IMG/VR virus record: IMGVR_UViG_3300027899_000001 | Location: 248,001 to 312,000 of that record | Reading direction: 5' to 3' (one strand) | Length of the DNA: 64,000 nt | Part shown: piece after piece, positions 1-64,000 of the stretch | How the letters are laid out: each line of letters opens with the position of its first letter | How positions within the stretch are numbered: position 1 is the stretch's first letter | Notes under the pieces: model-generated | What the model was told of the DNA's origin: nothing | The model's database searches: none | The model's input: only the letters and a program-made list of their open reading frames with translations | Program-made: the position numbers and the translations under genes

Positions 1-653
1 CCGTATCCAGAAGCTGTTGCACTTTCTGATAATTTAGCTAAATGAAAAGTTCTAAATTCACTAAGATAAATTTTTAATGTAAAATATCTCATCATATCAG
101 GAAGAACCCATCTTTGATAAACATCATCCCAAGCAATTTTTTTATAAAGATTCATTAAATAACTCATTCTTCCATCTAATCCTTCAAGACATGTGATATT
201 TATTCTTTTATCATTAAGAATTCTTTGGCCTTTAGTAGGATCAACTTTTAACAATTCGTTAACACCATCAATTGATTGAAAATAATAAGGAAAATCATAT
301 TGTAAATTTTCAAATTTTAATATAAATTCTCTTAACATTTCAGCACGTGTTGGTTCATTAGCATTTTCTAAATACGAAACAGCAGAATAAGAATTTTCAG
401 GAGTAAAAGAGCTATAAACAGAATTTCCAGTAAATCCACCAATAGTTTTAAGTGTATCTGCAATAAAAAATAAAGGATGTGGCATTACATCATATAATGC
501 ACTGTTAGATGCACTATTATAATTTACATCTGATTGAGATCCGAATATTAATTTAAAAGAATAGTATGTTGGTTCATCAAAACGTTTTGATAAAGTATAT
601 TTTTCAGCTATCTTTGGAGATGCGCCTCTAAATTGATTATACATAGTTTTCAT
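1..653 (-). CDS. Putative virion structural protein, partial (3' end runs off the window start)
   Basis: Hand-translated open frame from ATG at 653 (MKTMYNQFRGASPKIAEK...WVLPDMMRYFTLKIYLSEFRTFH...) with no stop before position 1. Co-directional with the baseplate genes. Not in the ORF track. Confidence 0.55.
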   Translation of the reverse strand, partial: MKTMYNQFRGASPKIAEKYTLSKRFDEPTYYSFKLIFGSQSDVNYNSASNSALYDVMPHPLFFIADTLKTIGGFTGNSVYSSFTPENSYSAVSYLENANEPTRAEMLREFILKFENLQYDFPYYFQSIDGVNELLKVDPTKGQRILNDKRINITCLEGLDGRMSYLMNLYKKIAWDDVYQRWVLPDMMRYFTLKIYLSEFRTFHLAKLSESATASGY

Positions 654-661
654 ATCTTCTT

Positions 662-2365
662 CTAAATTTTTGTTTTATTAACTGCTTGCACGGGTAAAGG
701 TGGTGGCCATTCTCTTCTTGTTAAAATAAATTCTTGTGTAAAATTACTAAAACTAATTTCATCACTTTTGCTAGTACTACTCCATGATAAAACAAAACCT
801 TTAACAATGTACCATCCACTATAAAATCTATCTAACATATCATTAAACTCTGCGTCAGGATTTATTTTCATATTTTCAATAGAATCTACTTTAATTATAG
901 CCATAGGTAATTTATCTCCTCGTATTATATTAAAATTATTTCCATTAACTTCTACATGTACATTTAATTTATCAAGTTCTTTGTTATTAATTAAATTTTG
1001 AACTTTAGCAAGCTGATAACTCTTATGATGATTTCCTGTCCATTGTAAATTATCATTATCAGGATTACTAATAGTATATTGTACTCCTAACCAAGGATAT
1101 TTTTCATAAATATCTGTATAACTATAATTAGCACGTTTTAAATCTTTAGTATTAGTAGAAGCATCAAATTTAGCGCGGCCTCTTAATAAAATCATTTTAT
1201 TTGATTTATCTTCATCATATGTAGGTTCTACTGTTATTGCCCAATAATTTTTATTTTTTTCCGTTTTTGGATTTTCATATACATCTTTATTATGTTCAAA
1301 CATCTCACATGTCATTTTTGTTCCAATTTGAAATGTTATATTTGATGATTTATTTATTGGTCTCCAAGTTATAATATAAAAGGGCGTAGTTCTAAAACTT
1401 AAATAATTTGAAAAAACTTTTACCATTGGCCTAGTTTTTTCTTCTTCTGTATTAGCACCATAATTCCAGTTTTTATCAAAATTTGAAATTAACGCCGCAA
1501 CATCTACTTCTGATTCTGCTGACATTAATTGTTTATTAAGATTAATAAAATTTAGATTATAATACACGTCTATCCAACATGCGTAAAAAGATTTATTATC
1601 TCTCCATGCTCTTTCAATTAAATTATTAATAAAAATATCTCCTGCTATATTAGCTTTGAGCCAAATTTGTTTATCATTAGTATCATCTTCATTAGATGAA
1701 AATCCTAATTTATATCTTTTTGCAAAATCTTTAGCTGCTTCAAGTGTAGTTCCTTCAAAATGATAGTCATTTTTTTGACTTTTAAGTCCTGGAATAAATA
1801 ATTCTCCATAAAAAGACATTCTAATTAGTTCTTTTCTTTCAGTTGAAGTTGGTAATACATGTACTCCAGTAATAACATAATCATTGCGAATAATTTTTAA
1901 TGTATCTGTTTTATTACGTATAGCAACTGAAATTATATCTCCATCTTTTGGCATTTCTTTTGCTAAAAATAATTGACTTATAAATGCACAATCTAATGAA
2001 ATTTTGGGTAAAAATTCTGTACAATCAATTGAAAAATTTAATATCTCTTCTCTATTGAAAATATAATCATTAATTTTTATAAGAGGAAATTCCATAGATA
2101 TAACATCCTCTACTTTTTGTGTTTTTATATTTTTTTCTCCGGGCAATGATAATTCATCTAATTCAATTGTTTTAGGAAATACTGTTATAATTCTATTTAA
2201 CACTGTTGTTTGTTGTTCTTGAAGTTGCGTAGTTGTAGTAGATGTATTATTAACAGGCGGTATTATTACTCGTTGTACAGGAATATCCTTTGACGCGTTT
2301 GATTTAGTTACTGAATTAACAGCACTTGTAGGAACAGATGGTATACTCTGTATTATTTCAGCCAT
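662..2365 (-). CDS. Putative baseplate hub / tail structural protein
   Basis: 567 aa. The C-terminal 'RGDKLP...FYSGWYIVKG...QEFILTRREW' resembles hub (gp27/late-control D-like) ends. Adjacent to a gp53-like gene. Confidence 0.4.
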   Translation of the reverse strand: MAEIIQSIPSVPTSAVNSVTKSNASKDIPVQRVIIPPVNNTSTTTTQLQEQQTTVLNRIITVFPKTIELDELSLPGEKNIKTQKVEDVISMEFPLIKINDYIFNREEILNFSIDCTEFLPKISLDCAFISQLFLAKEMPKDGDIISVAIRNKTDTLKIIRNDYVITGVHVLPTSTERKELIRMSFYGELFIPGLKSQKNDYHFEGTTLEAAKDFAKRYKLGFSSNEDDTNDKQIWLKANIAGDIFINNLIERAWRDNKSFYACWIDVYYNLNFINLNKQLMSAESEVDVAALISNFDKNWNYGANTEEEKTRPMVKVFSNYLSFRTTPFYIITWRPINKSSNITFQIGTKMTCEMFEHNKDVYENPKTEKNKNYWAITVEPTYDEDKSNKMILLRGRAKFDASTNTKDLKRANYSYTDIYEKYPWLGVQYTISNPDNDNLQWTGNHHKSYQLAKVQNLINNKELDKLNVHVEVNGNNFNIIRGDKLPMAIIKVDSIENMKINPDAEFNDMLDRFYSGWYIVKGFVLSWSSTSKSDEISFSNFTQEFILTRREWPPPLPVQAVNKTKI

Positions 2366-2946
2366 TACGTATTTTTACTTTTTATTGCATTAATTAAAAA
2401 TTCACTAGTTGTCATTCCATTTTGTAAACATGTATCTGTGCCTGCTCCAAAATGTACTCTACCGTTTCTATATGTTATTTGAGTTTCTCCTTCTTCTGCA
2501 ATATTTGGTGGCAATGCGCCCTCAGGAGCACCACTTACAATTTGTCTATCTTGAAAATCATTATTTTGTTTTGGTATTTTTGTAGGATCTATATATTTAT
2601 AACTATCTCTTATAAGTTTAGCTCCATCAACTCCGGTACCTTGTTGAGAAGATATCATAGTCTTTACAGAATCTAAATTAGGAATTAAAATTAAATCATT
2701 TTCTGCTATAGAAAAAGGGTTTGAAATTCCGTTATATTTTAAAATAACTTCTGCATATAAAGTATTATTATAAACTGCTGCTGAAATTAAATCTGGTCTC
2801 ATTGCAAATTGTTTTGGAACTTTATAAATATTATACGCTACATAATTTTGAGATTTAAGATCAAACATAGATGCAGTTAAATCTTTAATTTCTATTCCAT
2901 CGGGTCTAGTAAATTTCGGTTTTGTGTCAAGACTATTTAAAAACAT
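2365..2946 (-). CDS. Baseplate wedge protein, T4 gp53-like / LysM-like
   Basis: 'RPDLISAAVYNNTLYAEVILKYNGISNPFSI...LILIP' matches the gp53/LysM-type wedge pattern. Confidence 0.65.
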   Translation of the reverse strand: MFLNSLDTKPKFTRPDGIEIKDLTASMFDLKSQNYVAYNIYKVPKQFAMRPDLISAAVYNNTLYAEVILKYNGISNPFSIAENDLILIPNLDSVKTMISSQQGTGVDGAKLIRDSYKYIDPTKIPKQNNDFQDRQIVSGAPEGALPPNIAEEGETQITYRNGRVHFGAGTDTCLQNGMTTSEFLINAIKSKNT

Positions 2947-2963
2947 AATTATATTTTATTATT

Positions 2964-5324
2964 TTATGAATGAGCTTTCTTAGCAATCCATTTAGAAGTT
3001 CGATAAGAACTTTTAAATAATTCATTTTGACTAAGAGTAGCATTAGAATTTTCTGATATACCTATTCTAAAAGCTTCTCTATTCCATACACTTACACTTC
3101 CTGCTAATACATTTGGGCGTGCTTCTAATTGACTTTTAGGAATATTACGGCTATCCATTCCTTGTTGATATAAAACACCCATTCTTCCTTTTGGCATACT
3201 TCCTATGTATCGTAATTCTCCTTTATCCTTTCCTGTAGCTGCATCAACTACTGTTTCATAATCAGAAGAACCTAATGAATCAGGAAGATTATATATTCTA
3301 CCCATACCACGATTAAACATAGATTCAATAGCATCTTTATCTCTAGCCATAGCATGTTTTAGACTAACTATTATTTTAATTTCTGTTGGAAAATCATCTG
3401 GCCCAAGTTCATCATTGAATTCAACTGTAACACCGTCACAAACTAAATTTCCTATCATTGCTATAGGATTTAAAGGATTACCAATAGTAATGTGCCATTC
3501 TCCTACAGGCTCTCCTGTTAAAATTGCTTTAAGACCACTTAAATAAGGAACTTGACCAGCAGTTCTATGTGCAAATGCATTTTTTATTAAATTTTCTCCA
3601 GCACCGGTAAATAATGAAGTAAATGCGCCGAATCCACTTCCTTTTTCTCCACTAAACAATTGACTAAAAACCATTTTAGCAGTTTTCCAAATACTATCAA
3701 ATGCTGCATTAGCTGTACCACTACCTCCATCTCCTGTAAATTTTTGAATAACACTTTTTGAGTATCCTAAAACATCACCTTTATAAAGCATATTTGATGA
3801 TCCTATTAATGGGTGAGCTGCGGGAGCTGCCATAAATCTATGAGCTCCCCCAAAGAATACAGCACTTGCAGATCCTATTACTAAGAAATTGGATAAAATA
3901 TCAAGCAAAACAGCTTTAGGATTAATTCCACCTACAGGTCTTGCAACGTATTCAAACGTAAGATTTAAAGTATCCATTTCAAATTTCATACCAGGTTTAC
4001 GTTTTGTTACTGCATCAATTCTATTTATAGGACCTTGTATTCTATTTTCAAATGGGCCATCTTTATATGGATCTGGCGGTAATTGTCCATCATTTTGTGC
4101 TACTGTTGGATCAAAATTTCCAGTAGCTACATCTAATAATTTAGCCATATTAGCCATTGCTGGAAAAATTTTACCCAATCCATCTGTACTACTAGGTACA
4201 GAATCAGCAGTAACTTCCCATATAGCTGCTTGAACAGGTTCCCATAAAACTCCCGTTGTAAATTTTAATAAATTATTTAAACTGTTTCCTGTATCGCCTC
4301 CTAAATAAGTTATTGCAGAAGCCATTGGTGCAAATTCTGTAGTTTCATCTGATGAAGTTCCTCTGTCTTCATTTATATCTGAACTAGTAGATCCATAATT
4401 TGCGCCGCCTTTCATTCCTGGAAATTTTAAATTATCTAATATCGGCGCAGGATATCTTCTAAGAGTAATTAATCTATTATTTGCAATTTTATTCCAATAT
4501 TTTGCAAAAACAAAATCTGTAAAATGATAAGGAGTTCTCCCATAAGGATCTCCATTTCCCCAATCTATTAATGCTGATGTAGTTGGTGTACTTGCATAAT
4601 TATATGCTTGTTGAGGAGAAGTATCAACTTCATACCATCTTCTTTCATTTTTTTGATTTATTAATTTTGATCCAGCGTTAGATCCATATAATCTTATAAG
4701 CGCATAAGTGTTTTGTAAAGCTGGAACACCGTAATAAAAATCATCTGCTTTAAGCTTATTATATAATGTGTCTCTTACTGTTAATAATTTATTTTTTGTA
4801 GCTTCATCAGGAAGAGTACGAATAGTTTCATTGCTCATAAGATATCCTGAACTTGTAACTTCTTTAAATTCTGAAGAAAATGGAGTATATAATTTAGCAT
4901 GTAATCCATCATTAGCCATTTGTTCTTCTATTCTATCTAATCTTCTATCAAAAGGACTAGGACCTACGTTATTTGTATAATTTATATCTGTATCATGAGA
5001 AGTTTCGATATTATCTAATCCTGGTTTAGCCGCTTCAATTCCTGCGCATCTCATTAATATTTGAGTATGTAAGCCTTCTACCCATACATAATTAGCAGCA
5101 TCATACATATGAGCATTTTCTGTTTTCTGAAAATTTTTATATACATATTGCCCGTGAATATTAAGATCTCCTGCTTTATCTAATGCAGTTTTATCTGCTA
5201 CATAAGTAGCTGCCACCGCATCTCTTATGCATGCATTATTTTGTGCTAAATCTAACCATCCCATCCATGCTTCGGCTTTTGCTCTCCATCTTTCGAATAT
5301 TTCTGCTGCAGTTTCCTTTGCCAT
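2964..5324 (-). CDS. Large virion structural protein, probably baseplate/tail-tube associated
   Basis: 786 aa. The C-terminal block 'WHITIGNPLNPIAMIGNLVC...FPTEIKIIVSLKHAMARD' looks like a tube-fold domain. Preceded by the late-promoter-like motif. Confidence 0.4.
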   Translation of the reverse strand: MAKETAAEIFERWRAKAEAWMGWLDLAQNNACIRDAVAATYVADKTALDKAGDLNIHGQYVYKNFQKTENAHMYDAANYVWVEGLHTQILMRCAGIEAAKPGLDNIETSHDTDINYTNNVGPSPFDRRLDRIEEQMANDGLHAKLYTPFSSEFKEVTSSGYLMSNETIRTLPDEATKNKLLTVRDTLYNKLKADDFYYGVPALQNTYALIRLYGSNAGSKLINQKNERRWYEVDTSPQQAYNYASTPTTSALIDWGNGDPYGRTPYHFTDFVFAKYWNKIANNRLITLRRYPAPILDNLKFPGMKGGANYGSTSSDINEDRGTSSDETTEFAPMASAITYLGGDTGNSLNNLLKFTTGVLWEPVQAAIWEVTADSVPSSTDGLGKIFPAMANMAKLLDVATGNFDPTVAQNDGQLPPDPYKDGPFENRIQGPINRIDAVTKRKPGMKFEMDTLNLTFEYVARPVGGINPKAVLLDILSNFLVIGSASAVFFGGAHRFMAAPAAHPLIGSSNMLYKGDVLGYSKSVIQKFTGDGGSGTANAAFDSIWKTAKMVFSQLFSGEKGSGFGAFTSLFTGAGENLIKNAFAHRTAGQVPYLSGLKAILTGEPVGEWHITIGNPLNPIAMIGNLVCDGVTVEFNDELGPDDFPTEIKIIVSLKHAMARDKDAIESMFNRGMGRIYNLPDSLGSSDYETVVDAATGKDKGELRYIGSMPKGRMGVLYQQGMDSRNIPKSQLEARPNVLAGSVSVWNREAFRIGISENSNATLSQNELFKSSYRTSKWIAKKAHS

Positions 5325-5339
5325 ATTAATTCTTTTTAA

Positions 5340-5350
5340 TTTATATATTC
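5340..5350 (-). promoter_or_regulatory. Putative late promoter motif GAATATATAAA
   Basis: Exact 11-mer 16 nt upstream of the ATG at 5324; recurs before other late-type genes. Confidence 0.55.
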
Positions 5351-5351
5351 A

Positions 5352-5382
5352 AACAAAAAACCTGATCGCATTGATCAGGTTT
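5352..5382 (-). terminator. Rho-independent terminator
   Basis: 10-bp stem AAACCTGATC/GATCAGGTTT, 5-nt loop, U-tract on the minus strand. Confidence 0.7.
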
Positions 5383-5407
5383 AAGATATAAAATTAAAAA
5401 CAAATTA

Positions 5408-5857
5408 TTATGTTTTAATTTCTTTATTTATTTTTTCTATAGTATTTATTATAGATCTACACTCAATGAGTCTAATTTTTTTAATTGATGGGAAAAATAC
5501 AATTTCATCAAAAACTGGATACAAATATTCTAATTTAGGAATATTATAATCATCTAATAAAACAACTTCATTTATAGTATCTATTTCTGCAATAGTTTCA
5601 AATAAATTATTTATAATATTTTCGTTTATTTCCGGATTTGAATATATTATGCCTCTTATTCGTTTAGATTTAGCATGCATTCGTATCAAATTAGTTATAT
5701 GATTACTTATAATAAACGACCCATAATTATCAATCATAGAATATGTATATCCAAATTGTTCTAATACTTCAGGAATATAAATTACTGAAAACAATTTTAA
5801 ATTAAGGAATGATCGTTTAAGTTTTGTAGTTCCTTCTATAGTTACGTAAAATTTCAA
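5408..5857 (-). CDS. Hypothetical protein
   Basis: 149 aa ORF, co-directional with neighbours. Confidence 0.6.
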   Translation of the reverse strand: MKFYVTIEGTTKLKRSFLNLKLFSVIYIPEVLEQFGYTYSMIDNYGSFIISNHITNLIRMHAKSKRIRGIIYSNPEINENIINNLFETIAEIDTINEVVLLDDYNIPKLEYLYPVFDEIVFFPSIKKIRLIECRSIINTIEKINKEIKT

Positions 5858-5874
5858 TCTTTTTTAATTTAAGT

Positions 5875-6159
5875 TTAACTTTGAAGATATTCTTTTCTTG
5901 CTTCTTCTAATGCATCCATTATTGGAATTTTTTTTCTTTTTGCAATATCTTCTGCTAATGAATGAATAATACTAGATTCTTTTTCTTCTAAAAATGCATT
6001 AGTTTGTTTTCTAATTTCTTCAGCAACTTCTTTTTCACGTTGTTTGCCTTGTATTATATTTTCTCGTATTAAATCAAATTTCTTTTCTCTTGGAAGTTTT
6101 TGTTGATATTGAATAATACCTAAATTGTGTGACATTTGACGTCTTTCTCTTCTATTCAT
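5875..6159 (-). CDS. Hypothetical charged/helical protein
   Basis: 94 aa ORF. Confidence 0.6.
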   Translation of the reverse strand: MNRRERRQMSHNLGIIQYQQKLPREKKFDLIRENIIQGKQREKEVAEEIRKQTNAFLEEKESSIIHSLAEDIAKRKKIPIMDALEEARKEYLQS

Positions 6160-6180
6160 AATTTTAATTTTTAATAAATA

Positions 6181-6738
6181 TTATTTTGAATATGTTTTAT
6201 TTTCCAAACTATTAATATAGAAATAATTAAATAATCTTAAGTAACCTGCAAGTAACAATGTATCATCAGATGTTATAACGTAACTAGAATCAATCATTTT
6301 AAATTGCGCCTTATTTTTTGTAGTTTCTATTTCTTCTGTTTCTTTTATACCTTTTGCAGTTAAATCTACACAATATAAATCTATAGGAGAATCTGAAGTT
6401 AAATTATTATAAAGACTGCCTAAATACATCCAATCATCTGCATTTGTAAGATTCATTCCTATAACTTCAAATAATACTCTATTTGCTGCAACTAAATTAG
6501 TGCCATCATCTTGAGAAATATATCCATTTATAAGAGTATAATCATAGTCTTCAAAAATATAATTATAATCTTTAACTACTCCTACTTTATCAAGTAAACC
6601 TTTAGAATCAATAGTATAAGGTAATACTGCAGCACGATGTTTCTTTGAGATTAAAAAGAAGTGTTCGTCTATAGAGACTACATCTTCAAATTTACCCTCA
6701 AGTACAGTTTTACGTTCTATTTTTTTGTTTTCCATCAT
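6181..6738 (-). CDS. Nudix-fold protein with a degenerate Nudix box
   Basis: 'GYISQDDGTNLVAANRVLFEVIG' has the spacing of Gx5Ex7REUxEExGU but lacks key Glu residues. Flanking 'AAVLPY' and 'WMYLG' are Nudix-like. Confidence 0.5.
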   Translation of the reverse strand: MMENKKIERKTVLEGKFEDVVSIDEHFFLISKKHRAAVLPYTIDSKGLLDKVGVVKDYNYIFEDYDYTLINGYISQDDGTNLVAANRVLFEVIGMNLTNADDWMYLGSLYNNLTSDSPIDLYCVDLTAKGIKETEEIETTKNKAQFKMIDSSYVITSDDTLLLAGYLRLFNYFYINSLENKTYSK

Positions 6739-6750
6739 AACTAATTATTT

Positions 6751-7449
6751 TTATACTTGTAGTATATTGCCATTTATACTATTAGATTGAGTTTCATACA
6801 TATCTGTTATAGCTGTTTTTAATGCATCTTTTATTTCTTTAACAGTTATATTTTGTATTATATATTCCACAAATTTTTTGTCGCCATCATCAAAGGATTC
6901 TTTAGCAATATTGTATAAATTTTTAGGTGGTAATGAAATAGTCAAATTCATAAAAATTTCGCTATCAACTTTTTTACTTTTTGACATTAAAATGTATATT
7001 GGATCTGAAGTATCTGCTGAGCTAGAGTTTTCAATTGTACGAAATTCAGGAGGAATAGGCGGAGGCGATATTGGATTTGATATATTTCCAAAATTAGAAG
7101 CTCGTGGTGCAGATTTTTTAGGAGGAGTTAATCTTATAATTTTTTTACCTGGAACAAATGGTTGAACACAAACTTTTTCTCCATCGGCATTAGTTTCCCA
7201 TACTTCTTCTTCTCTTCCAACCCATTCTTCTTTAAACTGCCAACAGTTATTAGGATGATCTATTTCTGCCATTAATTTTCCAGTAAGATCAGTTTTGTTT
7301 AATTCTGCAACAAAAGATTCATTTATTCTTGAGCTATCCTTAAAAACTATATACACATTTTCTTCATCTTGTTCAACTCTATCAAATATTTGTATTTGAC
7401 CTTTTTGATCTCCTGCAATCCATTGAAAATAACGTTTATCGTTGTTCAT
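6751..7449 (-). CDS. Hypothetical protein
   Basis: 232 aa ORF with a Pro-rich linker. Confidence 0.6.
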   Translation of the reverse strand: MNNDKRYFQWIAGDQKGQIQIFDRVEQDEENVYIVFKDSSRINESFVAELNKTDLTGKLMAEIDHPNNCWQFKEEWVGREEEVWETNADGEKVCVQPFVPGKKIIRLTPPKKSAPRASNFGNISNPISPPPIPPEFRTIENSSSADTSDPIYILMSKSKKVDSEIFMNLTISLPPKNLYNIAKESFDDGDKKFVEYIIQNITVKEIKDALKTAITDMYETQSNSINGNILQV

Positions 7450-7496
7450 TTTCTTTATTTTTAATTGTTACATTTTTTATGCGTTTTATTTGCATA

Positions 7497-7835
7497 TCAT
7501 ACAATGATGAATCTTGAGTATTGTTCTTGATATTCTCTAGACCAATCAGTAATGAATCCTTCGTCTTTCCACGAAATATAATCTTCCCGAAAATTTTCCA
7601 ACACATATTCAAAAAATTTTTTATAGTCACCTGAACTTAAATAATCTATTCTAGATACGGGAATTGTGAATGTATGTAAAGTTCCTCTAACTCTCCAATA
7701 ATAATGTAATATATCAGTTAAAGGATTTTTATCAAATATTCCATATTCTACATACAGCGGAGTTACCCATCCTTCGGGATTAATTTCAATAGTTTTTATG
7801 TTTATAAGTTCTGAAAAATCAAAATTATGTGGCAT
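7497..7835 (-). CDS. Hypothetical protein
   Basis: 112 aa ORF. Confidence 0.55.
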   Translation of the reverse strand: MPHNFDFSELINIKTIEINPEGWVTPLYVEYGIFDKNPLTDILHYYWRVRGTLHTFTIPVSRIDYLSSGDYKKFFEYVLENFREDYISWKDEGFITDWSREYQEQYSRFIIV

Positions 7836-7840
7836 AAATA

Positions 7841-8224
7841 TTATCCTTTAGGTTTTTCATCTGGTTTTTCATTTGGTTTTTTTGAACCTACTATAACAAC
7901 ATCTGTGCTATTATCATCTGGTTGAGGTTCTGGATCTACTACAACACTATCTTTAGAACCCACAAATTTTCTTAATCCTAATAAAGCACTTGCAAGAGAT
8001 AAAAGTATTATTATTTTACCCATTACCTCTATAACATCTGGTTTTTCTATGAACCATCCTACCATTGCTGCAATAAATGATGCTGCACCCACCAATACAA
8101 GTATTATTCCAGCAAATCCACTTCCTGAAGTTTTTCCAGTAGTATTATTAAATGTTTCTGAAAAAACAAATTTAGATTTATTATAACTTCCCATTCCCAT
8201 TATAAATAATTTTAAATTAAACAA
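7841..8224 (-). CDS. Membrane protein with two predicted TM helices
   Basis: Hydrophobic stretches 'FAGIILVLVGAASFIAAMVGWF' and 'IIILLSLASALLGL'. The true start may be a downstream Met. Confidence 0.55.
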   Translation of the reverse strand: MFNLKLFIMGMGSYNKSKFVFSETFNNTTGKTSGSGFAGIILVLVGAASFIAAMVGWFIEKPDVIEVMGKIIILLSLASALLGLRKFVGSKDSVVVDPEPQPDDNSTDVVIVGSKKPNEKPDEKPKG

Positions 8225-8304
8225 TAAAATTGTTTTATTTTATTTTATATATTATTGAGAATTTAAGAGTTTCACGGTAAGGATAATATCAAAAAATCAT
8301 AACG

Positions 8305-8342
8305 ATAACATCACTTATGTTATTATTAATAAGTGATGTTAT
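8305..8342. repeat. Perfect 14-bp inverted repeat with a 10-nt spacer
   Basis: ATAACATCACTTAT (8305-8318) / ATAAGTGATGTTAT (8329-8342), intergenic. Confidence 0.85.
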
Positions 8343-8357
8343 TTTATTCATGGTTAA

Positions 8358-8555
8358 TTACTTAATTATATCTGCAATATTTGTAGTATTAATTCCTACA
8401 ATTTCATAATCTTCAACTCCTAAATGTTTAGCAATTTTTGCTTCAACATCAGTAGGAGACATTGCAAATACAATATAAGAATCTTTCCTATATTTCAAGT
8501 TTCCTTTTTTGTCTTCAAAAGACATTTTTACTGTTGCTTTGTAATATTGGTTCAT
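8358..8555 (-). CDS. DUF4494-like small protein
   Basis: Pattern 'YYKATVK...G..K...SYIV.A.S.T..EAKI' resembles the Bacteroidota DUF4494 N-terminal unit as recalled. Confidence 0.5.
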   Translation of the reverse strand: MNQYYKATVKMSFEDKKGNLKYRKDSYIVFAMSPTDVEAKIAKHLGVEDYEIVGINTTNIADIIK

Positions 8556-8567
8556 GTTTTTAATTAT

Positions 8568-8903
8568 TTAAGTTATTTTTAAATTACTAGTTGGTGGCAT
8601 TCTTTTTTCATTTGGTTCTTGAAGTTTAAATTCTTCTTGTTTTTCAGCCAATACTGATTCTGGTAATACTCCTTGTGGATTTAATTCATTAGGAACTTTT
8701 CCACATTTTTGACAAATTATAACTTCTAAAGGATATAATTCTTCGTTTCCAGATGGAGCAATAAGAGCAGATACTTTTTTAAATACTATGCCCGGTTTAA
8801 ATAATTGTCCCCCACAATCACAGGTCAGAGTTTTAAAAGCTTTCATCATATCAGGCGTAAGTTTAATCTGAGCTGATGGGGGTTTTTGATTTGATGTGTC
8901 CAT
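8568..8903 (-). CDS. Zn-ribbon hypothetical protein
   Basis: CDC...CQKC cysteine pairs. Confidence 0.55.
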   Translation of the reverse strand: MDTSNQKPPSAQIKLTPDMMKAFKTLTCDCGGQLFKPGIVFKKVSALIAPSGNEELYPLEVIICQKCGKVPNELNPQGVLPESVLAEKQEEFKLQEPNEKRMPPTSNLKIT

Positions 8904-8918
8904 TTTTATAATTTAATT

Positions 8919-9290
8919 TTAATTTTCTTGAACAGGATAAGAATTTCTATTTTCCATTTCTTTAATTACTTTTACGTATGATTTTTCTTCAGTATCAGGA
9001 GTATATAATTTAACAAGTTTAACGGGTTTTGACATCGCAAATGCCATACCTAAATCGAAGTGAGATCCTTTACTATTTACATCCCAGAAAATATCAACTC
9101 TATCAGCTTGTTGCATAAATTCCATATGTTTTCTACAAATAAAATAGCCAGTTGGATCAGTTTGATCGACAGCGTATTTGGGATTATGAACAGTATGGCC
9201 TTCTCCTTTTAATAATTCAACATAAGTATCTATTTCTTGTTGTTGATCATCTGTTACACCTCTTACGGGACAAATTAAATGTATTTTCAT
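8919..9290 (-). CDS. Nucleoside 2-deoxyribosyltransferase / N-glycosidase-like protein (NDT/Rcl/MilB fold)
   Basis: 'IHLICPVRG', 'MQQADRV', 'SKGSHFDLGMAFAMSKPV' motifs. Confidence 0.6.
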   Translation of the reverse strand: MKIHLICPVRGVTDDQQQEIDTYVELLKGEGHTVHNPKYAVDQTDPTGYFICRKHMEFMQQADRVDIFWDVNSKGSHFDLGMAFAMSKPVKLVKLYTPDTEEKSYVKVIKEMENRNSYPVQEN

Positions 9291-9934
9291 AAGTTTTGTT
9301 TTTTAAGTTTCCAATATTTTTTTAATCCTTCTGTTATTTTTAATCTTGATTCTAATGATACTGTTTTATTTTTATTTCCTATACTTATTTTTTGTCTAGT
9401 TTCTATTGAAGAACTTTTCCCTTTATACCCTGAATTTTTTCCTTTTCTTTTTTTACTCATTTTTTCTTTTGTTTCAATAGATGCTATTTTACCAATATGT
9501 GATTTACTATTTTTAATTTTGTGTTCTTCTGTATGAGGTTTTTGCATTTTTTCTATTACTTCTATTCTTTTCATTGCTAATTTTGTTTTTTCGCTTATAT
9601 TTTTTCGTTGTTCTTCAGTCATGGGTATACTTTTAATTTTTTCAATAGCATATTCATAATCTTTTGCTGATATATTATATTTCAGTTTTTTACTAGATGC
9701 CATTCTAAGAAAGGCGTATGCAATTTTTCGATTTTCATTATAAATATATGTTAATAATTTATGACAAATAAAGTGTTCTTTAGCTGTTAATAAAACTTTA
9801 TTTTCTTCATTATCATTACCCCCTAAACATTTTGGTAATATATGATGATTTTCATAATATACACTTGTTTCTTTTAATCTATTTTCTGATTTTGAATTTT
9901 GAATTATAGATTTATATATTTTTTGATAATTCAT
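9287..9934 (-). mobile_element. Free-standing HNH homing endonuclease with NUMOD3-like repeats
   Basis: 'YYENHHILPKCLGG.DN.EN.V.LTAKEHF.CH.LL' followed by basic repeats. Confidence 0.8.
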
Positions 9935-10317
9935 TCTTTTTCTTTAATATTTTTATCTCTGTAAATTGATGCAAAAGTTCCAAGTTTTCCATCTATTTCT
10001 AAATAAGATACATACCATTTATTTAAATCGTGTTCAAATTTAGATACACTTCCATCATCATTTATTTTAATATAATAATTTTTAGTAATATACATATTCC
10101 AATTAACAGAAAGTATTTCTTCTCTAGTAACTTTATATGCATCTTTAAGAAAATATGATTTTAATCTTTCTTCAAAAATTACATCTTTAACAAATAACGG
10201 ATGTTCTACTGGTGTAATTGAAAATTCGCTAATAGTTATAACATATAGTCTATTTAATTTACGTATATCTGTGATTTTTATACCTGTGTGTGTCCAATCT
10301 AGATTGTCTTTTGTCAT
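9931..10317 (-). CDS. Hypothetical protein
   Basis: 128 aa ORF with an ATGA overlap to the HNH gene. Confidence 0.6.
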   Translation of the reverse strand: MTKDNLDWTHTGIKITDIRKLNRLYVITISEFSITPVEHPLFVKDVIFEERLKSYFLKDAYKVTREEILSVNWNMYITKNYYIKINDDGSVSKFEHDLNKWYVSYLEIDGKLGTFASIYRDKNIKEKE

Positions 10318-10321
10318 AATA

Positions 10322-10984
10322 TTATTGTTTTGGCGTATCTTTAATTTTATTAAGTTCTTTATCTAAATCATCTTCTGATAAAGAAAAATTATCCATTGAA
10401 GTATTACTACTAAAACCTCTTGAATTTGATGAATAATATGCAGCTGCTTTGAACATTTTTCCAGTATCTTTTACTGTATAATTTACATTATTAGATACAC
10501 CCATTCCTCCACCTGCCGCCCAAGCATCTTGATCAGCTCCCATAAATACAACATCCCATTTGTATACATCTTGTTGATGTTTCATTTTTCTTTTAACATC
10601 TTCGATTTTATATTCACGAGATGAATTTTCTTCACCATCAGTCATAATAACCATTATAACTTTTTCTGGTTTTTCTTCTTCGGGAGTAGCATCAAGTCTT
10701 TTTCCAACTGCATCAATTGTTTTTCCAACTGCGTCAAGAAGAGCAGTCATACCGCTTGGAGAATAAGTTTTTGAATTTAAAGGAGGTGTTTTTTGAATAT
10801 CAAGACCGTTATGAACTATATCATATTTAGTATCAAATTTAACAAGTGTGAGCTTTGCTTCACCTGGCATTTTTTGATGTGTTTCAAGAAAAGTATTAAA
10901 TCCTCCAATAGTATCGTTTCTAACTGATCCCATTGAACCTGATTCATCAATAACAACAATAAGTTCGCATAAATCTTTTTTCAT
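10322..10984 (-). CDS. von Willebrand factor A domain protein
   Basis: MIDAS 'DESGSM', 'GMTALLDA', 'IMTDGEEN'. Confidence 0.85.
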   Translation of the reverse strand: MKKDLCELIVVIDESGSMGSVRNDTIGGFNTFLETHQKMPGEAKLTLVKFDTKYDIVHNGLDIQKTPPLNSKTYSPSGMTALLDAVGKTIDAVGKRLDATPEEEKPEKVIMVIMTDGEENSSREYKIEDVKRKMKHQQDVYKWDVVFMGADQDAWAAGGGMGVSNNVNYTVKDTGKMFKAAAYYSSNSRGFSSNTSMDNFSLSEDDLDKELNKIKDTPKQ

Positions 10985-11010
10985 ATTCTTTTTTATTTTA
11001 TATTAGTAAT

Positions 11011-11676
11011 TTATTTATCAGTTTTAAATTTGCAATTTATAAAATGATATCTTATCATATTTGGGCCTCTACCTATTAAATTACAATATGGGCATATTAG
11101 TGTTTTAAAATTTTTAGGTTTTCCTTTTCTTTTTAAAGACATTTCATCTTTAATTTTTTTAGCTCGTTCTATTCCAAATATTTCTTCATATGTTTTACCA
11201 GTATTTTCTTTTGCACGTTTAACAATTCCATACGATTGATAATTTTTACCATACATTCCATTTTTTTCTCCTTTTATATCATTAGAATGCTTAATTTTTC
11301 TTTCTTCGGTATAATTAGATTTTAATGTTTCAGACATTTTAATTAACGTTTCATTTGAATGTTTTTTTCCAAACATGCCATTATCTTCTCCAAAAAACGC
11401 ACCGCCTACTGCATCATTTTTTAAATTATAATATAATGGATTATTTTTGGCATCTACTTCTTTTAATGTTTTATCTTCTATTTCTCTAAATTTATTTCCT
11501 ATATAAAGTATTTTTCTTTCAAAATTATCAACTCCGTATTTTTTAATAGCATTTATAAACACAGTTCCTGATCCTATATAATTATCTTGAACATCTCCAA
11601 GATGTGATCCTATATATTTTTTTCCATTTATATTATTTGTCCATTCGTAGACAAACCCACAATCATCATTAATCAT
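11011..11676 (-). mobile_element. Free-standing GIY-YIG (Seg-like) homing endonuclease
   Basis: 'GFVYEWTNNINGKKYIGSH...YIGSG...' plus NUMOD3 'GMFGKKHS' repeats. Confidence 0.8.
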
Positions 11677-11682
11677 TAGCTA

Positions 11683-12384
11683 TTATACATTATATTTTAA
11701 AAAATCTTTTCGAGTTATACAGGCATTACCAGTTTCTATATAATGTTCAAGTAAATAAAATTGTTTTTCATATAAATGTAAACTTCCACTATTCCATATA
11801 ATTGCTCTTTTATTTATATGTAAATCATCACCCAATTTGTCTAAGATATATTTATGCCATGCGTAATCATTTCTATAGCCTGCCCATGCATCATTAGATC
11901 TCATTAACACATAAGAATATAAAATATTATTTCTAATCAAAAATTGAACAGCATAAGTACACATAAAATCATTTTTATTATTTTTATTATAATCTTCCCA
12001 CATAGTAGGACGATTATAAATCATTACACCTCGTCTTGAACTTTTTTGTTGTGTTAATTCTGTTAAACAATTTTTATATTGATAACCATTTTCTTTTGAA
12101 AAAACACACCAACCATAATTAGAATTTATAAATCCGCTTGGGTCTGCGACGTTTTTCCATATTGTAGGCGTATTTTTTATATCATTAACATTCAAAGATT
12201 GAGATAAATACCAATCAAGTTCATTTTTTACATATTCTTCATTAGTTTTTCCAAATATATATGATTCATCTGCTATAAATTGTGCACATATAAGATCAAT
12301 AACTTTTCCACCAAATTTATCAGTTTCAAATTTTTGTTCTTTATATTTTTTAACGAATTGATTTCTGATATCTTTTACTTTCAT
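11683..12384 (-). CDS. gp42: dCMP hydroxymethylase (T4 gp42-like, thymidylate synthase fold)
   Basis: 'INSNYGW', catalytic 'DFMCT', 'MRSND...GYRNDYAW', 'IIWNSGSLHLY' closely parallel T4 gp42 as recalled, including the dCMP-specifying Asp in RND. Confidence 0.85.
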   Translation of the reverse strand: MKVKDIRNQFVKKYKEQKFETDKFGGKVIDLICAQFIADESYIFGKTNEEYVKNELDWYLSQSLNVNDIKNTPTIWKNVADPSGFINSNYGWCVFSKENGYQYKNCLTELTQQKSSRRGVMIYNRPTMWEDYNKNNKNDFMCTYAVQFLIRNNILYSYVLMRSNDAWAGYRNDYAWHKYILDKLGDDLHINKRAIIWNSGSLHLYEKQFYLLEHYIETGNACITRKDFLKYNV

Positions 12385-12393
12385 AGTTTTTAT

Positions 12394-12603
12394 TTATTTT
12401 TTATATCTTTTATCTTTTAATAGTTTCACTGCATATGAAGATAGTTTTTCTAATTGAGATAAATTCATCTCATAGATAAACTCTTGAAGCATTTCAATTT
12501 CAAGAGACATTAAATATTCATTATCTTCTTTATCCTTTGGTTTCATTTTCTTTGTATATTTCCCAATCAAATCCAGAAAGATATTCTTCATATGTTTCTT
12601 CAT
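12394..12603 (-). CDS. Hypothetical protein (true start possibly downstream)
   Basis: ORF track; overlaps the neighbouring Zn-ribbon ORF. Confidence 0.4.
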   Translation of the reverse strand: MKKHMKNIFLDLIGKYTKKMKPKDKEDNEYLMSLEIEMLQEFIYEMNLSQLEKLSSYAVKLLKDKRYKK

Positions 12604-12730
12604 CTAAAACATAATCCCAATAATAATATGCATTTTTGCAATTCGGGCAATCTCCTGAATCGTAATCTTCAACTTCAAATATATAATTACAAATGGGACA
12701 AGTTAATTCATTCATTTTTTTATTCATCAT
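12530..12730 (-). CDS. Small Zn-ribbon protein
   Basis: CPIC...CPNC. Confidence 0.6.
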   Translation of the reverse strand: MMNKKMNELTCPICNYIFEVEDYDSGDCPNCKNAYYYWDYVLDEETYEEYLSGFDWEIYKENETKG

Positions 12731-13010
12731 GATAAACTATCCATGCAATATCATCACTATCAATTTTAAATGATCCGTCATCTTTTTCTCCATCAACTTC
12801 TGGAACTTCAGGAAGTTCTATTGGATAATCAAAACTAACTTTAGGATGAAAAGATCCATCTCCATCAGCATAAAATGCACAAAATCTTGAAGCTCCTGCA
12901 TTTCCAAGGCGTTCCATATATTTAAACATTTTCTTTAATGCTATTGCATCAGCAGGTCTAATATTATCAATAGTGATAACTAACTTATGTTCTTTTCTTT
13001 CTAGTGCCAT
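12720..13010 (-). CDS. Hypothetical protein
   Basis: 96 aa ORF in a tightly packed operon. Confidence 0.6.
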   Translation of the reverse strand: MALERKEHKLVITIDNIRPADAIALKKMFKYMERLGNAGASRFCAFYADGDGSFHPKVSFDYPIELPEVPEVDGEKDDGSFKIDSDDIAWIVYHDE

Positions 13011-13013
13011 ATT

Positions 13014-13268
13014 TTATTTGTGTAAATATTTTTTAACATTCATTTCATGAGCTACATTTCTTTCTACATCATAATCACTATGAATTACAATTGTATATGT
13101 TAACGCCCATATAAACCAATATAAAGTATAAGTTCTTGTAAGCCACCATCCTTGAACATTTTTCATGTAATCAAATTTTGGAAGCCATTTATTCCACTCA
13201 AAAGTGGGATAATCTTTAAATCCTATTGGCGCATACCAATATCTATAAAATTTCAACTTTCTTCTCAT
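13014..13268 (-). CDS. Hypothetical Trp/Tyr-rich protein
   Basis: 84 aa ORF. Confidence 0.5.
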   Translation of the reverse strand: MRRKLKFYRYWYAPIGFKDYPTFEWNKWLPKFDYMKNVQGWWLTRTYTLYWFIWALTYTIVIHSDYDVERNVAHEMNVKKYLHK

Positions 13269-13569
13269 TTTCTAAAGTATTATTTGTTTCATCTTGTTTT
13301 ACAGATGGCGAGCAATTAAGATACTCAAAAGCAAACATTTTACGAGTAAATTTTTTACTCCATCCAAAGTGTTTTGCTAATAAATTTACAGCCCATTCAT
13401 ACCATTCATCATGTTGAGCTTGAGTTACTTCATATTTTTTATAAAATGCTCGAAAATCTTTTTCACCCACCCATTCTTTTTCTACTTGAGCTATTGTTGT
13501 GTTATGATAAGGAACTAACCAACCATCTATTAAATCATCAAGAGTTGGCTCCTTTTTTCTTGTTCTCAT
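13243..13569 (-). CDS. Hypothetical protein
   Basis: 108 aa ORF with an ATGA overlap to the kinase. Confidence 0.55.
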   Translation of the reverse strand: MRTRKKEPTLDDLIDGWLVPYHNTTIAQVEKEWVGEKDFRAFYKKYEVTQAQHDEWYEWAVNLLAKHFGWSKKFTRKMFAFEYLNCSPSVKQDETNNTLENEKKVEIL

Positions 13570-14180
13570 TTTACAAATTGTATTACTTCTTTTAATATTT
13601 GTTTTTTAGATCTAAACGCAGTTTCTTCCATAACAACTACTTCATCTACTTTTAACATAAGTTTATTTTTTATTTTTGAAAAATCATGTGCTTCTTTAAA
13701 CAATTCAAGTTCTTTAGTTTTTTGTTCTAAATTTTGTGAAAAAGAATCGCCATCTTCTTTAAGTAAAAAGAAATAAGGATCTGCTGTTAAAGTAATAAGA
13801 TATATGTCAAATTTATTGTCAACATAAGGTAATTCAGTAATTTCCCAGTTCATTAATTTATTTTTCAAAAAATTACCATCTACGTTTCTAAACATTTGAC
13901 CATATACATATTCTCCTAAGTGTGATCTATTCCATATAATTATGTCTTCATAATAATTATATCTAGAATAGCAAAAAACATTTTTAATTTTATGAACTAA
14001 TTGAATTTCATTATCAAAACATTTAAATTGATAATCTAAAGTTTCTTCAACAGTCATGCCTTTAGGAGGTTTTCCAAAATGTCTTATTGTAATATTATTA
14101 TAATCAAACTTTTTACAAATACCTTCAATAAGAGTAGATTTACCAAGTCTATCTCCCCCCTCGATCACAATGAGTTTCAT
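13566..14180 (-). CDS. Deoxynucleoside monophosphate kinase (thymidylate-kinase-like P-loop)
   Basis: 'IVIEGGDRLGKST' P-loop; 'WNRSHLGEYVYG' DR-type motif. Confidence 0.8.
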   Translation of the reverse strand: MKLIVIEGGDRLGKSTLIEGICKKFDYNNITIRHFGKPPKGMTVEETLDYQFKCFDNEIQLVHKIKNVFCYSRYNYYEDIIIWNRSHLGEYVYGQMFRNVDGNFLKNKLMNWEITELPYVDNKFDIYLITLTADPYFFLLKEDGDSFSQNLEQKTKELELFKEAHDFSKIKNKLMLKVDEVVVMEETAFRSKKQILKEVIQFVK

Positions 14181-15069
14181 ATTTAATAAATTTTTTATTA
14201 TATCTTTCTGTAAATATTAATTTTTTATCTTCTATTAAATTTTTTATTTCTTCAAAAGATACTTGTTTTACACATTCAGTTAATTTATATTTAAAATTTT
14301 GTTGTTTACAAAATACCTCAGCGGCTTCTTTTTTTCTTGCAACTGTATCGCTATTCCATAATTTTTTAGGCTTAATTTCTATTAAAAATTTATCTTCAAT
14401 TAAAAAATCTGGATAATACGTTCTTTTGTTTCCGTTATAGTCAATATATTCAATTTTATATTTCTTTTTTTCAGCTCCTTCCCATTTTAAATTAAATCTT
14501 TCAATAACATATATCATATATGATAATTCTTTTAGAGATCTAAAAAACCACCCTTTATACCAACCACTCCAACCATTACCTGAACCCTGAGGAGAAGGCT
14601 TACCATACATATTATTTTTATCGCCTTTACGAGATTCACTATAATGTTGTCGTAATCGTTTACCTGTTTCTTCACCCCAGATTTGTTCAATGGTTTTTCC
14701 ATTTTGATCTAATGAGGCCCATCCATGCGAATATTTACCACCAAAATTTGCATTATTTTTTCCACTATTTGCTGTAGAATTTTTTTCTTTAGCAATAATA
14801 GCACCATCAATTCCTAAAATTTCTTCTAATGTTTTATTTTTTAAACTTTTATTATATTGAATTAATTTATTAGAATTTCGAATGCCTTCTTTATATTGCT
14901 GTTTATTCTTACAGCTTCTGCATAAATCTTTATAATATTTCTGAAATCCTAGTTGTTGATTTAATAAAGAAGAATCCCATATATTATCACATTCATCACA
15001 TTGAATTATTATTCGTTGTTTATTAGTTATTGTAGAATTTTTTAATTTAATTACTTCACTTAAAATCAT
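14149..15069 (-). mobile_element. Homing-endonuclease-like protein (Zn finger + NUMOD3-like repeats + TnsA-like PD-(D/E)xK nuclease)
   Basis: CDEC/CRSC; 'NNMYGK'; 'YYPDFLIEDKFLIEIKP'. Confidence 0.7.
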
Positions 15070-15094
15070 GTTTTATTCTATATATTCATAATTT

Positions 15095-15136
15095 TTATTC
15101 AACTCTATCTCCATCTTCAATAATTATTAATTTCAT
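15095..15136 (-). pseudogene. Stranded 5' remnant of the dNMP kinase gene (MKLIIIEDGDRVE*)
   Basis: Hand-translated; aligns with the kinase start MKLIVIEGGDRLG; ATGA-coupled to the upstream small ORF. Confidence 0.75.
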
Positions 15137-15276
15137 TTTTTCTCTTTAAGTAATTTTTCTAATTCTTTTTGTTGAGAATAATTAAGTGTATGTTTAGACT
15201 TTAAGTATAATAACCATGAAAATCTATCTTTTAATCCAGTGTCTCTTGCAAAAGATGCAGATTTAAGTATAGCCAT
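15133..15276 (-). CDS. Small hypothetical protein (47 aa)
   Basis: Hand-translated MAILKSASFARDTGLKDRFSW...KEKK*; its stop overlaps the remnant ATG. Confidence 0.45.
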   Translation of the reverse strand: MAILKSASFARDTGLKDRFSWLLYLKSKHTLNYSQQKELEKLLKEKK

Positions 15277-15397
15277 TATAATGAATTTTTAAGTATTTCA
15301 ATTAATTCATTTTTATCAATATATGTTCTTATATCTTGGGTATTCCAATATGCTTGTCCCTTATCTATTAATTCAGTACGCATTCCATTTATTAGAT

Positions 15398-15811
15398 TTA
15401 TAACTTCATCAAGTGTAAAAGTTTTTCACTTGATATAGTTAACGGTTCATTAACTGTTTCTTCTGAATTTATTGTAGGCGGGTGAGTCATATATATTCCA
15501 TATTTATCAACTAATTTAAGAAAAGCATCTTCAATACAGTTTGAATCTAATGTTCCATTTTTTAAATTAACTAAAGTAGAATATGTACTACTATCTAAAT
15601 TAGTATATCCTTGTTGACTAAATGACGCATGAGTTCCTGGCATTCCAGGAGGACCTTGAATTCCTGTCATTCCCGGTTGACCCACAGGTCCTACACTTCC
15701 TGAAATTCCTTCAGTTAATAAACTTGCTCTTACGTAATTTTTCATCCATTGTTCTTTTTTATCATCAATTGCATTAGTTTTTAATCTCGGTTCAATACTT
15801 GTATATCCCAT
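15398..15811 (-). CDS. Hypothetical protein with a short collagen-like (G-X-Y)n tract
   Basis: GISGSVGPVGQPGMTGIQGPPGMPG. Confidence 0.6.
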   Translation of the reverse strand: MGYTSIEPRLKTNAIDDKKEQWMKNYVRASLLTEGISGSVGPVGQPGMTGIQGPPGMPGTHASFSQQGYTNLDSSTYSTLVNLKNGTLDSNCIEDAFLKLVDKYGIYMTHPPTINSEETVNEPLTISSEKLLHLMKL

Positions 15812-17022
15812 TAGAATAAAGATTTTGATTTATTATTTAATTCTTTTGTATTATCCTGCATATAAACAGATTGAGTAGATAATGTACGATTACCTTTTAT
15901 TATTTCAACTATTTCTCGAGTTACATCCTCACATGTGCAAACTGGAACATTTTGAGTTATTTTAGGATATTCCTTTATACTTTCAAGTTCATAATCATGA
16001 GGTAATCCCATCAGGTGCATATATTCTCTTATATTAATAAGTCTATCCTCTGAAGGATGAAGTGTTCTATTCATCATCTCAGATATCACCGCGTACACAT
16101 AATCTCTATCTAATCCAAGAACACGATATCCAAGTCTAAAATTTTTACCCATCTCAGTCTTTTTAATAACATGAGCAGTATTCTTTTTAACTATATTAGA
16201 CGCGTTCGGTAAAGTTTCAAGAAAATCTTTAAAATCATATAATAATCCCTGTCGTTTAAGATAATCGTATGAAGTTAAATGAGTTTTATATGTTTTATAA
16301 ATTTCATTTTTCCAATCAGTTCCATATATTTTTTTAAAGAATTTTGTTATTTCATATTCATTTACATCTGAATCTTCATTCATATATTTATCTTGATAAC
16401 TTGCTCTTTTAGGTATATCTTTTAAATATTTAGAAATATTTGGCATCGGTCTATTATATGAATGTAATATAGGAGCGTATTTACCTTTTAGAAATATTGC
16501 AAATGTACGAGGACGAAATTGGGGAATTCCGTGCTTTATCGTATTTGTTTTATAAAATGTAACTGCATAATCATTTGCTTCAGCAATTTTAATAAGATTA
16601 TTTCTTACATCTTCTCCACTGCCTGTATAAAGGCCCGGAGCATTTTCAAATGCATAAATAGTTGGACTTAAAAAATCTAAGATAAAGACTGCTGATTTAT
16701 ACATCCATTCATTTGGTTCTGCAGTTCCTCTTGAACCCTTAGGACGTTGTGCAGCTTGAGATAATCCAGAACAAGGTGGAACTGCTGTGACAAAATCAAG
16801 ATTTTTAGAAAATTCTTGTAGTTTATGAACTTCGTTATCATTCATATTATCTAATTGAATATAAGGCACATCGTGTCCTTTTTTCAAAAGATATCTTCTC
16901 AATAAATCGTCATTAGCTTTAAAAGGAGTATAGGATGTAATTGCCAGAGGAGGGCTTCCTATTATATTCATATTTCCAAGAGCAAAACCTCCAGCAAGAG
17001 GTATATGTGCTATGTAACGCAT
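15811..17022 (-). CDS. DNA cytosine-C5 methyltransferase homolog with a divergent motif I
   Basis: Motif IV 'PPCSGLS', VI 'ENAPG', VIII 'GIPQFRPRTF', IX 'RLINIREYMHLMGLP', X 'QNVP'. Motif I reads 'IPLAGG' instead of FxGxGG. Confidence 0.75.
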   Translation of the reverse strand: MRYIAHIPLAGGFALGNMNIIGSPPLAITSYTPFKANDDLLRRYLLKKGHDVPYIQLDNMNDNEVHKLQEFSKNLDFVTAVPPCSGLSQAAQRPKGSRGTAEPNEWMYKSAVFILDFLSPTIYAFENAPGLYTGSGEDVRNNLIKIAEANDYAVTFYKTNTIKHGIPQFRPRTFAIFLKGKYAPILHSYNRPMPNISKYLKDIPKRASYQDKYMNEDSDVNEYEITKFFKKIYGTDWKNEIYKTYKTHLTSYDYLKRQGLLYDFKDFLETLPNASNIVKKNTAHVIKKTEMGKNFRLGYRVLGLDRDYVYAVISEMMNRTLHPSEDRLINIREYMHLMGLPHDYELESIKEYPKITQNVPVCTCEDVTREIVEIIKGNRTLSTQSVYMQDNTKELNNKSKSLF

Positions 17023-17084
17023 GTTAAAATATTTAATATAGTTTAATTATTATACCTTTAAAGAGATTAAAAGTTTTAATTTAT

Positions 17085-17116
17085 TAAAAAAAGAGACGCC
17101 CCTCGTAAGGAGCGTC
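17085..17116 (-). terminator. Rho-independent terminator with a UACG tetraloop
   Basis: Minus strand GACGCTCCT-TACG-AGGGGCGTC followed by TCTTTTTTT. Confidence 0.75.
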
Positions 17117-17146
17117 AGGCCAAAGATTCTATCTTTGGGGATGCAA

Positions 17147-17557
17147 CTATTTTTTACTTTTTACAAATATTAAAGAATCTATTTCTTTATGTTGTTCTTT
17201 AAGAACTTCTTCAGTTTTTTCTAATTGTTTATAGTTTATTGCTCTTTGAGTTTTTCTTAATGTATCAATTTCCACGGGTTCAATTTTCTTTTGAGTTGTT
17301 ATTTTTTTAGCTTCTTGTTGTACATCTTCTGTATCTAAAGATTTATCTTCATATGTAGTTTCATCGGGTGTTGTTATTACTAACATAGTAATAGTATCTT
17401 CTGAAATATTTAATACTGGCATAGTAGAATCAACACTATATTCATCTATACTATACATTTCTTTAGGCGGATTTGATCTTGACATACAAGCTCCACATGA
17501 TACAAAAATCATGTATAATAAAAATAATAATCCTATTGTAATTAGTTTTCTTTTCAT
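17147..17557 (-). CDS. Putative lipoprotein / membrane-anchored protein
   Basis: Basic N-terminus, hydrophobic stretch, 'FVSC' lipobox-like Cys. Confidence 0.45.
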   Translation of the reverse strand: MKRKLITIGLLFLLYMIFVSCGACMSRSNPPKEMYSIDEYSVDSTMPVLNISEDTITMLVITTPDETTYEDKSLDTEDVQQEAKKITTQKKIEPVEIDTLRKTQRAINYKQLEKTEEVLKEQHKEIDSLIFVKSKK

Positions 17558-17829
17558 TTCATTTGCATATATTGTATAATCTTGCCATTCAATAATTGTT
17601 GTTCAGTTAAAACACTATTAACCTTTTCAAGTTGATCGGTATTTTCATTAACTGCTTTTGTTAAAGTTTCTACTTGAACTTGTAACTTAGTATTTTTAAC
17701 AGTTTCAGAACGTATCCAACCTATAACTGATGCTAAAAATAAAACGATATATACTACATCTTTAACATTTGATATAAGCTTGCTCCACGGGGAAAGTTTT
17801 TTTTCTATTTTTTCCGGATTTATTGGCAT
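17554..17829 (-). CDS. Single-TM coiled-coil membrane protein (spanin/holin-like)
   Basis: TM 'VVYIVLFLASVIGW' followed by a heptad-rich tail; 4-nt overlap with the lipoprotein gene. Confidence 0.4.
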   Translation of the reverse strand: MPINPEKIEKKLSPWSKLISNVKDVVYIVLFLASVIGWIRSETVKNTKLQVQVETLTKAVNENTDQLEKVNSVLTEQQLLNGKIIQYMQMK

Positions 17830-17843
17830 TTCTAAAAATAATT

Positions 17844-18251
17844 TTAACCTCCTAAATTCATACCTCCTAAATCTGGGCCTTTTTCTGCTGCAGGTTCTGC
17901 TGGTACTGCAGCAGGTTCAGGCGATTTTTTCGCAGATTTAGGTTTTTCTGGTTCTTCTTTATCAATAAAATATTTTTTATATAAATTTATAGCAGCAGGC
18001 TCTTCAAAAATACCCTTTTTCATTCCTTCACTATAATATTTTTCATTCTCAGACAAATGTTGAAGAACAATTGTTTCAACTACTGATAAATCAGAAGAGT
18101 GTTCTTTTTCAACTTCCATTCCTACAAGAAATTCTCTTGAATCAACATCTTCAACAGTTAAACCGACTTTCTTTTGTCCTTTAAATATATCTTTATCGTT
18201 TGCTACTGATGATATAAATTCATTAAGACTTTCGTATACTAATTTTTTCAT
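17844..18251 (-). CDS. DUF5661-like protein with a capsid-targeting-like leader
   Basis: 'GMEVEKEH...I...HL.E...YY'; N-terminus MKKLVYESLNEF. Confidence 0.55.
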   Translation of the reverse strand: MKKLVYESLNEFISSVANDKDIFKGQKKVGLTVEDVDSREFLVGMEVEKEHSSDLSVVETIVLQHLSENEKYYSEGMKKGIFEEPAAINLYKKYFIDKEEPEKPKSAKKSPEPAAVPAEPAAEKGPDLGGMNLGG

Positions 18252-18263
18252 ATTATAGTTTAT

Positions 18264-18274
18264 TTTATATATTC
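18264..18274 (-). promoter_or_regulatory. Putative late promoter motif GAATATATAAA
   Basis: Exact 11-mer 13 nt upstream of the ATG at 18251. Confidence 0.5.
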
Positions 18275-18278
18275 ATAA

Positions 18279-18527
18279 TTAGGTTATAGATATAACTACT
18301 CCCCTGTCAGTAAATCTTCTTAATGCTTCAGTAACGTTTTCAATAGTAGCAGCGGGGTCATTCACTGTAATTGTTGCTTCGCTTTCTCTTGGATCTGGTC
18401 TATTACGTGGATCTGATCTATCAAATGGTTTATCAACTTGTGTAACATTTTGAAATTGTCTTTCTAGGGTGTGCGTAATTACATGAATCATTCCACGAGG
18501 GCCTTTAACTTCTACTTTAATTTCCAT
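18279..18527 (-). CDS. Hypothetical protein
   Basis: 82 aa ORF. Confidence 0.55.
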   Translation of the reverse strand: MEIKVEVKGPRGMIHVITHTLERQFQNVTQVDKPFDRSDPRNRPDPRESEATITVNDPAATIENVTEALRRFTDRGVVISIT

Positions 18528-18565
18528 AATTTTAATTTATTTTAGTTTATTTTAATATATATTCA

Positions 18566-18883
18566 TTAAATTTCATCTTCTGGTAAAATCTCTAAATCTT
18601 CTCCTTCAAGAAATGAATAAACATATTCATCTATAAATTGTTTTTGATATTCCGCAGGAGTATTATCAAGAATTGTATTTACAAGGTTATTTACGCCTTC
18701 TCTATTATAAAGTTCTTGTATTAAATAAGCAAATCCTTCATAATAAGTATCAACTTCTATATTATATCTTTTTAATTTTTCTGTAAGATATCTATTTCTA
18801 TTAAAACCTATTTTCATATCTTTAATAGGATCTGAATGTTCTTCAAATTTTTCATATAAAGATTCTTTAATAAGTTTTTTCAT
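18566..18883 (-). CDS. 'ESDPI-leader' family protein
   Basis: N-terminus MKKLIKESLYEKFEEHSDPIKDMKIG. Confidence 0.65.
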   Translation of the reverse strand: MKKLIKESLYEKFEEHSDPIKDMKIGFNRNRYLTEKLKRYNIEVDTYYEGFAYLIQELYNREGVNNLVNTILDNTPAEYQKQFIDEYVYSFLEGEDLEILPEDEI

Positions 18884-18891
18884 ATTAATAT

Positions 18892-19755
18892 TTATTTTTG
18901 ATCATCACCTTCCATAGCTCTAATTTCACGTCTATATTTCTTTTCATGTTCATATTCATACTCATGATAATCTGTAAAATACGGAGGTTTAGAAAGCTGT
19001 CTTCTATAATTTGCGCGGGGTACTATGTCTTTAAATGTAGGCGTTATAGTAAATCTTACTATTCGTGGTAATGTTACATCATCTTTTTTAAAATAATGTC
19101 TAATTAATCGCGGTTTAATTAAAATGGAAGAAAATCCCAAGTTATTAATAATATCTTTAACATATTTACCTAACTTATCAATTTCATTTTTCGGTAAGTT
19201 TTTAATTTTAGGATTATTAAACCAGAAATCTATATATCCATTACGTACATATACTGTAAAAATATAATGATTCTTATCAGCGTTTCCAAATAATTTAACT
19301 AAATCTTTGTATCTTGATTTTAATCCTATGCCCATATCATATATCGCATCATCACTTTCAATAAATTTTTCATCTATATGTTTTTGGGGTTTTATACGTT
19401 TTCCTGTATCTGGGTGTCTTTTAGGATATCCTAATTTTAATAATTTATTTCTTACACCCATATAAATATATGCAAAAGGATTACCAGTATGTCTGTTTTC
19501 CATTTTAGTATAATTCTTAGCGTATTCATCTAATATATTATAATATTTCCAATTAAATGCAGTATTTTCATCTTCAGGAAAAATGATATCATCAGGGATT
19601 TTATCTGTACCTAAAATAACAGTTAAATATTTAAAAAACCAATCTGCAGCGTCATCTTCATCTTTAAATCTACGTTTCGCATAAATTCCTATTCCTAAGT
19701 CATGAATGGGATCCGACTCTTCTATAAATTTTTCGTTAATATATTGTGCTCGCAT
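18892..19755 (-). CDS. 'ESDPI-leader' family protein, two tandem units
   Basis: N-terminal INEKFIEESDPIHDLGIG and internal IDEKFIESDDAIYDMGIG. Confidence 0.7.
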   Translation of the reverse strand: MRAQYINEKFIEESDPIHDLGIGIYAKRRFKDEDDAADWFFKYLTVILGTDKIPDDIIFPEDENTAFNWKYYNILDEYAKNYTKMENRHTGNPFAYIYMGVRNKLLKLGYPKRHPDTGKRIKPQKHIDEKFIESDDAIYDMGIGLKSRYKDLVKLFGNADKNHYIFTVYVRNGYIDFWFNNPKIKNLPKNEIDKLGKYVKDIINNLGFSSILIKPRLIRHYFKKDDVTLPRIVRFTITPTFKDIVPRANYRRQLSKPPYFTDYHEYEYEHEKKYRREIRAMEGDDQK

Positions 19756-19778
19756 TAAAGAGACTTTTATTTATATAT

Positions 19779-19928
19779 TTAATCTTCATAATATATAAAT
19801 TCACGTCCTTCATAGTTTTTTAATTTTACACAATTTCCTTCACGTCCAACGTAATAATCTGGTAACATAGGTATTTTACCACCCGGAGTATCAATAATAA
19901 ACTGAGGAACAAACCTAAATTTTTTCAT
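19779..19928 (-). pseudogene. Stranded 3' end of kamA, present as its own 49-aa ORF
   Basis: Hand-translated MKKFRFVPQFIIDTPGGKIPMLPDYYVGREGNCVKLKNYEGREFIYYED*; matches the canonical KamA C-terminal pattern (VP.F.ID.PGG.KIP..P.Y...L.NYEG). Confidence 0.8.
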
Positions 19929-19939
19929 GAATATATAAA
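19929..19939 (+). promoter_or_regulatory. Putative late promoter motif GAATATATAAA
   Basis: Exact 11-mer 8 nt upstream of the endonuclease ATG at 19947. Confidence 0.5.
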
Positions 19940-19946
19940 ATAAAAA

Positions 19947-20966
19947 ATGAAAGAATTCAAAAAAGAAAAGAATTTATTTATATGTGAAGAATGCCAACGC
20001 ACATTTGTTAAAATCGATGGGTTAAGTAAACATATAAGACTTAATCACTATTCTCAAAAAACATATTATGATAAATGGCTAAAAGAAAATGATGAAAATA
20101 CTTGTAAAATTTGTAAAAAAGAAACAACATTTATAGGATTAGGAAAAGGTTATAAAAATTGTTGTTCATCTGACTGCACTAAAAAATTTAGAACACATAA
20201 AATTCAAGCAACTTTATTACTTAGATATGGTGTAAATTCTCCTACTAAAGATAAAACTATTAGAGAAAAAGTAAATAAAACGATGATAAAAAAATATGGG
20301 CATAAATGCCCTATGAAAAATGAAAAAATACAAAAAGAAATAAAACAAAATAATTTAAAAAAATTGGAAGTAGAATATCCATTTCAGTCTTTAAAAATTC
20401 AAGAAAAAATAATTATATCTAATTTAGAAAATTTCGGAGTAAAAAATACGTTTCAACGAATAGATGTAAAAAATAAAATAAAAGAAACTTGTATGCAAAG
20501 ATATGGAGTTGAAAATCCAAATAATAATAAAAAAGTTAGAGATAAAATAGAAAAAACTTGTATAGATAAATATGGAGTTAAAAATCCATCACAGAATAAA
20601 GAAGTGCATGATAAACAACAAAAAAACGCGTGTTATTCAAAAAAATATAAAAATACTATTATAAACTATAGAGCATCTTATGAATATGATTTTTTAGAAA
20701 AATTTTACCCAGTATATTCTGATATAGTTAATGGCCCAACAATAAAATATCAATATAAAAATGAATCCAGATTATATTTTCCAGATTTTTACATTCCATC
20801 TTTAAATCTTATCGTTGAAATAAAAAATTCTTATCTTTTAAAAAAAGATAAAGAAAAAATAGAAGCAAAGAAAAAATATACTATTCTTAATGGGTATAAT
20901 TATTTAATAATTACTAATAAAGATTATTCTACATTTTCTTCATATCTTAAAATTTCTCCAGTATAA
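19947..20966 (+). mobile_element. Homing-endonuclease-like protein (C2H2 finger, YGV.NP repeats, C-terminal PD-(D/E)xK nuclease)
   Basis: 'FICEECQR...HIRLNH'; repeated 'YGVxNP'; 'YFPDFYIPSLNLIVEIK'. Confidence 0.7.
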
Positions 20967-22099
20967 CTTTTAAATTCATATACATGATCTTTATGCGATA
21001 TAATGTTATCACAGACTTCAATTTTTCCTAAATGAGAATCTACAATAAATGTTGGACACGCGTAACCACTCGTCCAGCCTCTCAATGCTGAGATAATCTG
21101 AAGTCCTTTATTAATAGTAGTTCTAAAATGACTTGTACCTGCAACAAGATCGCATGCATATATATAATATGGTCTAACTCTAATTGTAAGAAGACTATTC
21201 ATAAGCTTTTTCATAATTTGTGGGTCATCGTTAACGCCTTTGAGTAATACTGTTTGAGAACCTAAAGGAATTCCTGCATTCGCAAGCTTTTCACACGCTT
21301 GTTTAACTTCTGAAGTTATTTCATCGGGATGAGAGAAATGAATACTTATGAATAAAGGATGATATTTCTTTAAGATATTAGTTAACTCTGGCGTAATTCT
21401 TTGAGGTAACACAACAGGAACTTTAGTTCCAATTCTTAAGAACTCAACGTGTTTTATTTCTTTAATTTCTTTAAGAAGATATTCTATACTATCGTCATTC
21501 ATAGTTAAAGGATCTCCTCCAGATAATAACACATCTCGTATCTCAGTATGTTCTCTAATATACTGAAGCGCCTTTTCCCACGCTTTCTTAGGAATTCGTT
21601 CTCTATTTATGAGTCTACTTCTTGTACAGTATCGACAATTTGAAGAACAAAAGTCCGTGGTTAGAAATAATACACGATCTGGATATCTATGAACTATACA
21701 TTCCACAGGACTTTGATGTTCTTCGTTCAGCGAGTCGTTTTTCTCATTTTCAGTTACGTGAAGTTCGTTATTGGTTGGAATAACGCACTTTCCGATTCCT
21801 TCTGAAAGAGAAGTGATTGTACTTGCATAATATGGAGTAATTCTTAATGGTAAATTTATATTCTTGGATAATTCATAATTTGAATCTCCAAATATACGAC
21901 TCAATTCTTCATATGTAGTTATACTGTTACGTATCTGCCAATGCCAATCATTCCAATTAGTATCAGATACATCTGAATAAAATCTATTTTTAAAAGATTG
22001 AGTTTTTTCGGAGATGATAAGAGGGGGTTCTTCAGTATCAACGATAATCTCCTGAGCTGGTTGATACTGGTTTTTAGACGAATCTATTTGTTGTTCCAT
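20924..22099 (-). CDS. kamA: KamA-family radical SAM lysine 2,3-aminomutase
   Basis: 'WNDWHWQIRN', 'VHRYPDRVLF...CSSNCRYCTR', 'LLSGGDPL', PLP-Lys 'LLKGVND', 'VRPYY'. Confidence 0.85.
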   Translation of the reverse strand: MEQQIDSSKNQYQPAQEIIVDTEEPPLIISEKTQSFKNRFYSDVSDTNWNDWHWQIRNSITTYEELSRIFGDSNYELSKNINLPLRITPYYASTITSLSEGIGKCVIPTNNELHVTENEKNDSLNEEHQSPVECIVHRYPDRVLFLTTDFCSSNCRYCTRSRLINRERIPKKAWEKALQYIREHTEIRDVLLSGGDPLTMNDDSIEYLLKEIKEIKHVEFLRIGTKVPVVLPQRITPELTNILKKYHPLFISIHFSHPDEITSEVKQACEKLANAGIPLGSQTVLLKGVNDDPQIMKKLMNSLLTIRVRPYYIYACDLVAGTSHFRTTINKGLQIISALRGWTSGYACPTFIVDSHLGKIEVCDNIISHKDHVYEFKSYTGEILRYEENVE

Positions 22100-22179
22100 T
22101 TTGTAGTAAAAAATTTTACTTTTATATTCGTATTTTTAGTTTAGTTTTGTTCTATATATCAAAATTTTTGGGATAAAAA

Positions 22180-22255
22180 GATGGCGTGAACCTGGATCCC
22201 ACCCTGTACCTACGAAGATGATTTTCGTTGTTCTGACATTAAACTACACGCCATC
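22180..22255 (-). ncRNA. tRNA-like element (degenerate T-arm, UCA at the anticodon position)
   Basis: 9-bp closing stem GATGGCGTG/CACGCCATC; D-arm TA-GTTT-AATGTCA-GAAC-A; perfect ACGAA/TTCGT stem with 7-nt loop AATCATC; no GTTCRA T-loop. Confidence 0.45.
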
Positions 22256-22291
22256 CGGATTATGGTTAAATTTAGGGCCCAGCTAACCATC

Positions 22292-22636
22292 TTATTCTGG
22301 TAAGGTCATTTTAAAAAACTCGAAAATGGGATTAACATTTTGTTTAGAATGCATCGAAATGTCATCTAAGGTCCGTAGAGATATCGCGTTCTCTAAAGTA
22401 ATAGAACCATATTCTATCCAAAGACCTATAGAATCTACTTCATCTGGTGCACTGGTTAAAAGATCATCGAAAATACTCGTGACAATTTGTTCAGTCAATG
22501 CTTCGTTTAGTATATAGTTTTCAGGAATTTCAAATTTAGCAGATATTTTTTTAAGGTATTCTGCTTTGCCTTCTTCTATATCAGTATCTCTTTTCATCAA
22601 AGAGATTGATATACTTTTAATTAAGTTTAAATCCAT
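22292..22636 (-). CDS. Hypothetical protein
   Basis: 114 aa ORF. Confidence 0.55.
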   Translation of the reverse strand: MDLNLIKSISISLMKRDTDIEEGKAEYLKKISAKFEIPENYILNEALTEQIVTSIFDDLLTSAPDEVDSIGLWIEYGSITLENAISLRTLDDISMHSKQNVNPIFEFFKMTLPE

Positions 22637-22659
22637 AAACTAATTTTTTTATTATATAT

Positions 22660-22992
22660 TTATGTTTGTCTAATTCTAAATCCTCTTCGTTGTAACATTT
22701 TTTGTAACATCTCAGAATCAAACCAGGGGTTTTCTCCTTTTATTTTACAATATTCATTAATAAACATTTGTATATCATGATGATATTTTTCATTTATATA
22801 ATAAGTATTAGATTTAATTATATCGTTAGGTATTGTAGGAGTTTTTAAAATTTGAGGTAATATTTTTATTATATATTGAAACATTCGTACATCATCAGGA
22901 AAATTTTTCTTGGTGTGAGTTATTCCAATACCCATATCATAAATGGGATCAGATTCTTCTACAAATTTTTCAAATACATATTGCGCTTTCAA
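22660..22992 (-). CDS. 'ESDPI-leader' family protein
   Basis: MKAQYVFEKFVEESDPIYDMGIG (TTG start); its payload resembles unit 1 of 18892-19755. Confidence 0.7.
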   Translation of the reverse strand: MKAQYVFEKFVEESDPIYDMGIGITHTKKNFPDDVRMFQYIIKILPQILKTPTIPNDIIKSNTYYINEKYHHDIQMFINEYCKIKGENPWFDSEMLQKMLQRRGFRIRQT

Positions 22993-23007
22993 ATTTAATT
23001 TATTTTA

Positions 23008-23018
23008 TTTATATATTC
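23008..23018 (-). promoter_or_regulatory. Putative late promoter motif GAATATATAAA
   Basis: Exact 11-mer 16 nt upstream of the start at 22992. Confidence 0.5.
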
Positions 23019-23126
23019 AAAACTCTACATTAATATATAATAAAAGAGGTGAGGCTCTGACAAGCCAATTGGTAGTTTGGATAACCAACTGTCCCCCTTT
23101 AATTATATATTAGTCTAAAATAAAGT

Positions 23127-23816
23127 TTGGAAATCATGAATCATCAAAAAGTCTATGAATCTATAATTCAGAGAGCAAAATCTGAAAATAGAATTAAACT
23201 TAATAGAAATAATGAAAATTATATTTATTATGAAAATCATCATATTTTGCCCAAATGCTTAGGTGGAAATAATGATAAAGATAATTTGGTTTTATTAACA
23301 GCAAAGGAACATTATGTCTGTCATAAATTACTTACATATATTTATAAAGAAAACGCAAAAATATACGGTGCTTTTTTCTATATGTCATTTAATAAAAAAT
23401 ATGACAAATTTTTATCAGCTCGAGATTATGCTTACGCAATAGAATTAAATACTATCGCACATATTAATAAAAAACAATCGTTAGAAACAAAAGAAAAAAG
23501 AAGAAAATCAATGTTAGGTAAAAACAAAGGAAAAAAAATGAAAAAAGAATTTGGCGAAAACATTTCTAAACGTTTAAAAGGAAACATTCCTTGGAATAAA
23601 GGAAAACCCGGGTGTTTTTCAAATGATACTATTAATAAAATGTCAATAGCTGCAATAGGAGTAAAAAATTCATTAGAATCAAATGAAAAAAATAGGCAAT
23701 CTCATATAGGAAAAACTACATGGAATAAAGGATTAACAAAAGAAATTGATGAACGGGTTTTAAAATGTTCACTTAAAATTTCTAAAACTCTTAAAAATAA
23801 AAATTTATTAAATTAA
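23127..23816 (+). mobile_element. Free-standing HNH homing endonuclease
   Basis: 'YYENHHILPKCLGGNNDKDNLVLLTAKEHYVCHKLL'; paralog of 9287-9934; 'PWNKG' repeats. Confidence 0.8.
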
Positions 23817-24517
23817 GACTGGCCCGGACCCTTTATAGCAATTCCGCTAATTGCAGGGTTGGATCTATCATTAGGTTGCGAAAATTGTTTTACCCTATTC
23901 GCATCAGTTATATCGGCAGCATTTTGCTGAAGACCTATACTCTCTTCAACTTCTCCTTTGGCTGCTACTGCTTTACCATCTGTAACTTTATTAAGTTCTT
24001 CTGGAGCCATTGTTCCAAATCCTGAACGTTCTTCCCAATAATCTTTTCCATAATCAATTGTAAGTTGTTCTCCAGCTTTTATAGTTCTTGCTGCGATAAA
24101 ATACATTTGACGATTATCTTTATTATAAGCAAATGTGATATTTGGTTGAGGTGAATGCCCATATAAACTGCCATATCCAAGCACAATACCGTATTGCATT
24201 TTATTTTTATCGATTTCAAAAATATAATCTTTTAATCTTGGAACTGCTTTTGCTTCAAGACCCACAAAAATAATAGGCGCAATTTCAACTATTTCTCCTT
24301 TAGCATATTGTGTTTTAGCTAACACAAGATATCCTCCATTCTTTTTCTTAGAATATTCTACACGATTAACATTGAACACTTCTTTACGCGCTGTCAAGAA
24401 ACCCCCTTTATCAGCAATATGTGAAGGTTTTACTACGATATCTGTTTTTTCAAACGGATTGTAAAATTCTTCATCTAGTTTAGCAAATTGATCAAATGTT
24501 TTAATTTTATATTTCAT
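23813..24517 (-). CDS. SET-domain protein methyltransferase
   Basis: 'KNGGYLVLAK...KGEIVE', 'GSLYGHSPQPN' (NHS-like), 'AARTIKAGEQLTIDYG'. Confidence 0.8.
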   Translation of the reverse strand: MKYKIKTFDQFAKLDEEFYNPFEKTDIVVKPSHIADKGGFLTARKEVFNVNRVEYSKKKNGGYLVLAKTQYAKGEIVEIAPIIFVGLEAKAVPRLKDYIFEIDKNKMQYGIVLGYGSLYGHSPQPNITFAYNKDNRQMYFIAARTIKAGEQLTIDYGKDYWEERSGFGTMAPEELNKVTDGKAVAAKGEVEESIGLQQNAADITDANRVKQFSQPNDRSNPAISGIAIKGPGQS

Positions 24518-24538
24518 GATTGAATTAATTTTTTATAT

Positions 24539-25264
24539 TTATTCATCTGATATATTTCTTTCTTTCAACTTATGATAATATTGAGCAAATTTATGAGCTA
24601 ATATTTTTTTAACTTTAGGAGTTAAAAAAGTATTCCATAGTTCATAATGTACACCGAATATCTTTTTAAATTCATTATATAGATTATTGATGTTTTTAAT
24701 ATGCCCATTTTCATCAAAAAAATCTAATTTACTAATGGTTTCTAAGAAAAAAGAATGTATTTCTTCAGTACTATTATAATAACGACGATTAAACTGATCT
24801 CCTGAAAGTCCAGGCGCTTGATACGATTTTTTTAAGGGCATATTAGAATTTTTTCCTTTACTACGATACCAATTATATGCATGACTTAATTCATGTAGTA
24901 TTCTTTCATATTTATTTCCATGAATTATTATTAAGCCCTTTGAAAATTGTAATTCATTTAAAAGTCCATATTTTTTTAATTGAGCATTAGTTCTATTAAA
25001 AGCAGTGGGCGGTAAAAAGCTACCAGAAAATTCAAAATTAGGAAAATATAATCTAATTGCTACATCTTGTATCATTTTATACGTATCACTTTTTTCTATG
25101 TCTACTAAATCTTTTATAAAATATGTTTCATTTGATTTAATTTCTTTATTTTCAGTTTTACGTAAAATTATTTGCGCTAATTTTTTTAAGTCAATATAAC
25201 TATCATATGTTTCATTTAAAACAGAATATTTTTTATATAAATCGTAAGAGATAAAATTGTTCAT
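24539..25264 (-). CDS. Putative zincin-like metallopeptidase (HExxH)
   Basis: 'ILHELSHAY' with a downstream 'YYNSTEEI' Glu; leader ends in VLNE. Confidence 0.45.
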   Translation of the reverse strand: MNNFISYDLYKKYSVLNETYDSYIDLKKLAQIILRKTENKEIKSNETYFIKDLVDIEKSDTYKMIQDVAIRLYFPNFEFSGSFLPPTAFNRTNAQLKKYGLLNELQFSKGLIIIHGNKYERILHELSHAYNWYRSKGKNSNMPLKKSYQAPGLSGDQFNRRYYNSTEEIHSFFLETISKLDFFDENGHIKNINNLYNEFKKIFGVHYELWNTFLTPKVKKILAHKFAQYYHKLKERNISDE

Positions 25265-25281
25265 ATCTATTTTTATATGAA

Positions 25282-25893
25282 TTATGGCTTATATTGTATT
25301 GGCTTTGATTTATTAGTATCATCTTTATAATCTGAAAATGATTGAAATGTTTGTGATTTATATTTTGGCATCTTTCCTTTATTTGTTACAAAGATTTTTT
25401 TGAATTCATTAAAACTCATTGTTCCTACTGCCATGCGTTTAATTTGATTTATAAATTGAGAAATATGATTAGGATGAAGCAACATTGCTGTAAACTTTTT
25501 ACTTAATTCATTTTCCGTACCTGCATATCTTTTATATTCATATTCAGGAAGAGCCATTTTTCTAATGTATGTTCTTACTCCATTCAATAAAGATTCATAG
25601 TATTTTTTTGCTAATAAGTATTTTTCAATATAATCAGCAGCTTCGTAATAAAAATCAATATTATGTTCAACTTTATCAATTTCAGACTTAGGATAATTTC
25701 CTTCTAATTCACGAATGTTAATTTTATTTAACAAACTATTTAAACGATCAATATCGTCTAATGTTCTGCTTATAATAGTATCTTTTTGAATTTCAGAAAC
25801 TTGATTTGATTCAAATTGATCAAATACATCAGAAATACTTTTATATAAATATTTTGATTGTTTATAAAATTCTACTGTACTCTTTAAACTCAT
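25282..25893 (-). CDS. Hypothetical protein
   Basis: 203 aa ORF. Confidence 0.6.
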   Translation of the reverse strand: MSLKSTVEFYKQSKYLYKSISDVFDQFESNQVSEIQKDTIISRTLDDIDRLNSLLNKINIRELEGNYPKSEIDKVEHNIDFYYEAADYIEKYLLAKKYYESLLNGVRTYIRKMALPEYEYKRYAGTENELSKKFTAMLLHPNHISQFINQIKRMAVGTMSFNEFKKIFVTNKGKMPKYKSQTFQSFSDYKDDTNKSKPIQYKP

Positions 25894-25909
25894 TATTAAA
25901 ATTATTTTA

Positions 25910-26899
25910 TTATGCTAATTTACCTGTTTGTTCACCTTCTACTTTAGTTTCATCTGTGAGAGGCCCTTCAAATGATTTAGCATATTTAATATCGCATTGA
26001 TTGTTTTCTTTTTCTCCAACTATCTTATATGTTATTAATTTATCATCAACACTAACTATTACTACTTCTTTTTCTCCTATGCCTTTAATATTAATTTTAT
26101 ATTTTTTTCCAACTTCAAGTTTAGGAGTTTGTTTTTCTGTTTGTGCTTCTTCTTGATCTTTTTGTATTTTAGCCTTTTGTTCTTCTGTTTGTGTAGTAGT
26201 TTCTTGAATTTTCTCATCGTTGTATCTATTAGCATAAGAACTTTCATCATAAAGTTTGTAGGCTTCTTCATTAGTCAATACTTTTCTTGCATCAGCTTCA
26301 ATAGTTTTTGAAATGTATGAATATGCATTCATTTGAATTTGTGTATGTAATAATTGCCAATAATTTTTTAATTTAAGAGCAGCAGCATCTTTTCCACCTT
26401 TAAAAAATGCAGCTGTTGCATCTAATATTCCTGTTATAGTTGATGATGTTTCTGCATTACTAATTTTTTTATCAAAAGCAGCATCTGCATTAGATAAAAA
26501 TTTATCTACTGCGCCATAAATAGCATCTAATTGTCTTTTTTGTAAATTCGATGTCGTTTTAATTTTATTATTTAAAATTTTCTTTAATTCTTCGCCTTTT
26601 TTATTTTCTTTAATAGCTTCTGCTAAAGCAGTAGTTACACTTCTTTCTAATTTTAATACATTAGGAAGATATTTATTTATTATTTTTTCTGTTACTTGGT
26701 CTTGAGTTCTTTTTGCAGTTTTATTTAAAGTTCTTTTAATTCTACCCCATTTTGTAAAAAGGTTTCCTTTTTCTGTTTCGACATCTTCAGGTTTTCCTGC
26801 AATTGTTTCATTGGCTTCATTTAAACCCAATTCTTTAAATAAACTATTTCCATTTATATCAACAACTTCAGAAAGTTGTAAGTATTCACTATATTTCAT
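25910..26899 (-). CDS. Hypothetical helical protein with a capsid-targeting-like leader
   Basis: MKYSEYLQLSE...GLNE; 329 aa. Confidence 0.6.
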   Translation of the reverse strand: MKYSEYLQLSEVVDINGNSLFKELGLNEANETIAGKPEDVETEKGNLFTKWGRIKRTLNKTAKRTQDQVTEKIINKYLPNVLKLERSVTTALAEAIKENKKGEELKKILNNKIKTTSNLQKRQLDAIYGAVDKFLSNADAAFDKKISNAETSSTITGILDATAAFFKGGKDAAALKLKNYWQLLHTQIQMNAYSYISKTIEADARKVLTNEEAYKLYDESSYANRYNDEKIQETTTQTEEQKAKIQKDQEEAQTEKQTPKLEVGKKYKINIKGIGEKEVVIVSVDDKLITYKIVGEKENNQCDIKYAKSFEGPLTDETKVEGEQTGKLA

Positions 26900-26946
26900 A
26901 ATCTTCTTACTTTTATTTTTATATATATTCTAGTACAAAAAGCTTT

Positions 26947-26957
26947 GAATATATAAA
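26947..26957 (+). promoter_or_regulatory. Putative late promoter motif GAATATATAAA (divergent pair with the variant at ~26918-26930)
   Basis: Exact 11-mer 17 nt upstream of the ATG at 26974. Confidence 0.5.
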
Positions 26958-26973
26958 ATAAAATATTACTACT

Positions 26974-28281
26974 ATGAAACATGTATATGAATCTTTAAAA
27001 GAATTTAATGATTATAAATTCTTCAAACTTTTAGAAGAAAAAGAAGAACCTGGTACTGATAAGCAAAATCTACAATCTAAAGAAAAAGATGGTTTAGCTA
27101 TTATAGATAAGGTCATAAAGAATTTTGATGACTTTAAAAAAGATGCTAAAGGTGAAATTCTTAAGTATAAAGAATTCTGGGAAGAAAATCAGCAAACTAA
27201 AAAGGCATTTTCTAATGGAGATGTCTATAAAATGTATGATGGTAATTACGTTGTAGGTGTTCTTGAATTACCAGTAGAAACATTATCTGATGGTAGTATA
27301 GAAGGTGGATTAGGAGCAACAGATGAACCAGTAGAAGAGATTATTGAAGGCAAAGAATTAATGGAAGCTACAAAAGAAGAAGACGATTTAGGTCTTGATC
27401 TTGGTTTAACAGATGAACCCATAACAGAACCTAATACTAGTCCTGCTCCAAATGAAGTTCCAGCAGATCCTAATACACAAGAATTAGAAGAGCCTGCTCC
27501 TGATCAATCGGGAAATTCAGGATTAACTGATCAATCTCCAGTAGAAGAACCTCCAATGGATCAAGCACCAGTTGAAGAACCTTCGCCAGATCTTACAGCG
27601 CCCCAAACATATTTAGTAGTATATGACATGTCAGGTGATGATAAAGAAGAAATTTTTAGATGTGGTTCTAATAATGTAGTTCAAGGATTTCAAGCATTCT
27701 ATAATGACACTTTTAAAGGATCAATGAAAAATGCTATATTACAATATAAGAAACAAAAAGAACAAGAAAAAGCTGAAGCTGAAAAAACAGAGAAGAAAAA
27801 AGTTCAAGCTGAAAAACAAACTAAAGTTCAAAAATTCTTAGGTGAAGCTCTTGAAGAAGATATGCCAGAAGATGATGAAATGCAGTCTTGGCTTGATGAA
27901 GTAAGAGATTATCTTATATCTGAATATGAAATTGAAGAAGATGTAGTAGATGATTTCTTAGAATTAGCTTCTGAACAATTAGCTGATTTATTTGATGGAG
28001 GATCAAGTGCATTTGATGCAGCTGGAACAGTTGCTACAGATGAAGATATTTTATCAGAACTTGATAAAGATGATGAAGACGAAGATGATATTGACATAGA
28101 AGATGAAGATGAATTAGATGATGAAGATCTTGAGGATCTTGGTGAAGAAGAAGATGAAGAAGAATATCCTGAAGATGAAGATGATGAAGAAGATGATGAC
28201 GATACACATGAAGAAGAATTAGGAAAAATAATTGGAAGAGATACAATGAGACGTCCATTACGTTTATCAGATGAAGATTAA
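26974..28281 (+). CDS. Highly acidic low-complexity protein
   Basis: 435 aa; Pro/Glu-rich middle, D/E-saturated C-terminus; leader MKHVYESLKEF. Confidence 0.7.
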   Translation: MKHVYESLKEFNDYKFFKLLEEKEEPGTDKQNLQSKEKDGLAIIDKVIKNFDDFKKDAKGEILKYKEFWEENQQTKKAFSNGDVYKMYDGNYVVGVLELPVETLSDGSIEGGLGATDEPVEEIIEGKELMEATKEEDDLGLDLGLTDEPITEPNTSPAPNEVPADPNTQELEEPAPDQSGNSGLTDQSPVEEPPMDQAPVEEPSPDLTAPQTYLVVYDMSGDDKEEIFRCGSNNVVQGFQAFYNDTFKGSMKNAILQYKKQKEQEKAEAEKTEKKKVQAEKQTKVQKFLGEALEEDMPEDDEMQSWLDEVRDYLISEYEIEEDVVDDFLELASEQLADLFDGGSSAFDAAGTVATDEDILSELDKDDEDEDDIDIEDEDELDDEDLEDLGEEEDEEEYPEDEDDEEDDDDTHEEELGKIIGRDTMRRPLRLSDED

Positions 28282-28300
28282 TAAAATATAAAATTTAAAA

Positions 28301-28324
28301 CAAAGGGAACTTCGGTTCCCTTTG
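28301..28324 (+). terminator. Rho-independent terminator with a cUUCGg loop
   Basis: CAAAGGGAAC-TTCG-GTTCCCTTTG. Confidence 0.8.
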
Positions 28325-28370
28325 TTATTTAACAAAACTTTAACAAGATATCAGCGTATAATATAAAATA

Positions 28371-28385
28371 TTTGTTTATATTTAC
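28371..28385 (+). promoter_or_regulatory. Putative early/middle promoter element TTTGTTTATATTTAC
   Basis: Identical 15-mer upstream of the phosphoesterase at 63675-63689 (-). Confidence 0.45.
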
Positions 28386-28396
28386 AATAAAATTTT

Positions 28397-29203
28397 ATGA
28401 GCAAACACTTTGACGAAATTATCATAATTGGTCTTGAGAGGTGTCAAAACAGAATTGACATGGTTGAATCTCAACTTAAAAATTTTAATCTTCCCTATCG
28501 TATCTTTCCCGCATTTGATGGACAGCAAATAGCAAATCCGTCAATGAAAACAATGACACGTGCTCCTCTTAAAGCATTTTCTAATTTTAATCCCAGTAGA
28601 CCTAAATATCTTCCGGGTATGTTATGTTGTGGGTTATCTCATATAGCAGCAATGAAACATGCTCAGATGATGAATCTTAAAGGAATACTTTTACTTGAAG
28701 ATGATGTCATATTATCTCCTGATTTTGCAGATAGATTAAAATTGATTGAAGAAGTTCCAGACGATGCAGATTTAATTTATATTGGAGCTATTGTGACAAG
28801 CGATCATTTAAGTAAGAAATATAAAATATCTGAACATGTATGGGATGCTCAGAAAATGAGTCTTTACGCAACTCATTCCTTTATAGTCACGCGTAAAGGA
28901 TATACACCAGTTATTAAAAAAATGATGGAATGCGAAGATACATGCGATTCATTATTAGTTGAAGGTGTTCAAAAACAGGAAATTAAAGCATATGCAGTAA
29001 TTCCATTTTGTACATATCAAATAGAAGGAACATCAGAAATTGATGGTAAAAAGAAATCATTAAATCATACAAAAACTTTATATTCTCCGGATGAAAATTT
29101 TAGTAACATGGGAGGCTATGATCGTAAAACTAAAATGAATGTTAATGATATAACAAGTGAATATAGCTACGAAAAAAGTGCAAAACCTAAATCTTTATTC
29201 TAA
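28397..29203 (+). CDS. Glycosyltransferase, GT25-like
   Basis: 'IIGLER...R', 'AFDG', 'LCCGLSH', 'LLLEDD'; ends KPKSLF. Confidence 0.75.
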   Translation: MSKHFDEIIIIGLERCQNRIDMVESQLKNFNLPYRIFPAFDGQQIANPSMKTMTRAPLKAFSNFNPSRPKYLPGMLCCGLSHIAAMKHAQMMNLKGILLLEDDVILSPDFADRLKLIEEVPDDADLIYIGAIVTSDHLSKKYKISEHVWDAQKMSLYATHSFIVTRKGYTPVIKKMMECEDTCDSLLVEGVQKQEIKAYAVIPFCTYQIEGTSEIDGKKKSLNHTKTLYSPDENFSNMGGYDRKTKMNVNDITSEYSYEKSAKPKSLF

Positions 29204-29337
29204 TGAACGAAAACAAATGTCCAAAACATGAATTAGTCTTCGTAAGAAATATCTACGAAGACAAAAAAAGTGAATGGAAATGTTCTAAATGTGGAAAAAC
29301 AAAATATAAAAAATATCTTAATAAAAGAGAAAAATGA
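29203..29337 (+). CDS. Small Zn-ribbon protein (44 aa)
   Basis: Hand-translated MNENKCPKH...WKCSKCGK...*; overlaps both neighbours. Confidence 0.45.
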   Translation: MNENKCPKHELVFVRNIYEDKKSEWKCSKCGKTKYKKYLNKREK

Positions 29338-29561
29338 ATGCACAAGAATATATCGATTATCTTAAAGATTTTGCTGAAAAAATAGATGATGAAACTCTTA
29401 AATCAGTAGGAATTAAATCTATTGCAATTATACAAGAAGTTCTTGCAAAAGATCCAATGAAACCAAAATTATTGGTAAAAAAATTAGATGAAACACAATA
29501 TAGTGTATATGGTAGAGATGAAATTTTAACAGAATTGAACAGAATATTTAGAGACGTATGA
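29334..29561 (+). CDS. Hypothetical protein
   Basis: 75 aa ORF. Confidence 0.55.
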   Translation: MNAQEYIDYLKDFAEKIDDETLKSVGIKSIAIIQEVLAKDPMKPKLLVKKLDETQYSVYGRDEILTELNRIFRDV

Positions 29562-30802
29562 AAATAGCTTTAGTAATGGGAAGAGGCGCAGAAGGCGCCG
29601 GAATTCAACGATATGTTATTGAATTATCGACATTTTTATCTAAAAAACAAATTGAACATATTATCTATATCATGGATGATAAAAAATGGGGACGTGGAGG
29701 ATTTCAAACATTTCCTCAAAAACCATCTATGATTACAAAAGATAACATTGATAATTTTTCAGATGTATTGAATAAATTTGATTATGTGTTTATCAATAGT
29801 GTTCCAAGTATTAAACATTCAGAATGGGCTATTGATGGATTTCTTAAAATGGTCAAGGGTATAAAAACCAAAAAGATTATATTTCAAAATGATCATAAAA
29901 TAGCTTCTATTCATAGAAATGCTAATTTTATTGAGATGTGTGGTCTTTGTGATGGTATAGTATCTCATAGTATTACATCTCCTTTCTATAATAAACTTGT
30001 AGATGTATATGGAGGCGCTGTTAGATCTAAATTTATTCAACTTCAAGTAGGATTTAATTTCTCTCAGTTAGCAAAATATCGTAAAGAAGATCATGTTAAA
30101 AAAATTACATATCTTGGTAGATATGCTACATTTAAACAACCTGACAGATTATTTGCTTTTCTTCCTTATGCTAAAGATAATGATATATTACTTGAAATGA
30201 AAGGTGTTGAAAGATCACTTGGCGCTTTGAATATCTTTTATGATGATATCGAAAATAAAATTCCCAAACATGATATCATTCAGGTTGATAAAAATTTCTT
30301 TAAAACTGGAATGTCAGCTTTAGATGCTGATAGAAGTTATGAACATGTTTATATATATGGTCCTTATGATTATGTAGATGGAATGGAAACATTAAGCAAA
30401 TCATTAGTAGGCGCAGATTTTTATCATCTTAATGCAGATGCATATGGAGATAATTTTGAATATGCTCAATGTGAAATAATTGGAGTAGGAACAGTTCCTA
30501 TGTTTGATTATCATTGGGCAGAAAATTGTTACATATATGAAAATGGTAAGAAAACTGATAAAAGATTTGTAGAACTTGATACTTATGGACTTTTTGTTAA
30601 AAAAGATTTAACAAATGTAAAGGAAATAGTAGAAAAAATTAACAATATATATTCTGATAAGAAACTTCATAAACAATATTTAGATTGTAGTTTTGAAGTT
30701 ACACGAAATCATTGTGATAGTGAATTTATATTTCAAAATCTTATAGATGGTATTTCAGGATTAGAAAAAGCAAAACAAATAAAAACTAAACCCTTATTTT
30801 AA
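29558..30802 (+). CDS. agt: DNA alpha-glucosyltransferase, T4 AGT-like
   Basis: 'MGRGAEGAGI', 'INSVP', 'NDH...S.HRN', 'SHS', 'GRYATFK', 'GVERS', 'EYAQCE...GTVP.F' parallel T4 AGT as recalled; ends KTKPLF. Confidence 0.8.
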   Translation: MKIALVMGRGAEGAGIQRYVIELSTFLSKKQIEHIIYIMDDKKWGRGGFQTFPQKPSMITKDNIDNFSDVLNKFDYVFINSVPSIKHSEWAIDGFLKMVKGIKTKKIIFQNDHKIASIHRNANFIEMCGLCDGIVSHSITSPFYNKLVDVYGGAVRSKFIQLQVGFNFSQLAKYRKEDHVKKITYLGRYATFKQPDRLFAFLPYAKDNDILLEMKGVERSLGALNIFYDDIENKIPKHDIIQVDKNFFKTGMSALDADRSYEHVYIYGPYDYVDGMETLSKSLVGADFYHLNADAYGDNFEYAQCEIIGVGTVPMFDYHWAENCYIYENGKKTDKRFVELDTYGLFVKKDLTNVKEIVEKINNIYSDKKLHKQYLDCSFEVTRNHCDSEFIFQNLIDGISGLEKAKQIKTKPLF

Positions 30803-30803
30803 A

Positions 30804-31730
30804 ATGGCACGACCTAAAAAAGTAAAAGTAGAAGAACCTGCTAAAATAGCAGTAGAAGAAAAAGAAACTCTAAATGATATTATAATTGAAAAAAGTAACA
30901 TTTATCCATTAGGAGAAATACAGATTGTAGATAATCCGGTGTTTGAAGTTCCATATTTGGAATTTAATTATAATAAAGAGTCTGACACCATTTCTCTAGA
31001 AAAACAAAAACAAACAATACAAGTTAGCACTTCTAGAGTAGGCACGCATATAACTTCAGAACAAGCTAAAGAATTTAAAGATAAATTTAATTTAGACTTA
31101 AACGAAGTTGTTAAAAAAGCATTGATAAATGAAGCTTCTCAACAATTAACAAAACATTATATATCAAAAATTGGAGAAGCTGCTACAGAAAATTATATTA
31201 AAGAATATACCCGTTGGGATAAGTTTAAAGTATGGGCATATAAACTTGTTAAAAAACAATATAGAAAAAAAATAAAAATTCAAACTTCTAAAGAGTTAAA
31301 TTATAGAATTTTAAAAGAAGCCAATAATATTGCAGCAAATAGTAGATGGGGAAGTGGAAATTTTGTTATATGTAGTTTAAAAACTGCTATGCTTTTACAG
31401 AGTTCATCTAATTTTGTATATGCTACTTTAAATAAACCTGTATCTACAAATGGCAGTATTTATCCAATTGGAACTATTGCAGGCGTGACTATTTATGTAG
31501 ATCCTTATATGTTATATCAAGATACTAATGTATACATAGGAAGAAGAAATAATACAAATCAGCCTGGCATAAAACTATTTTTTAAAGAATCTTATAGTTA
31601 TATGCAAACGGAAGGTCTTGGTGCTCCAAAGGTTATATTAGAAATGAGATACGCAATCGCAGGCGTTGGTAAAAATTATAAAGACCAATATAGAAAATTT
31701 GAATACATTGATAAAATCATAAACAAATGA
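30804..31730 (+). CDS. Truncated paralog of the major capsid protein
   Basis: 'NGSIYPIGTIAGVTIYVDPYMLYQDTNVYIGR...TEGLGAPKVILEMRYA' aligns with 'NGSLYPLGTIAGMTLYVDPNMLYSDTRVLVGR...TEGTGAPKVIIKTRYA' in 56803-58575. Confidence 0.8.
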   Translation: MARPKKVKVEEPAKIAVEEKETLNDIIIEKSNIYPLGEIQIVDNPVFEVPYLEFNYNKESDTISLEKQKQTIQVSTSRVGTHITSEQAKEFKDKFNLDLNEVVKKALINEASQQLTKHYISKIGEAATENYIKEYTRWDKFKVWAYKLVKKQYRKKIKIQTSKELNYRILKEANNIAANSRWGSGNFVICSLKTAMLLQSSSNFVYATLNKPVSTNGSIYPIGTIAGVTIYVDPYMLYQDTNVYIGRRNNTNQPGIKLFFKESYSYMQTEGLGAPKVILEMRYAIAGVGKNYKDQYRKFEYIDKIINK

Positions 31731-32026
31731 AAAAGAAATTAATAATTTTAGTATGTTATTTAAGTGTAAATGATGAATTATCTTATCAAGAAATTCAAGA
31801 ACATTTATCAGATTTTAAAAGAATTTTAGATGAATCATTTGATAATGAATTACAGGAAAATACAAATACTATAATTAAAAGTATAGTTTTACCTGTACAT
31901 TATCAGCCTACATCTATAGAATGTATTTTCCCAACAGAGCCTGATTTACCAGAAGAAGTAATTGAAAGACTTGAACAAATTGAATTAACACAGAAAAATT
32001 ATGACGAACACAGATCTAAGGATTAA
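31727..32026 (+). CDS. Hypothetical protein
   Basis: 99 aa ORF. Confidence 0.55.
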   Translation: MKKKLIILVCYLSVNDELSYQEIQEHLSDFKRILDESFDNELQENTNTIIKSIVLPVHYQPTSIECIFPTEPDLPEEVIERLEQIELTQKNYDEHRSKD

Positions 32027-32282
32027 ATATAAATTTGACACAGGATTATATCCAACTAAAATGGATTATCGTGGAAACCTAACTCAAGAATATGCTAAAT
32101 GGCTTGAAGAATATGGCGGTGATTATCCACCATTGTATTTAACTACTTGGCAACGTGAGTATTTCAAAAAAGAAACTGGAAATTACGCCACGTTTTATAA
32201 AAAAGGAAGAATACATTATAAACGAGACTATAGATTTTGGTTAGAAGATTTTGTGCGTAAAATATTATCATTAGAACAATAA
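32001..32282 (+). CDS. Hypothetical protein with an internal duplicated Y..WLE motif
   Basis: 93 aa; 'FDTGLY...YAKWLEE' and 'KETGNY...YRFWLED'. Confidence 0.55.
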   Translation: MTNTDLRIKYKFDTGLYPTKMDYRGNLTQEYAKWLEEYGGDYPPLYLTTWQREYFKKETGNYATFYKKGRIHYKRDYRFWLEDFVRKILSLEQ

Positions 32283-32298
32283 TCATAAGATATAAATT

Positions 32299-33018
32299 AT
32301 GAGTTTAATAGACGAACGATATGATAAACGAGTTTGTATTTGTCTTAAAGAAAGAGATGACAAGTATAAATATATGTTGGCACAATTTATTAAAAATAAT
32401 ATAGACGCTGAATTTTATAGGCCTGTAATTCAAGGACATGCACATCATTTTGTAAAACCTTATGCACAAATCTATAACAGAAGGGATATAAATTATGTAA
32501 GATTTAATGAAGAATTTCCTAATGAATTTGGATGTTTCTTAAGTCATTATAATGTTATTAAATCTGCTTTATTAGATGGTGCTGAAAGTATTTTTGTATT
32601 TGAAGATGATTGCGCATTTCATAAAGATTTTACTACATTACTTCCTAAATATTTAGATACTATTCCTGAAGGAACAGATGGAATTTTGCTTTATTCTTTT
32701 ATGTATCAATTTGAACCTCAAAATGTTAGATTAAAACCGAGATGGACAAAAGGATTTGCAAGTTGGTCTTTTTTAGCATATGGATTAAATAGAAGGGCAA
32801 TGGAAGGATATATTAAACTTCAAGATGAAACACCAATGATTGCAGATAGAGGATCTTGGACTATGATGACACAAATGAATTATAATTTTGTTATCGCAAG
32901 CCCTCCGTTAGTAGTTCCTTCAAAAATACTTACATCAAGTATTCGAGGAGAAAATAAAAATTATGAAAAAAACAAGAGTGTATTTTTATTAGGAATAAAT
33001 GAAACAGATTATGAGTAA
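32299..33018 (+). CDS. Glycosyltransferase, GT25-like
   Basis: 'EFGCFLSH', 'FVFEDD'. Confidence 0.7.
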   Translation: MSLIDERYDKRVCICLKERDDKYKYMLAQFIKNNIDAEFYRPVIQGHAHHFVKPYAQIYNRRDINYVRFNEEFPNEFGCFLSHYNVIKSALLDGAESIFVFEDDCAFHKDFTTLLPKYLDTIPEGTDGILLYSFMYQFEPQNVRLKPRWTKGFASWSFLAYGLNRRAMEGYIKLQDETPMIADRGSWTMMTQMNYNFVIASPPLVVPSKILTSSIRGENKNYEKNKSVFLLGINETDYE

Positions 33019-33286
33019 ATATAGAAAACTGCCAGTAATAATAGAAGCAGAATCTGTGACAGAACTTATATATAACGCAAAAAATAATTGGAGTGCACTT
33101 CCTAATTGGATAAAAGAAAATTATGAAAAAGGAAAAATTTTCTTTCTTAATAATAGTATAGAAATTATGACAGATGAAGGAAGAATGCGTGGCGAAAAAA
33201 ATGATTATATTATTAAAGGAATTCATAATGAAATTTATCCATGTAAACCTGATATATTTAATTTAACGTATGAAAAACTTGATTAA
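32999..33286 (+). CDS. Conserved phage hypothetical protein (likely start 33011)
   Basis: 'KYRKLPVIIEA...EG.M....DYIIKG...E.YPCKPDIF..TYE' is a widespread phage pattern. Confidence 0.65.
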   Translation: MKQIMSKYRKLPVIIEAESVTELIYNAKNNWSALPNWIKENYEKGKIFFLNNSIEIMTDEGRMRGEKNDYIIKGIHNEIYPCKPDIFNLTYEKLD

Positions 33287-33440
33287 AGAAGAACATAATG
33301 AAGCTAAAATTATAATTGAAGATGCTTCTGTAATATTAGAAGGCGAATTTACAGAATTCGCTGATATTGATCCTTCAGGAAGATATTGGTTATATAGATG
33401 GGATCATAATAAAAAAGAATGGATAAAAACAAAATGGTGA
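33270..33440 (+). CDS. Small hypothetical protein (56 aa)
   Basis: Hand-translated MKNLIKEEHNE...WIKTKW*; fills an operon gap. Confidence 0.4.
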   Translation: MKNLIKEEHNEAKIIIEDASVILEGEFTEFADIDPSGRYWLYRWDHNKKEWIKTKW

Positions 33441-33456
33441 ATAAATAAAATAAAAA

Positions 33457-33657
33457 ATGACAACATTACTTAAAAGAACACTAAAACCAAACAAATGGAT
33501 TGGTGGTGTTTGTGGCGGTCTCGGCAAATTTTTTGGAGTAGATCCACTTATTTGGAGACTGATTTTTATATTTGGAAGTATGTTTACAATATTTCCGTTT
33601 ATAGTAACTTATGTAGTTATGTGGATTATAGTTCCAAAAGAAACTCCAACCGTTTAA
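33457..33657 (+). CDS. pspC: PspC-domain membrane protein
   Basis: 'KWIGGVCGGLGKFFGVDP..WRL.F....Y..MWI.VP'. Confidence 0.85.
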   Translation: MTTLLKRTLKPNKWIGGVCGGLGKFFGVDPLIWRLIFIFGSMFTIFPFIVTYVVMWIIVPKETPTV

Positions 33658-33669
33658 TACCTTTACTTT

Positions 33670-34449
33670 ATGACATTTGCAACGTATGTAATGACATTCG
33701 ATCAAGAAAAATGGATCATGCGAAATCTTGAGAATGCCTATCCTCATGTAGATAATATCTATGTAATGTATAGTAAATTACCATGGGGATATAATCCACA
33801 AGCAAGAGAAACTTATACAAATTCATTTGATTTGAATATCATTAAAAATTCTCCTTATATGGACAAAATAACCATTATTGAAGGAGATTGGATGAGTGAT
33901 ACTGATCAAAGAAATGCTTGTCTTCAACGTGCTAAAAAAGATGGATATGATTTTTTAATGGTTCATGATGCAGATGAATTTTATTTTCATAATGATTTTG
34001 ATAAAATAATTGATTATGTTCATACATATGAAAATTATGATGTATTTGATATAAATCTTTATGCATTTTGGAAATCATTTAAATATGTTTTAATAGATCC
34101 ATCAAAACCGCATAGAATAGGCGGCACAAATCAAACAGTTGTTAATTTACGCAGAGTTGATAAATATGATTACATTAGAGATACTCATACAAAAAATCGT
34201 GTAACAATTCCTGATATAATATGCTATCACGGATCTTATGTATTAACAAATGAAGAAGTATATAAAAAAATAAAAACTTGGAGTCATAATAATGATTTTA
34301 ACGTAGATGATTGGTATAATAAGGTGTGGCTACCTTGGACTATAGAATCTAAAAATTTACATCCTATTTGGCCTTGGTGTTGGGATCATTGTGAAGTATT
34401 TGAAAATATGTTGCCTGAAGCAATAGAAGATTTTGATTTTGTAAACTAA
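33670..34449 (+). CDS. Glycosyltransferase, GT-A/GT2-like
   Basis: 'QRN..L......D.....DADE' pattern. Confidence 0.65.
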   Translation: MTFATYVMTFDQEKWIMRNLENAYPHVDNIYVMYSKLPWGYNPQARETYTNSFDLNIIKNSPYMDKITIIEGDWMSDTDQRNACLQRAKKDGYDFLMVHDADEFYFHNDFDKIIDYVHTYENYDVFDINLYAFWKSFKYVLIDPSKPHRIGGTNQTVVNLRRVDKYDYIRDTHTKNRVTIPDIICYHGSYVLTNEEVYKKIKTWSHNNDFNVDDWYNKVWLPWTIESKNLHPIWPWCWDHCEVFENMLPEAIEDFDFVN

Positions 34450-34462
34450 AATATAAATAATT

Positions 34463-34651
34463 ATGGCAAAAGAACCCTTTGTAGATGTAATAGAGAAGTC
34501 AACTCTATATTTATCGTTATCAGAAAATCTTTTAATTAAATTAGATCGTTTTTTATGTAATACAAATTTAACAAAAAAAGAACAAGAAAATATAATAAAA
34601 ATTATAGAAGAAATTTATAGTGAAGCATATGTTAATAGTTTAACAGATTAA
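34463..34651 (+). CDS. Hypothetical protein
   Basis: 62 aa ORF. Confidence 0.5.
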   Translation: MAKEPFVDVIEKSTLYLSLSENLLIKLDRFLCNTNLTKKEQENIIKIIEEIYSEAYVNSLTD

Positions 34652-35383
34652 GTGGAAAAGATTAAAGTTTATACATATCACGGATTTGGCGATCAGTGTA
34701 TCTGTTATGGAATTCTTAAAGAATTTGCAAAAAGATATAATGAAGTAAAAGTGTATTCTGATGTAATGAATAAAAATACATTTAATTCAATTACTCGTTT
34801 ATATTCTAGCCTGAAAAATGTAGAATTAATAGATGAAGTCTATAAAGAAGAAATTCACGCTGCTGATCATAAAATAGCTCATACTAAATACTGGTTTGAT
34901 AAAGTTCTTCCATGGTATCAAGATCCATCATTACCTCCACCAGAATGGTTTAAAGATGATTGGTGGTTTGATAGACAATGGTATTTAAATGCTAGTTTGC
35001 CATTTAATTTAAAATGGGATAATTTTTATTTTGAAAGAGATTTAAATAAAGAAAAAGAAGTTTTTTATGATATCTTGGGCTTAAAAGATAATCAAGAATT
35101 TTTATTTTTTCATGAAGATCCTGTAAGAAATTATAATATTAATAAAAAACATCTAAATGCAAATATTAAATGGATAGATTTTTTTAATTATCAAGATATT
35201 AGCATATTAGATATTTTATATACTATTGAACATGCTAAAGAAGTGCATACTTTTAATACAAGTACATTAACATTTATTGATTTAATGAATATTCAGCACC
35301 CTGCTTTATATTATCATATGTATGTAAGACCATCAATATTTGATAGTATAAATTTAAGATTACCTTGGAATTTAATAACATAA
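34652..35383 (+). CDS. Putative GT-B glycosyltransferase, paralog 1 of 3
   Basis: 'HGFGDQ...G', 'WDNFYFERD', 'YTIEHAKEVH'. Confidence 0.55.
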   Translation: MEKIKVYTYHGFGDQCICYGILKEFAKRYNEVKVYSDVMNKNTFNSITRLYSSLKNVELIDEVYKEEIHAADHKIAHTKYWFDKVLPWYQDPSLPPPEWFKDDWWFDRQWYLNASLPFNLKWDNFYFERDLNKEKEVFYDILGLKDNQEFLFFHEDPVRNYNINKKHLNANIKWIDFFNYQDISILDILYTIEHAKEVHTFNTSTLTFIDLMNIQHPALYYHMYVRPSIFDSINLRLPWNLIT

Positions 35384-35386
35384 AAT

Positions 35387-36124
35387 ATGAAAGTATATAC
35401 ACATACGCAATTTGGAGATCATGTTGTAACATTTGGAATTATTAAAGAATATTCAAAACAATATGATGAAGTAATATTAACTATTAGTGATAACGCACAA
35501 GGAACTTTAGTAAGTTCTTCTCATAATGATAATATTAAAAGATTATTTTCAAGTATTCCTAATGTAGTTTTAACAACTGAACGATTTGCAGATAATGAAT
35601 ATGATAAAATTATTAGTAGCGGTTGGTGGTATGAACAAGTTAAGCCATGGTTTGAAAATCAAGATTTACCATATACATTAGGAGATAATATGATAGGAGA
35701 TAGATTTTGGTATATTCTTGGTGGTGTTCCATTTTATTTAAAATGGGATAATTTTTACTTTGAAAGAGATCCCAAAAAAGAAAAAGAAGCATATTATGAT
35801 ATATTTGGATTAAAAGAAAATCAACAATATTTATTTTTACATGAAGATCCAAAAAGAAATAATGGAATATGTATAAATAGGAAGTATGTTAGTGATATGT
35901 ATAGAGTAATTGAATTAGCAAAATATCCTGAAGTAAGCGTGTTAGATATTTTATACACTATTGAAAAAGCTAAAGAAGTGCATATTATTAATACTGGATT
36001 AAGATCTTTTATAGATTTAATGAATATAAATCATAACAATTTAATTTATCATAAATACACAAGACCTAATCCAGTAGAACAAGCAGCAATGAGATTAAAT
36101 TGGAAAGTAATAGATAAATTTTAA
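35387..36124 (+). CDS. Putative GT-B glycosyltransferase, paralog 2 of 3
   Basis: 'QFGDH...G', 'WDNFYFERD', 'YTIEKAKEVH'. Confidence 0.55.
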   Translation: MKVYTHTQFGDHVVTFGIIKEYSKQYDEVILTISDNAQGTLVSSSHNDNIKRLFSSIPNVVLTTERFADNEYDKIISSGWWYEQVKPWFENQDLPYTLGDNMIGDRFWYILGGVPFYLKWDNFYFERDPKKEKEAYYDIFGLKENQQYLFLHEDPKRNNGICINRKYVSDMYRVIELAKYPEVSVLDILYTIEKAKEVHIINTGLRSFIDLMNINHNNLIYHKYTRPNPVEQAAMRLNWKVIDKF

Positions 36125-36126
36125 AT

Positions 36127-36768
36127 ATGGAAGGTAGCAGAACAGATATAATAAATTCTATTTTTGATAATTTTGATTTTGAATCTTATCTTGAAATAGG
36201 AGTGTATTATCCAGAAAATAATTTTAATAAAATTAATGCAAAATTAAAGCATTCAGTTGATAATCTTCTTGGAGCTTCCACTTGGTATACATATTATGTG
36301 GATAGCGATTGTTTTTTTGAAAAACATGTAGGAAATCAAAAATATGATGTTATTTTTATAGATGCATTACATGAAGAACATCAATGCTATAGAGATGTTA
36401 AAAATGCATTAAAACATCTTAATAAAAATGGATTTATTGTAATGCATGATTGTAATCCATTAGAAGAAAAAAATACAATACCATATAAAGATTTTCTTAA
36501 CGGTGTAGATTCTGGAGGAAGATGGAATGGAACAGTTTATCGTGCATATGTACGATTAAAAAATGAATTAAGAGATTATTCATGTTTTACAGTTGATGAA
36601 GATTGTGGAGGATGTGGAATTTTAACACAACAAAAATTATTACCAAATAATCCATTGCCATTTAATGTTGATAATTTTGGTTGGAAAGAATTTGATGAAA
36701 ATCGAAAAAAAACATTACAATTAATTTCTTATGATGAATATCTTCATATACTAAACACTGCGAGATGA
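36127..36768 (+). CDS. Class I SAM methyltransferase (Methyltransf_24-like)
   Basis: 'YLEIGV', 'YDVIFIDALH', 'IVMHD'. Confidence 0.75.
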   Translation: MEGSRTDIINSIFDNFDFESYLEIGVYYPENNFNKINAKLKHSVDNLLGASTWYTYYVDSDCFFEKHVGNQKYDVIFIDALHEEHQCYRDVKNALKHLNKNGFIVMHDCNPLEEKNTIPYKDFLNGVDSGGRWNGTVYRAYVRLKNELRDYSCFTVDEDCGGCGILTQQKLLPNNPLPFNVDNFGWKEFDENRKKTLQLISYDEYLHILNTAR

Positions 36769-37385
36769 ATTATTATAGCCAAACAGGAGAAGATAAAATA
36801 ATAGAAGAATATTTTGAAAAAAATTATATTGGTGGTTGTATAGAAGTTGGCGCAATGGATGGCGTAGGTAATAGCAATACTAATTATTTTGAAAAAAGTG
36901 GATGGTATAGTTTATGTGTTGAACCAAATCCTCATTATTTTAAACAATTAATTAATAATAGATTACATAGCATTAATTACGCTATATCAAATGTTAATGA
37001 TGATTTAATTTTTAATATAGTAGATATTAAAGACTCGTATATTCATCAAGATGCTATAAGTTCTTTAAAAATAGATGATAGACTATTTAATCAACACAAA
37101 GATTTAGGATATAATATGTCAATAATACCTATAATCGTTAAGGCTATAACATTAGACTATTGTATTGAACATTTTTATAAATATGATACACTAGATTTTA
37201 TAAGTATTGATACAGAAGGAACAGAATTAGATGTACTAAAAGGATTTTCTATTGAAAAATGGATTCCTAAATTATTAATAATTGAAAATAATTATAATGA
37301 CCCAGATATAGAAATTTATTTAGATATGTTTGGATATAAAAAAGATAGAAGATTAGCAGTAAATGATTTTTATATTAAAAAATGA
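36765..37385 (+). CDS. FkbM-family methyltransferase
   Basis: 'YYSQ.GED', 'IEVGA.DG...SNT', 'VEPNP', 'IDTEG.E..VL.G'. Confidence 0.85.
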   Translation: MNYYSQTGEDKIIEEYFEKNYIGGCIEVGAMDGVGNSNTNYFEKSGWYSLCVEPNPHYFKQLINNRLHSINYAISNVNDDLIFNIVDIKDSYIHQDAISSLKIDDRLFNQHKDLGYNMSIIPIIVKAITLDYCIEHFYKYDTLDFISIDTEGTELDVLKGFSIEKWIPKLLIIENNYNDPDIEIYLDMFGYKKDRRLAVNDFYIKK

Positions 37386-37828
37386 AATTTATTCAATTAT
37401 CTAACATAGAATTTTTAAAATCTTCTATAGAAAAATTTTTTATAGATAATAAATACGCGTATGCATTTTTTAGTCCGCATGAATATTCTTATGATGCATT
37501 ATTAAAAGAAATAGCTTCTAAACCAAAAGATTATTTTGTATTTTTAATGGATGATAATAATATTGCTGGATATGGTTTACTTAGAGGATGGAGCGAAGGA
37601 TATGATATTCCAAGCTTAGGAATAATGATAGATATTAATTATCAAGGAAAAAAATTATCAGAAACATTGATGAATCACCTACATCAAATTTGTGTTGATA
37701 GAAATGCTAAAAAAATAAGACTAAGAGTTTATAGAAAAAACTATAAAGCAATTTCTCTTTATAATAAATTAGGATATGTATTATCTGATTTTGATGAAAA
37801 TACATTTATAGGATTTAAAACATTATAA
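37382..37828 (+). CDS. GNAT N-acetyltransferase
   Basis: 'YQGKKLSETLM', 'N.KAI.LY.KLG'. Confidence 0.85.
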   Translation: MKFIQLSNIEFLKSSIEKFFIDNKYAYAFFSPHEYSYDALLKEIASKPKDYFVFLMDDNNIAGYGLLRGWSEGYDIPSLGIMIDINYQGKKLSETLMNHLHQICVDRNAKKIRLRVYRKNYKAISLYNKLGYVLSDFDENTFIGFKTL

Positions 37829-37829
37829 T

Positions 37830-38132
37830 ATGGCAGATACAGTAGGATCACTTATAGATAAATTAACTACAGTTGATTTAAAATTATGGAATAGTCAAGA
37901 AATTTTATATGAAATAAGAAGAATGACTTTTGAAGAATATAAAGAAAAATATTTTAAATCAGAAGAAGGTGCAAAAGAAATGTGGGAAATGCTCAAAAAA
38001 ACCACAGATCTTAATTATCAAAGAAGTTCATTGATACATGAAATTGATGAAAAATTAATTGATATGATTAATACAGGATTAAGCGGAGACGATTTTTTAA
38101 AATATACACAAAACCCTCATAAAACTTATTAA
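37830..38132 (+). CDS. Small helical protein, DUF4254-like
   Basis: 'T.GSLIDKL...LKLW...N.QRS.LI.EID'. Confidence 0.55.
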   Translation: MADTVGSLIDKLTTVDLKLWNSQEILYEIRRMTFEEYKEKYFKSEEGAKEMWEMLKKTTDLNYQRSSLIHEIDEKLIDMINTGLSGDDFLKYTQNPHKTY

Positions 38133-38133
38133 A

Positions 38134-39240
38134 ATGATACCATCATACAGACCTTATTTACCAAAGAGAGTTCTAAAATATGCGCATGAAGCTCTTGATT
38201 CAACATGGATTTCATGTTACGGAAAATACATACAAATGGTTGAAGAAAAATTAAGTGAAATTTCTCAATGTAAATATGTATTAACAACCGATCATGGCAC
38301 TTCTGCAGTACATTTGGTTGCAAAGGCTCTTGAGTTTAAATATCCTGAAATTAAAAAACTTATTGTTCCTTCAAATGTTTTTGTAGCAGCTTGGAATATG
38401 TTTATCACTAATCCTATTTATGAATTAATTCCAGTAGAAGCAGATATTAATACGTGGAATATTAATTATGAGTATTTAATAAAAGCTCATAAGGAACATC
38501 CAGATGCTGCATTTTTAGCAGTTCATAATATGGGCAATATCATAAATATTCCCTATATAAAATTTCATTGTCCTAATATGATTATTGTTGAAGATAATTG
38601 TGAAGGGTTTTTAGGTAGTTATGGAAACTATAAAGCGGGTTCACAGGCATTAGCATCTGCTATATCTTTTTTTGGAGGTAAAACTATTACAACAGGAGAA
38701 GGCGGCGCATTTTGCACAAATGATGAAGAAATTGCTAATGAAATTAAAAGAGTAAAATCACAAGGAGTTACATCAAGAAATTTTGTTTTTTCTGGCTTAG
38801 GATATAATTATAGAATGACTAACGTTGAAGCTGGTCTTTTATATGGTCAACTTGAAATATTAGATGAAATACTTGAATTAAAAAATAATGTTTTTAATTT
38901 ATATAAAGAAGAATTGGAAAATGTGGAAGAAATTGAATTTCAAGAATCATCAGAAGTTTGTAAACATTCTCATTGGATGTTTGGAATAAGAATGAAAACT
39001 TTCAATAAAGAAAAAACAGATGCACTAAAATATTTTCTTTATACAGGTAATGTAGAAACAAGACCTATGTTTCCTCCAATGAATTATCATAGTCATTTTA
39101 GTCATTTTCCTGATTTTTCAGTTTCAAAACAATTATTTGAAACTGCCTTTATTCTTCCATCCTTTCCTGATTTAACTAAAAAAGAAATAAAATACATATG
39201 TAAAACGCTTAAAGATTATTTACATAAAAATGGGAATTAA
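38134..39240 (+). CDS. DegT/DnrJ/EryC1/StrS PLP-dependent sugar aminotransferase (perosamine-synthase-like)
   Basis: 'GTSAVHL', 'VEDNCE', 'SFFGGKTITTGEGG', 'GYNYRMTN'. Confidence 0.9.
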   Translation: MIPSYRPYLPKRVLKYAHEALDSTWISCYGKYIQMVEEKLSEISQCKYVLTTDHGTSAVHLVAKALEFKYPEIKKLIVPSNVFVAAWNMFITNPIYELIPVEADINTWNINYEYLIKAHKEHPDAAFLAVHNMGNIINIPYIKFHCPNMIIVEDNCEGFLGSYGNYKAGSQALASAISFFGGKTITTGEGGAFCTNDEEIANEIKRVKSQGVTSRNFVFSGLGYNYRMTNVEAGLLYGQLEILDEILELKNNVFNLYKEELENVEEIEFQESSEVCKHSHWMFGIRMKTFNKEKTDALKYFLYTGNVETRPMFPPMNYHSHFSHFPDFSVSKQLFETAFILPSFPDLTKKEIKYICKTLKDYLHKNGN

Positions 39241-39924
39241 ATGAAAATTTTAATACTTGGTGATGGTAAATTAGCAACAGAACTAATTAAACAAACGGGA
39301 TGGGATTATATTAGTCGTAAAAAAGATGATATAGATTTTACTTATCCATTTACATATTTAGAAAAACTTAGATCATATGATGTTGTTATAAATTGTATAG
39401 GATATACAAAAACATATGAAAATGAAAGAAAAAAGAACTGGAATATTAATTATGTTGGTGTTATTCATTTAATGAATTATTGTAATAGTTTTCATAAAAA
39501 ATTGGTTCAAATTAGTACTGATTATGTTTATGCTAATTCAAATAATTCTCATTCTGAAGATGATATTCCAGTTCATTTTGAAAGTTGGTATACATATACA
39601 AAACTTTTAGCTGATGGATATATTCAAGCAGTAGGAAAGAATTATTTATTATTAAGAACTACATTTAAACCTCGCCCATTTCCATGGAAAAAAGCATGGG
39701 ATGATATAAAAACGAATTCTGATTATGTTGATGTTATTGCAAATTTAATAATAGAATTGATAAAAAAAGAAGCTACTGGAGTTTATAATGTAGGAACTAA
39801 TCCAAAAACATATTTTAAATTAGCTATTAAAACTAATCCCGGCTGTCAACTTGATAATAGTAATGAATTTAATCATCCTAAAAATGTTACTATGAATTTA
39901 GATAAATTACATAACATACTATGA
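39241..39924 (+). CDS. RmlD-like NDP-4-keto-sugar reductase (SDR)
   Basis: 'LILGDGKL', 'VINCIGYT', 'QISTDYV', 'YTYTK', 'LLLRT'. Confidence 0.8.
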   Translation: MKILILGDGKLATELIKQTGWDYISRKKDDIDFTYPFTYLEKLRSYDVVINCIGYTKTYENERKKNWNINYVGVIHLMNYCNSFHKKLVQISTDYVYANSNNSHSEDDIPVHFESWYTYTKLLADGYIQAVGKNYLLLRTTFKPRPFPWKKAWDDIKTNSDYVDVIANLIIELIKKEATGVYNVGTNPKTYFKLAIKTNPGCQLDNSNEFNHPKNVTMNLDKLHNIL

Positions 39925-41234
39925 TAACTACTCCATTTTATGAATTTAAAAATTCTTTAACAACAGAAAATAAATTTCAAAGTCTAATTTCTTTTATGAA
40001 TTCTTATCAATATATAAGAGAGAACAATTATTTTAAGGTTCATGAAATTGATTTAAAAGAAATAAAAAAATGGAATATAAATAATAAAGAAATAGTTCAT
40101 GAATCTGGAAAATTTTTCAAAATTGAGGGAATAAAAGTTCATACAAATTATGGAAATAAACATGATTGGGATCAGCCTATTATCAATCAACATGAAATAG
40201 GAATATTGGGTATAATTACTAAAGTACGTAATGGCGTGCGTTATTTTTTAATGCAACTTAAAATGGAACCAGGCAATATAAATCTTTTACAATTATCTCC
40301 AACTGTGCAGGCAACAAAAAGTAATTTTTTACAAGTTCATAAGGGAAAATCTACATTATATTTAGAGTATTTTGCCGAAAATAAAAAATCAAAAATATTA
40401 ATTGACCAATTACAATCAGAACAAGGTGGAAGATTTCTTAGAAAAAGAAATCGTAATATGATTGTAGAAATATATGATGAATTTGTAATTCCAGAAAATT
40501 TCTTTTGGTTAACATTAGGAGAAATAAAAAACCTTTTGCATTTAGAAAATTTTGTAAACATGGATGCAAGATCTGTGTTGTCTACTATTCCTCTTGATTA
40601 TGATTTTGGCATGCCATTATATGCTGATCAAGAAGTAATACGTTGGTTTATTGATCAAAAAATGAAATATGAATTACAAATAGAAAAGGTATCATTATCA
40701 CAATTAAAAGATTGGCATATAGCTAAAAATAGAATTTATAATTTTTATAGAGCTGATAAGTTTTTTACAGTAATAGGAATAAAAGTTGAAACAAAAAACA
40801 GAGAAATATTTTCTTGGTGCCAGCCTATGTTTAAAGATGAAAACGAAGGATTAATAGGACTTATAATGAAAAAATTTAAAGGCGATAATCATTATTTATT
40901 TCAAGTAAAAGTATTACCAGGTAATATAGATATTATTGATTTATCGCCAACTGTATCATATTCAAATTATAAACAATATATAGGATATGAAGATCAACTT
41001 GAATTTTTTGATAGATTCATATATCCAAAAAATTCACAAATTTTATATGATGTAAAACAGTCAGAAGAAGGGGGAAGATTTTATCATTTACAAACTAGAA
41101 ATATGCTAATTGAGATAGATGATGAAATAGATATTCCTGATAATTATATTTGGCTTAATAAAGATCAAATAAACAAATTTTTACCTTACGGAATGTTTAA
41201 TGTAGAATCAAGAAGTTTAATTTCAATAATATAA
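39921..41234 (+). CDS. NDP-hexose 2,3-dehydratase (EvaA/TylX3/OleV family)
   Basis: Duplicated domain: 'WDQPII.Q.E.GILG...EPGN...QLSPTVQAT.SN...QSEQGGRF..K.NRN' and 'QSEEGGRFY...RN'. Confidence 0.9.
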   Translation: MITTPFYEFKNSLTTENKFQSLISFMNSYQYIRENNYFKVHEIDLKEIKKWNINNKEIVHESGKFFKIEGIKVHTNYGNKHDWDQPIINQHEIGILGIITKVRNGVRYFLMQLKMEPGNINLLQLSPTVQATKSNFLQVHKGKSTLYLEYFAENKKSKILIDQLQSEQGGRFLRKRNRNMIVEIYDEFVIPENFFWLTLGEIKNLLHLENFVNMDARSVLSTIPLDYDFGMPLYADQEVIRWFIDQKMKYELQIEKVSLSQLKDWHIAKNRIYNFYRADKFFTVIGIKVETKNREIFSWCQPMFKDENEGLIGLIMKKFKGDNHYLFQVKVLPGNIDIIDLSPTVSYSNYKQYIGYEDQLEFFDRFIYPKNSQILYDVKQSEEGGRFYHLQTRNMLIEIDDEIDIPDNYIWLNKDQINKFLPYGMFNVESRSLISII

Positions 41235-41246
41235 ATAATATAAATT

Positions 41247-42185
41247 ATGAATGTAGCATTAATTGGAACAGGATATTGGGGTAAAAAATATGTACATACT
41301 TTAATGAGTATAGAAGATATAAATTTATCCTGGGTATGTGCAAAAACTGATACAGAAAAATTTGCACCAACAAATACAAAATTCACTAACAACTATAAAG
41401 ATATTCTGCATGATAAAGATGTAGAATGCATTATAATTGCAACACCACTTGAAACACACTATGAAATAGCAAAAGACTGCCTAATAGCAAGAAAGCATGT
41501 ATTATTAGAAAAACCATTTACAAGAACTTCTGAAGAAGCTTCAAAATTATTTCATATAGCAATAGAAGAAGAACTTATATTAATGCCCGGACATATTTAT
41601 TTACATCATGACGGTATAGTACAATTAAAAAAATTAATAGATAACAAAAAAATAGGTAAAGTTGAATCTTTTTTTTCAAAAAGATTAAGTACAAGTTATA
41701 AATATTTAAATGCGTTATGGGAAGCTGGCGCGCACGATATATACATATTAGATTATTTTTTTGGTGATAAGTATAGTTATGAAATGAAAAATATAATGGG
41801 GGATATTACTCATTGCGTATTTAATTTAGAATATAATAATAAAAATAAATTAAATTCACCATATATTTATAATGATCCTAATTTACATATAATAAATGTG
41901 TATATTGAAGTTTGTAATAAATATCCAAATAAAGTAAGAGAAATAATTATAAATGGGTCTAAAAAACAAGCAATATTTGATGACAAGTCAATAGTTTTAA
42001 TAGATAATATAACTAGAGAAATCGATATTGTACAGTATAATAATACTATATCACCATTAGAAAAACAATGTAGACATTTCTTTGAGTGTATAAGAAATAA
42101 TAATATTAAACCTATATCTAACGCTTTTGATGGATTTAAGAATATACAAGTACTAGAAAGAATTAATAGTTTATTAAATCTTTAA
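41247..42185 (+). CDS. Gfo/Idh/MocA oxidoreductase (probable NDP-sugar 3-ketoreductase)
   Basis: 'IGTGYWG', 'IATP..TH', 'KHVLLEKP'. Confidence 0.85.
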   Translation: MNVALIGTGYWGKKYVHTLMSIEDINLSWVCAKTDTEKFAPTNTKFTNNYKDILHDKDVECIIIATPLETHYEIAKDCLIARKHVLLEKPFTRTSEEASKLFHIAIEEELILMPGHIYLHHDGIVQLKKLIDNKKIGKVESFFSKRLSTSYKYLNALWEAGAHDIYILDYFFGDKYSYEMKNIMGDITHCVFNLEYNNKNKLNSPYIYNDPNLHIINVYIEVCNKYPNKVREIIINGSKKQAIFDDKSIVLIDNITREIDIVQYNNTISPLEKQCRHFFECIRNNNIKPISNAFDGFKNIQVLERINSLLNL

Positions 42186-42197
42186 ATATAAAATAAT

Positions 42198-43064
42198 ATG
42201 GACAAATTAAAAGTAGCCTTTTTAGATTTTTGGCCAGAAATAACAGATGAAAATATATTTTTACCGATTCTTCAAAATCATTTTGATGTAGAAATAACAA
42301 AAAATAATCCTGATGTAATTATACATTCTATATTTGGTGGTATGCGAGAAACTCCTAATTATAAGTGTAAAAAAATTCTTTATCTTGGTGAAAATTATAG
42401 ACCAACAAATTTTAAATCTGATTATTCTATATCTTTTGATCCTCAAACTGAAACAAATTATAGATTACCTTTATGGCAATTATATATGATTCTAAGTCCT
42501 GTTCAAAAAGAAGCATTATTTGGACCAAGAATTAACTATGAACATTTTGATAGAGGTGGTTCTTTTGTTGTATCAAATCCTGGTAATTTCTTTAGAAACG
42601 GATTTTATGATAGTTTTAGTTTTGTATCTTGGCTGCAATGGTTTTCATATGGAAGATATAAGACAAATAGTTATGATTTAATAAAAGCTTCACAAGGAAA
42701 ATATTGGAGACAAGCAAAATATGAATTTTTTCAACAATATAAACATAAATATGCTATAGTATTTGAAAATAATTCATATCCTTATTATTGTACTGAAAAG
42801 CTAATGGATGCATTTCTAGCAGGCAGTTTACCTTTATATTGGGGCGATCCTAAAGTAAACGAAGACTGGAATAAAGAAGCATTTATAAATGTAGGAAAAC
42901 TTGGACAACAAGCAGCGCATGAATTAGTTCATTCTATGGAAAGAGATCCTATTTTATTTCGAGATATGTATTCAAAGCCAGTATTTACAGATGAACAGCG
43001 TCAAAAACATTTAAATAATATTGATGGTTTTAAAGATTGGCTAATAAATATAATAAAAAAATAA
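42198..43064 (+). CDS. Glycosyltransferase family 10 (alpha-1,3-fucosyltransferase-like)
   Basis: 'FEN...YY.TEKL.DAF.AG..P.YWG'. Confidence 0.85.
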   Translation: MDKLKVAFLDFWPEITDENIFLPILQNHFDVEITKNNPDVIIHSIFGGMRETPNYKCKKILYLGENYRPTNFKSDYSISFDPQTETNYRLPLWQLYMILSPVQKEALFGPRINYEHFDRGGSFVVSNPGNFFRNGFYDSFSFVSWLQWFSYGRYKTNSYDLIKASQGKYWRQAKYEFFQQYKHKYAIVFENNSYPYYCTEKLMDAFLAGSLPLYWGDPKVNEDWNKEAFINVGKLGQQAAHELVHSMERDPILFRDMYSKPVFTDEQRQKHLNNIDGFKDWLINIIKK

Positions 43065-43837
43065 TATTAATGAAAAAATTAGAAATTACAACAATCGTTG
43101 GATGCAGCAATATGTGTTCGTATTGTCCGCAAGAGTTACTCATAAAAGCATATACAGACAAAAAGAAAAAAATGAGTTTTGAAGATTTTAAAAAGATAAT
43201 GGCCAATGTTCCCAAAAATGTTGGCATTGATTTTTCAGGTTTTTCAGAAGCATTTTTAAATAAAGAATCATCTTTGATGATGAAATATTCTATTGAAAAT
43301 GGATATAACACTGTTTTATATACTACTCTTACAGGTTTTACAGAAAATGATGTTGAAGTTTTAAAAGGACTATATTTTGATAGTGTAGTTTTTCATCAAT
43401 ACGATGGTAAATCATTTAATTCAGAAAAATTTAATGTAAAAAGAACATTATTTGAAAGTTCAATACGATCTAAACAAAAATTTGGATTAGCATTTATTGA
43501 ATCTCCAGATAAATCTAAAAAAGGACTTACTCTTTGGTCAAGAGGCGGCAATCTATTTGAAATGACACCAGTAAAAGGACCTGTATTTTGTTCATCTGCG
43601 CCTGAAGATTTTAATCATAATTTAGTTATGCCTAATGGCGATGTTTATATATGTTGTATGGATTATGGATTAAAACATAAATTAGGAAATTTAAACGAAA
43701 CTAATTACAATAACTTAGATAGAACTATTATAACACAGCTCTCTAATAAGAGTATGTCTGATTTGTTATGTAGAACATGTGAACTTTGTAAACAAAGATA
43801 TGAAATATTAATAGGGGGAATGCCTCATAAATTTTAA
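43037..43837 (+). CDS. Radical SAM / SPASM-type protein
   Basis: 'GCSNMCSYC'; C-terminal 'NGDV..CC.D...LGN...C..C'. Confidence 0.8.
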   Translation: MANKYNKKIILMKKLEITTIVGCSNMCSYCPQELLIKAYTDKKKKMSFEDFKKIMANVPKNVGIDFSGFSEAFLNKESSLMMKYSIENGYNTVLYTTLTGFTENDVEVLKGLYFDSVVFHQYDGKSFNSEKFNVKRTLFESSIRSKQKFGLAFIESPDKSKKGLTLWSRGGNLFEMTPVKGPVFCSSAPEDFNHNLVMPNGDVYICCMDYGLKHKLGNLNETNYNNLDRTIITQLSNKSMSDLLCRTCELCKQRYEILIGGMPHKF

Positions 43838-43840
43838 ATT

Positions 43841-44512
43841 ATGAATATAGTTGTAATCAGTCTCGAAAGAGCTGTAAATAGAAGAGAACGTATAAAAGCT
43901 CAATTAGAAGAAAGAAAGATTGATGCAATAATAATGGATGCTGTTGATGGAAAAAACCTTTCTGAACAAGAACTTAATAAAAGAATATCTTTACAGGGAG
44001 GGTATCGTTTTGGTGAAAAATTTAAGCCAGGAGAAATAGCATGTACTATGTCTCATATAAATGCACTTAAAATTGCACAAGAAAAAGATTGGCCATATTT
44101 AATTGTATTAGAAGATGATATAATCATGGCTGATGATTTTGAAAAAAGAATAAATTTTTTAATTAGAATTCTTCCTGCATTTTGGGAACACGTATATCTT
44201 TCAGGAATTCCACGTTTAGGATTTGCGCCTAAACCTTTATTAGATCTACCTAATATTGTTCTTTCTATTTTTACAGAGTGCACACATTCAATGATGATAA
44301 AAAATACAGCATATCAAAAATTAATTGATCATTTATCGCAATTTGAAACTACAACAGATGATATGTATAATAGCATTATAAGTAATAAGAAACTTGCATC
44401 TTTTACATATTATCCCTTTGTTACTTACCCATCAGATGATTATACATATATATGGGATCTTAAATTAGAAAGAGAACATAAAGCAAAACAATACTTCAGA
44501 AACACTATATAA
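43841..44512 (+). CDS. Glycosyltransferase, GT25-like
   Basis: 'ISLER..RR', 'AVDG', 'GEIAC..SH', 'LEDD'. Confidence 0.85.
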   Translation: MNIVVISLERAVNRRERIKAQLEERKIDAIIMDAVDGKNLSEQELNKRISLQGGYRFGEKFKPGEIACTMSHINALKIAQEKDWPYLIVLEDDIIMADDFEKRINFLIRILPAFWEHVYLSGIPRLGFAPKPLLDLPNIVLSIFTECTHSMMIKNTAYQKLIDHLSQFETTTDDMYNSIISNKKLASFTYYPFVTYPSDDYTYIWDLKLEREHKAKQYFRNTI

Positions 44513-44517
44513 AATAT

Positions 44518-45234
44518 ATGGAAAATTCAATATACATTTACCATCATCTTGGGTTAGGCGATCATTTTCTTTGCAATGGAATAGTAAGAACCTATGCAGA
44601 AAGATACGATAAAGTATTTTTATTTGCAAAACCACGAAATAATACTAATGTTGTACGTTTGTATAAAGATCTAACAAAATTAAAAGTGCTACCATTAGAT
44701 GATCCAGATGTAAGATTTTTTATGCAAATAAATCCTAATAATAATTATAAAATTATAGGAATAACTCCAGAATGGTTTAGAAAATTAGATGTAGAAAAGG
44801 CATTCTTATCATTTGATCACGGATTCTATGTAGCAGCTGATGTTCCATTTGAAGATAAATGGAATAAATTTTACTTTGAAAGAGATATTGAATCTGAGAA
44901 AAATGCATATTATAATAGACTTAATTTAAAAGATGAAGAAGAATATTTATTTGTTCATGACGATAGAGAAAGAGGAAGATATTTTAAACCTGAAACTATA
45001 GAAAAAGGAATTAAAATTATTAGAGCAACTGATTATAAAGATGTGGGAATATTTGATTTTATATACACAATAGAACATGCTAAAGAAGTTCATGTAATGA
45101 ATAGTTCTTTTTCCTGTTTAATAGATACTATGCAAATAAAAAATGATCATTTATTTTATCATCATTATGCAAGAACAGATATGGGAGAAAATCCTAATCA
45201 TCAATTTAAATTAAATTGGACAATTTTAAAATAA
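44518..45234 (+). CDS. Putative GT-B glycosyltransferase, paralog 3 of 3
   Basis: 'HLGLGDH..CNG', 'WNKFYFERD', 'YTIEHAKEVH'. Confidence 0.55.
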   Translation: MENSIYIYHHLGLGDHFLCNGIVRTYAERYDKVFLFAKPRNNTNVVRLYKDLTKLKVLPLDDPDVRFFMQINPNNNYKIIGITPEWFRKLDVEKAFLSFDHGFYVAADVPFEDKWNKFYFERDIESEKNAYYNRLNLKDEEEYLFVHDDRERGRYFKPETIEKGIKIIRATDYKDVGIFDFIYTIEHAKEVHVMNSSFSCLIDTMQIKNDHLFYHHYARTDMGENPNHQFKLNWTILK

Positions 45235-45250
45235 TTTAATAATCTATAAA

Positions 45251-45634
45251 ATGGAAATACTTGTACCTGTATCATTAGGAGAATTATATGATAAAATATC
45301 GATTTTGCTTATTAAAAAAGAAAATGTTAAAGATACAATTAAATTAGAAAATATTCAAAAAGAATTAGATATTCTTCAAGATATTGCTGAAAATTTTGAT
45401 ATTGATGGAATATATCATACAGAATTATACAATATAAACAGTCACATATGGAATATAGAAGATAAAATACGAATAAAAGAAAAAAATAAAGATTTCCATA
45501 ATGATGAATTTATTGAATTGGCTCGATCAGTTTATTTTTGGAATGATAAACGATCAGAAGTAAAAAGACAAATCAATCTTCAATATAACTCAAGTATAAT
45601 AGAAGAAAAACAATATGAAAAATACAAATTGTAG
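45251..45634 (+). CDS. Small helical protein, DUF6165-like
   Basis: 'PVSLGEL.DKI.IL.IK...L..IN..IW.IED.IR...ARSVY..ND.R...K..IN'. Confidence 0.7.
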   Translation: MEILVPVSLGELYDKISILLIKKENVKDTIKLENIQKELDILQDIAENFDIDGIYHTELYNINSHIWNIEDKIRIKEKNKDFHNDEFIELARSVYFWNDKRSEVKRQINLQYNSSIIEEKQYEKYKL

Positions 45635-46910
45635 AATAACAAATTCTCCCCTTATAGAATTATTTTCGTTAGGAGATCTTTATATATCAGATTTTATTAA
45701 AACAGAAGGAGACTATAGAGGAACAAAAAAATGGGATTTAACATTGATGTTATCTCCAGATACTCAGTGCCTTCAGTTAAAAGAAAATGCAGATAAAGAT
45801 TTTATGTATGGCAAATATTGGTATCGTTCGGGTACTAATACTACTATGAAAATGGAACTTTTTGATATTGCTAATTCTTGTATGAATTTATCTAAAATAA
45901 AGGCAAAAAATGATGTAGATGATCCTTATGATAAATTAGTATTTTTAGACATAGCATCAAATGATGGAACATTATTATCATTTGTCAATAATAAGAAATA
46001 TGAACGGATAGGAATAGATCCAGCAGAAGGAAGTTTTCAAATTGAAGCAAAAAATAATTGTGATATTGCAGTTAAAGATTTTTTCTCAAAAGATGTTTAT
46101 GAAAAATGGGAACCAATAATATCTGGAGAATTAACTAAAGCTTCTATTGTTACATGTATTGCTATGTTTTATGATCTTGAAGATCCTCTTTTATTTCTTA
46201 AAGATGTTTACGATATTATGGAAGATGATGGTTTATTTGTTATTCAACAAAGTTATATGCCATTAATGATTAAACAACTTGCATTTGATAATATTTGTCA
46301 TGAACATGTATTTTATCATTCTTTATATTCAATGGAATATATGTTAAGGCAGATTGGATTTAAAGTAGTCGATGTTATATTAAATGATGTTAATGGCGGA
46401 AGCTTTAGAACATATATTCAAAAACAAAAAGCAAAGCCAGAATCTTTTGGATCTTCACCATATAGAGATGTAGCTCAAATGCGTCTACAATCACTCAGGG
46501 AATATGAGAAGACATTAAATCTTAAAGATAAGGAATCCTATATAAACTTTTGGAATGATATTCAAGAGTTAAAAAAACAGACTTGCGAATTTGTTATGAA
46601 AGCACATGAATCAGGAAAAAGTATATGGGTTTATGGCGCATCAACTAAAGGTAATACACTTCTTCAGTGGTTTGGATTAGATAATTTGTGGATAGATGGC
46701 GCTGCAGAAAGAAGCCCTTATAAATTTGGACTAAAAACAATAGGTACAAATATACCTATTCATTCTGAAGAAACCATGAGAAATATTCATCCAGATTATT
46801 TACTCGTTTTACCTTGGCATTTTATAGATGAATTTAAAGAAAGAGAAAAATCATATTTAGAAAAGGGTGGGCATTTTATTATACCATGTCCTAAATTTGA
46901 AATAATATAA
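45615..46910 (+). CDS. NDP-hexose C-methyltransferase (EryBIII/TylCIII/NovU-like)
   Basis: N-terminal Zn-binding 'CR...LG', 'DIASNDG.LL', 'HEH..Y.S', C-terminal 'GASTKGNTLL...PDY.L.LPW'. Confidence 0.85.
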   Translation: MKNTNCRITNSPLIELFSLGDLYISDFIKTEGDYRGTKKWDLTLMLSPDTQCLQLKENADKDFMYGKYWYRSGTNTTMKMELFDIANSCMNLSKIKAKNDVDDPYDKLVFLDIASNDGTLLSFVNNKKYERIGIDPAEGSFQIEAKNNCDIAVKDFFSKDVYEKWEPIISGELTKASIVTCIAMFYDLEDPLLFLKDVYDIMEDDGLFVIQQSYMPLMIKQLAFDNICHEHVFYHSLYSMEYMLRQIGFKVVDVILNDVNGGSFRTYIQKQKAKPESFGSSPYRDVAQMRLQSLREYEKTLNLKDKESYINFWNDIQELKKQTCEFVMKAHESGKSIWVYGASTKGNTLLQWFGLDNLWIDGAAERSPYKFGLKTIGTNIPIHSEETMRNIHPDYLLVLPWHFIDEFKEREKSYLEKGGHFIIPCPKFEII

Positions 46911-46916
46911 TTAAAA

Positions 46917-47696
46917 ATGAAAATATATGTAGATAAAGATGTAAATATATTTGAAGGAGAAGCTGCTGAAAAATTATTAAAAGAACATAATGACAAACAA
47001 TATTTTATAAAAAATGTAGGTGTTCCTAAAGTAGATATTGAACGTTGGAATGAAGCGCAATCATATGAACGAAAAACTTGGTGTGATTCTGCAGCTAAAA
47101 ACATGGAAACTGATCATAATGAAGAGCATGAAAAACACTTTGGTGGATATGAAGAATTAAATTTTATGCTTCCTAACACATATCTTAATATAATTGAATT
47201 AGGATGTGGGCCATTTACTAATTTACGATTAATAGTTCCAAAAATATATCATCTGCCTATTAAAAATATTGATTTATTAGATCCGCTTATAAACGAATAT
47301 ATCAATCATTCTCCATCCTGTGCATATAAAAACGGTTATTTAAATATGTTAAAAGTTAATTTATATAATTGTGCTATAGAAAATTATATAACAACAAAAG
47401 AATATCAATTAGTTGTAATGATAAATGTAATAGAACATTGTTTTGATGTTGATGAAATATTTAAAAAAATATCTAATATATTATGTGATAATGGTATTTT
47501 TATTTTTCATGATAAATTTATTAAAGAAAAAAATATTGATGAATTTTATGAAAGAATTTATGATTCTGGACATCCTTTAAAATTAACGTATAAATATATT
47601 GAAGATATAATAGAAACAAATTTTAAAACTTTATATACAAAATCATATATAGATCAATATGATAATGAATGTATATATAAAATACTTAAAAAATAA
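46917..47696 (+). CDS. Class I SAM methyltransferase
   Basis: 'IELGCGP', 'NVIEH'. Confidence 0.75.
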   Translation: MKIYVDKDVNIFEGEAAEKLLKEHNDKQYFIKNVGVPKVDIERWNEAQSYERKTWCDSAAKNMETDHNEEHEKHFGGYEELNFMLPNTYLNIIELGCGPFTNLRLIVPKIYHLPIKNIDLLDPLINEYINHSPSCAYKNGYLNMLKVNLYNCAIENYITTKEYQLVVMINVIEHCFDVDEIFKKISNILCDNGIFIFHDKFIKEKNIDEFYERIYDSGHPLKLTYKYIEDIIETNFKTLYTKSYIDQYDNECIYKILKK

Positions 47697-47701
47697 TTTT
47701 A

Positions 47702-47749
47702 ATGAATAAAAAAATAGCGCTTATCACCGGGATAACTGGCCCACATTAA
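47702..47749 (+). pseudogene. Stranded 5' remnant of gmd (MNKKIALITGITGPH*)
   Basis: Hand-translated; aligns with NKKIALVTGING at the start of the intact gmd. Confidence 0.8.
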
Positions 47750-47804
47750 ATATCAATTATGTCAGTAATTAAAATAATATATACAATAAACGATTTTATA
47801 TATT

Positions 47805-48566
47805 ATGGGAAGAAAAAAACAAGAAATTATATTTGAAAAAAGACTCTGCGAAGAATGCAGTAATGAATTTATAATAAATAAAAAATCAAAAAAGAGGTTT
47901 TGTTGTTCTATTTGTGCAAAAAGAAATAATGGAAAAAGAAATAAAGGAAAAAAACATTTTGATGAAATAAACAAAAAGAAAGGATTAATTGGAGAAAAAA
48001 ATCCAATGTTTGGAAGATCATATTATGATATTTGGATAAATAAATTTGGAAAAGAGATAGCAGACGAAAAATTAAATCAAATTAAAGAAAATAAAAAAGG
48101 TAAAAAACATACTAAAGAACATAATAAAAAAATAAGTGAATCATTACGTGGTTTAAAAAATCCTTTCTTTGGAAAAAAACATAAACCCGAGTCATTAGCA
48201 AAAATAAGTGAAAACCATAGAGATTGTAAAGATAAAAATAATCCTATGTTTGGGCAGGGCGATAAAATTAGAAGAGAAAAAAATGGTTCATGGTTTGGAG
48301 GAATAAGTAATGAGCCTTATGATACACTATTTAATGAAGAACTTAAAACTAAAGTAAGAATTAGAGATAATTATAAATGTGTTATTTGTGGAAAATCTGG
48401 GTATGTTGTGCATCATATAGATTATAATAAACATAATAGTATAGAAGAAAACTTAGTAACTTTGTGTAAAAGTGATCATATGAAAACAAATTCTCATAGA
48501 GATAGTTGGATAGAATTTTTTAAATCGATAATAAATATGTTGTATGAGTATAAAATTAAGCAATAA
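47805..48566 (+). mobile_element. Free-standing HNH endonuclease with NUMOD3-like repeats
   Basis: 'NPMFG/NPFFG' repeats; C-terminal 'RDNYKC..C...VHHIDYNK.N....NL.TLC..H'. Confidence 0.8.
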
Positions 48567-49608
48567 AAAAATTGCCCTGGTGACTGGTATCAACGGGCAA
48601 GATGGTTCCTATTTGGCTGAACTACTTTTATCAAAGGGATATATTGTGCATGGCATAATAAGAAGAGCATCTTCTTTTAATACACAACGCATTGATCATA
48701 TTTTTTCAAATTCAAATTTAACATTACATTTTGGTGATGTAACTGATGCATTAGCAATTGATGATCTTATAAAAAATCTTCAGCCTACTGAAATTTATCA
48801 TTTAGCAGCGCAATCACATGTTAAAGTTTCTTTTGATCTTCCAAGATATACAGCAGAAGTAGATGCAATTGGAACATTAAATATTCTTGAATCTATAAGA
48901 AAACATTCTCCAAAAACAAAATTATATAATGCATGTACATCAGAATTATTTGGAAAAGCCTCAGAAATTCCTCAAAAAGAAACTACAAGATTTCACCCAA
49001 GAAGTCCATATGGAGTAGCAAAATTATATTCATATTGGATTCTTGAAAATTATGTAGAATCTTATGGAATATTTGCAATTAATGGCATACTTTTTAATCA
49101 TGAAAGTGAAAGACGAGGCGAAACATTTGTTACAAGAAAAATAACAATCGGATTATCTAAATTCTCAAATAGTTATCAGGTTGTTCAAAATTATAAACAA
49201 ATTGTTCCGCCATTGTCTATGGGAAATCTTTATTCTAAAAGAGATTGGGGATATGCACCAGATTATGTTGAGGCTATGTGGATGATGCTTCAACAAGAAA
49301 ATCCAGAAACCTTTGTTATTGCAACAGGAGAAACTCACACGATAAAAGAATTTATTGATGAAGCTATTAAATATACTCCATTTAGTGGAAAAGTTAAATG
49401 GATAGGAGAAGGCGTAGATGAAAAACTTATGTATAATAATATAATACTTATAGAAATTGATCCTAAATATTATAGGCCTGCTGAAGTAGAACATCTTGTA
49501 GGAGATTATTATAAAGCAAAAACTAAACTTAAGTGGAAACCAACAACAACATTTCATGAATTAGTTAGAAAAATGATGATTTGCGATTTAGAACAATTTA
49601 GTAAATAA
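48544..49608 (+). CDS. gmd: GDP-mannose 4,6-dehydratase
   Basis: 'TGINGQDGSYLAE.LL.KGY.VHG..RR', 'LAAQSHV', 'PRSPYGVAK', 'FNHES.RRG.TFVTRKI', 'RDWG'. Confidence 0.95.
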   Translation: MSIKLSNKKIALVTGINGQDGSYLAELLLSKGYIVHGIIRRASSFNTQRIDHIFSNSNLTLHFGDVTDALAIDDLIKNLQPTEIYHLAAQSHVKVSFDLPRYTAEVDAIGTLNILESIRKHSPKTKLYNACTSELFGKASEIPQKETTRFHPRSPYGVAKLYSYWILENYVESYGIFAINGILFNHESERRGETFVTRKITIGLSKFSNSYQVVQNYKQIVPPLSMGNLYSKRDWGYAPDYVEAMWMMLQQENPETFVIATGETHTIKEFIDEAIKYTPFSGKVKWIGEGVDEKLMYNNIILIEIDPKYYRPAEVEHLVGDYYKAKTKLKWKPTTTFHELVRKMMICDLEQFSK

Positions 49609-49614
49609 AAAAAT

Positions 49615-50316
49615 ATGCTAACTATTCTTTATAGAGCCTGTGATAAAGAATTAATATATCCTTTAACACGTAAAGAAAGGCCATCTTGGTTTAATAAAAT
49701 AAATTGTTTTAATTCATTATATAAAAGTATTTTGAGTAGTAAATATAAAAACGATATAAATGTTATTGTTTTTATGGATGGTGATAAATGTATTTTATCA
49801 GATTTTATAGAAGAATGTGGATATACTATTATTTATAATAAATTAAATTCAGGACCTAATTCATTAAAATATCAACTTGATTTTTCTGATGATATAGATA
49901 CTGACATATATTTTGTCGAAGATGATTATTTGCATATTACAGAAGCGATTGATCATTTATATATGGGTGTAAAAAAATTTGGTTTAATAACAGGATATGA
50001 TTGTATAGACAGATATGTTAGAACTGACGACATTACTAAAGACAAAGAATCTATTTATTTTTATAATGGAAGACATTGGAGAACTGCTGAAAGTACTACT
50101 TTAACGTGGGCTGTATCAAAAGAATTAAAATCTATTATAATATCAAATTTTAAAACTTATGGATGGCGTGATAGAGTATTTTTTAGAAACATGTTTGAAA
50201 AAGGAATAAGATTATATCAACCAATACCTGGCGTATCTACTCATGTACATGAACCATTTTTATCTCCCGGTATTAATTGGGAAGAAATAAATAATATGAA
50301 TTCTAAAAAAATATAA
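49615..50316 (+). CDS. Putative GT-A glycosyltransferase
   Basis: 'IYFVEDDYLH'. Confidence 0.6.
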   Translation: MLTILYRACDKELIYPLTRKERPSWFNKINCFNSLYKSILSSKYKNDINVIVFMDGDKCILSDFIEECGYTIIYNKLNSGPNSLKYQLDFSDDIDTDIYFVEDDYLHITEAIDHLYMGVKKFGLITGYDCIDRYVRTDDITKDKESIYFYNGRHWRTAESTTLTWAVSKELKSIIISNFKTYGWRDRVFFRNMFEKGIRLYQPIPGVSTHVHEPFLSPGINWEEINNMNSKKI

Positions 50317-50317
50317 A

Positions 50318-51022
50318 ATGAAACTTTTAATTTTAATATTAGGGGCAAATGACCAAACCAGCACAAATTTAATAGAAAATGGTATACTACCCACGTGGGG
50401 GCAAGATGTTTCTAATGATATTCAAATAATGTATTATTATGGAGATAAACCTAAAAATGAAATTGTAGGAAATAATATATTTTTAACCACATCTGATGCA
50501 TATGGAATTCCGATGTTTAAAAAAACTTGTGATGCATTTCAACTAGTTTTTGATAATATTGATTTTGATATAATGTTTAGAACTAATGTTAGTACATATG
50601 TAAGAACAAAATATCTTCATAAAATTTTATCTGAGCAAAAACCCATCGATTTATTTGGATCTGCTATTCCTAGTAATGTAGTTCCAGGAACATTTACAGG
50701 AATAACTGCGGTTTTTTCAAAAGATGTTATTGGAAAAATATTAGAAAATAGAAATGCGACAAACCCCGTTAAAGAACCCGAAGATATGGCAATAGAATAT
50801 CTTTTAAAAAATAAAATTTTTAAAGATTCATATACATATCTTTTTAAAAATTTTAAAAGATTTGATATCTTAGAAAATTCTATTCTACGATTACAAGATC
50901 CGTTATTTTTTTTAAAACATAATGATGAATATACATTTAGATGTAAAACTGTTAATGGAAATAGAAACATGGATGTTGAAAAAATGAAACAATTATATAA
51001 AATATTTAATAGTAATATATAA
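50318..51022 (+). CDS. Putative glycosyltransferase, GT31/fringe-like
   Basis: 'TWG', 'K...AF......FD...RTN..TYV', 'EDMAI'. Confidence 0.55.
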   Translation: MKLLILILGANDQTSTNLIENGILPTWGQDVSNDIQIMYYYGDKPKNEIVGNNIFLTTSDAYGIPMFKKTCDAFQLVFDNIDFDIMFRTNVSTYVRTKYLHKILSEQKPIDLFGSAIPSNVVPGTFTGITAVFSKDVIGKILENRNATNPVKEPEDMAIEYLLKNKIFKDSYTYLFKNFKRFDILENSILRLQDPLFFLKHNDEYTFRCKTVNGNRNMDVEKMKQLYKIFNSNI

Positions 51023-51031
51023 ATAAAACTT

Positions 51032-51592
51032 ATGTATTGGGAAAAAATTTATGGTTGGTTTACATTTCAAACATTATATGATGAAATGGTTAAAAAATAT
51101 GATAATGCTATCTTTGTTGAAATTGGCACATTTAAAGGGAAGTCTATTGTATACTTAGCTGAAGAAGTAAAAAAAGCAAATAAAAATATTAAAATCTATG
51201 GAATTGATTTATTTATCGTTGATGGGCAAATGATATTTAATAGCCCTGATCTTAAAACTCCAAAGGGATATAATTTTTATGAAGAATTTATACGAAATAT
51301 TGAGCCAGTAAAAGAATACATTACTCCTATACAAATGAGTAGTTTAGATGCTTATAAAGAATTTGAAGATGAAAGCGTAGATTTTTTATTTATTGATGGA
51401 GAACATCTATATGAAATAGTCATTGAAGAATTAAATTTGTGGTATCCCAAAATTAAAAAGGGTGGTATTATCGGCGGTCATGATTATTGGTGGGGCGATG
51501 GAGGCGTAAAAAAAGCAGTAGGAGAATTTTTTCCAATGGGTGAAATTAAAATTGAATCAGATGATTCAACTTGGACAGTTTATAAATCATAA
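51032..51592 (+). CDS. Class I SAM methyltransferase (Methyltransf_24-like)
   Basis: 'VEIGTFKGKS', 'DFLFIDGEH.YE', 'K.GG.I.GHDY'. Confidence 0.85.
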   Translation: MYWEKIYGWFTFQTLYDEMVKKYDNAIFVEIGTFKGKSIVYLAEEVKKANKNIKIYGIDLFIVDGQMIFNSPDLKTPKGYNFYEEFIRNIEPVKEYITPIQMSSLDAYKEFEDESVDFLFIDGEHLYEIVIEELNLWYPKIKKGGIIGGHDYWWGDGGVKKAVGEFFPMGEIKIESDDSTWTVYKS

Positions 51593-51604
51593 AAAAATAA
51601 AAAT

Positions 51605-52207
51605 ATGGACAGACCTGGGCAATTAAATAGAGAAACGGTAATAGGAAAAAAAATATATGAATTAACAACACTTCCTGAAATTTCTACAGTAGTTGATATT
51701 GGAACATGGAATGGTAATGGAAGTACTCGATGTATTTATGAAGGAATATTAGAGAGTAGAAAAAAAGATTATAAAGTTTTATCGTTTGAAATTGATAGAA
51801 ATTTTTATAAACAAGCAAAATTTAATTTATTTCCTCCTTTAAACAATTTTGATTTAGTTTATGGATCTTTAGTATCTTATGAAGAACTAATAAAGCAACG
51901 AGAAATTTATGGCAATCATAAATGGTTAGAAGAAGATTTAGTAAATTTATCAAAGGCTCCTTATGTATTTAATATGGTGCCCGAGAAAATTAATTTATGT
52001 GTAATGGATGGAGGAGAATTTTCAGGATATATAGAATTTACTAAATTATGGAAAAGATGTGATTACATTGTATTAGATGATACTCTTACATATAAACACA
52101 CGGAAAGTAGAAAATTTATACTCGATAATTTAGATGATTTTACTGTAATTTATGATAATATTAATGAAAGAAATGGTTGTATGATAGTTAATGTTAAACA
52201 GAAATAA
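51605..52207 (+). CDS. Methyltransferase-like protein
   Basis: 'VDIGTWNG.GST', 'MDGGEF', 'LDD'. Confidence 0.55.
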   Translation: MDRPGQLNRETVIGKKIYELTTLPEISTVVDIGTWNGNGSTRCIYEGILESRKKDYKVLSFEIDRNFYKQAKFNLFPPLNNFDLVYGSLVSYEELIKQREIYGNHKWLEEDLVNLSKAPYVFNMVPEKINLCVMDGGEFSGYIEFTKLWKRCDYIVLDDTLTYKHTESRKFILDNLDDFTVIYDNINERNGCMIVNVKQK

Positions 52208-52967
52208 AATGAAAGTACTTTTAGTAACACTTGCGATAGGAGAAGCTTATTTAAAACAATATGAATTATTATTTAAACAAAGTCAAGAAAACTACGCCAA
52301 AAGATATAAATATGATTTTAAAGTAATTACAGATTTTTTAGATAAAGATAAAAATAATCAACTTAAATCTACTATTACTTTTAATAAGATATTAGTATGT
52401 AGTCAAGAATGGTCAAAAGACTATGATTTAATAATATTTGTTGATGCAGATATTTTAATTAGTGTTTGGGCTCCACCGTTGCATAATTATATGGATTATG
52501 AGAATCTTATTGGAATGGTTGATGAATTTTCTCAACCAACAAAAGCTAAAAGATTAGAACTACATAAGAGACAGAAATGGGAAGCAAATGCTGTTGAATT
52601 TTATAAATTATGTGATTTAGATATTGAAACAGATATGGTTTTTAATACAGGCGTAATGGTAATGCAACCAAAAATACATGCAGATTTTTTAGAAGGCATA
52701 TATAAAAAATATATAGAAAAATCAAAAACACATAAAAGAGGCTACATTTTTGAAGAAACTTGTATAAGTTATGAAATGCAAAAAAATAATTTATATAAAA
52801 TTTTACCTAATAAATTTAATGCTCTTTGGGCATTAATAGCTTGGGATAATATAGATAATATACTTCTAGAAGATTTTTTTAGAGATAACTATTTTACACA
52901 TTTCGCAGGACAAGCAGAACTTGCTAAAGTACCTGCATTACATAAACAATATAATACTCTTTTTTAA
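52191..52967 (+). CDS. GT-A glycosyltransferase (GT34/GT8-like; likely start 52209)
   Basis: 'FVDADIL', 'FNTGVM', 'THFAG'. Confidence 0.65.
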   Translation: MLNRNKMKVLLVTLAIGEAYLKQYELLFKQSQENYAKRYKYDFKVITDFLDKDKNNQLKSTITFNKILVCSQEWSKDYDLIIFVDADILISVWAPPLHNYMDYENLIGMVDEFSQPTKAKRLELHKRQKWEANAVEFYKLCDLDIETDMVFNTGVMVMQPKIHADFLEGIYKKYIEKSKTHKRGYIFEETCISYEMQKNNLYKILPNKFNALWALIAWDNIDNILLEDFFRDNYFTHFAGQAELAKVPALHKQYNTLF

Positions 52968-53817
52968 AATGTTTGATTTTATAAATGGAAATAAATTTTG
53001 CGATTTTGCAACGTATTCTATATTCCCTTGGGATAATTTGCATTGGACAAATGATATATTACGAAAAAATGCTATTATATATGTTAAAACAGATTTTATT
53101 CAAGATGTATTTAATCAATTAAAATTTTCATCTAATAAATATGTTTTAATAACGCATATGTCCGATTATGCGATAACAGAAAATATATTTAAAAGTCGTC
53201 CTTCTTGTATTAAAAAATGGTTTGCTCAAAATGCTGTATATGATCACCCCGATCTTATTCCAATTCCAATTGGTATAGAAAATCATAAAGGAAATCAAAA
53301 AGGAAAATCAACAGATCATCAGTGGTTATCAGAAAACTTAGAAATATTACGTGCTAATCCTAAAAATGAAAAAATACTTTATTGTAACTGGTATACTCCA
53401 AATAATCCTGTTGCTCGTACTGGAATACTACAAAAATTACGAAATAATAATGTTCAATATATCTGGGATAGACAAGGAGGAGAAGAAGATAATAAAGAAA
53501 ATGATAATAAAATAGCTAAACTTACATATTATCAATATTGTGATCACGTATCACGTTATAAATTTATGGTGTGTCCTCCAGGACATGGCGTTTCTATTCA
53601 TCAACCATTTGAAGCTATGTATTTTGGATGTGTTCCTATAGTTATACGACACAGAATTTATAATAATTGTGAAGATATGCCAATGATTCAGGTAAATGAT
53701 TGGACAGAAGTAAACTATAACTTACTTGAAGCATATAATAATAAAATAGTTAATAATGAAAAAATTTATATGCCTTATTGGGAAAACTTAATTACAACTG
53801 AATTTAATAAATTATGA
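52921..53817 (+). CDS. Exostosin-like (GT47-type) glycosyltransferase (likely start 52969)
   Basis: 'YKF..CPPG.G...H..FEA.Y.GCVPIV'. Confidence 0.65.
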   Translation: MLKYLHYINNIILFFKMFDFINGNKFCDFATYSIFPWDNLHWTNDILRKNAIIYVKTDFIQDVFNQLKFSSNKYVLITHMSDYAITENIFKSRPSCIKKWFAQNAVYDHPDLIPIPIGIENHKGNQKGKSTDHQWLSENLEILRANPKNEKILYCNWYTPNNPVARTGILQKLRNNNVQYIWDRQGGEEDNKENDNKIAKLTYYQYCDHVSRYKFMVCPPGHGVSIHQPFEAMYFGCVPIVIRHRIYNNCEDMPMIQVNDWTEVNYNLLEAYNNKIVNNEKIYMPYWENLITTEFNKL

Positions 53818-54896
53818 GAGTAATAGTCATTGGTGCAGGTATTCATGGATTAAGTACAGCAATTACATTAGCTAATAACGGATTTGATGTTACAGTATTA
53901 GAACAAAATAATGCTATAATGTCAGGCACATCTAATGCTACACATAATCGTGCTCATTTAGGATTTCATTATCCACGATCATATGAAACCGCATTAGAAT
54001 GTATGAATGGATTAGACTTATTTAAACAAAAGTATAACGATGTTCTAGTTTATCCTAAAAAAAATTATTATCTTATTTCAGATATTTCAAATGTAACATT
54101 TGAAGAATATGAGAATTTTTGTAATCATATTAATGTACCATATAAAATAGAAATGCCTACGGGATATGTTTATGAAGAACATATTACTGGTGCTATATTA
54201 GTAAATGAACCTATATTTGATATAAAAAAATTAAAAACACTACTCTTTTCTGAATTATTAAACAATGGAATTTCTATACATGTTAACGCTAAAGTAACTG
54301 GATTTTATCCATTTTCGACAAATTCAGATTATACTGTTATTACAACAAATGGTACTTTTAAAACTGATTTAATAATAAATGCAACCTATGCTTTTTCAAA
54401 TAATACTCTTAAAATTTTAGGATTAGAAGAAGATATGACAGAATATTATTTACAAGATACTGAAGTAGTAGTTGTAAAAAGTCCAGTTTCTTTACCATCA
54501 TTAACAATTATGGATGGAAAGTTTTTTTCTATAATGGAATATGCTAATGAAATTACAAATTTATATTTATTATATGATGTTGTCAATTCCATTTTATCAA
54601 AAGAAGAAGGCTATTATTACACTCCAAAAAAATATGAAACAAATTTTAAAAAGATTATAGAACACGGCTCAGAATATTTTCCATTTTTTAAAGATCTTGA
54701 ATATGTTGAATCTTGGTATGGATCACGACCAATACCAGTTAAAATTACTACTGATGCAAGAACTACAAGAATTGTTTCACATAAAAAATATAAAGGAATT
54801 TATTCAATTTTAGAAGGTAAATTTATATCAGCTCCTTTAATTGCTAATAAAGTTGTCTCATTAATACAAACAGAATTATATGAAAAAAATAATTAG
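53814..54896 (+). CDS. FAD-dependent oxidoreductase
   Basis: 'VIGAGIHG', 'GTS...HNR.HLG.HYPRS'. Confidence 0.85.
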   Translation: MRVIVIGAGIHGLSTAITLANNGFDVTVLEQNNAIMSGTSNATHNRAHLGFHYPRSYETALECMNGLDLFKQKYNDVLVYPKKNYYLISDISNVTFEEYENFCNHINVPYKIEMPTGYVYEEHITGAILVNEPIFDIKKLKTLLFSELLNNGISIHVNAKVTGFYPFSTNSDYTVITTNGTFKTDLIINATYAFSNNTLKILGLEEDMTEYYLQDTEVVVVKSPVSLPSLTIMDGKFFSIMEYANEITNLYLLYDVVNSILSKEEGYYYTPKKYETNFKKIIEHGSEYFPFFKDLEYVESWYGSRPIPVKITTDARTTRIVSHKKYKGIYSILEGKFISAPLIANKVVSLIQTELYEKNN

Positions 54897-55527
54897 TTTT
54901 TCACTTTGGGGCGATAATCCAAAATATTTGCAAGGAGCTATTGAAAATATTAAATTACAAAAACAATTATTTCCAGATTGGATTTGTAGATTTTATTATC
55001 ATGAATCAATAAATCATAGATATATTTCAGAATTATATCACGATGGTGCTGAAATAATTATAAAACATGAAAATCCTGTAATTAAACATATGGACGCTCC
55101 AGGAATGTTTTGGAGATTTGAAGTTCTTAAGGATAGTGATGTAGAAAGATTTATAGTTAGAGATTGTGATGGAAGATTATCTCAACGAGAAGTAAATTGT
55201 GTAAAAGATTGGGAATTTTCTGAAAAGGAATTTCATATTATAAGAGATCATATTCATCATAATACTAAAATTATGGGCGGTGTGTGGGGAGCAACAAAAG
55301 AATTTATAAATAGAATAGATTATGATGATCTGTTAAAACAATTTAACACATTACAATATAATAATATATATGCTTCTGATCAAGAATTTCTTGCAAGAAT
55401 GATATATCCTTTAATTAAAGAATCTGCATGTATTCATGATGATTGGGATAGATATCGTGAAAACGCAAAAAAAATACCTCACATGAGAGAAGAAAATCAT
55501 TTTATAGGAGAACCAATAGAATTATGA
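54880..55527 (+). CDS. Putative glycosyltransferase (viral 'FSLWG...RDCD...RE' family)
   Basis: 'SFSLWG..PKY..GA.EN', 'MFWRF', 'RDCD.R...RE', 'RDH..H', 'DQ.FL'. Confidence 0.55.
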   Translation: MKKIISFSLWGDNPKYLQGAIENIKLQKQLFPDWICRFYYHESINHRYISELYHDGAEIIIKHENPVIKHMDAPGMFWRFEVLKDSDVERFIVRDCDGRLSQREVNCVKDWEFSEKEFHIIRDHIHHNTKIMGGVWGATKEFINRIDYDDLLKQFNTLQYNNIYASDQEFLARMIYPLIKESACIHDDWDRYRENAKKIPHMREENHFIGEPIEL

Positions 55528-56270
55528 AAAAAGTACACATATCATTCGGAAATGAAGATTATTATAAAAGTTTAGATGTATTAGAAGAATCATCTTTAGT
55601 AGTAGGAAAAATAGATCAATTTATTAGATATACTCAAAATGAATTAAAAATTGAAGAATTTTGGAGAAAAAATTCTTTCATATTATCTCAACATAGAGGT
55701 GCAGGATTTTGGATATGGAAACCTTATCTTATCTTAAAGACATTTGAAACGCTCGAGAATGGTGATACAGTCCTCTACAGTGATGCAGGACTTAAAGTAA
55801 TAGATAACCTTAGTCCTTTATTTGATATCGCTAAAAGCAATATTAATAAGGGTAAAATTATTTTTAAAGTACCCTGGGTTGGCGCAAATCATATTGCTAA
55901 AATATGGACTAAAAGAGATTGTTTTATATTAACAGATGCTGATGAAGAAAAGTACTGGAATGCTCCTATGACTAATGGTGCAGTTTCATTATGGGTAAAA
56001 AATGAAGATAATATAAATTTCTTAAAAGAATGGTTAAGATATTTAAGAGATACAAGAATTGTAACTGATGATCCTAATATGTGCGGAAAAGCAAATTTTA
56101 TAGAATTTAAAGATCATAGACATGATCAGTCTGTTTTAACTATTTTATCTGTAAGAAATAATTTTGAGTTGTTTAGAGATCCTACTCAATGGGGAAACGA
56201 AGAAAAGGGCAAATTCTTAAATTCACCCTATTCTCAATTATTTCATCATCACCGAAATTTTAAACATTAA
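55524..56270 (+). CDS. Putative glycosyltransferase ('WKPY...D.G...HRHDQS' family)
   Basis: 'RGAGFWIWKP', 'LYSDAG', 'HRHDQS.L'. Confidence 0.55.
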   Translation: MKKVHISFGNEDYYKSLDVLEESSLVVGKIDQFIRYTQNELKIEEFWRKNSFILSQHRGAGFWIWKPYLILKTFETLENGDTVLYSDAGLKVIDNLSPLFDIAKSNINKGKIIFKVPWVGANHIAKIWTKRDCFILTDADEEKYWNAPMTNGAVSLWVKNEDNINFLKEWLRYLRDTRIVTDDPNMCGKANFIEFKDHRHDQSVLTILSVRNNFELFRDPTQWGNEEKGKFLNSPYSQLFHHHRNFKH

Positions 56271-56272
56271 TT

Positions 56273-56710
56273 TTAAACTGCTGAAACTATAAGACCATCT
56301 ACTATATTAAACACCGAAGCATCTCCAAAATTTATTGATCCAGTAAGACCCGCAGGTGCTGTCCCTTGAACGCCTTGAATACCTTGTATTCCTTGTGCAC
56401 CTTGATCACCAGTTATGCCCTGAATTGCTTGAATTCCTTGTACTCCTTGAGCACCCGTTATTCCTTGAATACCTTGAATACCTTGAGCTCCAGTTATGCC
56501 CTGAATTGCTTGAATTCCTTGTACTCCTTGAGCACCTGTTATTCCTTGAATACCTTGAATACCTTGAGCTCCTTGTGAACCTGTTATTCCTTGTAATCCC
56601 TGAGTACCTTGAATACCAGTTATTCCTTGTGCGCCTTGAGCCATTACATATCCATCTAATAGTGTGCTAACATCTCTAGTTAAATCAGCATTAGTTTTTT
56701 CACGTATCAT
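56273..56710 (-). CDS. Collagen-like (G-X-Q/T) protein, probable head/virion fibre component
   Basis: About 30 Gly-X-Y triplets; directly downstream of the MCP with its own late-promoter motif. Confidence 0.75.
56409..56570 (-). repeat. Tandem 81-bp duplication within the collagen tract
   Basis: 56409-56489 vs 56490-56570, one mismatch by eye (CCCGT/CCTGT). Confidence 0.85.
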
Positions 56711-56739
56711 GTTTTATAGTTTATTTTATTTTTTTATAT

Positions 56740-56750
56740 TTTATATATTC
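56740..56750 (-). promoter_or_regulatory. Putative late promoter motif GAATATATAAA
   Basis: Exact 11-mer 30 nt upstream of the ATG at 56710. Confidence 0.5.
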
Positions 56751-56752
56751 AT

Positions 56753-56781
56753 AAAAAAAAGAGGCAATGTGCCTCTTTTTT
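56753..56781 (-). terminator. Rho-independent terminator after the MCP
   Basis: AAAAAAGAGGCA-atg-TGCCTCTTTTTT; symmetric, possibly bidirectional. Confidence 0.8.
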
Positions 56782-56802
56782 CGTTTATCTAAAGTTTAGT
56801 TA

Positions 56803-58575
56803 TTAAATAACTGAACCACTATTAGTTTCAAACCAAAGTGTAATATATTGAGTTTCTGGGTGGAAACCTGCGTCAACTAAAGCGTATCTAGTTTTGATGA
56901 TAACTTTAGGAGCACCTGTACCTTCAGTAATAAGCTTAACGCTTTCAGCCATAAGGTATGGGCAGAATACTGTTCCTGGTTCATCAATAGCACCTTTTCT
57001 TCCTACAAGTACTCTGGTATCAGAATAAAGCATGTTAGGATCTACATAAAGAGTCATTCCAGCGATTGTTCCGAGAGGATACAATGAACCGTTAGATTGA
57101 GTAAATGTATTGGTTATAGGTGAGAATGTGTAACCAGCATTTGTTTGAAGAGCTGTAGCAATTTTAAGGTTAGTAACAATAAAGTTAGCAGGACCTCTTC
57201 TTCCTCTTTGCATGATAACGTTACCAGCTGCAAGAATATTAGCCATAACTCTTTTGATAATTGTGTCTTGGTTTTCAAATGTTGCACCAACTACTGATGT
57301 ATATTTTGCGAATCCTGGAACAGTCATTGCTCCTGTAGTAACAGAACCAGCATCATTATATGCAAATGCAGTTGAATTAAGAGAACCTGTAGATGTACAG
57401 TTCATGTTAAGGTTAATACCTTCAACAGCGTTAGCTTTGATATGGTTTTTCCAACCGTGACCGAACAATCTTGAAAGAATGTGTTTGTTAATAGCTTGGC
57501 TAATTTCGTTGATTCCAGCATTTTCTACCATTGCGATAACATCAATACCCCATTGTTTATTAAGATCTTGAATTTGTTCCTGAGTAACAGAAACTGATAC
57601 TTGGAATGTGCCTACTTGTACAAATTTAGTAAATACCTGAAGACCAAGAGCTCTTGGATATTCCATTTCACCAACGCCTCTTTCCATAGGTTCATAAAGA
57701 GTAGTGCCTGAGACGAATGTTCCTCCCCAGTCAGCATTATCTGTTTGACCTGCACCGGTAAATCCTTGTACTTGATCTTCCAATGTGGAAATAAGTGTAG
57801 GATAAGTAGTAACATTATAAAGTAATGATTGATTTAATAGAGGAGCGACGTTTCCTGTACCATTGAAAATATCAGCCAAATTATCACCTGCTGTTCCAAA
57901 TGTTCCAGTTTTAAACATTGGGAAACCATCAATTCTTGATTTTCCAATATAAGTAGCTGTTAATGTAGAAGCACCTGTAGATACGTTTGTTGCTGAGTTA
58001 AATATTAAAGATGTTCCATTAGTAATTGTTCCTGCTGTAATAAGAGCTTGAACAGATGCATCAAGTTGAATTTTGAATGCATGAGGAGCATCGTATTGAC
58101 CATAAGCAGCAGAACCTTGGAAAGTAGCAGGATTTGCTGTTGCAGGACTAACTGCTGGTTGTGCGCCAAATGGTTGTTTTCCTCCAGCGTATACATAATC
58201 TAAATAGGATACAACTCCTGTTGGACCTGGCATAGGAACCACGTTAACAAGGTCAAAACCTATTGTTCTAGCGGCTACTTGAAGAGCCATAGGAAGAAGT
58301 GCAGGCCATTTGTCACCTGAACCTTTAACAGTTGTACCTGTAAATTGAGCTCCTGTAGTAGCTGCAACTGATGCAGGAACTGCAGTACCAACACCTGGTA
58401 CGTTGTAAAGAGTTGCATAAGGAACGGATACACCACCCATAGCAGCTTCATTTAATGCATGAAAATGTGCGTATTTAGAAATCCAACTCAATCTGTTTTT
58501 ATCTTTAAGACCAGTTACAGTTTCAATCATTGGAGACCATTTTTGCACAATTTGTTGTTCGTTTAATTGTTTCAT
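56803..58575 (-). CDS. gp23: Major capsid protein, T4 gp23-like
   Basis: 'KWSPMIE', 'DLVNV.PM.GPTG', 'EQIQDL...GID', 'NEI...IN', 'GTIAG', 'TRYAL'; downstream of the protease/scaffold gene. Confidence 0.9.
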   Translation of the reverse strand: MKQLNEQQIVQKWSPMIETVTGLKDKNRLSWISKYAHFHALNEAAMGGVSVPYATLYNVPGVGTAVPASVAATTGAQFTGTTVKGSGDKWPALLPMALQVAARTIGFDLVNVVPMPGPTGVVSYLDYVYAGGKQPFGAQPAVSPATANPATFQGSAAYGQYDAPHAFKIQLDASVQALITAGTITNGTSLIFNSATNVSTGASTLTATYIGKSRIDGFPMFKTGTFGTAGDNLADIFNGTGNVAPLLNQSLLYNVTTYPTLISTLEDQVQGFTGAGQTDNADWGGTFVSGTTLYEPMERGVGEMEYPRALGLQVFTKFVQVGTFQVSVSVTQEQIQDLNKQWGIDVIAMVENAGINEISQAINKHILSRLFGHGWKNHIKANAVEGINLNMNCTSTGSLNSTAFAYNDAGSVTTGAMTVPGFAKYTSVVGATFENQDTIIKRVMANILAAGNVIMQRGRRGPANFIVTNLKIATALQTNAGYTFSPITNTFTQSNGSLYPLGTIAGMTLYVDPNMLYSDTRVLVGRKGAIDEPGTVFCPYLMAESVKLITEGTGAPKVIIKTRYALVDAGFHPETQYITLWFETNSGSVI

Positions 58576-58657
58576 TTTTATTTCGTTATTTTATTTTTTA
58601 AATTTGTTTTATTTATTTTTATATAAACTGTTGTTTTTTATACTTAGTGCACTAAAA

Positions 58658-61003
58658 TTAGTTATTATAACGATTTTTCATATAATCACCAATGGACGCA
58701 ACATAAGTATCTAATTTTTGTTCACTTTCTTCTGGAGTTTTTGCGATGACAGACTCATTAAGAGTAAGATTAGGTTTAGTAATTAATCCGCTAGTTTCCC
58801 AGAAATTTTCGATCTGATACTGTGTATTCAATGTAAAGTATTCAGCTTTTGCATTAATCGTTTCTCTAATTACTTCTGAAGAGTTATAAAGATCTTTATA
58901 AGCTTTAGGAGCTAATGCTAACCATAAAGGTTCATTAGTTTGATTTTTTGCAACTGCATTTTCCCATAATTGCATAATTACTTTAGAATCAGTTGTTGGA
59001 ACTTTTGAAATTTCGTTTGCTACTTTTTCTTTATCAGTTGCGTCTAGACCAGCAAATCTTTTTCTATCAGTTTCACTTAAAAGCTGAGTGAATGGATATT
59101 GCTCTTTTACACTTTCATCTAATCCTTTTTCTTTTTCTAAAGATTGAATAATTGCTTCAAGTTTACTATCAAGATTTGTTTTTCTAGCTTGAATATCAGA
59201 AGTTTGATTTAAGCTTTCGTTTGTTAATCCTTTTCCGCCAGGTTTAACATTTAATTTAAGATTTTGTGCACTAGTATAGTTCTTTTTAGGACCATCACCA
59301 GATACACTTTCTTTTCCTTTTCCTATAGTTTTAACAACTTTAAGATCAGTTTTAAGATCTTTTGGATCATTGCAACAACCCCCATCTTTTGGAAGTGATG
59401 CACCTGCTTTAGAAGGATTCATTTGTAATTTATCGTTTCCAACAGGCATTTTTTCTTTACCAACTTTAACGTTTCTTAATTTTGCTGTAATAATTTTACC
59501 ATCAAATTCTACGCTAGTGTTTTTCTGATGTGCGGTATCAACTTTCACATTGCCAGCTTTCTTAAGAGTATCTGCTGTAATAACTGATATTCCTTTAAGA
59601 TTTGCTTCGTTAAGTGGTTTTGCTGTAATTGAATGTGTTTTTAGCATTTCGTCGATTTTTGATTTTAGTTCTGGACTTTTCTTTGATTCTGAAACTAATT
59701 CAACGTATTCAATAAGTTTCATGGCATCTTCTTTACTTATAGCTCTGCCAAACATATCTTCTGTCCAGTTTACAGAATGATTAAGATTTTTAGCAATGGA
59801 TGAAGTCCATTCATGCATGCCGTTAATAGCTTGGGCTTTTTCTGTACCCCATTCGTTAAGTGCATTAACACCTTTTGCGATTTGAGTTGTCCACTCATTA
59901 AGACCATCAAGCATTTCTGCGTTATGATCTACAGTTTCTCCAATTGCATTTGTGACCTTTGCTACTTCTGCAGTCCAGTCTTGGGTTGCATTTAGAGTTT
60001 TAGCATTATGATCTACAGTATCTGCAATCTTCTTAGTTAGTTTATAGTGATTATTGCTCTTTTCTGCTAATGTATCAGCATAAGTAGCGAGTTCATTTAC
60101 AGCTTTAGCGATTTCGGATTGCCAATTTAATGAATCTTCTTGGATTTTACGTATTTTTTCAACATATTTTTCCAATTTTCCTGATTTATCAGGAGAGTCA
60201 TTTGAATTTTCTAGTTTTTCCTTAATGGCGCCAAGCTCTTGATTGAATAATTCGGTCCATTTCTGGATAGCTTCTTCATTCATCATTGGTTTTGTTTCTG
60301 CCATTTGATTTTCGTGATTATTTTTAATTAATTGTTTTGCTTCTTCACGTAGTGGAACTGATGGATATTTATCAGTAACATCAATAATAGAGATGTCTTC
60401 ATTTAAAATACCGAGCTTAGAATTGATACTATGATCTTTACGTGTTGAAGAGGATTCGTTAAGTTGTTTTACTAATTCATTAATATAGGCTTGTTTTGGA
60501 TTGGCACCTTCATTAACTTTGTGAAGCTGTGCAGACTCGAAACCTGGTTTGGCAACCAAGTCATATGTGTAAATCTGCTGTATAGCTACTGTTTTGTCTT
60601 CGTTAACCGTACCAGCGGCTCTTGAAGAGATTGAAAGTGGAACTCCTGCTTCTAATAATGATTTAGCAATTTGCCCCTTCGGTGTTTCGAGTACTTCAAT
60701 ACGACCTAAAACTTGACGTTTTTGTTGATCATACCACAACTCAGATATTCTATGAGATACACCACCTAATGCAACTTCAAATCTTTCAGGATGATCTAAT
60801 TCACCAAGAAGGTTACCATTAGTAATGTCTTTCTTCAAATATTCTAAGTGGGGTAAATACTCTTTTTCTTCGTAAATACGACCATTTCTATTTTCAACTC
60901 CAAACTCAGCAAAAACACCTTCTAACATAGTCTTACCGTTTTTGGTAATTTTCTGTAGGTTTTGAGATGATCTTTCAAGGATCAAAAGTGATTTTTCTGC
61001 CAT
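58658..61003 (-). CDS. gp21: Prohead protease (gp21-like) fused to a coiled-coil scaffold
   Basis: 'LEGVF....N.NGRIY', 'LGELDHP', 'VSHRI', 'TPKG.I...L..G..L.ISSRAAG', 'TYD.VA.PG' in the first ~190 aa, followed by a long helical repeat region. Confidence 0.85.
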   Translation of the reverse strand: MAEKSLLILERSSQNLQKITKNGKTMLEGVFAEFGVENRNGRIYEEKEYLPHLEYLKKDITNGNLLGELDHPERFEVALGGVSHRISELWYDQQKRQVLGRIEVLETPKGQIAKSLLEAGVPLSISSRAAGTVNEDKTVAIQQIYTYDLVAKPGFESAQLHKVNEGANPKQAYINELVKQLNESSSTRKDHSINSKLGILNEDISIIDVTDKYPSVPLREEAKQLIKNNHENQMAETKPMMNEEAIQKWTELFNQELGAIKEKLENSNDSPDKSGKLEKYVEKIRKIQEDSLNWQSEIAKAVNELATYADTLAEKSNNHYKLTKKIADTVDHNAKTLNATQDWTAEVAKVTNAIGETVDHNAEMLDGLNEWTTQIAKGVNALNEWGTEKAQAINGMHEWTSSIAKNLNHSVNWTEDMFGRAISKEDAMKLIEYVELVSESKKSPELKSKIDEMLKTHSITAKPLNEANLKGISVITADTLKKAGNVKVDTAHQKNTSVEFDGKIITAKLRNVKVGKEKMPVGNDKLQMNPSKAGASLPKDGGCCNDPKDLKTDLKVVKTIGKGKESVSGDGPKKNYTSAQNLKLNVKPGGKGLTNESLNQTSDIQARKTNLDSKLEAIIQSLEKEKGLDESVKEQYPFTQLLSETDRKRFAGLDATDKEKVANEISKVPTTDSKVIMQLWENAVAKNQTNEPLWLALAPKAYKDLYNSSEVIRETINAKAEYFTLNTQYQIENFWETSGLITKPNLTLNESVIAKTPEESEQKLDTYVASIGDYMKNRYNN

Positions 61004-61232
61004 AATTTTCTTTATTTTATGTTAGTTTGAATTTTATACAATATTCTATTTATATATACAGATCTTAAGTGATTAAAAATAAGGTTAATGCATATACTTT
61101 TAAGACATTGTTAAATTCTTAAAAATATGGAGCATTAATATATTAGAAACAAACAAATTAAAGATACGTGTGATGTTAATGATATGTTAAAAAGAACTTA
61201 AAATTTCTATATCTCAATAATTTTTATTATAT

Positions 61233-61697
61233 TTGTATATAAAATATATAAAAATGCAAACATTTCTTCCGTATGATAATTTAGAAAAATCGGTAAAAGC
61301 TTTAGATAATAAAAGACTTGGAAAACAACGCGTCGAATGTTATCAGCTTATAAGCGTGATATCAGGCAGACCGAGAAAAGATGGAAAACCTTATAAAGGT
61401 TGGACTAATCACCCTATAACAGTGATGTGGAGAAATCACCTAAATGCATTAAAATTATACTATAATCTATGTATTGATGAATGGATAAAACGAGGATTTA
61501 AAAATACTATGGAAAAAGAAAAAATAGAAGGGCCTATAGTTTATCCTGAATGGTTTGGTTATATACCTTTTCACGCATCACATCGTTCTAATTTACTTAG
61601 AAAAGATAAAAGTTATTATTCTAAACTTGGATGGAGCGATTCGGCTGATTGGGCGTATTTATGGTTTGATAACGAAAGAGGCTGGCATTCTACTTAA
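61233..61697 (+). CDS. Pyrimidine-dimer DNA glycosylase / endonuclease V family (likely start 61254)
   Basis: 'MQTFLPY', 'LD.KRLGKQRVE', 'W.NHP', 'EW..RG', 'H.SHR.NLL.K'. Confidence 0.8.
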   Translation: MYIKYIKMQTFLPYDNLEKSVKALDNKRLGKQRVECYQLISVISGRPRKDGKPYKGWTNHPITVMWRNHLNALKLYYNLCIDEWIKRGFKNTMEKEKIEGPIVYPEWFGYIPFHASHRSNLLRKDKSYYSKLGWSDSADWAYLWFDNERGWHST

Positions 61698-62515
61698 TCT
61701 GTCTGTATTTCTCCGTTTACAGCACAAACCTTTTTAACATCTCTCCTTGAAAAATTTTTATAATTACCATGACAATAAAAACTTGCGCCTACATATTTAG
61801 GAGCAAATTCAAGAGATTTTAGTCTATTATTACTACAAGAAAATAATCCTGTTACAAATACAGGACATCCTCTTAAAGAAGTGAGATGATTATTTTGTAA
61901 AGTAAACATCCCTTGTATTTTATTAAATTGTATGTAAGAAGGAAATTCTGTAAGACCTTTCCATTTTAATATTACATTTTCATTAACATCAATGGTTAAA
62001 TCATCATTTATAGTATAATGTTTAATTTCATACTCATCTAACCATTTTTTTATTTTGATTTTAAATCCTATACCCATATCATAAATAGGATCTGATTCTT
62101 CTGTAAAAGCCTCTGATATAGTATTTTTATTAAGTTCGCTTTCTTTAAAAACTTTAAAATATTTTTTCCAACGTGAAATTGACGCAGTATTTGTTGCTTG
62201 AGAATATGTTCTTTCTTTTCCATTTAATATATTCTTTCTTATATCTAAAAATATTGGATTAATAGTGTATCCATAAGGAACAAGATTTAATTGTAATTCA
62301 TTTTTTGATAAATGTTTTATGTGATATACTATGTATAAACCAGTAGCGGGAAATGGCGTCTTATCATTAAATGCAAAATATTTACTTTCTTTAAGACATC
62401 TAAGAACATCTCCTACTTCAAGATTTTCAAAACCCTTATAACCTATTCCCATATCTTTAATAGGATCAAACTCTTCAGTAAATTTTTCGTTAATATGTTC
62501 TCTAATCAATTTCAT
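61694..62515 (-). CDS. 'ESDPI-leader' family protein, two units; the second carries LRR-like repeats
   Basis: INEKFTEEFDPIKDMGIG; internal ISEAFTEESDPIYDMGIG; 'NNHLTSLRGCP..V.G.FSCSNNRLKSLEFAP'. Confidence 0.7.
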   Translation of the reverse strand: MKLIREHINEKFTEEFDPIKDMGIGYKGFENLEVGDVLRCLKESKYFAFNDKTPFPATGLYIVYHIKHLSKNELQLNLVPYGYTINPIFLDIRKNILNGKERTYSQATNTASISRWKKYFKVFKESELNKNTISEAFTEESDPIYDMGIGFKIKIKKWLDEYEIKHYTINDDLTIDVNENVILKWKGLTEFPSYIQFNKIQGMFTLQNNHLTSLRGCPVFVTGLFSCSNNRLKSLEFAPKYVGASFYCHGNYKNFSRRDVKKVCAVNGEIQTD

Positions 62516-62871
62516 TAATCTTTAATGATGTATTTTTCTGTTGGAATTATATGATATGTAAGAGTAGTTATTCCTTTTCCTTTTACATTTATTAATCCGT
62601 CTCTATTCATAATTATTTCATCGACAAGAACTTCACAATGTTTTCGTGTAGAGGAGTATTTTCCAGCTTCATATAGATCCATTATTCCAGATATTCGTTT
62701 TCCATGAAATTGATATACAAATTTTACCCATTTTTGCCATACTAGATTTTCAAAATCTTTGTATATAGAAAAATATTTATCTTCAAATACTATATATCCT
62801 ATACCTAAATCATGTATTGGATCTGACTCTTCAGTAAATTTTTCGTATAATTTCTCCTTTAATTTTTTCAC
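62515..62871 (-). CDS. 'ESDPI-leader' family protein
   Basis: LYEKFTEESDPIHDLGIG. Confidence 0.7.
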   Translation of the reverse strand: MKKLKEKLYEKFTEESDPIHDLGIGYIVFEDKYFSIYKDFENLVWQKWVKFVYQFHGKRISGIMDLYEAGKYSSTRKHCEVLVDEIIMNRDGLINVKGKGITTLTYHIIPTEKYIIKD

Positions 62872-62890
62872 TCGAGATATTATTATTTGT

Positions 62891-62901
62891 TTTATATATT
62901 C
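62891..62901 (-). promoter_or_regulatory. Putative late promoter motif GAATATATAAA
   Basis: Exact 11-mer 20 nt upstream of the ATG at 62871. Confidence 0.5.
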
Positions 62902-62913
62902 CTATATAAACGA

Positions 62914-62941
62914 CAAAAGAGAGACTGAGGGAGTCTCTCTT
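62914..62941 (-). terminator. Rho-independent terminator
   Basis: AGAGAGACT/AGTCTCTCT stem, followed by a U-tract on the minus strand. Confidence 0.7.
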
Positions 62942-62959
62942 AAATCGACAAGAGGGTTG

Positions 62960-63652
62960 TTATAAATTTATCAACATACTAGCAACTCTTTTATTTCCCC
63001 TGTCATCAATACAGGCAATAAAATCGCCGCCAAAAAAATCTAATCGAGGAGTAACCTGAGGAGTATGTCCAAACACCTGATTTATTCCGTTATAAGGATC
63101 GTCAAGAACTTCCATGTAATCTGCCCAAAGTGGACCCGGAGTTCCTCTTCCGCCTCTCATTCTTCCAACTTTCCATATTAATTCTTGTCTATCATGAATT
63201 CTATTTAATGTGTCATGAATTAATTCGCCTTCTTTCATTTCAGGTTTAATAAAAAATTCATCATAATTTGTAGTGTATCCCGCGTGAGTAGCAAGAGTAT
63301 ATTTTTTAGTTGTATCATTAGTATATCCCCAAGCCATTTGAAACAAATCTGCATTATCATCAAAAATCTTTTTATATTCCCATGCAAATTCGTATTGTTT
63401 TCCGGTTATACCATCTATGCCGTGCATATATGCATAATCATGATTTCCGATAAGAAGCGTAACTTGATCTTTATTTTTACGAGCAAAGTTACAAATATTA
63501 TTAAGATTATATAACTGTATACTACGTTTAACAAAGAAACTATCTACATAATCGCCAAGAAACACGATTTTATAGAAATTTTTCATTCCTTCTTTAGCGA
63601 GTTCTTCCCACTCTATTAATCCATGTATATCCCCTATAAATAGTACTTTCAT
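62960..63652 (-). CDS. Calcineurin-like metallophosphoesterase
   Basis: 'GDIHG', 'GDYVD', 'GNHD', 'THAG', 'GHTP'. Confidence 0.9.
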   Translation of the reverse strand: MKVLFIGDIHGLIEWEELAKEGMKNFYKIVFLGDYVDSFFVKRSIQLYNLNNICNFARKNKDQVTLLIGNHDYAYMHGIDGITGKQYEFAWEYKKIFDDNADLFQMAWGYTNDTTKKYTLATHAGYTTNYDEFFIKPEMKEGELIHDTLNRIHDRQELIWKVGRMRGGRGTPGPLWADYMEVLDDPYNGINQVFGHTPQVTPRLDFFGGDFIACIDDRGNKRVASMLINL

Positions 63653-63674
63653 TTTGTTTGTTTTTTAATTATAT

Positions 63675-63689
63675 GTAAATATAAACAAA
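63675..63689 (-). promoter_or_regulatory. Putative early/middle promoter element TTTGTTTATATTTAC
   Basis: Identical to 28371-28385. Confidence 0.45.
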
Positions 63690-63718
63690 ATACTTGACAG
63701 AAAAAAATTATTTACATA

Positions 63719-63991
63719 TTAATTTGATAATTCCATCTTTACATGTGCAACAATTTCAGATATTTCTTCTATTTTATTTTGAATTATATCCATTTCTGAT
63801 AAATATACGCTTAAATTTGTGCAAATTTCTTGAAGATATTCTTCATTAATTGGCTGTTTATCTAATTCATCTGTTAGTTCATTGAATTGATTTTGAACTT
63901 TAGTGTAATTTTCCTTAAGTACATTTAATCTATCTTTGAACTCACCAAGCAGATAAACTTTTGCGGTGTGTTCAAAACTTTGAGTTGTCAT
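63719..63991 (-). CDS. Coiled-coil hypothetical protein
   Basis: 90 aa heptad-rich ORF. Confidence 0.55.
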   Translation of the reverse strand: MTTQSFEHTAKVYLLGEFKDRLNVLKENYTKVQNQFNELTDELDKQPINEEYLQEICTNLSVYLSEMDIIQNKIEEISEIVAHVKMELSN

Positions 63992-64000
63992 TTTATGAAG

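What the first reader, a model, noticed from the sequence alone, without database searches (positions are those of the whole stretch)
30804..31730. Truncated major-capsid paralog inside the glycosylation operon
Seen: 308 aa with clear similarity to the C-terminal half of the MCP (also EQAKEFKDKFNLDLNEVVKKALINEASQQL vs EQIQDLNKQWGIDVIAMVENAGINEISQAI). It lacks the MCP N-terminal half, has a basic MARPKK start, and lies 25 kb away on the opposite strand. Inference: a vertex protein (gp24-like), an adaptor that brings GTs to the capsid lattice, or a decoy for capsid-sensing immunity.
Basis: partly seen in the sequence, partly recalled or inferred. Interest (0 to 1): 0.68.

Follow-up and report, generated by a model that had tools for sequence, protein, structure and literature searches.

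The report
Compact basic capsid paralog beside glycosyltransferases
A 405-kb freshwater phage carries, beside its normal head-shell gene, a small positively charged copy of that gene that still folds as a complete shell protein and is always encoded next to two sugar-adding enzymes; it is most likely a special head-corner protein, but the tie to those enzymes is unexplained.

Summary
Window 30804-31730 (+) is an intact 308-aa ORF of the Gp23 capsid family (Pfam E 1.5e-21). It is 30% identical to residues 310-577 of the 590-aa major capsid protein (MCP, 56803-58575, minus strand), 25 kb away, and sits inside a sugar and glycosyltransferase (GT) gene island.

"Truncated" is wrong. The AlphaFold model (pLDDT 83) is a complete minimal HK97 fold: Z 20.4 to T4 gp23, 18.1 to gp24, 15.3 to HK97 gp5. 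It lacks only the long N-terminus and the roughly 170-aa insertion of the MCP.

It belongs to an apparently undescribed family. About 70 clusters of roughly 300-aa proteins form one clade, and 63 of 70 are basic. All long MCPs and T4 gp24s examined are acidic.

The family arose by duplication inside the huge-phage MCP lineage, independently of T4 gp24.

A cassette is conserved down to about 30% identity: AGT-like GT, capsid paralog, small ORF, GT25.

The best reading is a gp24-like vertex or minor shell protein that evolved convergently and is functionally tied to the GT cassette (confidence about 0.5). A DNA-linked or GT-platform role is not excluded. A decoy role has no support.

The parts
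30804..31730 (+). The finding: a 308-aa compact, basic (pI 9.4) Gp23-family capsid paralog with a complete HK97 fold and no insertion domain.
29558..30802 (+). AGT-like GT-B glycosyltransferase, 414 aa. Its stop codon lies 1 nt before the paralog's ATG. It is the conserved upstream partner.
   Evidence: Pfam AGT E 1.6e-11. phrog_2888 alpha-glucosyltransferase E 3.8e-62 over the full length. 64-71% identical and adjacent in L004, L005, L024-L027 and L084; 27% identical in L087. Absent from five huge-phage genomes that lack the paralog.
31727..32026 (+). orf99, overlapping the paralog's stop by 4 nt. Conserved only in the near clade. Function unknown.
   Evidence: No Pfam or PHROG hit. The Atlas search gave only weak tautomerase-like fold matches.
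32001..32282 (+). orf93, a small aromatic-rich basic protein. Conserved with the paralog across the deep family. Function unknown.
   Evidence: Homologs follow the paralog in L004, L005, L024-L027, L084 and L087. No family or fold hit.
32299..33018 (+). GT25-family glycosyltransferase ('GT25b'), the conserved downstream member of the cassette.
   Evidence: Pfam Glyco_transf_25 E 1.1e-11. 42-74% identical homologs lie downstream of the paralog in every locus with enough sequence.
26974..28281 (+). 435-aa protein with a poly-Asp/Glu tail. It is the first gene of the plus-strand block and is conserved upstream of the cassette.
   Evidence: 46-68% identical homologs in L005, L025, L027, L084. No family hit.
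26947..26962 (+). Perfect copy of the genome-wide promoter-like motif GAATATATAAAATAAA, 12 nt before the ATG at 26974. The next plus-strand copy, at 33439-33454, closes the unit that holds the cassette.
   Evidence: 14 sites in the window against 2.1 expected.
28299..28326 (.). 12-bp GC-containing hairpin between the acidic-protein gene and GT25a. It is a possible attenuator or terminator inside the unit.
28397..29203 (+). GT25-family glycosyltransferase ('GT25a').
33457..56270 (+). Variable sugar island. It holds PspC-like, GT2, FkbM and other methyltransferases, DegT aminotransferase, RmlD-like, NDP-hexose 2,3-dehydratase, GFO/IDH/MocA oxidoreductase, GT10 fucosyltransferase, radical SAM/SPASM, GT25, sugar C-methyltransferase, GDP-mannose 4,6-dehydratase, GT8, GT47-like and FAD oxidoreductase genes, plus a NUMOD3 homing-endonuclease-like gene. 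It separates the paralog from the MCP by 25 kb here, 13 kb in G006 and 7 kb in L005/G007.
56803..58575 (-). Major capsid protein, 590 aa, Gp23 family, acidic (pI 6.4).
58658..61003 (-). Prohead protease (S77, T4 gp21-like N-domain with His and Ser-Ser conserved) fused to a long coiled-coil, scaffold-like C-terminus. 781 aa. It is the only S77 gene in the genome.

Best explanation
The ORF encodes a functional, complete but stripped-down HK97-fold shell protein. It descends from a duplicate of the huge-phage gp23-type major capsid protein. The duplicate lost the long N-terminal region and the ~170-aa insertion domain and became Lys-rich. It belongs to a broad, single-origin and apparently undescribed family found in uncultivated T4-like huge phages. 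Most likely (inferred, not shown) it is built into the head in low copy number as a specialised capsomer. The simplest case is the 11 pentameric vertices, as a convergent analog of T4 gp24, with the 590-aa MCP forming the hexamers. It is made from a promoter-delimited unit together with an AGT-like GT-B transferase (translationally coupled), a small conserved protein and a GT25 transferase. This cassette travels with it across the whole family. Its function is therefore probably tied to glycosylation, either as a glycan-bearing vertex or as the capsid-side partner of these enzymes. Shown: family membership, fold completeness, paralogy and independent origin, family breadth, charge reversal, and cassette conservation. 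Inferred: incorporation into the capsid, vertex position, and any glycosylation.
For: 1. Gp23 family membership and 30% identity to the phage's own MCP.
2. Confident model (pLDDT 83.4, pTM 0.81) with every HK97 element. VIA Z 20.4 to T4 gp23 (254 residues aligned), 18.1 to gp24 1yue (262 aligned, model 13-305 against gp24 9-422), and 15.3 to HK97 gp5 (222 of 254).
3. There are exactly two Gp23-family genes in the complete 405-kb genome. A long MCP plus a short paralog also occur in two other lineages with long enough contigs.
4. Purifying selection is evident: 70 clusters at 50% identity keep a ~312-aa length, and full-length profile matches form one clade.
5. The rate ratio fits a vertex protein. 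Here the MCP is 74% identical between relatives and the paralog 40%. In true T4-like phages gp23 is 68-75% identical where gp24 is 43-56%.
6. The gene sits at the edge of the head module, only 7-13 kb from the MCP and protease in relatives. The distance varies only through the size of the GT island.
7. About 55 copies per virion would fit expression from an enzyme operon rather than from the MCP promoter (inference).
8. The cassette AGT-like, paralog, orf93-like, GT25 is conserved at 27-71% / 30-48% / 34-47% / 42-74% identity in eight lineages. Five huge phages without the paralog also lack the AGT-like gene.
Against: Capsid incorporation and vertex location are untested. There are no proteomics, RNA data or isolate (one search found only one DNA run). 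All 14 close members and 63 of 70 family clusters are basic. Every long MCP (0 of 65 with pI above 8) and every T4-like gp24 examined (pI 4.5-4.8) is acidic. The protein is therefore not a plain gp24 look-alike. Related huge phages (Lak-B5, LR756500, the 89%-complete G001) manage with one Gp23-family gene, so a separate vertex protein is not required by this capsid type. The gene is embedded in and translationally coupled to enzyme genes rather than morphogenesis genes. The AGT-like neighbour belongs to the T4 DNA alpha-glucosyltransferase family. The window also encodes a second thymidylate-synthase homolog, a dNMP-kinase-like protein and a C5 DNA methylase. The cassette may therefore act on DNA, not on the virion. 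The T4-type protease motif I-I-E|K-S at aa 27-31 is not conserved as Glu across the family.
Confidence: 0.5

Rival explanations
1. The HK97-fold protein has been exapted to work off the capsid shell with the GT cassette on DNA. As a basic, DNA-binding partner or platform, it would help the AGT-like transferase and GT25 glycosylate modified pyrimidines in phage DNA, perhaps coupled to condensation or packaging.
For: There is family-wide positive charge, unlike any capsid protein compared. The gene is translationally coupled to a full-length homolog of the T4 DNA alpha-glucosyltransferase family (phrog_2888, E 3.8e-62), with 1-nt stop-to-start spacing conserved. A divergent thymidylate-synthase homolog (phrog_160, E 8e-43), a thymidylate-kinase-like gene and a C5 DNA methylase lie in the same window. 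Published work shows that phage GT clusters related to LPS enzymes hypermodify DNA with mono- to trisaccharides and often sit near structural genes (bioRxiv 10.1101/2023.12.21.572611; PMC13326640). The paralog and the AGT-like gene are present or absent together in the genomes checked.
Against: No HK97-fold protein is known to have such a role. The fold keeps the whole assembly-competent architecture, including the E-loop and N-arm, and its most conserved blocks are those shared with the MCP. A pI around 9 is reached by 16% of this AT-rich genome's proteins. No Tet/JBP oxygenase was detected, though that search was inconclusive.
Confidence: 0.2
2. The protein is an adaptor, or the glycan acceptor itself. 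It docks on or into the capsid lattice and either recruits the neighbouring GTs to the head or carries the glycan they build.
For: The GT, paralog, GT cassette is conserved. The downstream sugar island varies between relatives in the way surface-glycan loci do. From my own knowledge, not checked here, GT genes lie next to the capsid genes they modify in mycobacteriophages and chloroviruses; the literature search only showed such papers exist.
Against: The paralog has no Ser/Thr-rich tail or obvious acceptor segment. The MCP insertion is the Ser/Thr-rich part instead. No interaction was tested. This reading overlaps with the best explanation rather than excluding it.
Confidence: 0.12
3. The protein is a decoy that titrates or pre-empts host immunity proteins sensing the major capsid protein.
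For: It evolves faster than the MCP and resembles the MCP core. Nothing supports this beyond those two points.
Against: The same rate ratio is seen for the ordinary vertex protein gp24. The family is ancient and of single origin, with conserved length and cassette, unlike typical patchy anti-defence genes. Its surface charge is opposite to the MCP's, which makes it a poor mimic. No defence or anti-defence neighbours were found.
Confidence: 0.04
4. The protein forms a separate small encapsulin-like shell of its own.
For: Its size and insertion-free HK97 fold resemble encapsulins (Z 14-15).
Against: It is clearly closer to T4 gp23 and gp24 (Z 18-20) and belongs to Pfam Gp23 by sequence. No cargo-type neighbour was seen. 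The self-assembly prediction gave no answer (not evidence).
Confidence: 0.03
5. The ORF is a decaying remnant, a truncated pseudogene of the MCP.
For: Sequence similarity covers only the C-terminal half of the MCP.
Against: The ORF is intact and the fold is complete and confidently modelled. Seventy diverged clusters keep the same length, and synteny is conserved.
Confidence: 0.01

Closest known systems
T4 gp24 capsid vertex protein (PDB 1YUE; Pfam Gp23 PF07068)
   Same: Both are a second, faster-evolving paralog of a gp23-type MCP in a T4-like head module that has an S77 prohead protease. Both have an HK97 fold (Z 18.1, 262 residues aligned). The rate ratio to the MCP is similar.
   Different: The paralog is not orthologous to gp24. 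T4 gp23 and gp24 form their own clade (100/100), and the short family nests inside the huge-phage MCPs (94/91). It is 308 aa against 427 and has no insertion domain. It is basic (pI 9.4) against acidic (pI 4.5-4.8). It is not adjacent to the MCP and sits in a GT cassette. Pentamer formation is untested.
T4 gp23 and huge-phage major capsid proteins (Lak, LR7565xx, IMG/VR)
   Same: They share the Pfam family. The best structural match is T4 gp23 (7vrt, Z 20.4). The closest sequence relatives are the MCPs of its own clade and of Lak-B5.
   Different: The paralog is half the length. It lacks the N-terminal ~100 aa and the ~170-aa insertion. A neutral ~50-aa A-domain loop is replaced by a Lys-rich segment (aa 134-165, net +8). 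Its charge is opposite.
HK97 gp5 and encapsulin shell proteins (minimal HK97 folds)
   Same: They have the same size class and domain content: N-arm, E-loop, P domain and A domain with no insertion domain (Z 14-15.6).
   Different: There is no detectable sequence relation. The paralog has no Delta-domain or cargo system, and it reached its minimal form secondarily by reduction of a gp23-type protein.
Phage DNA-glycosylating GT gene clusters (bioRxiv 10.1101/2023.12.21.572611; PMC13326640) and, from my own knowledge, virion glycosylation loci of mycobacteriophages and chloroviruses
   Same: GT-A and GT-B enzymes related to LPS enzymes are clustered with sugar-nucleotide genes. The clusters lie near structural genes and near thymidylate-synthase homologs.
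   Different: Text searches of those papers for 'capsid' and 'structural protein' returned no capsid-fold protein described as a conserved cluster member. Neither substrate, DNA or protein, is known here.

Membership tests
Pfam Gp23 / T4-type major capsid protein superfamily | A significant match to the PF07068 profile above the gathering score. | tested here: met
   77.7 bits against a cut-off of 24.4, E 1.5e-21. 76.4 bits in the genome scan.
HK97-fold capsid proteins | The complete fold: N-arm, E-loop hairpin, P domain with a long spine helix, and A domain. | tested here: met
   Model with pLDDT 83.4. Helix 20-31, hairpin 46-57/62-73, helix 99-133. 222 of 254 residues of HK97 gp5 Prohead II aligned at Z 15.3. 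This is a prediction, not an experiment.
T4 gp24-type vertex protein | Orthology with T4 gp24, that is, descent from the gp23/gp24 duplication. | tested here: not met
   In the ML tree, T4-like gp23 and gp24 form a 100/100 clade that excludes the short family. The short family is sister to Lak-B5 plus its own-clade MCPs (94/91). The PDB profile search matches gp23 at E 4e-5 but gp24 only at E 0.2.
T4 gp24-type vertex protein | An insertion domain in the E-loop region, as in gp23 and gp24. | tested here: not met
   The E-loop is a plain hairpin with the tight turn NKESD. The 308 aa align to gp24 9-422 with 262 residues aligned.
T4 gp24-type vertex protein | Forms the pentamers at the 11 non-portal vertices of the head. 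| not testable with these tools
   A pentamer exceeds the size limit of the complex tool. The trimer job gave no answer.
T4 gp24-type vertex protein | Encoded in the head gene cluster beside gene 23. | tested here: not met
   The gene lies 25 kb from the MCP on the other strand. The distance is 13 kb and 7 kb in relatives, always across a GT island. In T4-like phages gp24 follows gp23 within 0.1-1.3 kb.
T4 gp24-type vertex protein | N-terminal processing by the gp21-type prohead protease at (L/I)-x-E. | tested here: inconclusive
   The window protein has I-I-E(29)|K-S, and the genome has an S77 protease with His and Ser kept. The Glu is N, K, Q or D in many family members.
Encapsulin | An HK97-fold shell protein with a cargo or targeting-peptide partner in the operon; a cellular rather than phage head family. 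| tested here: not met
   By sequence it is Gp23 family. Structural matches to encapsulins (Z 14-15) are weaker than to T4 gp23 and gp24. The neighbours are GTs, not cargo enzymes.

The most novel reading that the evidence does not exclude
A capsid-fold protein has been recruited as a fixed component of a glycosylation module (AGT-like GT-B, HK97 paralog, small protein, GT25) in a large group of huge phages. Two forms are possible. It could be a dedicated, positively charged, glycan-bearing vertex that the phage's own enzymes decorate. Or it could be a DNA-binding HK97 protein that works with a DNA glycosyltransferase during genome modification or packaging. Either would be a first case of obligate coupling between an HK97 paralog and glycosyltransferases.
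Probability: 0.3. Interest if true: 0.8.

Novelty: new variant of a known kind. Interest (0 to 1): 0.6.

Why it matters
Dedicated penton paralogs are known essentially only from the T4 gp23/gp24 pair. In the solved jumbo-phage heads I read about (PhiKZ and Goslar), the MCP itself builds the pentons. This family shows that a gp23-type MCP was duplicated a second time, independently, and reduced to the bare HK97 core. That makes it a natural experiment on what a shell subunit can do without. The family is large (about 70 clusters at 50% identity) and I found no description of it. Its invariable linkage to two glycosyltransferases is a comparative-genomic signal that links head proteins with phage-encoded glycosylation. 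Phage-encoded glycosylation is poorly understood in huge phages, whether it acts on the virion or on DNA. The finding offers a concrete handle on which of the two a 28-kb sugar island serves.

Tried and rejected
- **Self-assembly prediction:** Complex prediction on three copies of aa 20-308 with MSA A3 scored 0.00 and gave no answer. It counts neither for nor against.
- **MCP model:** the AlphaFold2 model of the 590-aa MCP, meant to delimit its insertion domain, failed (pLDDT 45, pTM 0.26). The domain deletion is therefore inferred from alignments only.
- **PDB sequence search:** the family profile found nothing at E 0.01. With MCP rows added it reached T4 gp23 at E 4e-5.
- **Word-index search:** it found only 12 full-length relatives, which first suggested a narrow clade. 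The exhaustive HMM search overturned this.
- **IMG/VR scans for distant members:** alignments A5 and A6 were too diverse to seed a search. Single-protein scans with P0023, P0072 and P0031 gave one known contig or nothing. Co-occurrence with a long MCP is therefore shown in only three lineages.
- **T4 late-promoter core:** TATAAATA is not enriched in this AT-rich window (28 found, 28.5 expected).
- **Longer promoter-like motif:** it is real. Its temporal class could not be settled, because motif-bearing genes include a tail fibre, many homing endonucleases, an ATPase and unknowns.
- **Sequencing runs:** only one DNA run (freshwater metagenome, probably the source) holds the locus and there is no RNA run.
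- **ESM Atlas:** searches of orf99 and orf93 gave no usable lead.
- **Tet/JBP search:** the genome search was empty and uninformative.
- **Protease-cleavage motif:** it was considered and downgraded, because the Glu is not conserved.
- **Pseudogene, encapsulin and decoy readings:** considered and rejected or ranked low, as set out under the rivals.

Full report
**Where the window comes from.** The window is bases 248001-312000 of a complete 405,016-bp virus record with direct terminal repeats. Its GC content is about 27-29%. The only public run holding the locus is a freshwater metagenome. The head genes are T4-like. They comprise a 590-aa Gp23-family MCP (56803-58575, minus strand) and an S77 prohead protease fused to a long scaffold-like tail (58658-61003, minus strand). 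The closest MCPs in GenBank phages are those of the Lak megaphages and the LR7565xx huge phages.

**The observation.** ORF 30804-31730 (+) is intact and encodes 308 aa. It matches Pfam Gp23 at E 1.5e-21 and PHROG 138 'major head protein' at E 1e-17. It aligns with residues 310-577 of the phage's own MCP at 30% identity, E 5e-37. The profile-profile comparison gives E 5e-47. The MCP lies 25 kb away on the other strand. These are the only two Gp23-family genes in the genome. The surrounding plus-strand block is a sugar and glycosyltransferase island.

**The protein is not truncated.** An AlphaFold2 model built on 18 sequences is confident (pLDDT 83.4, pTM 0.81). Only residues 1-20 are disordered. 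It contains an N-arm helix (20-31), a long beta-hairpin (46-57/62-73) in the E-loop position, a 35-residue spine helix (99-133), and the A and P domains.

Structural alignment gives these matches:
- T4 gp23: Z 20.4, 254 residues aligned, model 30-304 against gp23 105-521.
- T4 gp24: Z 18.1, 262 residues aligned, model 13-305 against gp24 9-422.
- HK97 gp5: Z 15.3, with 222 of its 254 residues aligned.

The protein is therefore a complete minimal HK97 fold. Relative to the MCP it lacks the first ~100 residues and the ~170-residue insertion (MCP ~134-305). Paralog 35-60 aligns with MCP 108-133, the conserved '...YLDY' strand, but only weakly (hhalign E 0.016). A neutral ~50-aa A-domain loop of the MCP is replaced by a short Lys-rich segment. 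An attempt to model the MCP itself failed.

**A large, single-origin family.** The word-index search found 12 full-length relatives of 303-333 aa at 35-48% identity. The exhaustive profile search found 610 Gp23-family hits. Among the best 150, 70 clusters at 50% identity and 270-360 aa (median 312) match over nearly the whole profile. They form one all-short clade with the window protein (SH-like support 96). Seven other short hits are MCP fragments.

None of 50,697 GenBank phage records showed a second, short hit. Lak-B5, LR756500 and an 89%-complete 270-kb IMG/VR relative each have a single Gp23-family gene. I found no paper describing the family.

**Independent origin from T4 gp24.** In a maximum-likelihood tree (LG+C20, 43 sequences), T4-like gp23 and gp24 form a 100/100 clade. 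The short family (100/100) nests within the huge-phage MCPs, sister to Lak-B5 plus the window clade's MCPs (94/91). The paralog is therefore a second, independent duplication of a gp23-type MCP.

**Evolutionary rate.** Between the window phage and relative L005, the MCP is 74% identical, the paralog 40%, and the AGT-like enzyme 70%. This ratio matches real vertex proteins. In five T4-like phages, gp23 is 58-75% identical to T4 while gp24 is 33-56% identical. Fast evolution therefore does not argue for an arms-race role.

**Charge.** All 14 close members have pI 8.35-9.51, and 63 of 70 family clusters have pI above 8. None of 65 long MCPs has pI above 8. All six T4-like gp24s have pI 4.5-4.8. 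Basic proteins are common in this AT-rich genome, where 16% are as basic as the paralog. Even so, the consistent reversal relative to every shell protein compared is unexplained by a simple gp24 analogy.

**The conserved cassette.** In the window, the AGT-like gene ends 1 nt before the paralog's ATG and orf99 overlaps its stop. The order AGT-like, paralog, (orf99), orf93, GT25 recurs in L004, L005/L027, L024, L025 and L026.

It also recurs in far more distant members:
- **L084:** paralog 35% identical, AGT-like 64%, again with a 1-nt junction; an FtsH-like gene is inserted before the orf93 and GT25 homologs.
- **L087:** paralog 30% identical, AGT-like 27%, with orf93 and GT25 homologs directly downstream.
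- **The P0027 contig:** paralog, two small ORFs, then GT25.

Five huge-phage genomes without the paralog also lack the AGT-like gene. The rest of the sugar island is variable. It puts 25, 13 or 7 kb between the paralog and the MCP in three lineages.

A strong promoter-like motif, GAATATATAAAATAAA, occurs 14 times in the window against 2.1 expected. Genome-wide, its core is found in 64 of 188 upstream regions. Plus-strand copies at 26947 and 33439 bracket the unit that holds the cassette. The temporal class of the motif could not be fixed.

**What the cassette acts on is open.** The AGT-like protein is a full-length member of the T4 alpha-glucosyltransferase PHROG (E 3.8e-62). The window also encodes a second thymidylate-synthase homolog, a thymidylate-kinase-like protein and a C5 DNA methylase. 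Recent work shows that phage GT clusters hypermodify DNA with glycans. The alternative is a virion-glycan locus: the variable, LPS-like island with deoxy- and amino-sugar enzymes lies next to the head genes.

**Interpretation.** The most economical reading is a low-copy shell subunit, most simply the penton, that evolved convergently with gp24 and is tied to the GT cassette (confidence about 0.5). A DNA-linked or GT-platform role is the main rival (about 0.2-0.3 in total). It is favoured by the charge and by coupling to the AGT-like gene. Decoy, encapsulin-like and pseudogene readings have little or no support.

The I-I-E|K-S motif at residues 27-31 resembles T4 protease sites, and the MCP has L-N-E|A-A like T4 gp23. 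The Glu is not conserved across the family, however.

**Limits.** All functional statements are inferences from sequence, a predicted structure and gene context. There is no isolate, proteome or transcriptome. The self-assembly prediction returned no answer.

Noticed in passing
L004:6539-7030, L005:13496-13957, L025:12481-12924, L026:3757-4248 (no counterpart in the window or its genome): Relatives encode a 147-163-aa paralog of the N-terminal S77 prohead-protease domain a few genes downstream of the capsid paralog. It is 29-38% identical to aa 19-177 of the window's protease. T4 gp21 His85 is replaced by Tyr or Pro, and the Ser140 position by Ala or Arg, so it is probably catalytically dead. 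Both the MCP and the protease were therefore duplicated into this region. The window phage has lost the protease copy.
   Followed up: partly
Genome-wide. In the window at 5335, 8239, 15072, 18259, 19929, 26947, 33439, 56735 and 62886, among others: A strong promoter-like motif, tttttt.aTGAATATATAAAATAAAaa, usually lies 14-40 nt before the ATG. Its ATATATAA core occurs in 64 of 188 upstream regions, 15 times background. It precedes a 1751-aa collagen-like tail fibre, many homing endonucleases, the gene after the MCP and, as a variant, the prohead protease.
   Followed up: partly
window 11683-12384 (-), 13566-14180 (-), 15811-17022 (-): The window holds a second, divergent thymidylate-synthase homolog (Pfam E 3e-13; phrog_160 E 8e-43; the canonical ThyA lies elsewhere at G000 42043-43092). 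It also holds a thymidylate-kinase-like protein and a C5 cytosine DNA methylase. Together with the AGT-like transferase, this suggests that the phage DNA carries a modified, possibly glycosylated, pyrimidine.
   Followed up: partly
window 26974-28281 (+): A conserved 435-aa protein has an extreme Asp/Glu-rich C-terminal third and heads the transcription unit that holds the cassette. Homologs precede the cassette in L005, L025, L027 and L084. It has no family hit. It might pair with the basic paralog, but that is pure speculation.
   Followed up: no
window 9287-9934 (-), 11011-11676 (-), 19947-20966 (+), 47805-48566 (+), and many sites elsewhere in the genome: There are numerous homing-endonuclease genes (HNH, NUMOD3 and phrog_655/3339 types), several with their own copy of the promoter-like motif. 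One sits inside the sugar island.
   Followed up: no
window 20924-22099 (-), 23813-24517 (-), 43037-43837 (+): The window encodes a lysine-2,3-aminomutase-like radical SAM enzyme, a SET-domain protein and a radical SAM/SPASM protein. The first two are conserved next to the cassette in relative L005.
   Followed up: no
window 56803-58575 (-), MCP residues ~60-305 and ~383-430: The MCP-specific N-terminal and insertion segments, which the paralog lacks, are strikingly rich in Ser, Thr, Gly, Ala and Asn. They would be the more obvious O-glycosylation targets if the island serves the virion. The MCP could not be modelled (pLDDT 45).
   Followed up: no
G000:C1:10592-27163 (+), outside the window: There is a single ORF of about 5,523 aa preceded by a variant of the promoter-like motif. 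It was not examined.
   Followed up: no

Follow-up and report, generated by a model that had tools for sequence, protein, structure and literature searches.

A 405-kb uncultured phage related to the gut Lak megaphages carries an intact three-gene cassette that is predicted to make a 2,6-dideoxy sugar. The cassette lies inside a 28-kb block of sugar-building genes, and no counterpart was found among deposited phage genomes: a tblastn search of 50,697 GenBank phage records returned no match to its defining enzyme, an EvaA-type NDP-hexose 2,3-dehydratase, and no EvaA-like fold was present in BFVD. A literature search likewise revealed no paper describing a phage example. Nevertheless, the dehydratase is not confined to this clade, because a second jumbo-phage lineage in IMG/VR acquired it independently.

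A first-pass annotation of the sequence had noted a 2,3-dehydratase next to a Gfo/Idh/MocA reductase, with an RmlD-like reductase, a DegT aminotransferase, and a C-methyltransferase nearby. That observation is confirmed, as all five enzymes are present as intact open reading frames (ORFs) with E values far beyond chance, although the DegT gene lies just outside the start of the annotated interval (39241 to 46910). The accompanying interpretation, an antibiotic-type sugar pathway in a phage, is only partly supported: the enzymes look active, the genome is a phage, and no characterized phage example was found, but it is not supported that the five enzymes form one pathway of the kind that makes olivose, mycarose, and vancosamine-type sugars in actinomycetes.

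Phage origin of the sequence

The window, by which we mean the whole 64,000-nucleotide stretch analyzed, is identical to part of IMG/VR contig UViG_3300027899_000001 (405,016 bp). The phage setting is evidenced by a Gp23-family major capsid protein (56803 to 58575, minus strand) that is 48% identical to that of Prevotella Lak megaphages and by a prohead protease (58658 to 61003, minus strand).

The proposed dideoxy-sugar cassette

Three genes lie back to back on the plus strand at 39241 to 42185. The dehydratase (39921 to 41234) matches PF03559 in two stretches (E = 1.7e-131), corresponding to both Nudix-like halves of the enzyme, and aligns with EvaA (PDB 4j7g) over the full length at 34% identity (E = 6e-90). 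The catalytic glutamates of EvaA, E139 and E190, correspond to E116 (in KMEPGN) and E167 (in LQSEQG), both of which are kept and are invariant in an alignment of 27 homologs. Moreover, an AlphaFold model (pLDDT 87) superimposes on 4j7g with TM scores of 0.87/0.85 over 438 columns.

Upstream is a short (227-amino-acid) RmlD-like short-chain reductase (39241 to 39924), a proposed C4-ketoreductase. It matches PF04321 (E = 2e-18) and the rmlD model TIGR01214 (E = 9e-19), but it falls below the curated cutoff of the latter and so is not a true RmlD. The Thr, Tyr, and Lys catalytic residues expected of an SDR-type C4-ketoreductase are present in its STDY and YxxxK (YTYTK) motifs. An ortholog of the same short length, 67% identical, lies beside the dehydratase in L016, one of the related contigs. 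Downstream is a Gfo/Idh/MocA oxidoreductase (41247 to 42185; PF01408, E = 8e-21) with the EKP motif, which we propose to be the C3-ketoreductase. This assignment rests mainly on gene order, because the match to the sugar 3-ketoreductase KijD10 (PDB 3rbv) is weak (E = 1e-12) and is not the top hit. This form, which we call type A, has only 18 close homologs, several of which lie on the same contigs as dehydratase homologs.

Conservation in related phages

In eight related phage-like contigs, the conserved unit is the dehydratase and the reductases, often with an RmlC-like (PF00908) gene. Across nine phage-like contexts, a Gfo gene follows the dehydratase in 8, a mini-RmlD of 229 to 241 amino acids is near it in 7, and an RmlC-like gene lies immediately upstream in 6. 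Two unrelated Gfo types alternate in the same slot among relatives. The cassette is conserved at 56 to 71% identity in many related contigs, and in a phylogenetic tree the window and all four context-checked relatives that were included fall in one clade of 34 sequences (support, 99), sister to a Bacteroidales-containing clade. The closest cellular homologs (51% identity or less) are mostly from Bacteroidota, where dehydratase-Gfo(-DegT) is a common gene order; a Gfo gene follows the dehydratase in 26 of 80 cellular loci. "Antibiotic-type" is therefore a historical label rather than the origin of these genes.

The other two enzymes appear to belong to different modules, as none of the eight related contigs has a C-methyltransferase or DegT gene within 10 kb of the dehydratase. 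The DegT-family aminotransferase (38134 to 39240, plus strand; PF01041, E = 4e-63) has GDP-perosamine synthase as its best PDB hit (3bn1, E = 9e-42) and retains the catalytic lysine in SFFGGK. Its homologs are named perosamine synthetase by JGI, although it passes no curated model. In relatives it travels without the dehydratase but with a GNAT N-acetyltransferase (here at 37382 to 37828, plus strand; PF00583, E = 7e-13), in the conserved order GNAT, 100-amino-acid ORF, DegT. The GDP-mannose 4,6-dehydratase expected of a GDP-perosamine or N-acetylperosamine pathway is also encoded (48544 to 49608, plus strand), as evidenced by a TIGR01472 (gmd) score of 464 bits against a cutoff of 415 and a PF16363 match (E = 4e-128).

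The C-methyltransferase (45615 to 46910, plus strand), 4.4 kb downstream of the cassette, belongs to the TylC3/TcaB9/MtmC family of NDP-sugar enzymes. It has a SAM domain and the PF08484 C-terminal domain (E = 5e-42) and matches MtmC (PDB 4rv9, E = 2e-35) as well as TcaB9 and KijD1. The catalytic HEH motif is kept, but only two of the four N-terminal zinc cysteines (C6 and C52) are present, each CxxC pair being halved, and the PF08421 match is only E = 0.001. The 735-kb phage LR756501 encodes this methyltransferase twice, including a 53% identical homolog, yet it has no 2,3-dehydratase. Functional coupling of the C-methyltransferase to the dehydratase is thus not supported by the relatives, although it remains possible in this phage.

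A mosaic glycan island

The cassette is part of a larger island (28397 to 56270, plus strand) of 33 same-strand ORFs of at least 100 amino acids, with 93% coding density and a GC content of 26%. The island holds nine recognized glycosyltransferases (three GT25, one GT2, one GT10, two GT8, one GT47-like, and one AGT-like), three GT9-like paralogs, at least four methyltransferases besides the C-methyltransferase, and an FAD oxidoreductase. None of the 33 ORFs has a predicted membrane span. Between the cassette and the C-methyltransferase (42198 to 45634, plus strand) lie genes that the first-pass annotation did not mention, namely, a GT10 fucosyltransferase-like gene, a radical SAM/SPASM gene (CxxxCxxC), a GT25 gene, one of the GT9-like paralogs, and a DUF6165 gene. 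The order of the fucosyltransferase and radical SAM/SPASM genes is also seen in the related contig L104. The three GT9-like paralogs belong to a family seen almost only in viruses, and DUF6165 is shared with Nucleocytoviricota, whose known glycans are on virions. A Gp23 paralog lies inside the island, as does a 66-amino-acid PspC-like membrane protein that is conserved in relatives. An island with homologous parts exists in LR756501.

At its left edge, the island contains a homolog of the T4 alpha-glucosyltransferase (29558 to 30802, plus strand; phrog_2888, E = 4e-62; PF11440, E = 2e-11), with 25% identity over 97% of the T4-type enzyme. This gene is 71% conserved in L016, is present in the related contig L101, and marks the left edge of the island in three relatives. 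No GenBank phage has an alpha-glucosyltransferase homolog above 28% identity to this one, so the parts of the island are not tied to that enzyme. At its right edge, the island ends 3 nucleotides from a convergent gene for a collagen-like protein with GIT/GxQ triplets (56273 to 56710, minus strand; PF01391, E = 2e-15) and about 530 nucleotides from the capsid gene.

Elsewhere, the window encodes a T4 gp42-type dCMP hydroxymethylase (11683 to 12384, minus strand) that matches PDB 1b49 over its full length (E = 3e-73), keeps the cytosine-specifying aspartate of the RNDYAW motif, and is 53% identical to enzymes of T-even phages. A dNMP-kinase-like gene, a C5 cytosine methyltransferase, and homing endonucleases are also present.

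Proposed pathway and acceptor

We propose that the dehydratase removes the C2 hydroxyl of an NDP-4-keto-6-deoxyhexose, that the Gfo-family reductase reduces the new C3 ketone, and that the miniature RmlD-like reductase reduces C4, which would yield an NDP-2,6-dideoxyhexose. The product is probably D-configured, because the RmlC-like epimerase found in most relatives is missing here, and it is probably dTDP-linked, as the RmlC-like neighbors in relatives hint, with the 4-keto precursor supplied by the host. However, no RmlA, RmlB, or other nucleotidyltransferase is encoded in the 64-kb window, the only 4,6-dehydratase there is GDP specific, and no GDP-dependent 2,3-dehydratase is known to us. 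Together with the GDP-mannose dehydratase, the perosamine-synthase-like aminotransferase and its GNAT, the methyltransferases, and 9 to 12 soluble glycosyltransferases, the cassette would help to assemble a methylated, deoxy-sugar-rich glycan in the cytoplasm of the infected cell. The gene content, intact catalytic residues, predicted fold, conservation of the cassette, and phage origin come directly from our analysis. In contrast, catalysis itself, the substrate nucleotide, the stereochemistry, any action of the C-methyltransferase or DegT on the dideoxy intermediate, and the acceptor are inferred.

By analogy with chloroviruses, mimiviruses, and mycobacteriophages, we rank virion surface proteins first as the acceptor, either the capsid or, more speculatively, the adjacent collagen-like protein, and we consider this account about as likely as not. 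It is favored by the many glycosyltransferases and methyltransferases without a membrane span, the absence of a Wzx, Wzy, or ABC exporter, the virus-associated gene families, and the position of the island beside the capsid gene. Nevertheless, the virion acceptor rests on position and analogy, no collagen-like gene was seen beside the island in the relatives that could be read, and the GT25, GT8, and GT10 families are classic lipopolysaccharide (LPS)-core enzymes that also lack membrane spans.

DNA is a serious alternative acceptor, although we consider it less likely. In this view, the phage would replace cytosine with 5-hydroxymethylcytosine (hmC), to which the alpha-glucosyltransferase homolog and some LPS-type glycosyltransferases would attach one to a few sugars, including the dideoxy or branched ones, creating a modification that nucleases aimed at glucosyl-hmC do not recognize. 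The hydroxymethylase, the dNMP-kinase-like gene, and the recurrence of the alpha-glucosyltransferase homolog at the island edge are consistent with this idea, as is published work showing that phage GT8/LPS-like enzymes glycosylate 5hmC with mono- to trisaccharides, with phage-encoded sugar-activating enzymes and sometimes beside structural genes. Cassette shuffling between relatives also fits an arms race with restriction systems. Moreover, in a contig of the second phage lineage (L013) the dehydratase cassette lies 7 kb from a C5 DNA methyltransferase, and in contig L007 it ends with a single GT2. However, 12 glycosyltransferases and at least 5 methyltransferases far exceed any known DNA glycan, a large glycan on 13% of all bases would be hard to package, and no deoxy or O-methyl sugar on DNA is reported in the papers that we read. 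The hydroxymethylase is 17 kb away on the other strand, and the alpha-glucosyltransferase homolog is conserved like a backbone gene while the island varies. Also, the C5 cytosine methyltransferase would have no target if all cytosines were hmC, and LR756501 has island homologs but no close homolog of the alpha-glucosyltransferase. The first-pass annotation had suggested escape from host glycosidases or modification-dependent nucleases as the purpose of the sugar; this remains conjecture, of which the nuclease half gains some plausibility from the hydroxymethylase and the alpha-glucosyltransferase homolog. Should dideoxy, and possibly C-methyl or amino, sugars indeed be placed on hmC, which we regard as unlikely but not excluded, this would be the first deoxysugar DNA hypermodification, and related megaphages would swap the epimerase and the two reductase types to change sugar stereochemistry in an arms race with restriction systems that read glycosylated hmC.

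More doubtful still is that the island remodels the surface glycolipid or glycoproteins of the host during a long infection, for example, to block superinfection or to stop progeny from sticking to debris, with soluble LPS-core-type transferases acting on lipid-linked acceptors at the inner face of the membrane and the host exporting the product. GT25, GT8, and GT10 are indeed LPS/LOS families, the PspC-like membrane protein is conserved, the nearest cellular homologs of the dehydratase and DegT are from Bacteroidota, where dehydratase-Gfo(-DegT) gene orders recur, and variability between relatives would fit competition between phages. On the other hand, no initiating phosphoglycosyl transferase, flippase, polymerase, or ligase was found, several island families are virus restricted, the island sits by the capsid gene, and no lytic phage is known to us to invest this much in host surface glycans. 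Finally, it is very unlikely that the region is bacterial DNA wrongly joined to a phage contig or decaying cargo without function. The evidence is from metagenomic assembly only, and the two IMG/VR contigs are identical over 21.3 kb and so may not be independent. Nevertheless, capsid, protease, hydroxymethylase, and homing endonuclease genes lie on both sides of the island, its GC content matches the rest of the genome, which argues against a recent insert or a chimera, its ORFs are intact and tightly packed with overlapping stops and starts, catalytic residues are kept, and the cassette is conserved in many related contigs.

True 2-deoxy and C-branched sugars are known almost only from antibiotic-type small molecules. 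Here, the defining enzyme is in a virus, within the largest sugar-building gene block that we could find in any phage compared, and it is conserved but reshuffled across a clade of environmental megaphages. Whichever acceptor is right, virus-encoded glycobiology would extend to a new class of sugars. The cassette also offers compact, soluble enzymes for making dideoxy sugar nucleotides. Moreover, our survey shows that the 2,3-dehydratase family is widespread in Bacteroidota genomes, where no 2,6-dideoxy glycan has been described to our knowledge.

Comparison with known systems

Virus-encoded virion glycosylation is exemplified by chlorovirus capsid N-glycans, the fibril glycans of Mimivirus and Megavirinae (PMC9614988, PMC10117803), and mycobacteriophage capsid and tail glycans (PMC10527164). 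As in those systems, this phage carries its own soluble glycosyltransferases, GDP-mannose dehydratase, putative 4-aminotransferase with an N-acetyltransferase, and methyltransferases, its content is clade specific, and DUF6165 and the GT9-like family are shared with giant viruses. However, no 2,3-dehydratase or C-methyl sugar appears in the giant-virus glycan review, and a virion glycan in this phage is only inferred. A looser parallel is BclA, the collagen-like exosporium protein of Bacillus anthracis, which is O-glycosylated on GxT repeats with a chain ending in the rare sugar anthrose. There, too, a collagen-like protein with Thr-containing triplets lies next to genes for rare amino and methylated deoxy sugars, but BclA belongs to a bacterial spore, and the link here is adjacency only.

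Phage DNA glycosylation, including T-even alpha/beta-glucosyl-hmC and metavirome 5hmC-glycan gene clusters (bioRxiv 10.1101/2023.12.21.572611), shares with this window a dCMP hydroxymethylase, an alpha-glucosyltransferase homolog, GT8-type transferases, and phage-encoded sugar-modifying enzymes. Known DNA glycans have one to three common sugars, whereas this island is an order of magnitude larger and rich in methyltransferases.

The dTDP-2,6-dideoxyhexose pathways of actinomycete natural products use the same enzyme families in the same logical order, that is, an EvaA/TylX3/OleV 2,3-dehydratase, a KijD10-type 3-ketoreductase, to which the phage Gfo enzyme is only weakly similar, a 4-ketoreductase, and optionally a TylC3/TcaB9/MtmC C-methyltransferase. 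The phage genes differ in that they are set among glycosyltransferases rather than in a polyketide or peptide cluster, the putative 4-ketoreductase is a mini-RmlD, the Gfo slot is occupied by alternating types among relatives, and the C-methyltransferase is not linked to the dehydratase in relatives and has lost half its zinc cysteines. The nearest cellular relatives are instead the uncharacterized chromosomal 2,3-dehydratase-Gfo(-DegT) cassettes of Bacteroidota and other bacteria, which share the gene order and are the likely source of the phage genes, although the phage dehydratases form a distinct clade, are shorter (about 430 to 440 amino acids against about 484), and are embedded in virus-restricted gene families.

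Gene content and phage setting

The region is AT rich (about 26% GC) and tightly packed with open reading frames (ORFs). A Pfam search confirmed every enzyme named in the first-pass annotation, and the observation that it recorded therefore stands: a DegT aminotransferase (38134-39240), an RmlD-like reductase of only 227 amino acids (39241-39924), an NDP-hexose 2,3-dehydratase (39921-41234; E 1.7e-131), a Gfo/Idh/MocA oxidoreductase (41247-42185), and a C-methyltransferase (45615-46910). Between the oxidoreductase and the C-methyltransferase lie a GT10 fucosyltransferase-like gene, a radical SAM/SPASM gene, a GT25 gene, an unknown ORF, and DUF6165.

The genome is that of a phage, as evidenced by a Gp23-family capsid protein that is 48% identical to that of Prevotella Lak megaphages, a prohead protease, and many homing endonucleases. 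The window is identical to a 405,016-bp IMG/VR contig (Ga0209668_10000002), and a metagenome scan with the single protein returned only this same contig. Homing-endonuclease-like genes occur at an unusually high density (9287-9934, 11011-11676, 14149-15069, 19947-20966, 23127-23816, and 47805-48566) and comprise NUMOD3, GIY-YIG, HNH, and TnsA-like/DUF7487 types. Other genes include a lysine-2,3-aminomutase-like radical SAM protein (20924-22099, minus strand), a SET-domain protein (23813-24517, minus strand), and a DenV-like pyrimidine-dimer glycosylase (61233-61697, plus strand). Although gut Lak phages recode TAG, there is no sign of this here. TAG is rare (6 of 88 long-ORF stops), but it ends real ORFs and never interrupts one, and so the standard code was used.

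We also asked whether a shared late promoter might link the sugar genes to the structural genes. The motif ATATATAAA (often GAATATATAAA) occurs 22 times against 10.3 expected, for example, at 5340, 8244, 18264, 19770, 19931, 23008, 26918, 26949, 56740, 61049, and 62891. About half of the copies lie 15 to 45 nt upstream of start codons on the coding strand, upstream of about 11 genes, and thus the motif is a likely promoter element. Nevertheless, it precedes structural and nonstructural genes alike and is nearly absent inside the glycan island, and so it gives no information on timing.

Integrity of the enzymes

The dehydratase aligns end to end with EvaA (E 6e-90). The catalytic residues E139 and E190 of EvaA, as named in PMC8987622, correspond to E116 and E167, both of which are conserved and invariant across 27 homologs. 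Moreover, an AlphaFold model (pLDDT 87) superposes on EvaA with a TM score of 0.87. The short RmlD-like protein (mini-RmlD) keeps its STDY and YxxxK motifs. The C-methyltransferase keeps the HEH motif of MtmC/TcaB9 but has only two of the four N-terminal zinc cysteines. The DegT protein keeps its PLP lysine and is closest to GDP-perosamine synthase, and its homologs are labeled perosamine synthetase by JGI. The Gfo protein has the Rossmann and EKP motifs but only a weak match to the sugar 3-ketoreductase KijD10.

A mosaic glycan island

The five enzymes are a slice of an island of about 28.4 to 56.3 kb that consists of 33 same-strand ORFs, is 93% coding, and has a GC content of 26%, like the rest of the genome. 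It contains nine recognizable glycosyltransferases (three GT25, one GT2, one GT10, two GT8, one GT47-like, and a T4 alpha-glucosyltransferase homolog), three paralogs of a virus-restricted family with a predicted GT9-like fold, at least four methyltransferases besides the C-methyltransferase, a GNAT, a bona fide GDP-mannose 4,6-dehydratase, and an FAD oxidoreductase. None of the 33 proteins has a predicted membrane span, and no flippase, polymerase, or exporter is present. The only predicted membrane protein in the island is a 66-amino-acid PspC-domain ORF (33457-33657), which is conserved at the same place in relatives. The island ends 3 nt from a convergent collagen-like gene, which is followed by the capsid gene. 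No collagen-like genes were found beside the islands of relatives in the loci examined, and gut Lak-A2 has no island genes within 20 kb of its capsid gene.

The three paralogs (34652-35383, 35387-36124, and 44518-45234) belong to a family of about 240 amino acids that has no Pfam or PHROG match and that also occurs in three related loci (L016, in three copies; L017; and L100). In the ESM Atlas, this family is found almost only in viruses, and in Nucleocytoviricota it is often fused or linked to DUF6165 and GNAT. It may be a virus-specific glycosyltransferase family. The island also holds a short Gp23 paralog (30804-31730), with counterparts in L016 (1763-2761) and in the IMG/VR contig L013 (20262-21140). 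These proteins of 292 to 332 amino acids are 30% identical to the C-terminal part of the capsid protein and lie beside glycosylation genes in two unrelated phage lineages, yet they are much less conserved (37%) than their neighbors (66 to 71%).

A 15-codon sequence (47702-47749; MNKKIALITGITG...) copies the N terminus of GDP-mannose dehydratase and lies just upstream of a NUMOD3/HNH homing endonuclease gene (47805-48566), which overlaps the start of the intact dehydratase gene. A group I intron was considered, but an Rfam search found nothing in 47500-48800. The upstream sequence is a remnant rather than an exon because the gene has its own full N terminus, and the arrangement looks like a footprint of endonuclease-associated gene replacement.

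Conservation of the cassette among relatives

The best homologs of the dehydratase (56 to 71% identity) are all metagenomic. We read the gene context of eight of them, all of which sit in the same kind of one-strand array of glycosyltransferase and methyltransferase genes. Some show clear synteny to the window, including the homing endonuclease, alpha-glucosyltransferase homolog, Gp23-like gene, GT25, PspC, and FkbM. Across the nine contexts, counting the window, a Gfo gene follows the dehydratase in eight, a mini-RmlD of 229 to 241 amino acids is adjacent or near in seven, and an RmlC-like epimerase, which the window lacks, is immediately upstream in six. The Gfo slot is filled by two unrelated types. 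The type in the window has only 18 close homologs, several on the same contigs as dehydratase homologs, while other relatives carry a type with the PF22725 domain that is only about 22% identical. The conserved unit is therefore the dehydratase plus two predicted reductases, exactly what would be needed to turn an NDP-4-keto-6-deoxyhexose into an NDP-2,6-dideoxyhexose. The presence or absence of the epimerase and swaps of the reductase would change the stereoisomer made.

In contrast, the DegT gene travels with the GNAT and a 100-amino-acid ORF as a separate cassette in relatives that lack the dehydratase nearby. The C-methyltransferase is absent from all eight contexts but has a 53% identical homolog, in two copies, in the 735-kb phage LR756501. 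That phage has a similar island (FkbM at 61%, GT8, GT25, and the GT9-like family) but no dehydratase. The first-pass annotation had read the enzymes as a single mycarose/vancosamine-like pathway, an interpretation that our analysis supports only in part: such a pathway is possible in this phage but is not what the comparative data support.

One related locus, L017 (NCBI GCA_004196315.1, SDBT01000175.1), has split transketolase/E1-type thiamine-enzyme genes around a radical SAM/SPASM gene next to the dehydratase cassette (6430-8867), which may represent two-carbon branched-chain sugar chemistry. This contig and L105 (GCA_004196275.1) are phage-like islands binned into metagenome-assembled genomes, and the "Nitrosopumilus sp." label on another entry, P0015, is probably also a binning artifact.

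Distribution and origin

A tblastn search of 50,697 GenBank phage records with the dehydratase gave no match, and a Foldseek search of BFVD found only single-domain Nudix hydrolases (TM of 0.24 or lower). Literature searches for a phage or viral 2,3-dehydratase likewise found nothing, the apparent "evaA" hits being DOI strings. However, a profile-guided scan of IMG/VR, which used only two peptide patterns, found 12 further loci at about 40% identity. One of these, L007, is a real jumbo myophage (254-kb contig, tail sheath, and split topoisomerase II) with a compact dehydratase-Gfo-DegT-hexapeptide acetyltransferase-GT2 cassette (9890-14767). L013 (52-kb contig; 9956-14215) is similar, with a C5 DNA methyltransferase and the short Gp23-like gene nearby. 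The cassette of this second jumbo phage lineage, dehydratase-Gfo-DegT(-hexapeptide acetyltransferase)-GT2, would predict a 4-acetamido-2,4,6-trideoxyhexose added by a single transferase.

In cellular genomes, the family is abundant, with more than 549 loci recovered from only two peptide patterns. The best matches (51% identity or less) are mostly from Bacteroidota, often with Gfo and/or DegT following. In a FastTree phylogeny, the window's clade of 34 sequences (support 99) holds all four context-checked relatives included and is sister to a Bacteroidales-containing clade, while the IMG/VR group is a separate clade (support 100) nested among Bacteroidota. We interpret this as at least two independent acquisitions by large phages from Bacteroidota-like hosts, which fits the Lak kinship.

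Nucleotide carrier and candidate acceptors

Gene content, conserved residues, and gene contexts come directly from the sequence analyses; catalysis, the nucleotide carrier, the stereoisomer produced, and the acceptor are inferred. The only 4,6-dehydratase in the window is GDP specific. However, RmlC-like cupins flank the dehydratase in relatives, of which one has a full RmlD and another has a GDP-fucose synthase homolog. Although sequence similarity is too low to support an assignment of the carrier or of C3/C4 stereochemistry, we favor dTDP with a host-supplied precursor.

The main question is what these enzymes would glycosylate. Virion proteins are favored by the position of the island beside the capsid and collagen-like genes, the Gp23 paralog inside it, the size of the toolkit, and the virus-restricted families shared with giant viruses, whose known glycans are on virions. 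Phage DNA is a serious rival. The window encodes a T4 gp42-type dCMP hydroxymethylase (11683-12384, minus strand; E 3e-73; 53% identical to T-even phages), a dNMP-kinase-like gene (13566-14180, minus strand), and a full-length homolog of T4 alpha-glucosyltransferase (29558-30802, plus strand), a combination that would imply glycosyl-hmC DNA, and published work shows that LPS-type GT8 enzymes have been recruited to glycosylate 5hmC. A C5 cytosine DNA methyltransferase (15811-17022, minus strand) is also present, which is odd if all cytosines are replaced. Moreover, 12 transferases and at least five methyltransferases (four general plus the C-methyltransferase) seem excessive for a DNA glycan. 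The alpha-glucosyltransferase homolog is conserved like a backbone gene, while the island beside it is reshuffled, and no GenBank phage, including LR756501 with its homologous island parts, has a homolog of it above 28% identity. Host-surface remodeling cannot be excluded either, because the GT25, GT8, and GT10 families are membrane-span-free LPS-core enzymes.

Comparison with known systems

Nothing comparable is deposited or described for phages or giant viruses in the sources searched. Known DNA glycans consist of one to three common sugars. The known glycans of giant viruses are on virions. The enzymology itself is already known; what is new is its setting, a conserved but shuffled dideoxy-sugar cassette in a megaphage glycan island, next to a T-even-like hmC system.

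What the first reader, a model, noticed from the sequence alone, without database searches (positions are those of the whole stretch)
47702..48620. HNH element replaces the gmd 5' end with a fully wobble-recoded copy
Seen: the remnant AAT AAA AAA ATA GCG CTT ATC ACC GGG ATA ACT GGC (NKKIALITGITG, then PH*) versus the working AAT AAA AAA ATT GCC CTG GTG ACT GGT ATC AAC GGG (NKKIALVTGING). Ten of 12 residues are identical, yet all nine third positions after codon 3 differ. The new start lies in the HNH's last 23 nt. Inference: selection to destroy the nuclease target and repeat homology while keeping the Rossmann motif. With the kinase and kamA cases, three different nuclease architectures use the same splice-free 'carry a spare gene end' strategy within one window.
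Basis: partly seen in the sequence, partly recalled or inferred. Interest (0 to 1): 0.75.

Follow-up and report, generated by a model that had tools for sequence, protein, structure and literature searches.

The report
Homing nuclease cassette carrying spare gene start
A selfish nuclease gene has inserted itself 13 codons into a sugar-metabolism gene (gmd) of a giant T4-like phage and keeps that gene working, without any splicing, by bringing its own replacement start and first codons; the same cassette recurs next to gmd in at least 18 other phage sequences.

Summary
A 15-codon orphan ORF (47702-47749) repeats the N-terminus of the working GDP-mannose 4,6-dehydratase gene (48544-49608). An HNH/NUMOD3 nuclease gene (47805-48566) lies between them and overlaps the gmd start by 23 nt. 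It is not an intron: no intron model matches here or in 8 related loci, and in two relatives the orphan piece has lost its glycines and start codon.

All 18 distinct homologues of this HNH that I examined (about 39-64% identity where full-length; two are partial ORFs) sit directly 5' of a gmd. Eleven keep an upstream gmd remnant, nearly all cut at the same glycine codon, in at least six unrelated upstream contexts. The closest gmd relative (82% aa) has no nuclease, and its 5' end resembles the remnant. The remnant is therefore the resident end and the working end came with the cassette.

The "9 of 9 wobble" count is not significant by itself (empirical P about 0.09). Family-wide signals do point to nucleotide-level constraint: an invariant GGG codon in 10 of 11 remnant-bearing cassettes and locally GC-rich wobble positions.

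The closest known analogue is the fungal mitochondrial mobile ORF that carries a foreign gene C-terminus. I found no phage or 5'-end case in the papers searched. The kamA case is confirmed; the kinase case was not found.

The parts
47672..47685 (+). Promoter-like box just upstream of the remnant, probably the resident gmd promoter. It has one mismatch to the genome's box ATATATA[ACT]AATAA.
   Evidence: Read. The box occurs 32 times within 45 nt upstream of 350 genes and 0 times in coding sequence.
47702..47749 (+). Remnant of the resident gmd 5' end (MNKKIALITGITG, then PH and stop). The homologous part is 47702-47740.
   Evidence: It matches the N-terminus of the nuclease-free relative L005 (MNKVALITGITGQDGSY). 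Equivalent remnants are cut at the same glycine in L094, L095, L097, L098, L101, L103, L105, L085 and L265; L266's is cut a few codons earlier.
47747..47775 (+). Conserved left end of the cassette: a stop codon, a 13-nt imperfect palindrome (47747-47759) and a CAGTAAT-type box.
   Evidence: Alignment A2 of 7 loci, mean column identity 73%. The palindrome changes on both arms in L097 and L094 but is mismatched in the window, L098 and L103.
47777..47789 (+). Cassette's own promoter-like box, 15 nt upstream of the HNH start.
   Evidence: The same box precedes the kamA-linked nuclease at 19931.
47805..48566 (+). Free-standing homing endonuclease gene, 253 aa: N-terminal Cys4 motif, NUMOD3 repeats, C-terminal HNH.
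   Evidence: Pfam, PHROGs, 36 invariant columns including the HH...N...H motif in 14 homologues. All 18 distinct homologous loci lie directly 5' of gmd.
48544..48597 (+). Spare gmd 5' end carried by the cassette. The start codon lies inside the HNH 3' end. Codons 48562-48597 duplicate the remnant. It ends in the GGG codon (48595-48597).
48598..48660 (+). Probable co-conversion tract (QDGSYLAELLLSKGY) that resembles the gmd of the HNH's relatives. The end point is approximate.
   Evidence: the first 3 informative sites side with L097/L094/L098; 22 of the later 28 side with L005/L101.
48544..49608 (+). Working GDP-mannose 4,6-dehydratase gene (354 aa), the only gmd in the 405-kb genome.

Best explanation
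This is a mobile homing-endonuclease cassette specific for gmd. It is inserted inside the gene, in the codons for the TGxxGxxG nucleotide-binding motif. From left to right the cassette holds a stop codon, a small palindrome, a phage promoter box, the HNH/NUMOD3 nuclease gene, and a new gmd start codon (inside the nuclease's 3' end) followed by a replacement copy of the first 13-18 codons. The resident first 13 codons are left upstream as a dead remnant.

Proposed mechanism (inferred). During co-infection the nuclease cuts nuclease-free gmd alleles near codons 13-15. The break is repaired from the cassette-bearing genome. The gmd body serves as the right homology arm and the remnant as the left arm, so the cassette can enter gmd whatever gene lies upstream. 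gmd stays functional without RNA or protein splicing because the cassette supplies the missing 5' end. That end is spelled with different synonymous codons (an invariant GGG, GC-rich wobble positions). This plausibly makes the rebuilt site uncuttable and leaves too little identity with the remnant (longest perfect match 11 nt) for recombination to delete the cassette.

Shown here: the architecture, its recurrence, the decay of some remnants, the nuclease-free sister allele, the disagreement between the trees, and the codon constraint. Inferred: nuclease activity, cut site, immunity, and the role of the remnant as a homology arm.
For: Anatomy.
Recurrence: all 18 distinct HNH homologues examined lie directly 5' of gmd and mostly overlap its start by 8-23 nt.
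Remnants: present in 11 loci, nearly all ending at the same glycine codon plus at most 2 codons and a stop, in at least 6 unrelated upstream contexts.
Not spliced: remnants in L098 (IIHGINELH*) and L101 (LSELRGMH*) have lost glycines and the start codon. No Rfam intron hit at E<=10 in the window or E<=1 in 8 related loci. Only 64 nt lie upstream and 31 nt downstream of the HNH ORF.
Resident versus imported end: the nuclease-free L005 gmd is sister to the window's (82% aa, SH-aLRT 96). Its 5' end matches the remnant (ITGITG), with 27/36 nt identical and 8 of 9 differences synonymous.
Horizontal movement: in the HNH tree the window groups with L097/L094/L098 (89/98). In the GMD tree it groups with L005 and L101 (99). 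The mosaic 5' tract is.
Nucleotide constraint: GGG in 10 of 11 remnant-bearing cassettes, against 9/45 in nuclease-free gmd and 0/9 in remnants. A neighbouring Gly codon uses all four codons in the cassettes. GC3 is 0.49 in the spare end against 0.20 in the gene body.
Own promoter box.
Same strategy elsewhere in this genome: kamA and a gene at genome position 365.6 kb.
Against: There is no biochemical or RNA evidence: no RNA run was listed and the read laying was uninformative. The cut site and the immunity are inferred. The window's own 0/9 wobble identity is within chance. The GGG rule has an exception among remnant-bearing loci (L266, GGT) and does not hold in loci with a doubtful or no remnant (L104, L264). 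Loci within clades are not independent. The palindrome's covariation is mixed. The HNH-tree support for incongruence is moderate (89/98). Six or seven gmd-linked HNH loci show no clear remnant, so a purely intergenic state also exists.
Confidence: 0.8

Rival explanations
1. A group I or group II intron holding the HNH ORF. The remnant would be exon 1, spliced onto QDGSY... at about 48598.
For: The remnant ends exactly where the conserved gmd sequence resumes 857 nt later, and joining them would give a perfect GMD N-terminus. The last base before CAA is G, as in group I introns. Short N-terminal exons have been overlooked in phages before (PMC10448857).
Against: No intron model matches here or in 8 related loci. 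Only 64 and 31 nt of non-ORF sequence flank the HNH. An in-frame ATG plus a second, protein-conserved copy of the N-terminus sits just before the supposed 3' splice site in every locus. Remnants in L098 and L101 have lost essential glycines and the start codon. The remnant's last base is not consistently U.
Confidence: 0.03
2. A one-off by-product. An ordinary free-standing nuclease gene that normally sits between genes (intronless homing, as for T4 seg and mob genes) entered this genome by one-sided homologous repair plus an illegitimate join. The remnant would be junk with no role, and the codon differences would reflect only the donor's ancestry.
For: Six or seven gmd-linked HNH loci show no clear remnant (L183, L108, L109, L129, L264; L104 doubtful; L107's upstream is cut off). 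The 0/9 wobble count is within chance. The working end clearly has a different ancestry from the remnant.
Against: The remnant is cut at the same codon in 10 loci, in at least 6 unrelated upstream contexts and in three GMD clades. The left end is conserved. GGG is invariant while other wobble positions are saturated. Same-locus wobble identity (15%) is below that of unlinked pairs (24%).
Confidence: 0.12
3. A local tandem duplication of the gmd 5' end within this phage, with later insertion of the nuclease gene between the copies and in-place divergence.
For: The two copies share an 11-nt identical run and 10/12 residues.
Against: The working end and the following 12 or more codons resemble the gmd of the HNH's relatives, not the resident lineage. 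The working end's GC3 is 0.67 against 0.04 in the gene body. The same structure occurs in distant gmd lineages.
Confidence: 0.03

Closest known systems
Mobile ORF elements (mORFs) of fungal mitochondria that create 'gene hybrids' (Allomyces macrogynus atp6, Paquin et al. 1994; Glomus atp6, atp9, cox2, nad3, PMC3630166; partial atp6 and cob duplications next to endonuclease ORFs, PMC6279837)
   Same: An endonuclease ORF inserts inside a conserved gene together with a foreign copy of the displaced gene end. The native end stays behind as a remnant. The native remnant is closer to the sister taxon than the inserted copy is. No splicing is needed.
   Different: Those elements replace the 3' end, and the ORF (GIY-YIG or LAGLIDADG) is usually in phase with the host gene. 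Here an HNH/NUMOD3 gene in a phage replaces the 5' end, start codon included. It has its own promoter box and overlaps the new start out of frame. The kamA case in this window is the closer 3'-end counterpart.
Free-standing homing endonucleases of T4-like phages and intronless homing (seg and mob genes; review PMC2988022)
   Same: An HNH or GIY-YIG gene with NUMOD-type DNA-binding repeats, in a T4-like genome rich in such genes (about 20 here). It is present or absent between relatives, targets a conserved gene next door, and co-converts flanking markers.
   Different: T4-type elements sit between genes, or split a gene into two polypeptides (Aeh1 nrdA, T4 genes 39/60). The 2010 review does not mention duplication or replacement of a gene end.
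T4 mobA plus the gene 60 50-nt bypass element (bioRxiv 10.1101/2022.08.31.505936; Bonocora et al. 2011, cited from memory)
   Same: A nuclease gene travels with an adjacent sequence change in its target gene that keeps the gene functional without RNA or protein splicing. In T4 this change is thought to protect the carrier from cutting.
   Different: T4 uses ribosomal bypassing of an insert. Here a second, differently spelled gene end with its own start codon is used.
Engineered 'home-and-rescue' gene drives (HomeR, PMC7968924)
   Same: A nuclease cassette is inserted in a needed gene and carries a recoded, cut-resistant rescue copy of the disrupted part.
   Different: That system is man-made, Cas9-based and built in insects. 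It is an analogy of logic only.

Membership tests
HNH homing endonuclease (free-standing, NUMOD3-type) | HNH catalytic motif | tested here: met
   Pfam HNH (21.7 bits against a 21.4 cut-off). HNH_3 is below its cut-off. PHROGs HNH families. H203, H204, N216 and H225 are invariant in 14 homologues.
HNH homing endonuclease (free-standing, NUMOD3-type) | DNA-binding module typical of homing endonucleases | tested here: met
   NUMOD3, E 1.8e-13, above the cut-off.
HNH homing endonuclease (free-standing, NUMOD3-type) | Present or absent between close relatives at a fixed site in a conserved target gene | tested here: met
   L005 lacks it, the window has it, and their GMDs are sisters. 18 of 18 homologous loci are gmd-linked.
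HNH homing endonuclease (free-standing, NUMOD3-type) | Site-specific cutting of the empty allele, and homing | not testable with these tools
   Needs biochemistry or co-infection crosses.
Group I or group II intron | Conserved catalytic RNA fold | tested here: not met
   No Rfam match at E<=10 in 47400-48900, nor at E<=1 in 8 related loci.
Group I or group II intron | The upstream exon stays under protein-coding constraint | tested here: not met
   The remnants in L098 and L101 have decayed.
Group I or group II intron | Spliced RNA | not testable with these tools
   No RNA run was listed.
mORF 'gene hybrid' elements (fungal mitochondria) | Endonuclease ORF plus an inserted duplicate of the gene end plus a native-end remnant | tested here: met
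mORF 'gene hybrid' elements (fungal mitochondria) | The native remnant is closer to the sister taxon than the inserted copy is | tested here: met
   Against L005 over 9 codons: remnant 18/27 nt and 8/9 aa; working end 15/27 nt and 6/9 aa. The stretch is short, so support is modest.
mORF 'gene hybrid' elements (fungal mitochondria) | 3'-end replacement with the ORF in phase downstream of the host gene, in a mitochondrial genome | tested here: not met
   Here the 5' end is replaced, the nuclease ORF is upstream and overlaps out of frame, and the genome is a phage's.
Intein | An in-frame Hint domain within the host protein | tested here: not met
   The window GMD matches the Pfam profile without interruption. 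An intein is present in the gmd of relative L095.

The most novel reading that the evidence does not exclude
Phages harbour a widespread class of intron-like but splice-free 'home-and-rescue' cassettes. In these, a homing nuclease inserts inside a conserved gene and carries a differently spelled replacement of the displaced gene end. The dead native end acts as a homology arm and makes homing independent of the neighbouring genes. Unrelated nuclease families use the same strategy (HNH at gmd, TnsA-like at kamA, HNH at a third gene in this genome). It would be a fourth way, beside introns, inteins and split genes, for nucleases to live inside phage genes. It would also be a source of mis-annotated orphan mini-ORFs and mosaic gene ends.
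Probability: 0.5. Interest if true: 0.75.

Novelty: new variant of a known kind. Interest (0 to 1): 0.6.

Why it matters
Homing nucleases are known to persist inside genes by hiding in introns or inteins, or by splitting genes. Carrying a spare gene end is documented for the 3' ends of fungal mitochondrial genes. In six literature searches I found no phage case and no 5'-end case; that is not an exhaustive survey.

This is a whole family: 18 loci, one target gene and one insertion codon. It gives a directly testable system for how a nuclease protects its own carrier (the invariant GGG codon) and how little flanking homology homing needs (a remnant of about 40 nt). It is a natural counterpart of engineered home-and-rescue drives.

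Practically, such cassettes leave orphan mini-ORFs and chimeric gene ends. These mislead gene calling and single-gene phylogenies in phage metagenomics.

Tried and rejected
- RNA evidence: no RNA run holds the region. Laying the one DNA run's contigs gave only 20-40-nt scraps and says nothing about the assembly.
- Intron: Rfam at permissive thresholds found nothing, so this reading was rejected.
- PDB sequence search gave only a weak HNH-domain match to an IscB, which adds little.
- A first ungapped scan for flank duplications was swamped by AT-rich low-complexity matches, and its null was unusable. It was replaced by a filtered BLASTP scan.
It did not appear around any of the 20 nuclease genes or in a window-wide scan for duplications 300-2500 nt apart. 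The latter scan also missed the weak kamA pair, so this is not proof of absence.
- The window's 9/9 wobble count as evidence of selection was rejected as insufficient on its own.
- L085 as donor of the working end was rejected: its gmd is only 43% identical.
- The palindrome as a structured RNA hairpin is left open, because its covariation is mixed.
- Translational bypass from the remnant to gmd was considered and dismissed: the gap is 857 nt and contains a full gene with its own promoter box.

Full report
**What the genome is.** The window is bases 248001-312000 of a 405,016-bp IMG/VR virus record with direct terminal repeats. The record encodes T4 gp23-type capsid proteins and no NCLDV capsid. 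GC content is about 27%. The only sequencing run holding the region is a freshwater metagenome. It is therefore a jumbo T4-like phage. It carries about 20 putative homing-endonuclease genes: HNH+NUMOD3, GIY-YIG+NUMOD3 and a TnsA-like type.

**The observation.** It is correct.
- ORF 47702-47749 reads MNKKIALITGITGPH*.
- ORF 47805-48566 (253 aa) has NUMOD3 (E 1.8e-13) and an HNH domain.
- ORF 48544-49608 is a full-length GDP-mannose 4,6-dehydratase (GMD), matching Pfam profile positions 1-332 of 332 at E 4e-128. It starts MSIKLSNKKIALVTGINGQDGSY, and its ATG lies 23 nt inside the HNH ORF.
- Over the 12 shared codons, 25/36 nt and 10/12 residues agree. All nine third positions after AAT AAA AAA differ.
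- It is the only gmd in the genome.
- A second IMG/VR contig is base-identical over 9.8 kb around the site.

**It is not an intron.** Rfam finds no group I or II intron in 47400-48900 at E<=10, none in the whole window at gathering thresholds, and none in eight related loci at E<=1. Only 64 nt precede the HNH ORF and 31 nt follow it. In every related locus a second in-frame copy of the N-terminus, conserved as protein and with its own ATG, sits directly before QDGSY. In L098 and L101 the upstream piece has decayed (IIHGINELH*, LSELRGMH*) and has lost motif glycines and its start codon. A spliced exon encoding part of the TGxxGxxG nucleotide-binding motif could not tolerate that. No RNA run was listed, so splicing could not be tested directly.

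**It is a family, not an accident.**
- Protein and locus searches and context look-ups gave 18 distinct loci with homologues of this HNH, at about 39-64% identity where the ORF is full-length (L107 and L129 are partial).
- In all 18 the nuclease gene lies directly 5' of a gmd. It usually overlaps the gmd start by 8-23 nt.
- More distant HNH relatives sit in other contexts.
- Eleven loci keep an upstream gmd 5' remnant: the window, L094, L095, L097, L098, L101, L103, L105, L085, L265 and L266. L104 is doubtful.
- In ten of the eleven the remnant stops at the same glycine codon (the second G of the motif), followed by at most two codons and a stop. L266's remnant is cut a few codons earlier.
- The upstream neighbour genes fall into at least six unrelated contexts.
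- In the window's clade the left end is conserved: stop codon, a 13-nt imperfect palindrome, a CCAGTAAT box and an ATATATAAAATAA box 8-22 nt before the HNH start.
- That last box is a genuine phage promoter-type signal. ATATATA[ACT]AATAA occurs 32 times within 45 nt upstream of 350 genes of this genome and never in coding sequence. A near-perfect copy also precedes the remnant (47672-47685).

**Which copy is resident.**
- The closest gmd (L005, 82% aa) has no nuclease gene and begins MNKVALITGITGQDGSY. That is the remnant's version (ITGITG), not the working copy's (VTGING).
- Remnant against L005: 27/36 nt identical. Eight of the nine differences are synonymous and one is Ile/Val (and direct reading). 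So the remnant evolved as a functioning gene start until recently.
- In the GMD tree the window is sister to L005 (SH-aLRT 96) and then to L101 (99). Nuclease-linked genes need at least six gains or losses.
- In the HNH tree the window groups with L097/L094/L098 (89/98), and L101 groups with L103.
- Along the window's gmd, the first three informative sites (in ...ELLLSKGY) side with the HNH's relatives. Of the later 28, 22 side with L005/L101.
- Together these fit a recent entry of a cassette from an L097/L094-like donor into an L005-like gmd, with a short co-conversion tract.

**Was the spare end recoded by selection?**
- The window's 0/9 wobble identity is not significant by itself. Its working end against 45 unrelated nuclease-free gmd 5' ends also gives 0/9 in 4 cases.
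- The glycine codon just before Gln is GGG in 10 of the 11 remnant-bearing cassettes (L266 has GGT), and also in L107, whose upstream is cut off. It is GGG in 9/45 nuclease-free phage gmd genes and in 0/9 remnants. The other motif glycine uses all four codons among the same cassettes.
- GC3 of the nine codons before Gln is 0.49 in cassettes against 0.20 in the body of the same genes (window 0.67 against 0.04). Nuclease-free genes show 0.26 against 0.30.
- Same-locus remnant/working wobble identity is 12/81 (15%). Unlinked remnant/working pairs give 24%, and native/native pairs give 35%.
- I read this as real nucleotide-level constraint on the cassette's spare end. Protection from the nuclease and avoidance of repeat recombination are plausible reasons. 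The evidence is correlative, and the loci are not phylogenetically independent.

**Mechanism proposed.** The inferred steps are marked in the best explanation. The nuclease cuts empty gmd alleles near codons 13-15. Repair copies the cassette, with the gmd body as the right arm and the remnant as the left arm. The recipient's own first codons become the new remnant. gmd is expressed from the resident and cassette promoter boxes and is translated from the new ATG inside the HNH 3' end.

**Comparison with known systems.**
- The same logic is documented for fungal mitochondrial mobile ORFs. These insert a foreign C-terminus of atp6, atp9, cox2 or nad3 and leave the native C-terminus behind (PMC3630166, citing Paquin et al. 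1994; PMC6279837).
- For T4-like phages, the 2010 review lists introns, intergenic free-standing genes and split genes, but no gene-end replacement (PMC2988022).
- The T4 mobA/gene 60 bypass cassette is the nearest phage analogue in logic.
- Engineered home-and-rescue drives use the same design (PMC7968924).
- My six literature searches found no phage or 5'-end description. That is not proof that none exists.

**Other cases in this genome.**
- kamA (minus strand, 20924-22099) ends in a divergent C-terminus that overlaps a convergent TnsA-like/DUF7487 nuclease gene (19947-20966). That nuclease gene has the same promoter box. Beyond it lies an orphan ORF (19779-19928) encoding a more canonical KamA C-terminus, 33% identical to the working one.
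- A third flank duplication surrounds the HNH gene at genome position 364849-365553, outside the window.
- The 'kinase' case was not found.

Noticed in passing
window 19779-22099: kamA (minus strand, 20924-22099) carries a divergent C-terminal 45 residues that overlap a convergent TnsA-like/DUF7487 nuclease gene (19947-20966). An orphan ORF (19779-19928) beyond the nuclease encodes a more canonical KamA C-terminus (33% identical, pairwise E 1e-5). This is a 3'-end version of the same spare-end layout.
   Followed up: partly
genome G000:C1:364710-366251 (outside the window): An HNH/NUMOD3 gene at 364849-365553 is flanked on the minus strand by a 21-residue duplicate (FIGMKPEDL... against FIGVKPEDA...) of the C-terminus of the neighbouring 222-aa ORF. 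This is possibly a third spare-end case.
   Followed up: no
L095:1352-3655: In this relative the gmd downstream of the HNH cassette also contains an intein (Intein_splicing/HINT, residues about 180-569). gmd therefore hosts two kinds of selfish element in one phage.
   Followed up: partly
whole genome; window 8252, 18272, 19931, 26949, 47777: The box ATATATA[ACT]AATAA occurs 32 times within 45 nt upstream of genes and 0 times in coding sequence. It is a likely promoter consensus of this phage group, close to the T4 late promoter TATAAATA.
   Followed up: partly
whole genome: The 405-kb genome holds about 20 homing-endonuclease-like genes. Five are in the window: 9287-9934, 11011-11676, 19947-20966, 23127-23816 and 47805-48566.
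   Followed up: partly
window 34661-36100 and 44518-45234; L005:1-681; L129: There are tandem paralogues (44% identical) of a 238-aa protein of unknown function. In relatives L005 and L129 this protein is the gene directly upstream of gmd. Gene order around gmd is rearranged in the window.
   Followed up: no
window 18566-19755, 22660-22992, 61853-62779: A multi-copy family of small proteins shares the N-terminal motif EKF.EESDPI.D.GIG.
   Followed up: no
window 30966-31658 (+) and 56854-58305 (-): There are two separate gp23-type capsid-protein matches: a 595-aa ORF and a 315-aa ORF (probably the major capsid and vertex proteins).
   Followed up: no
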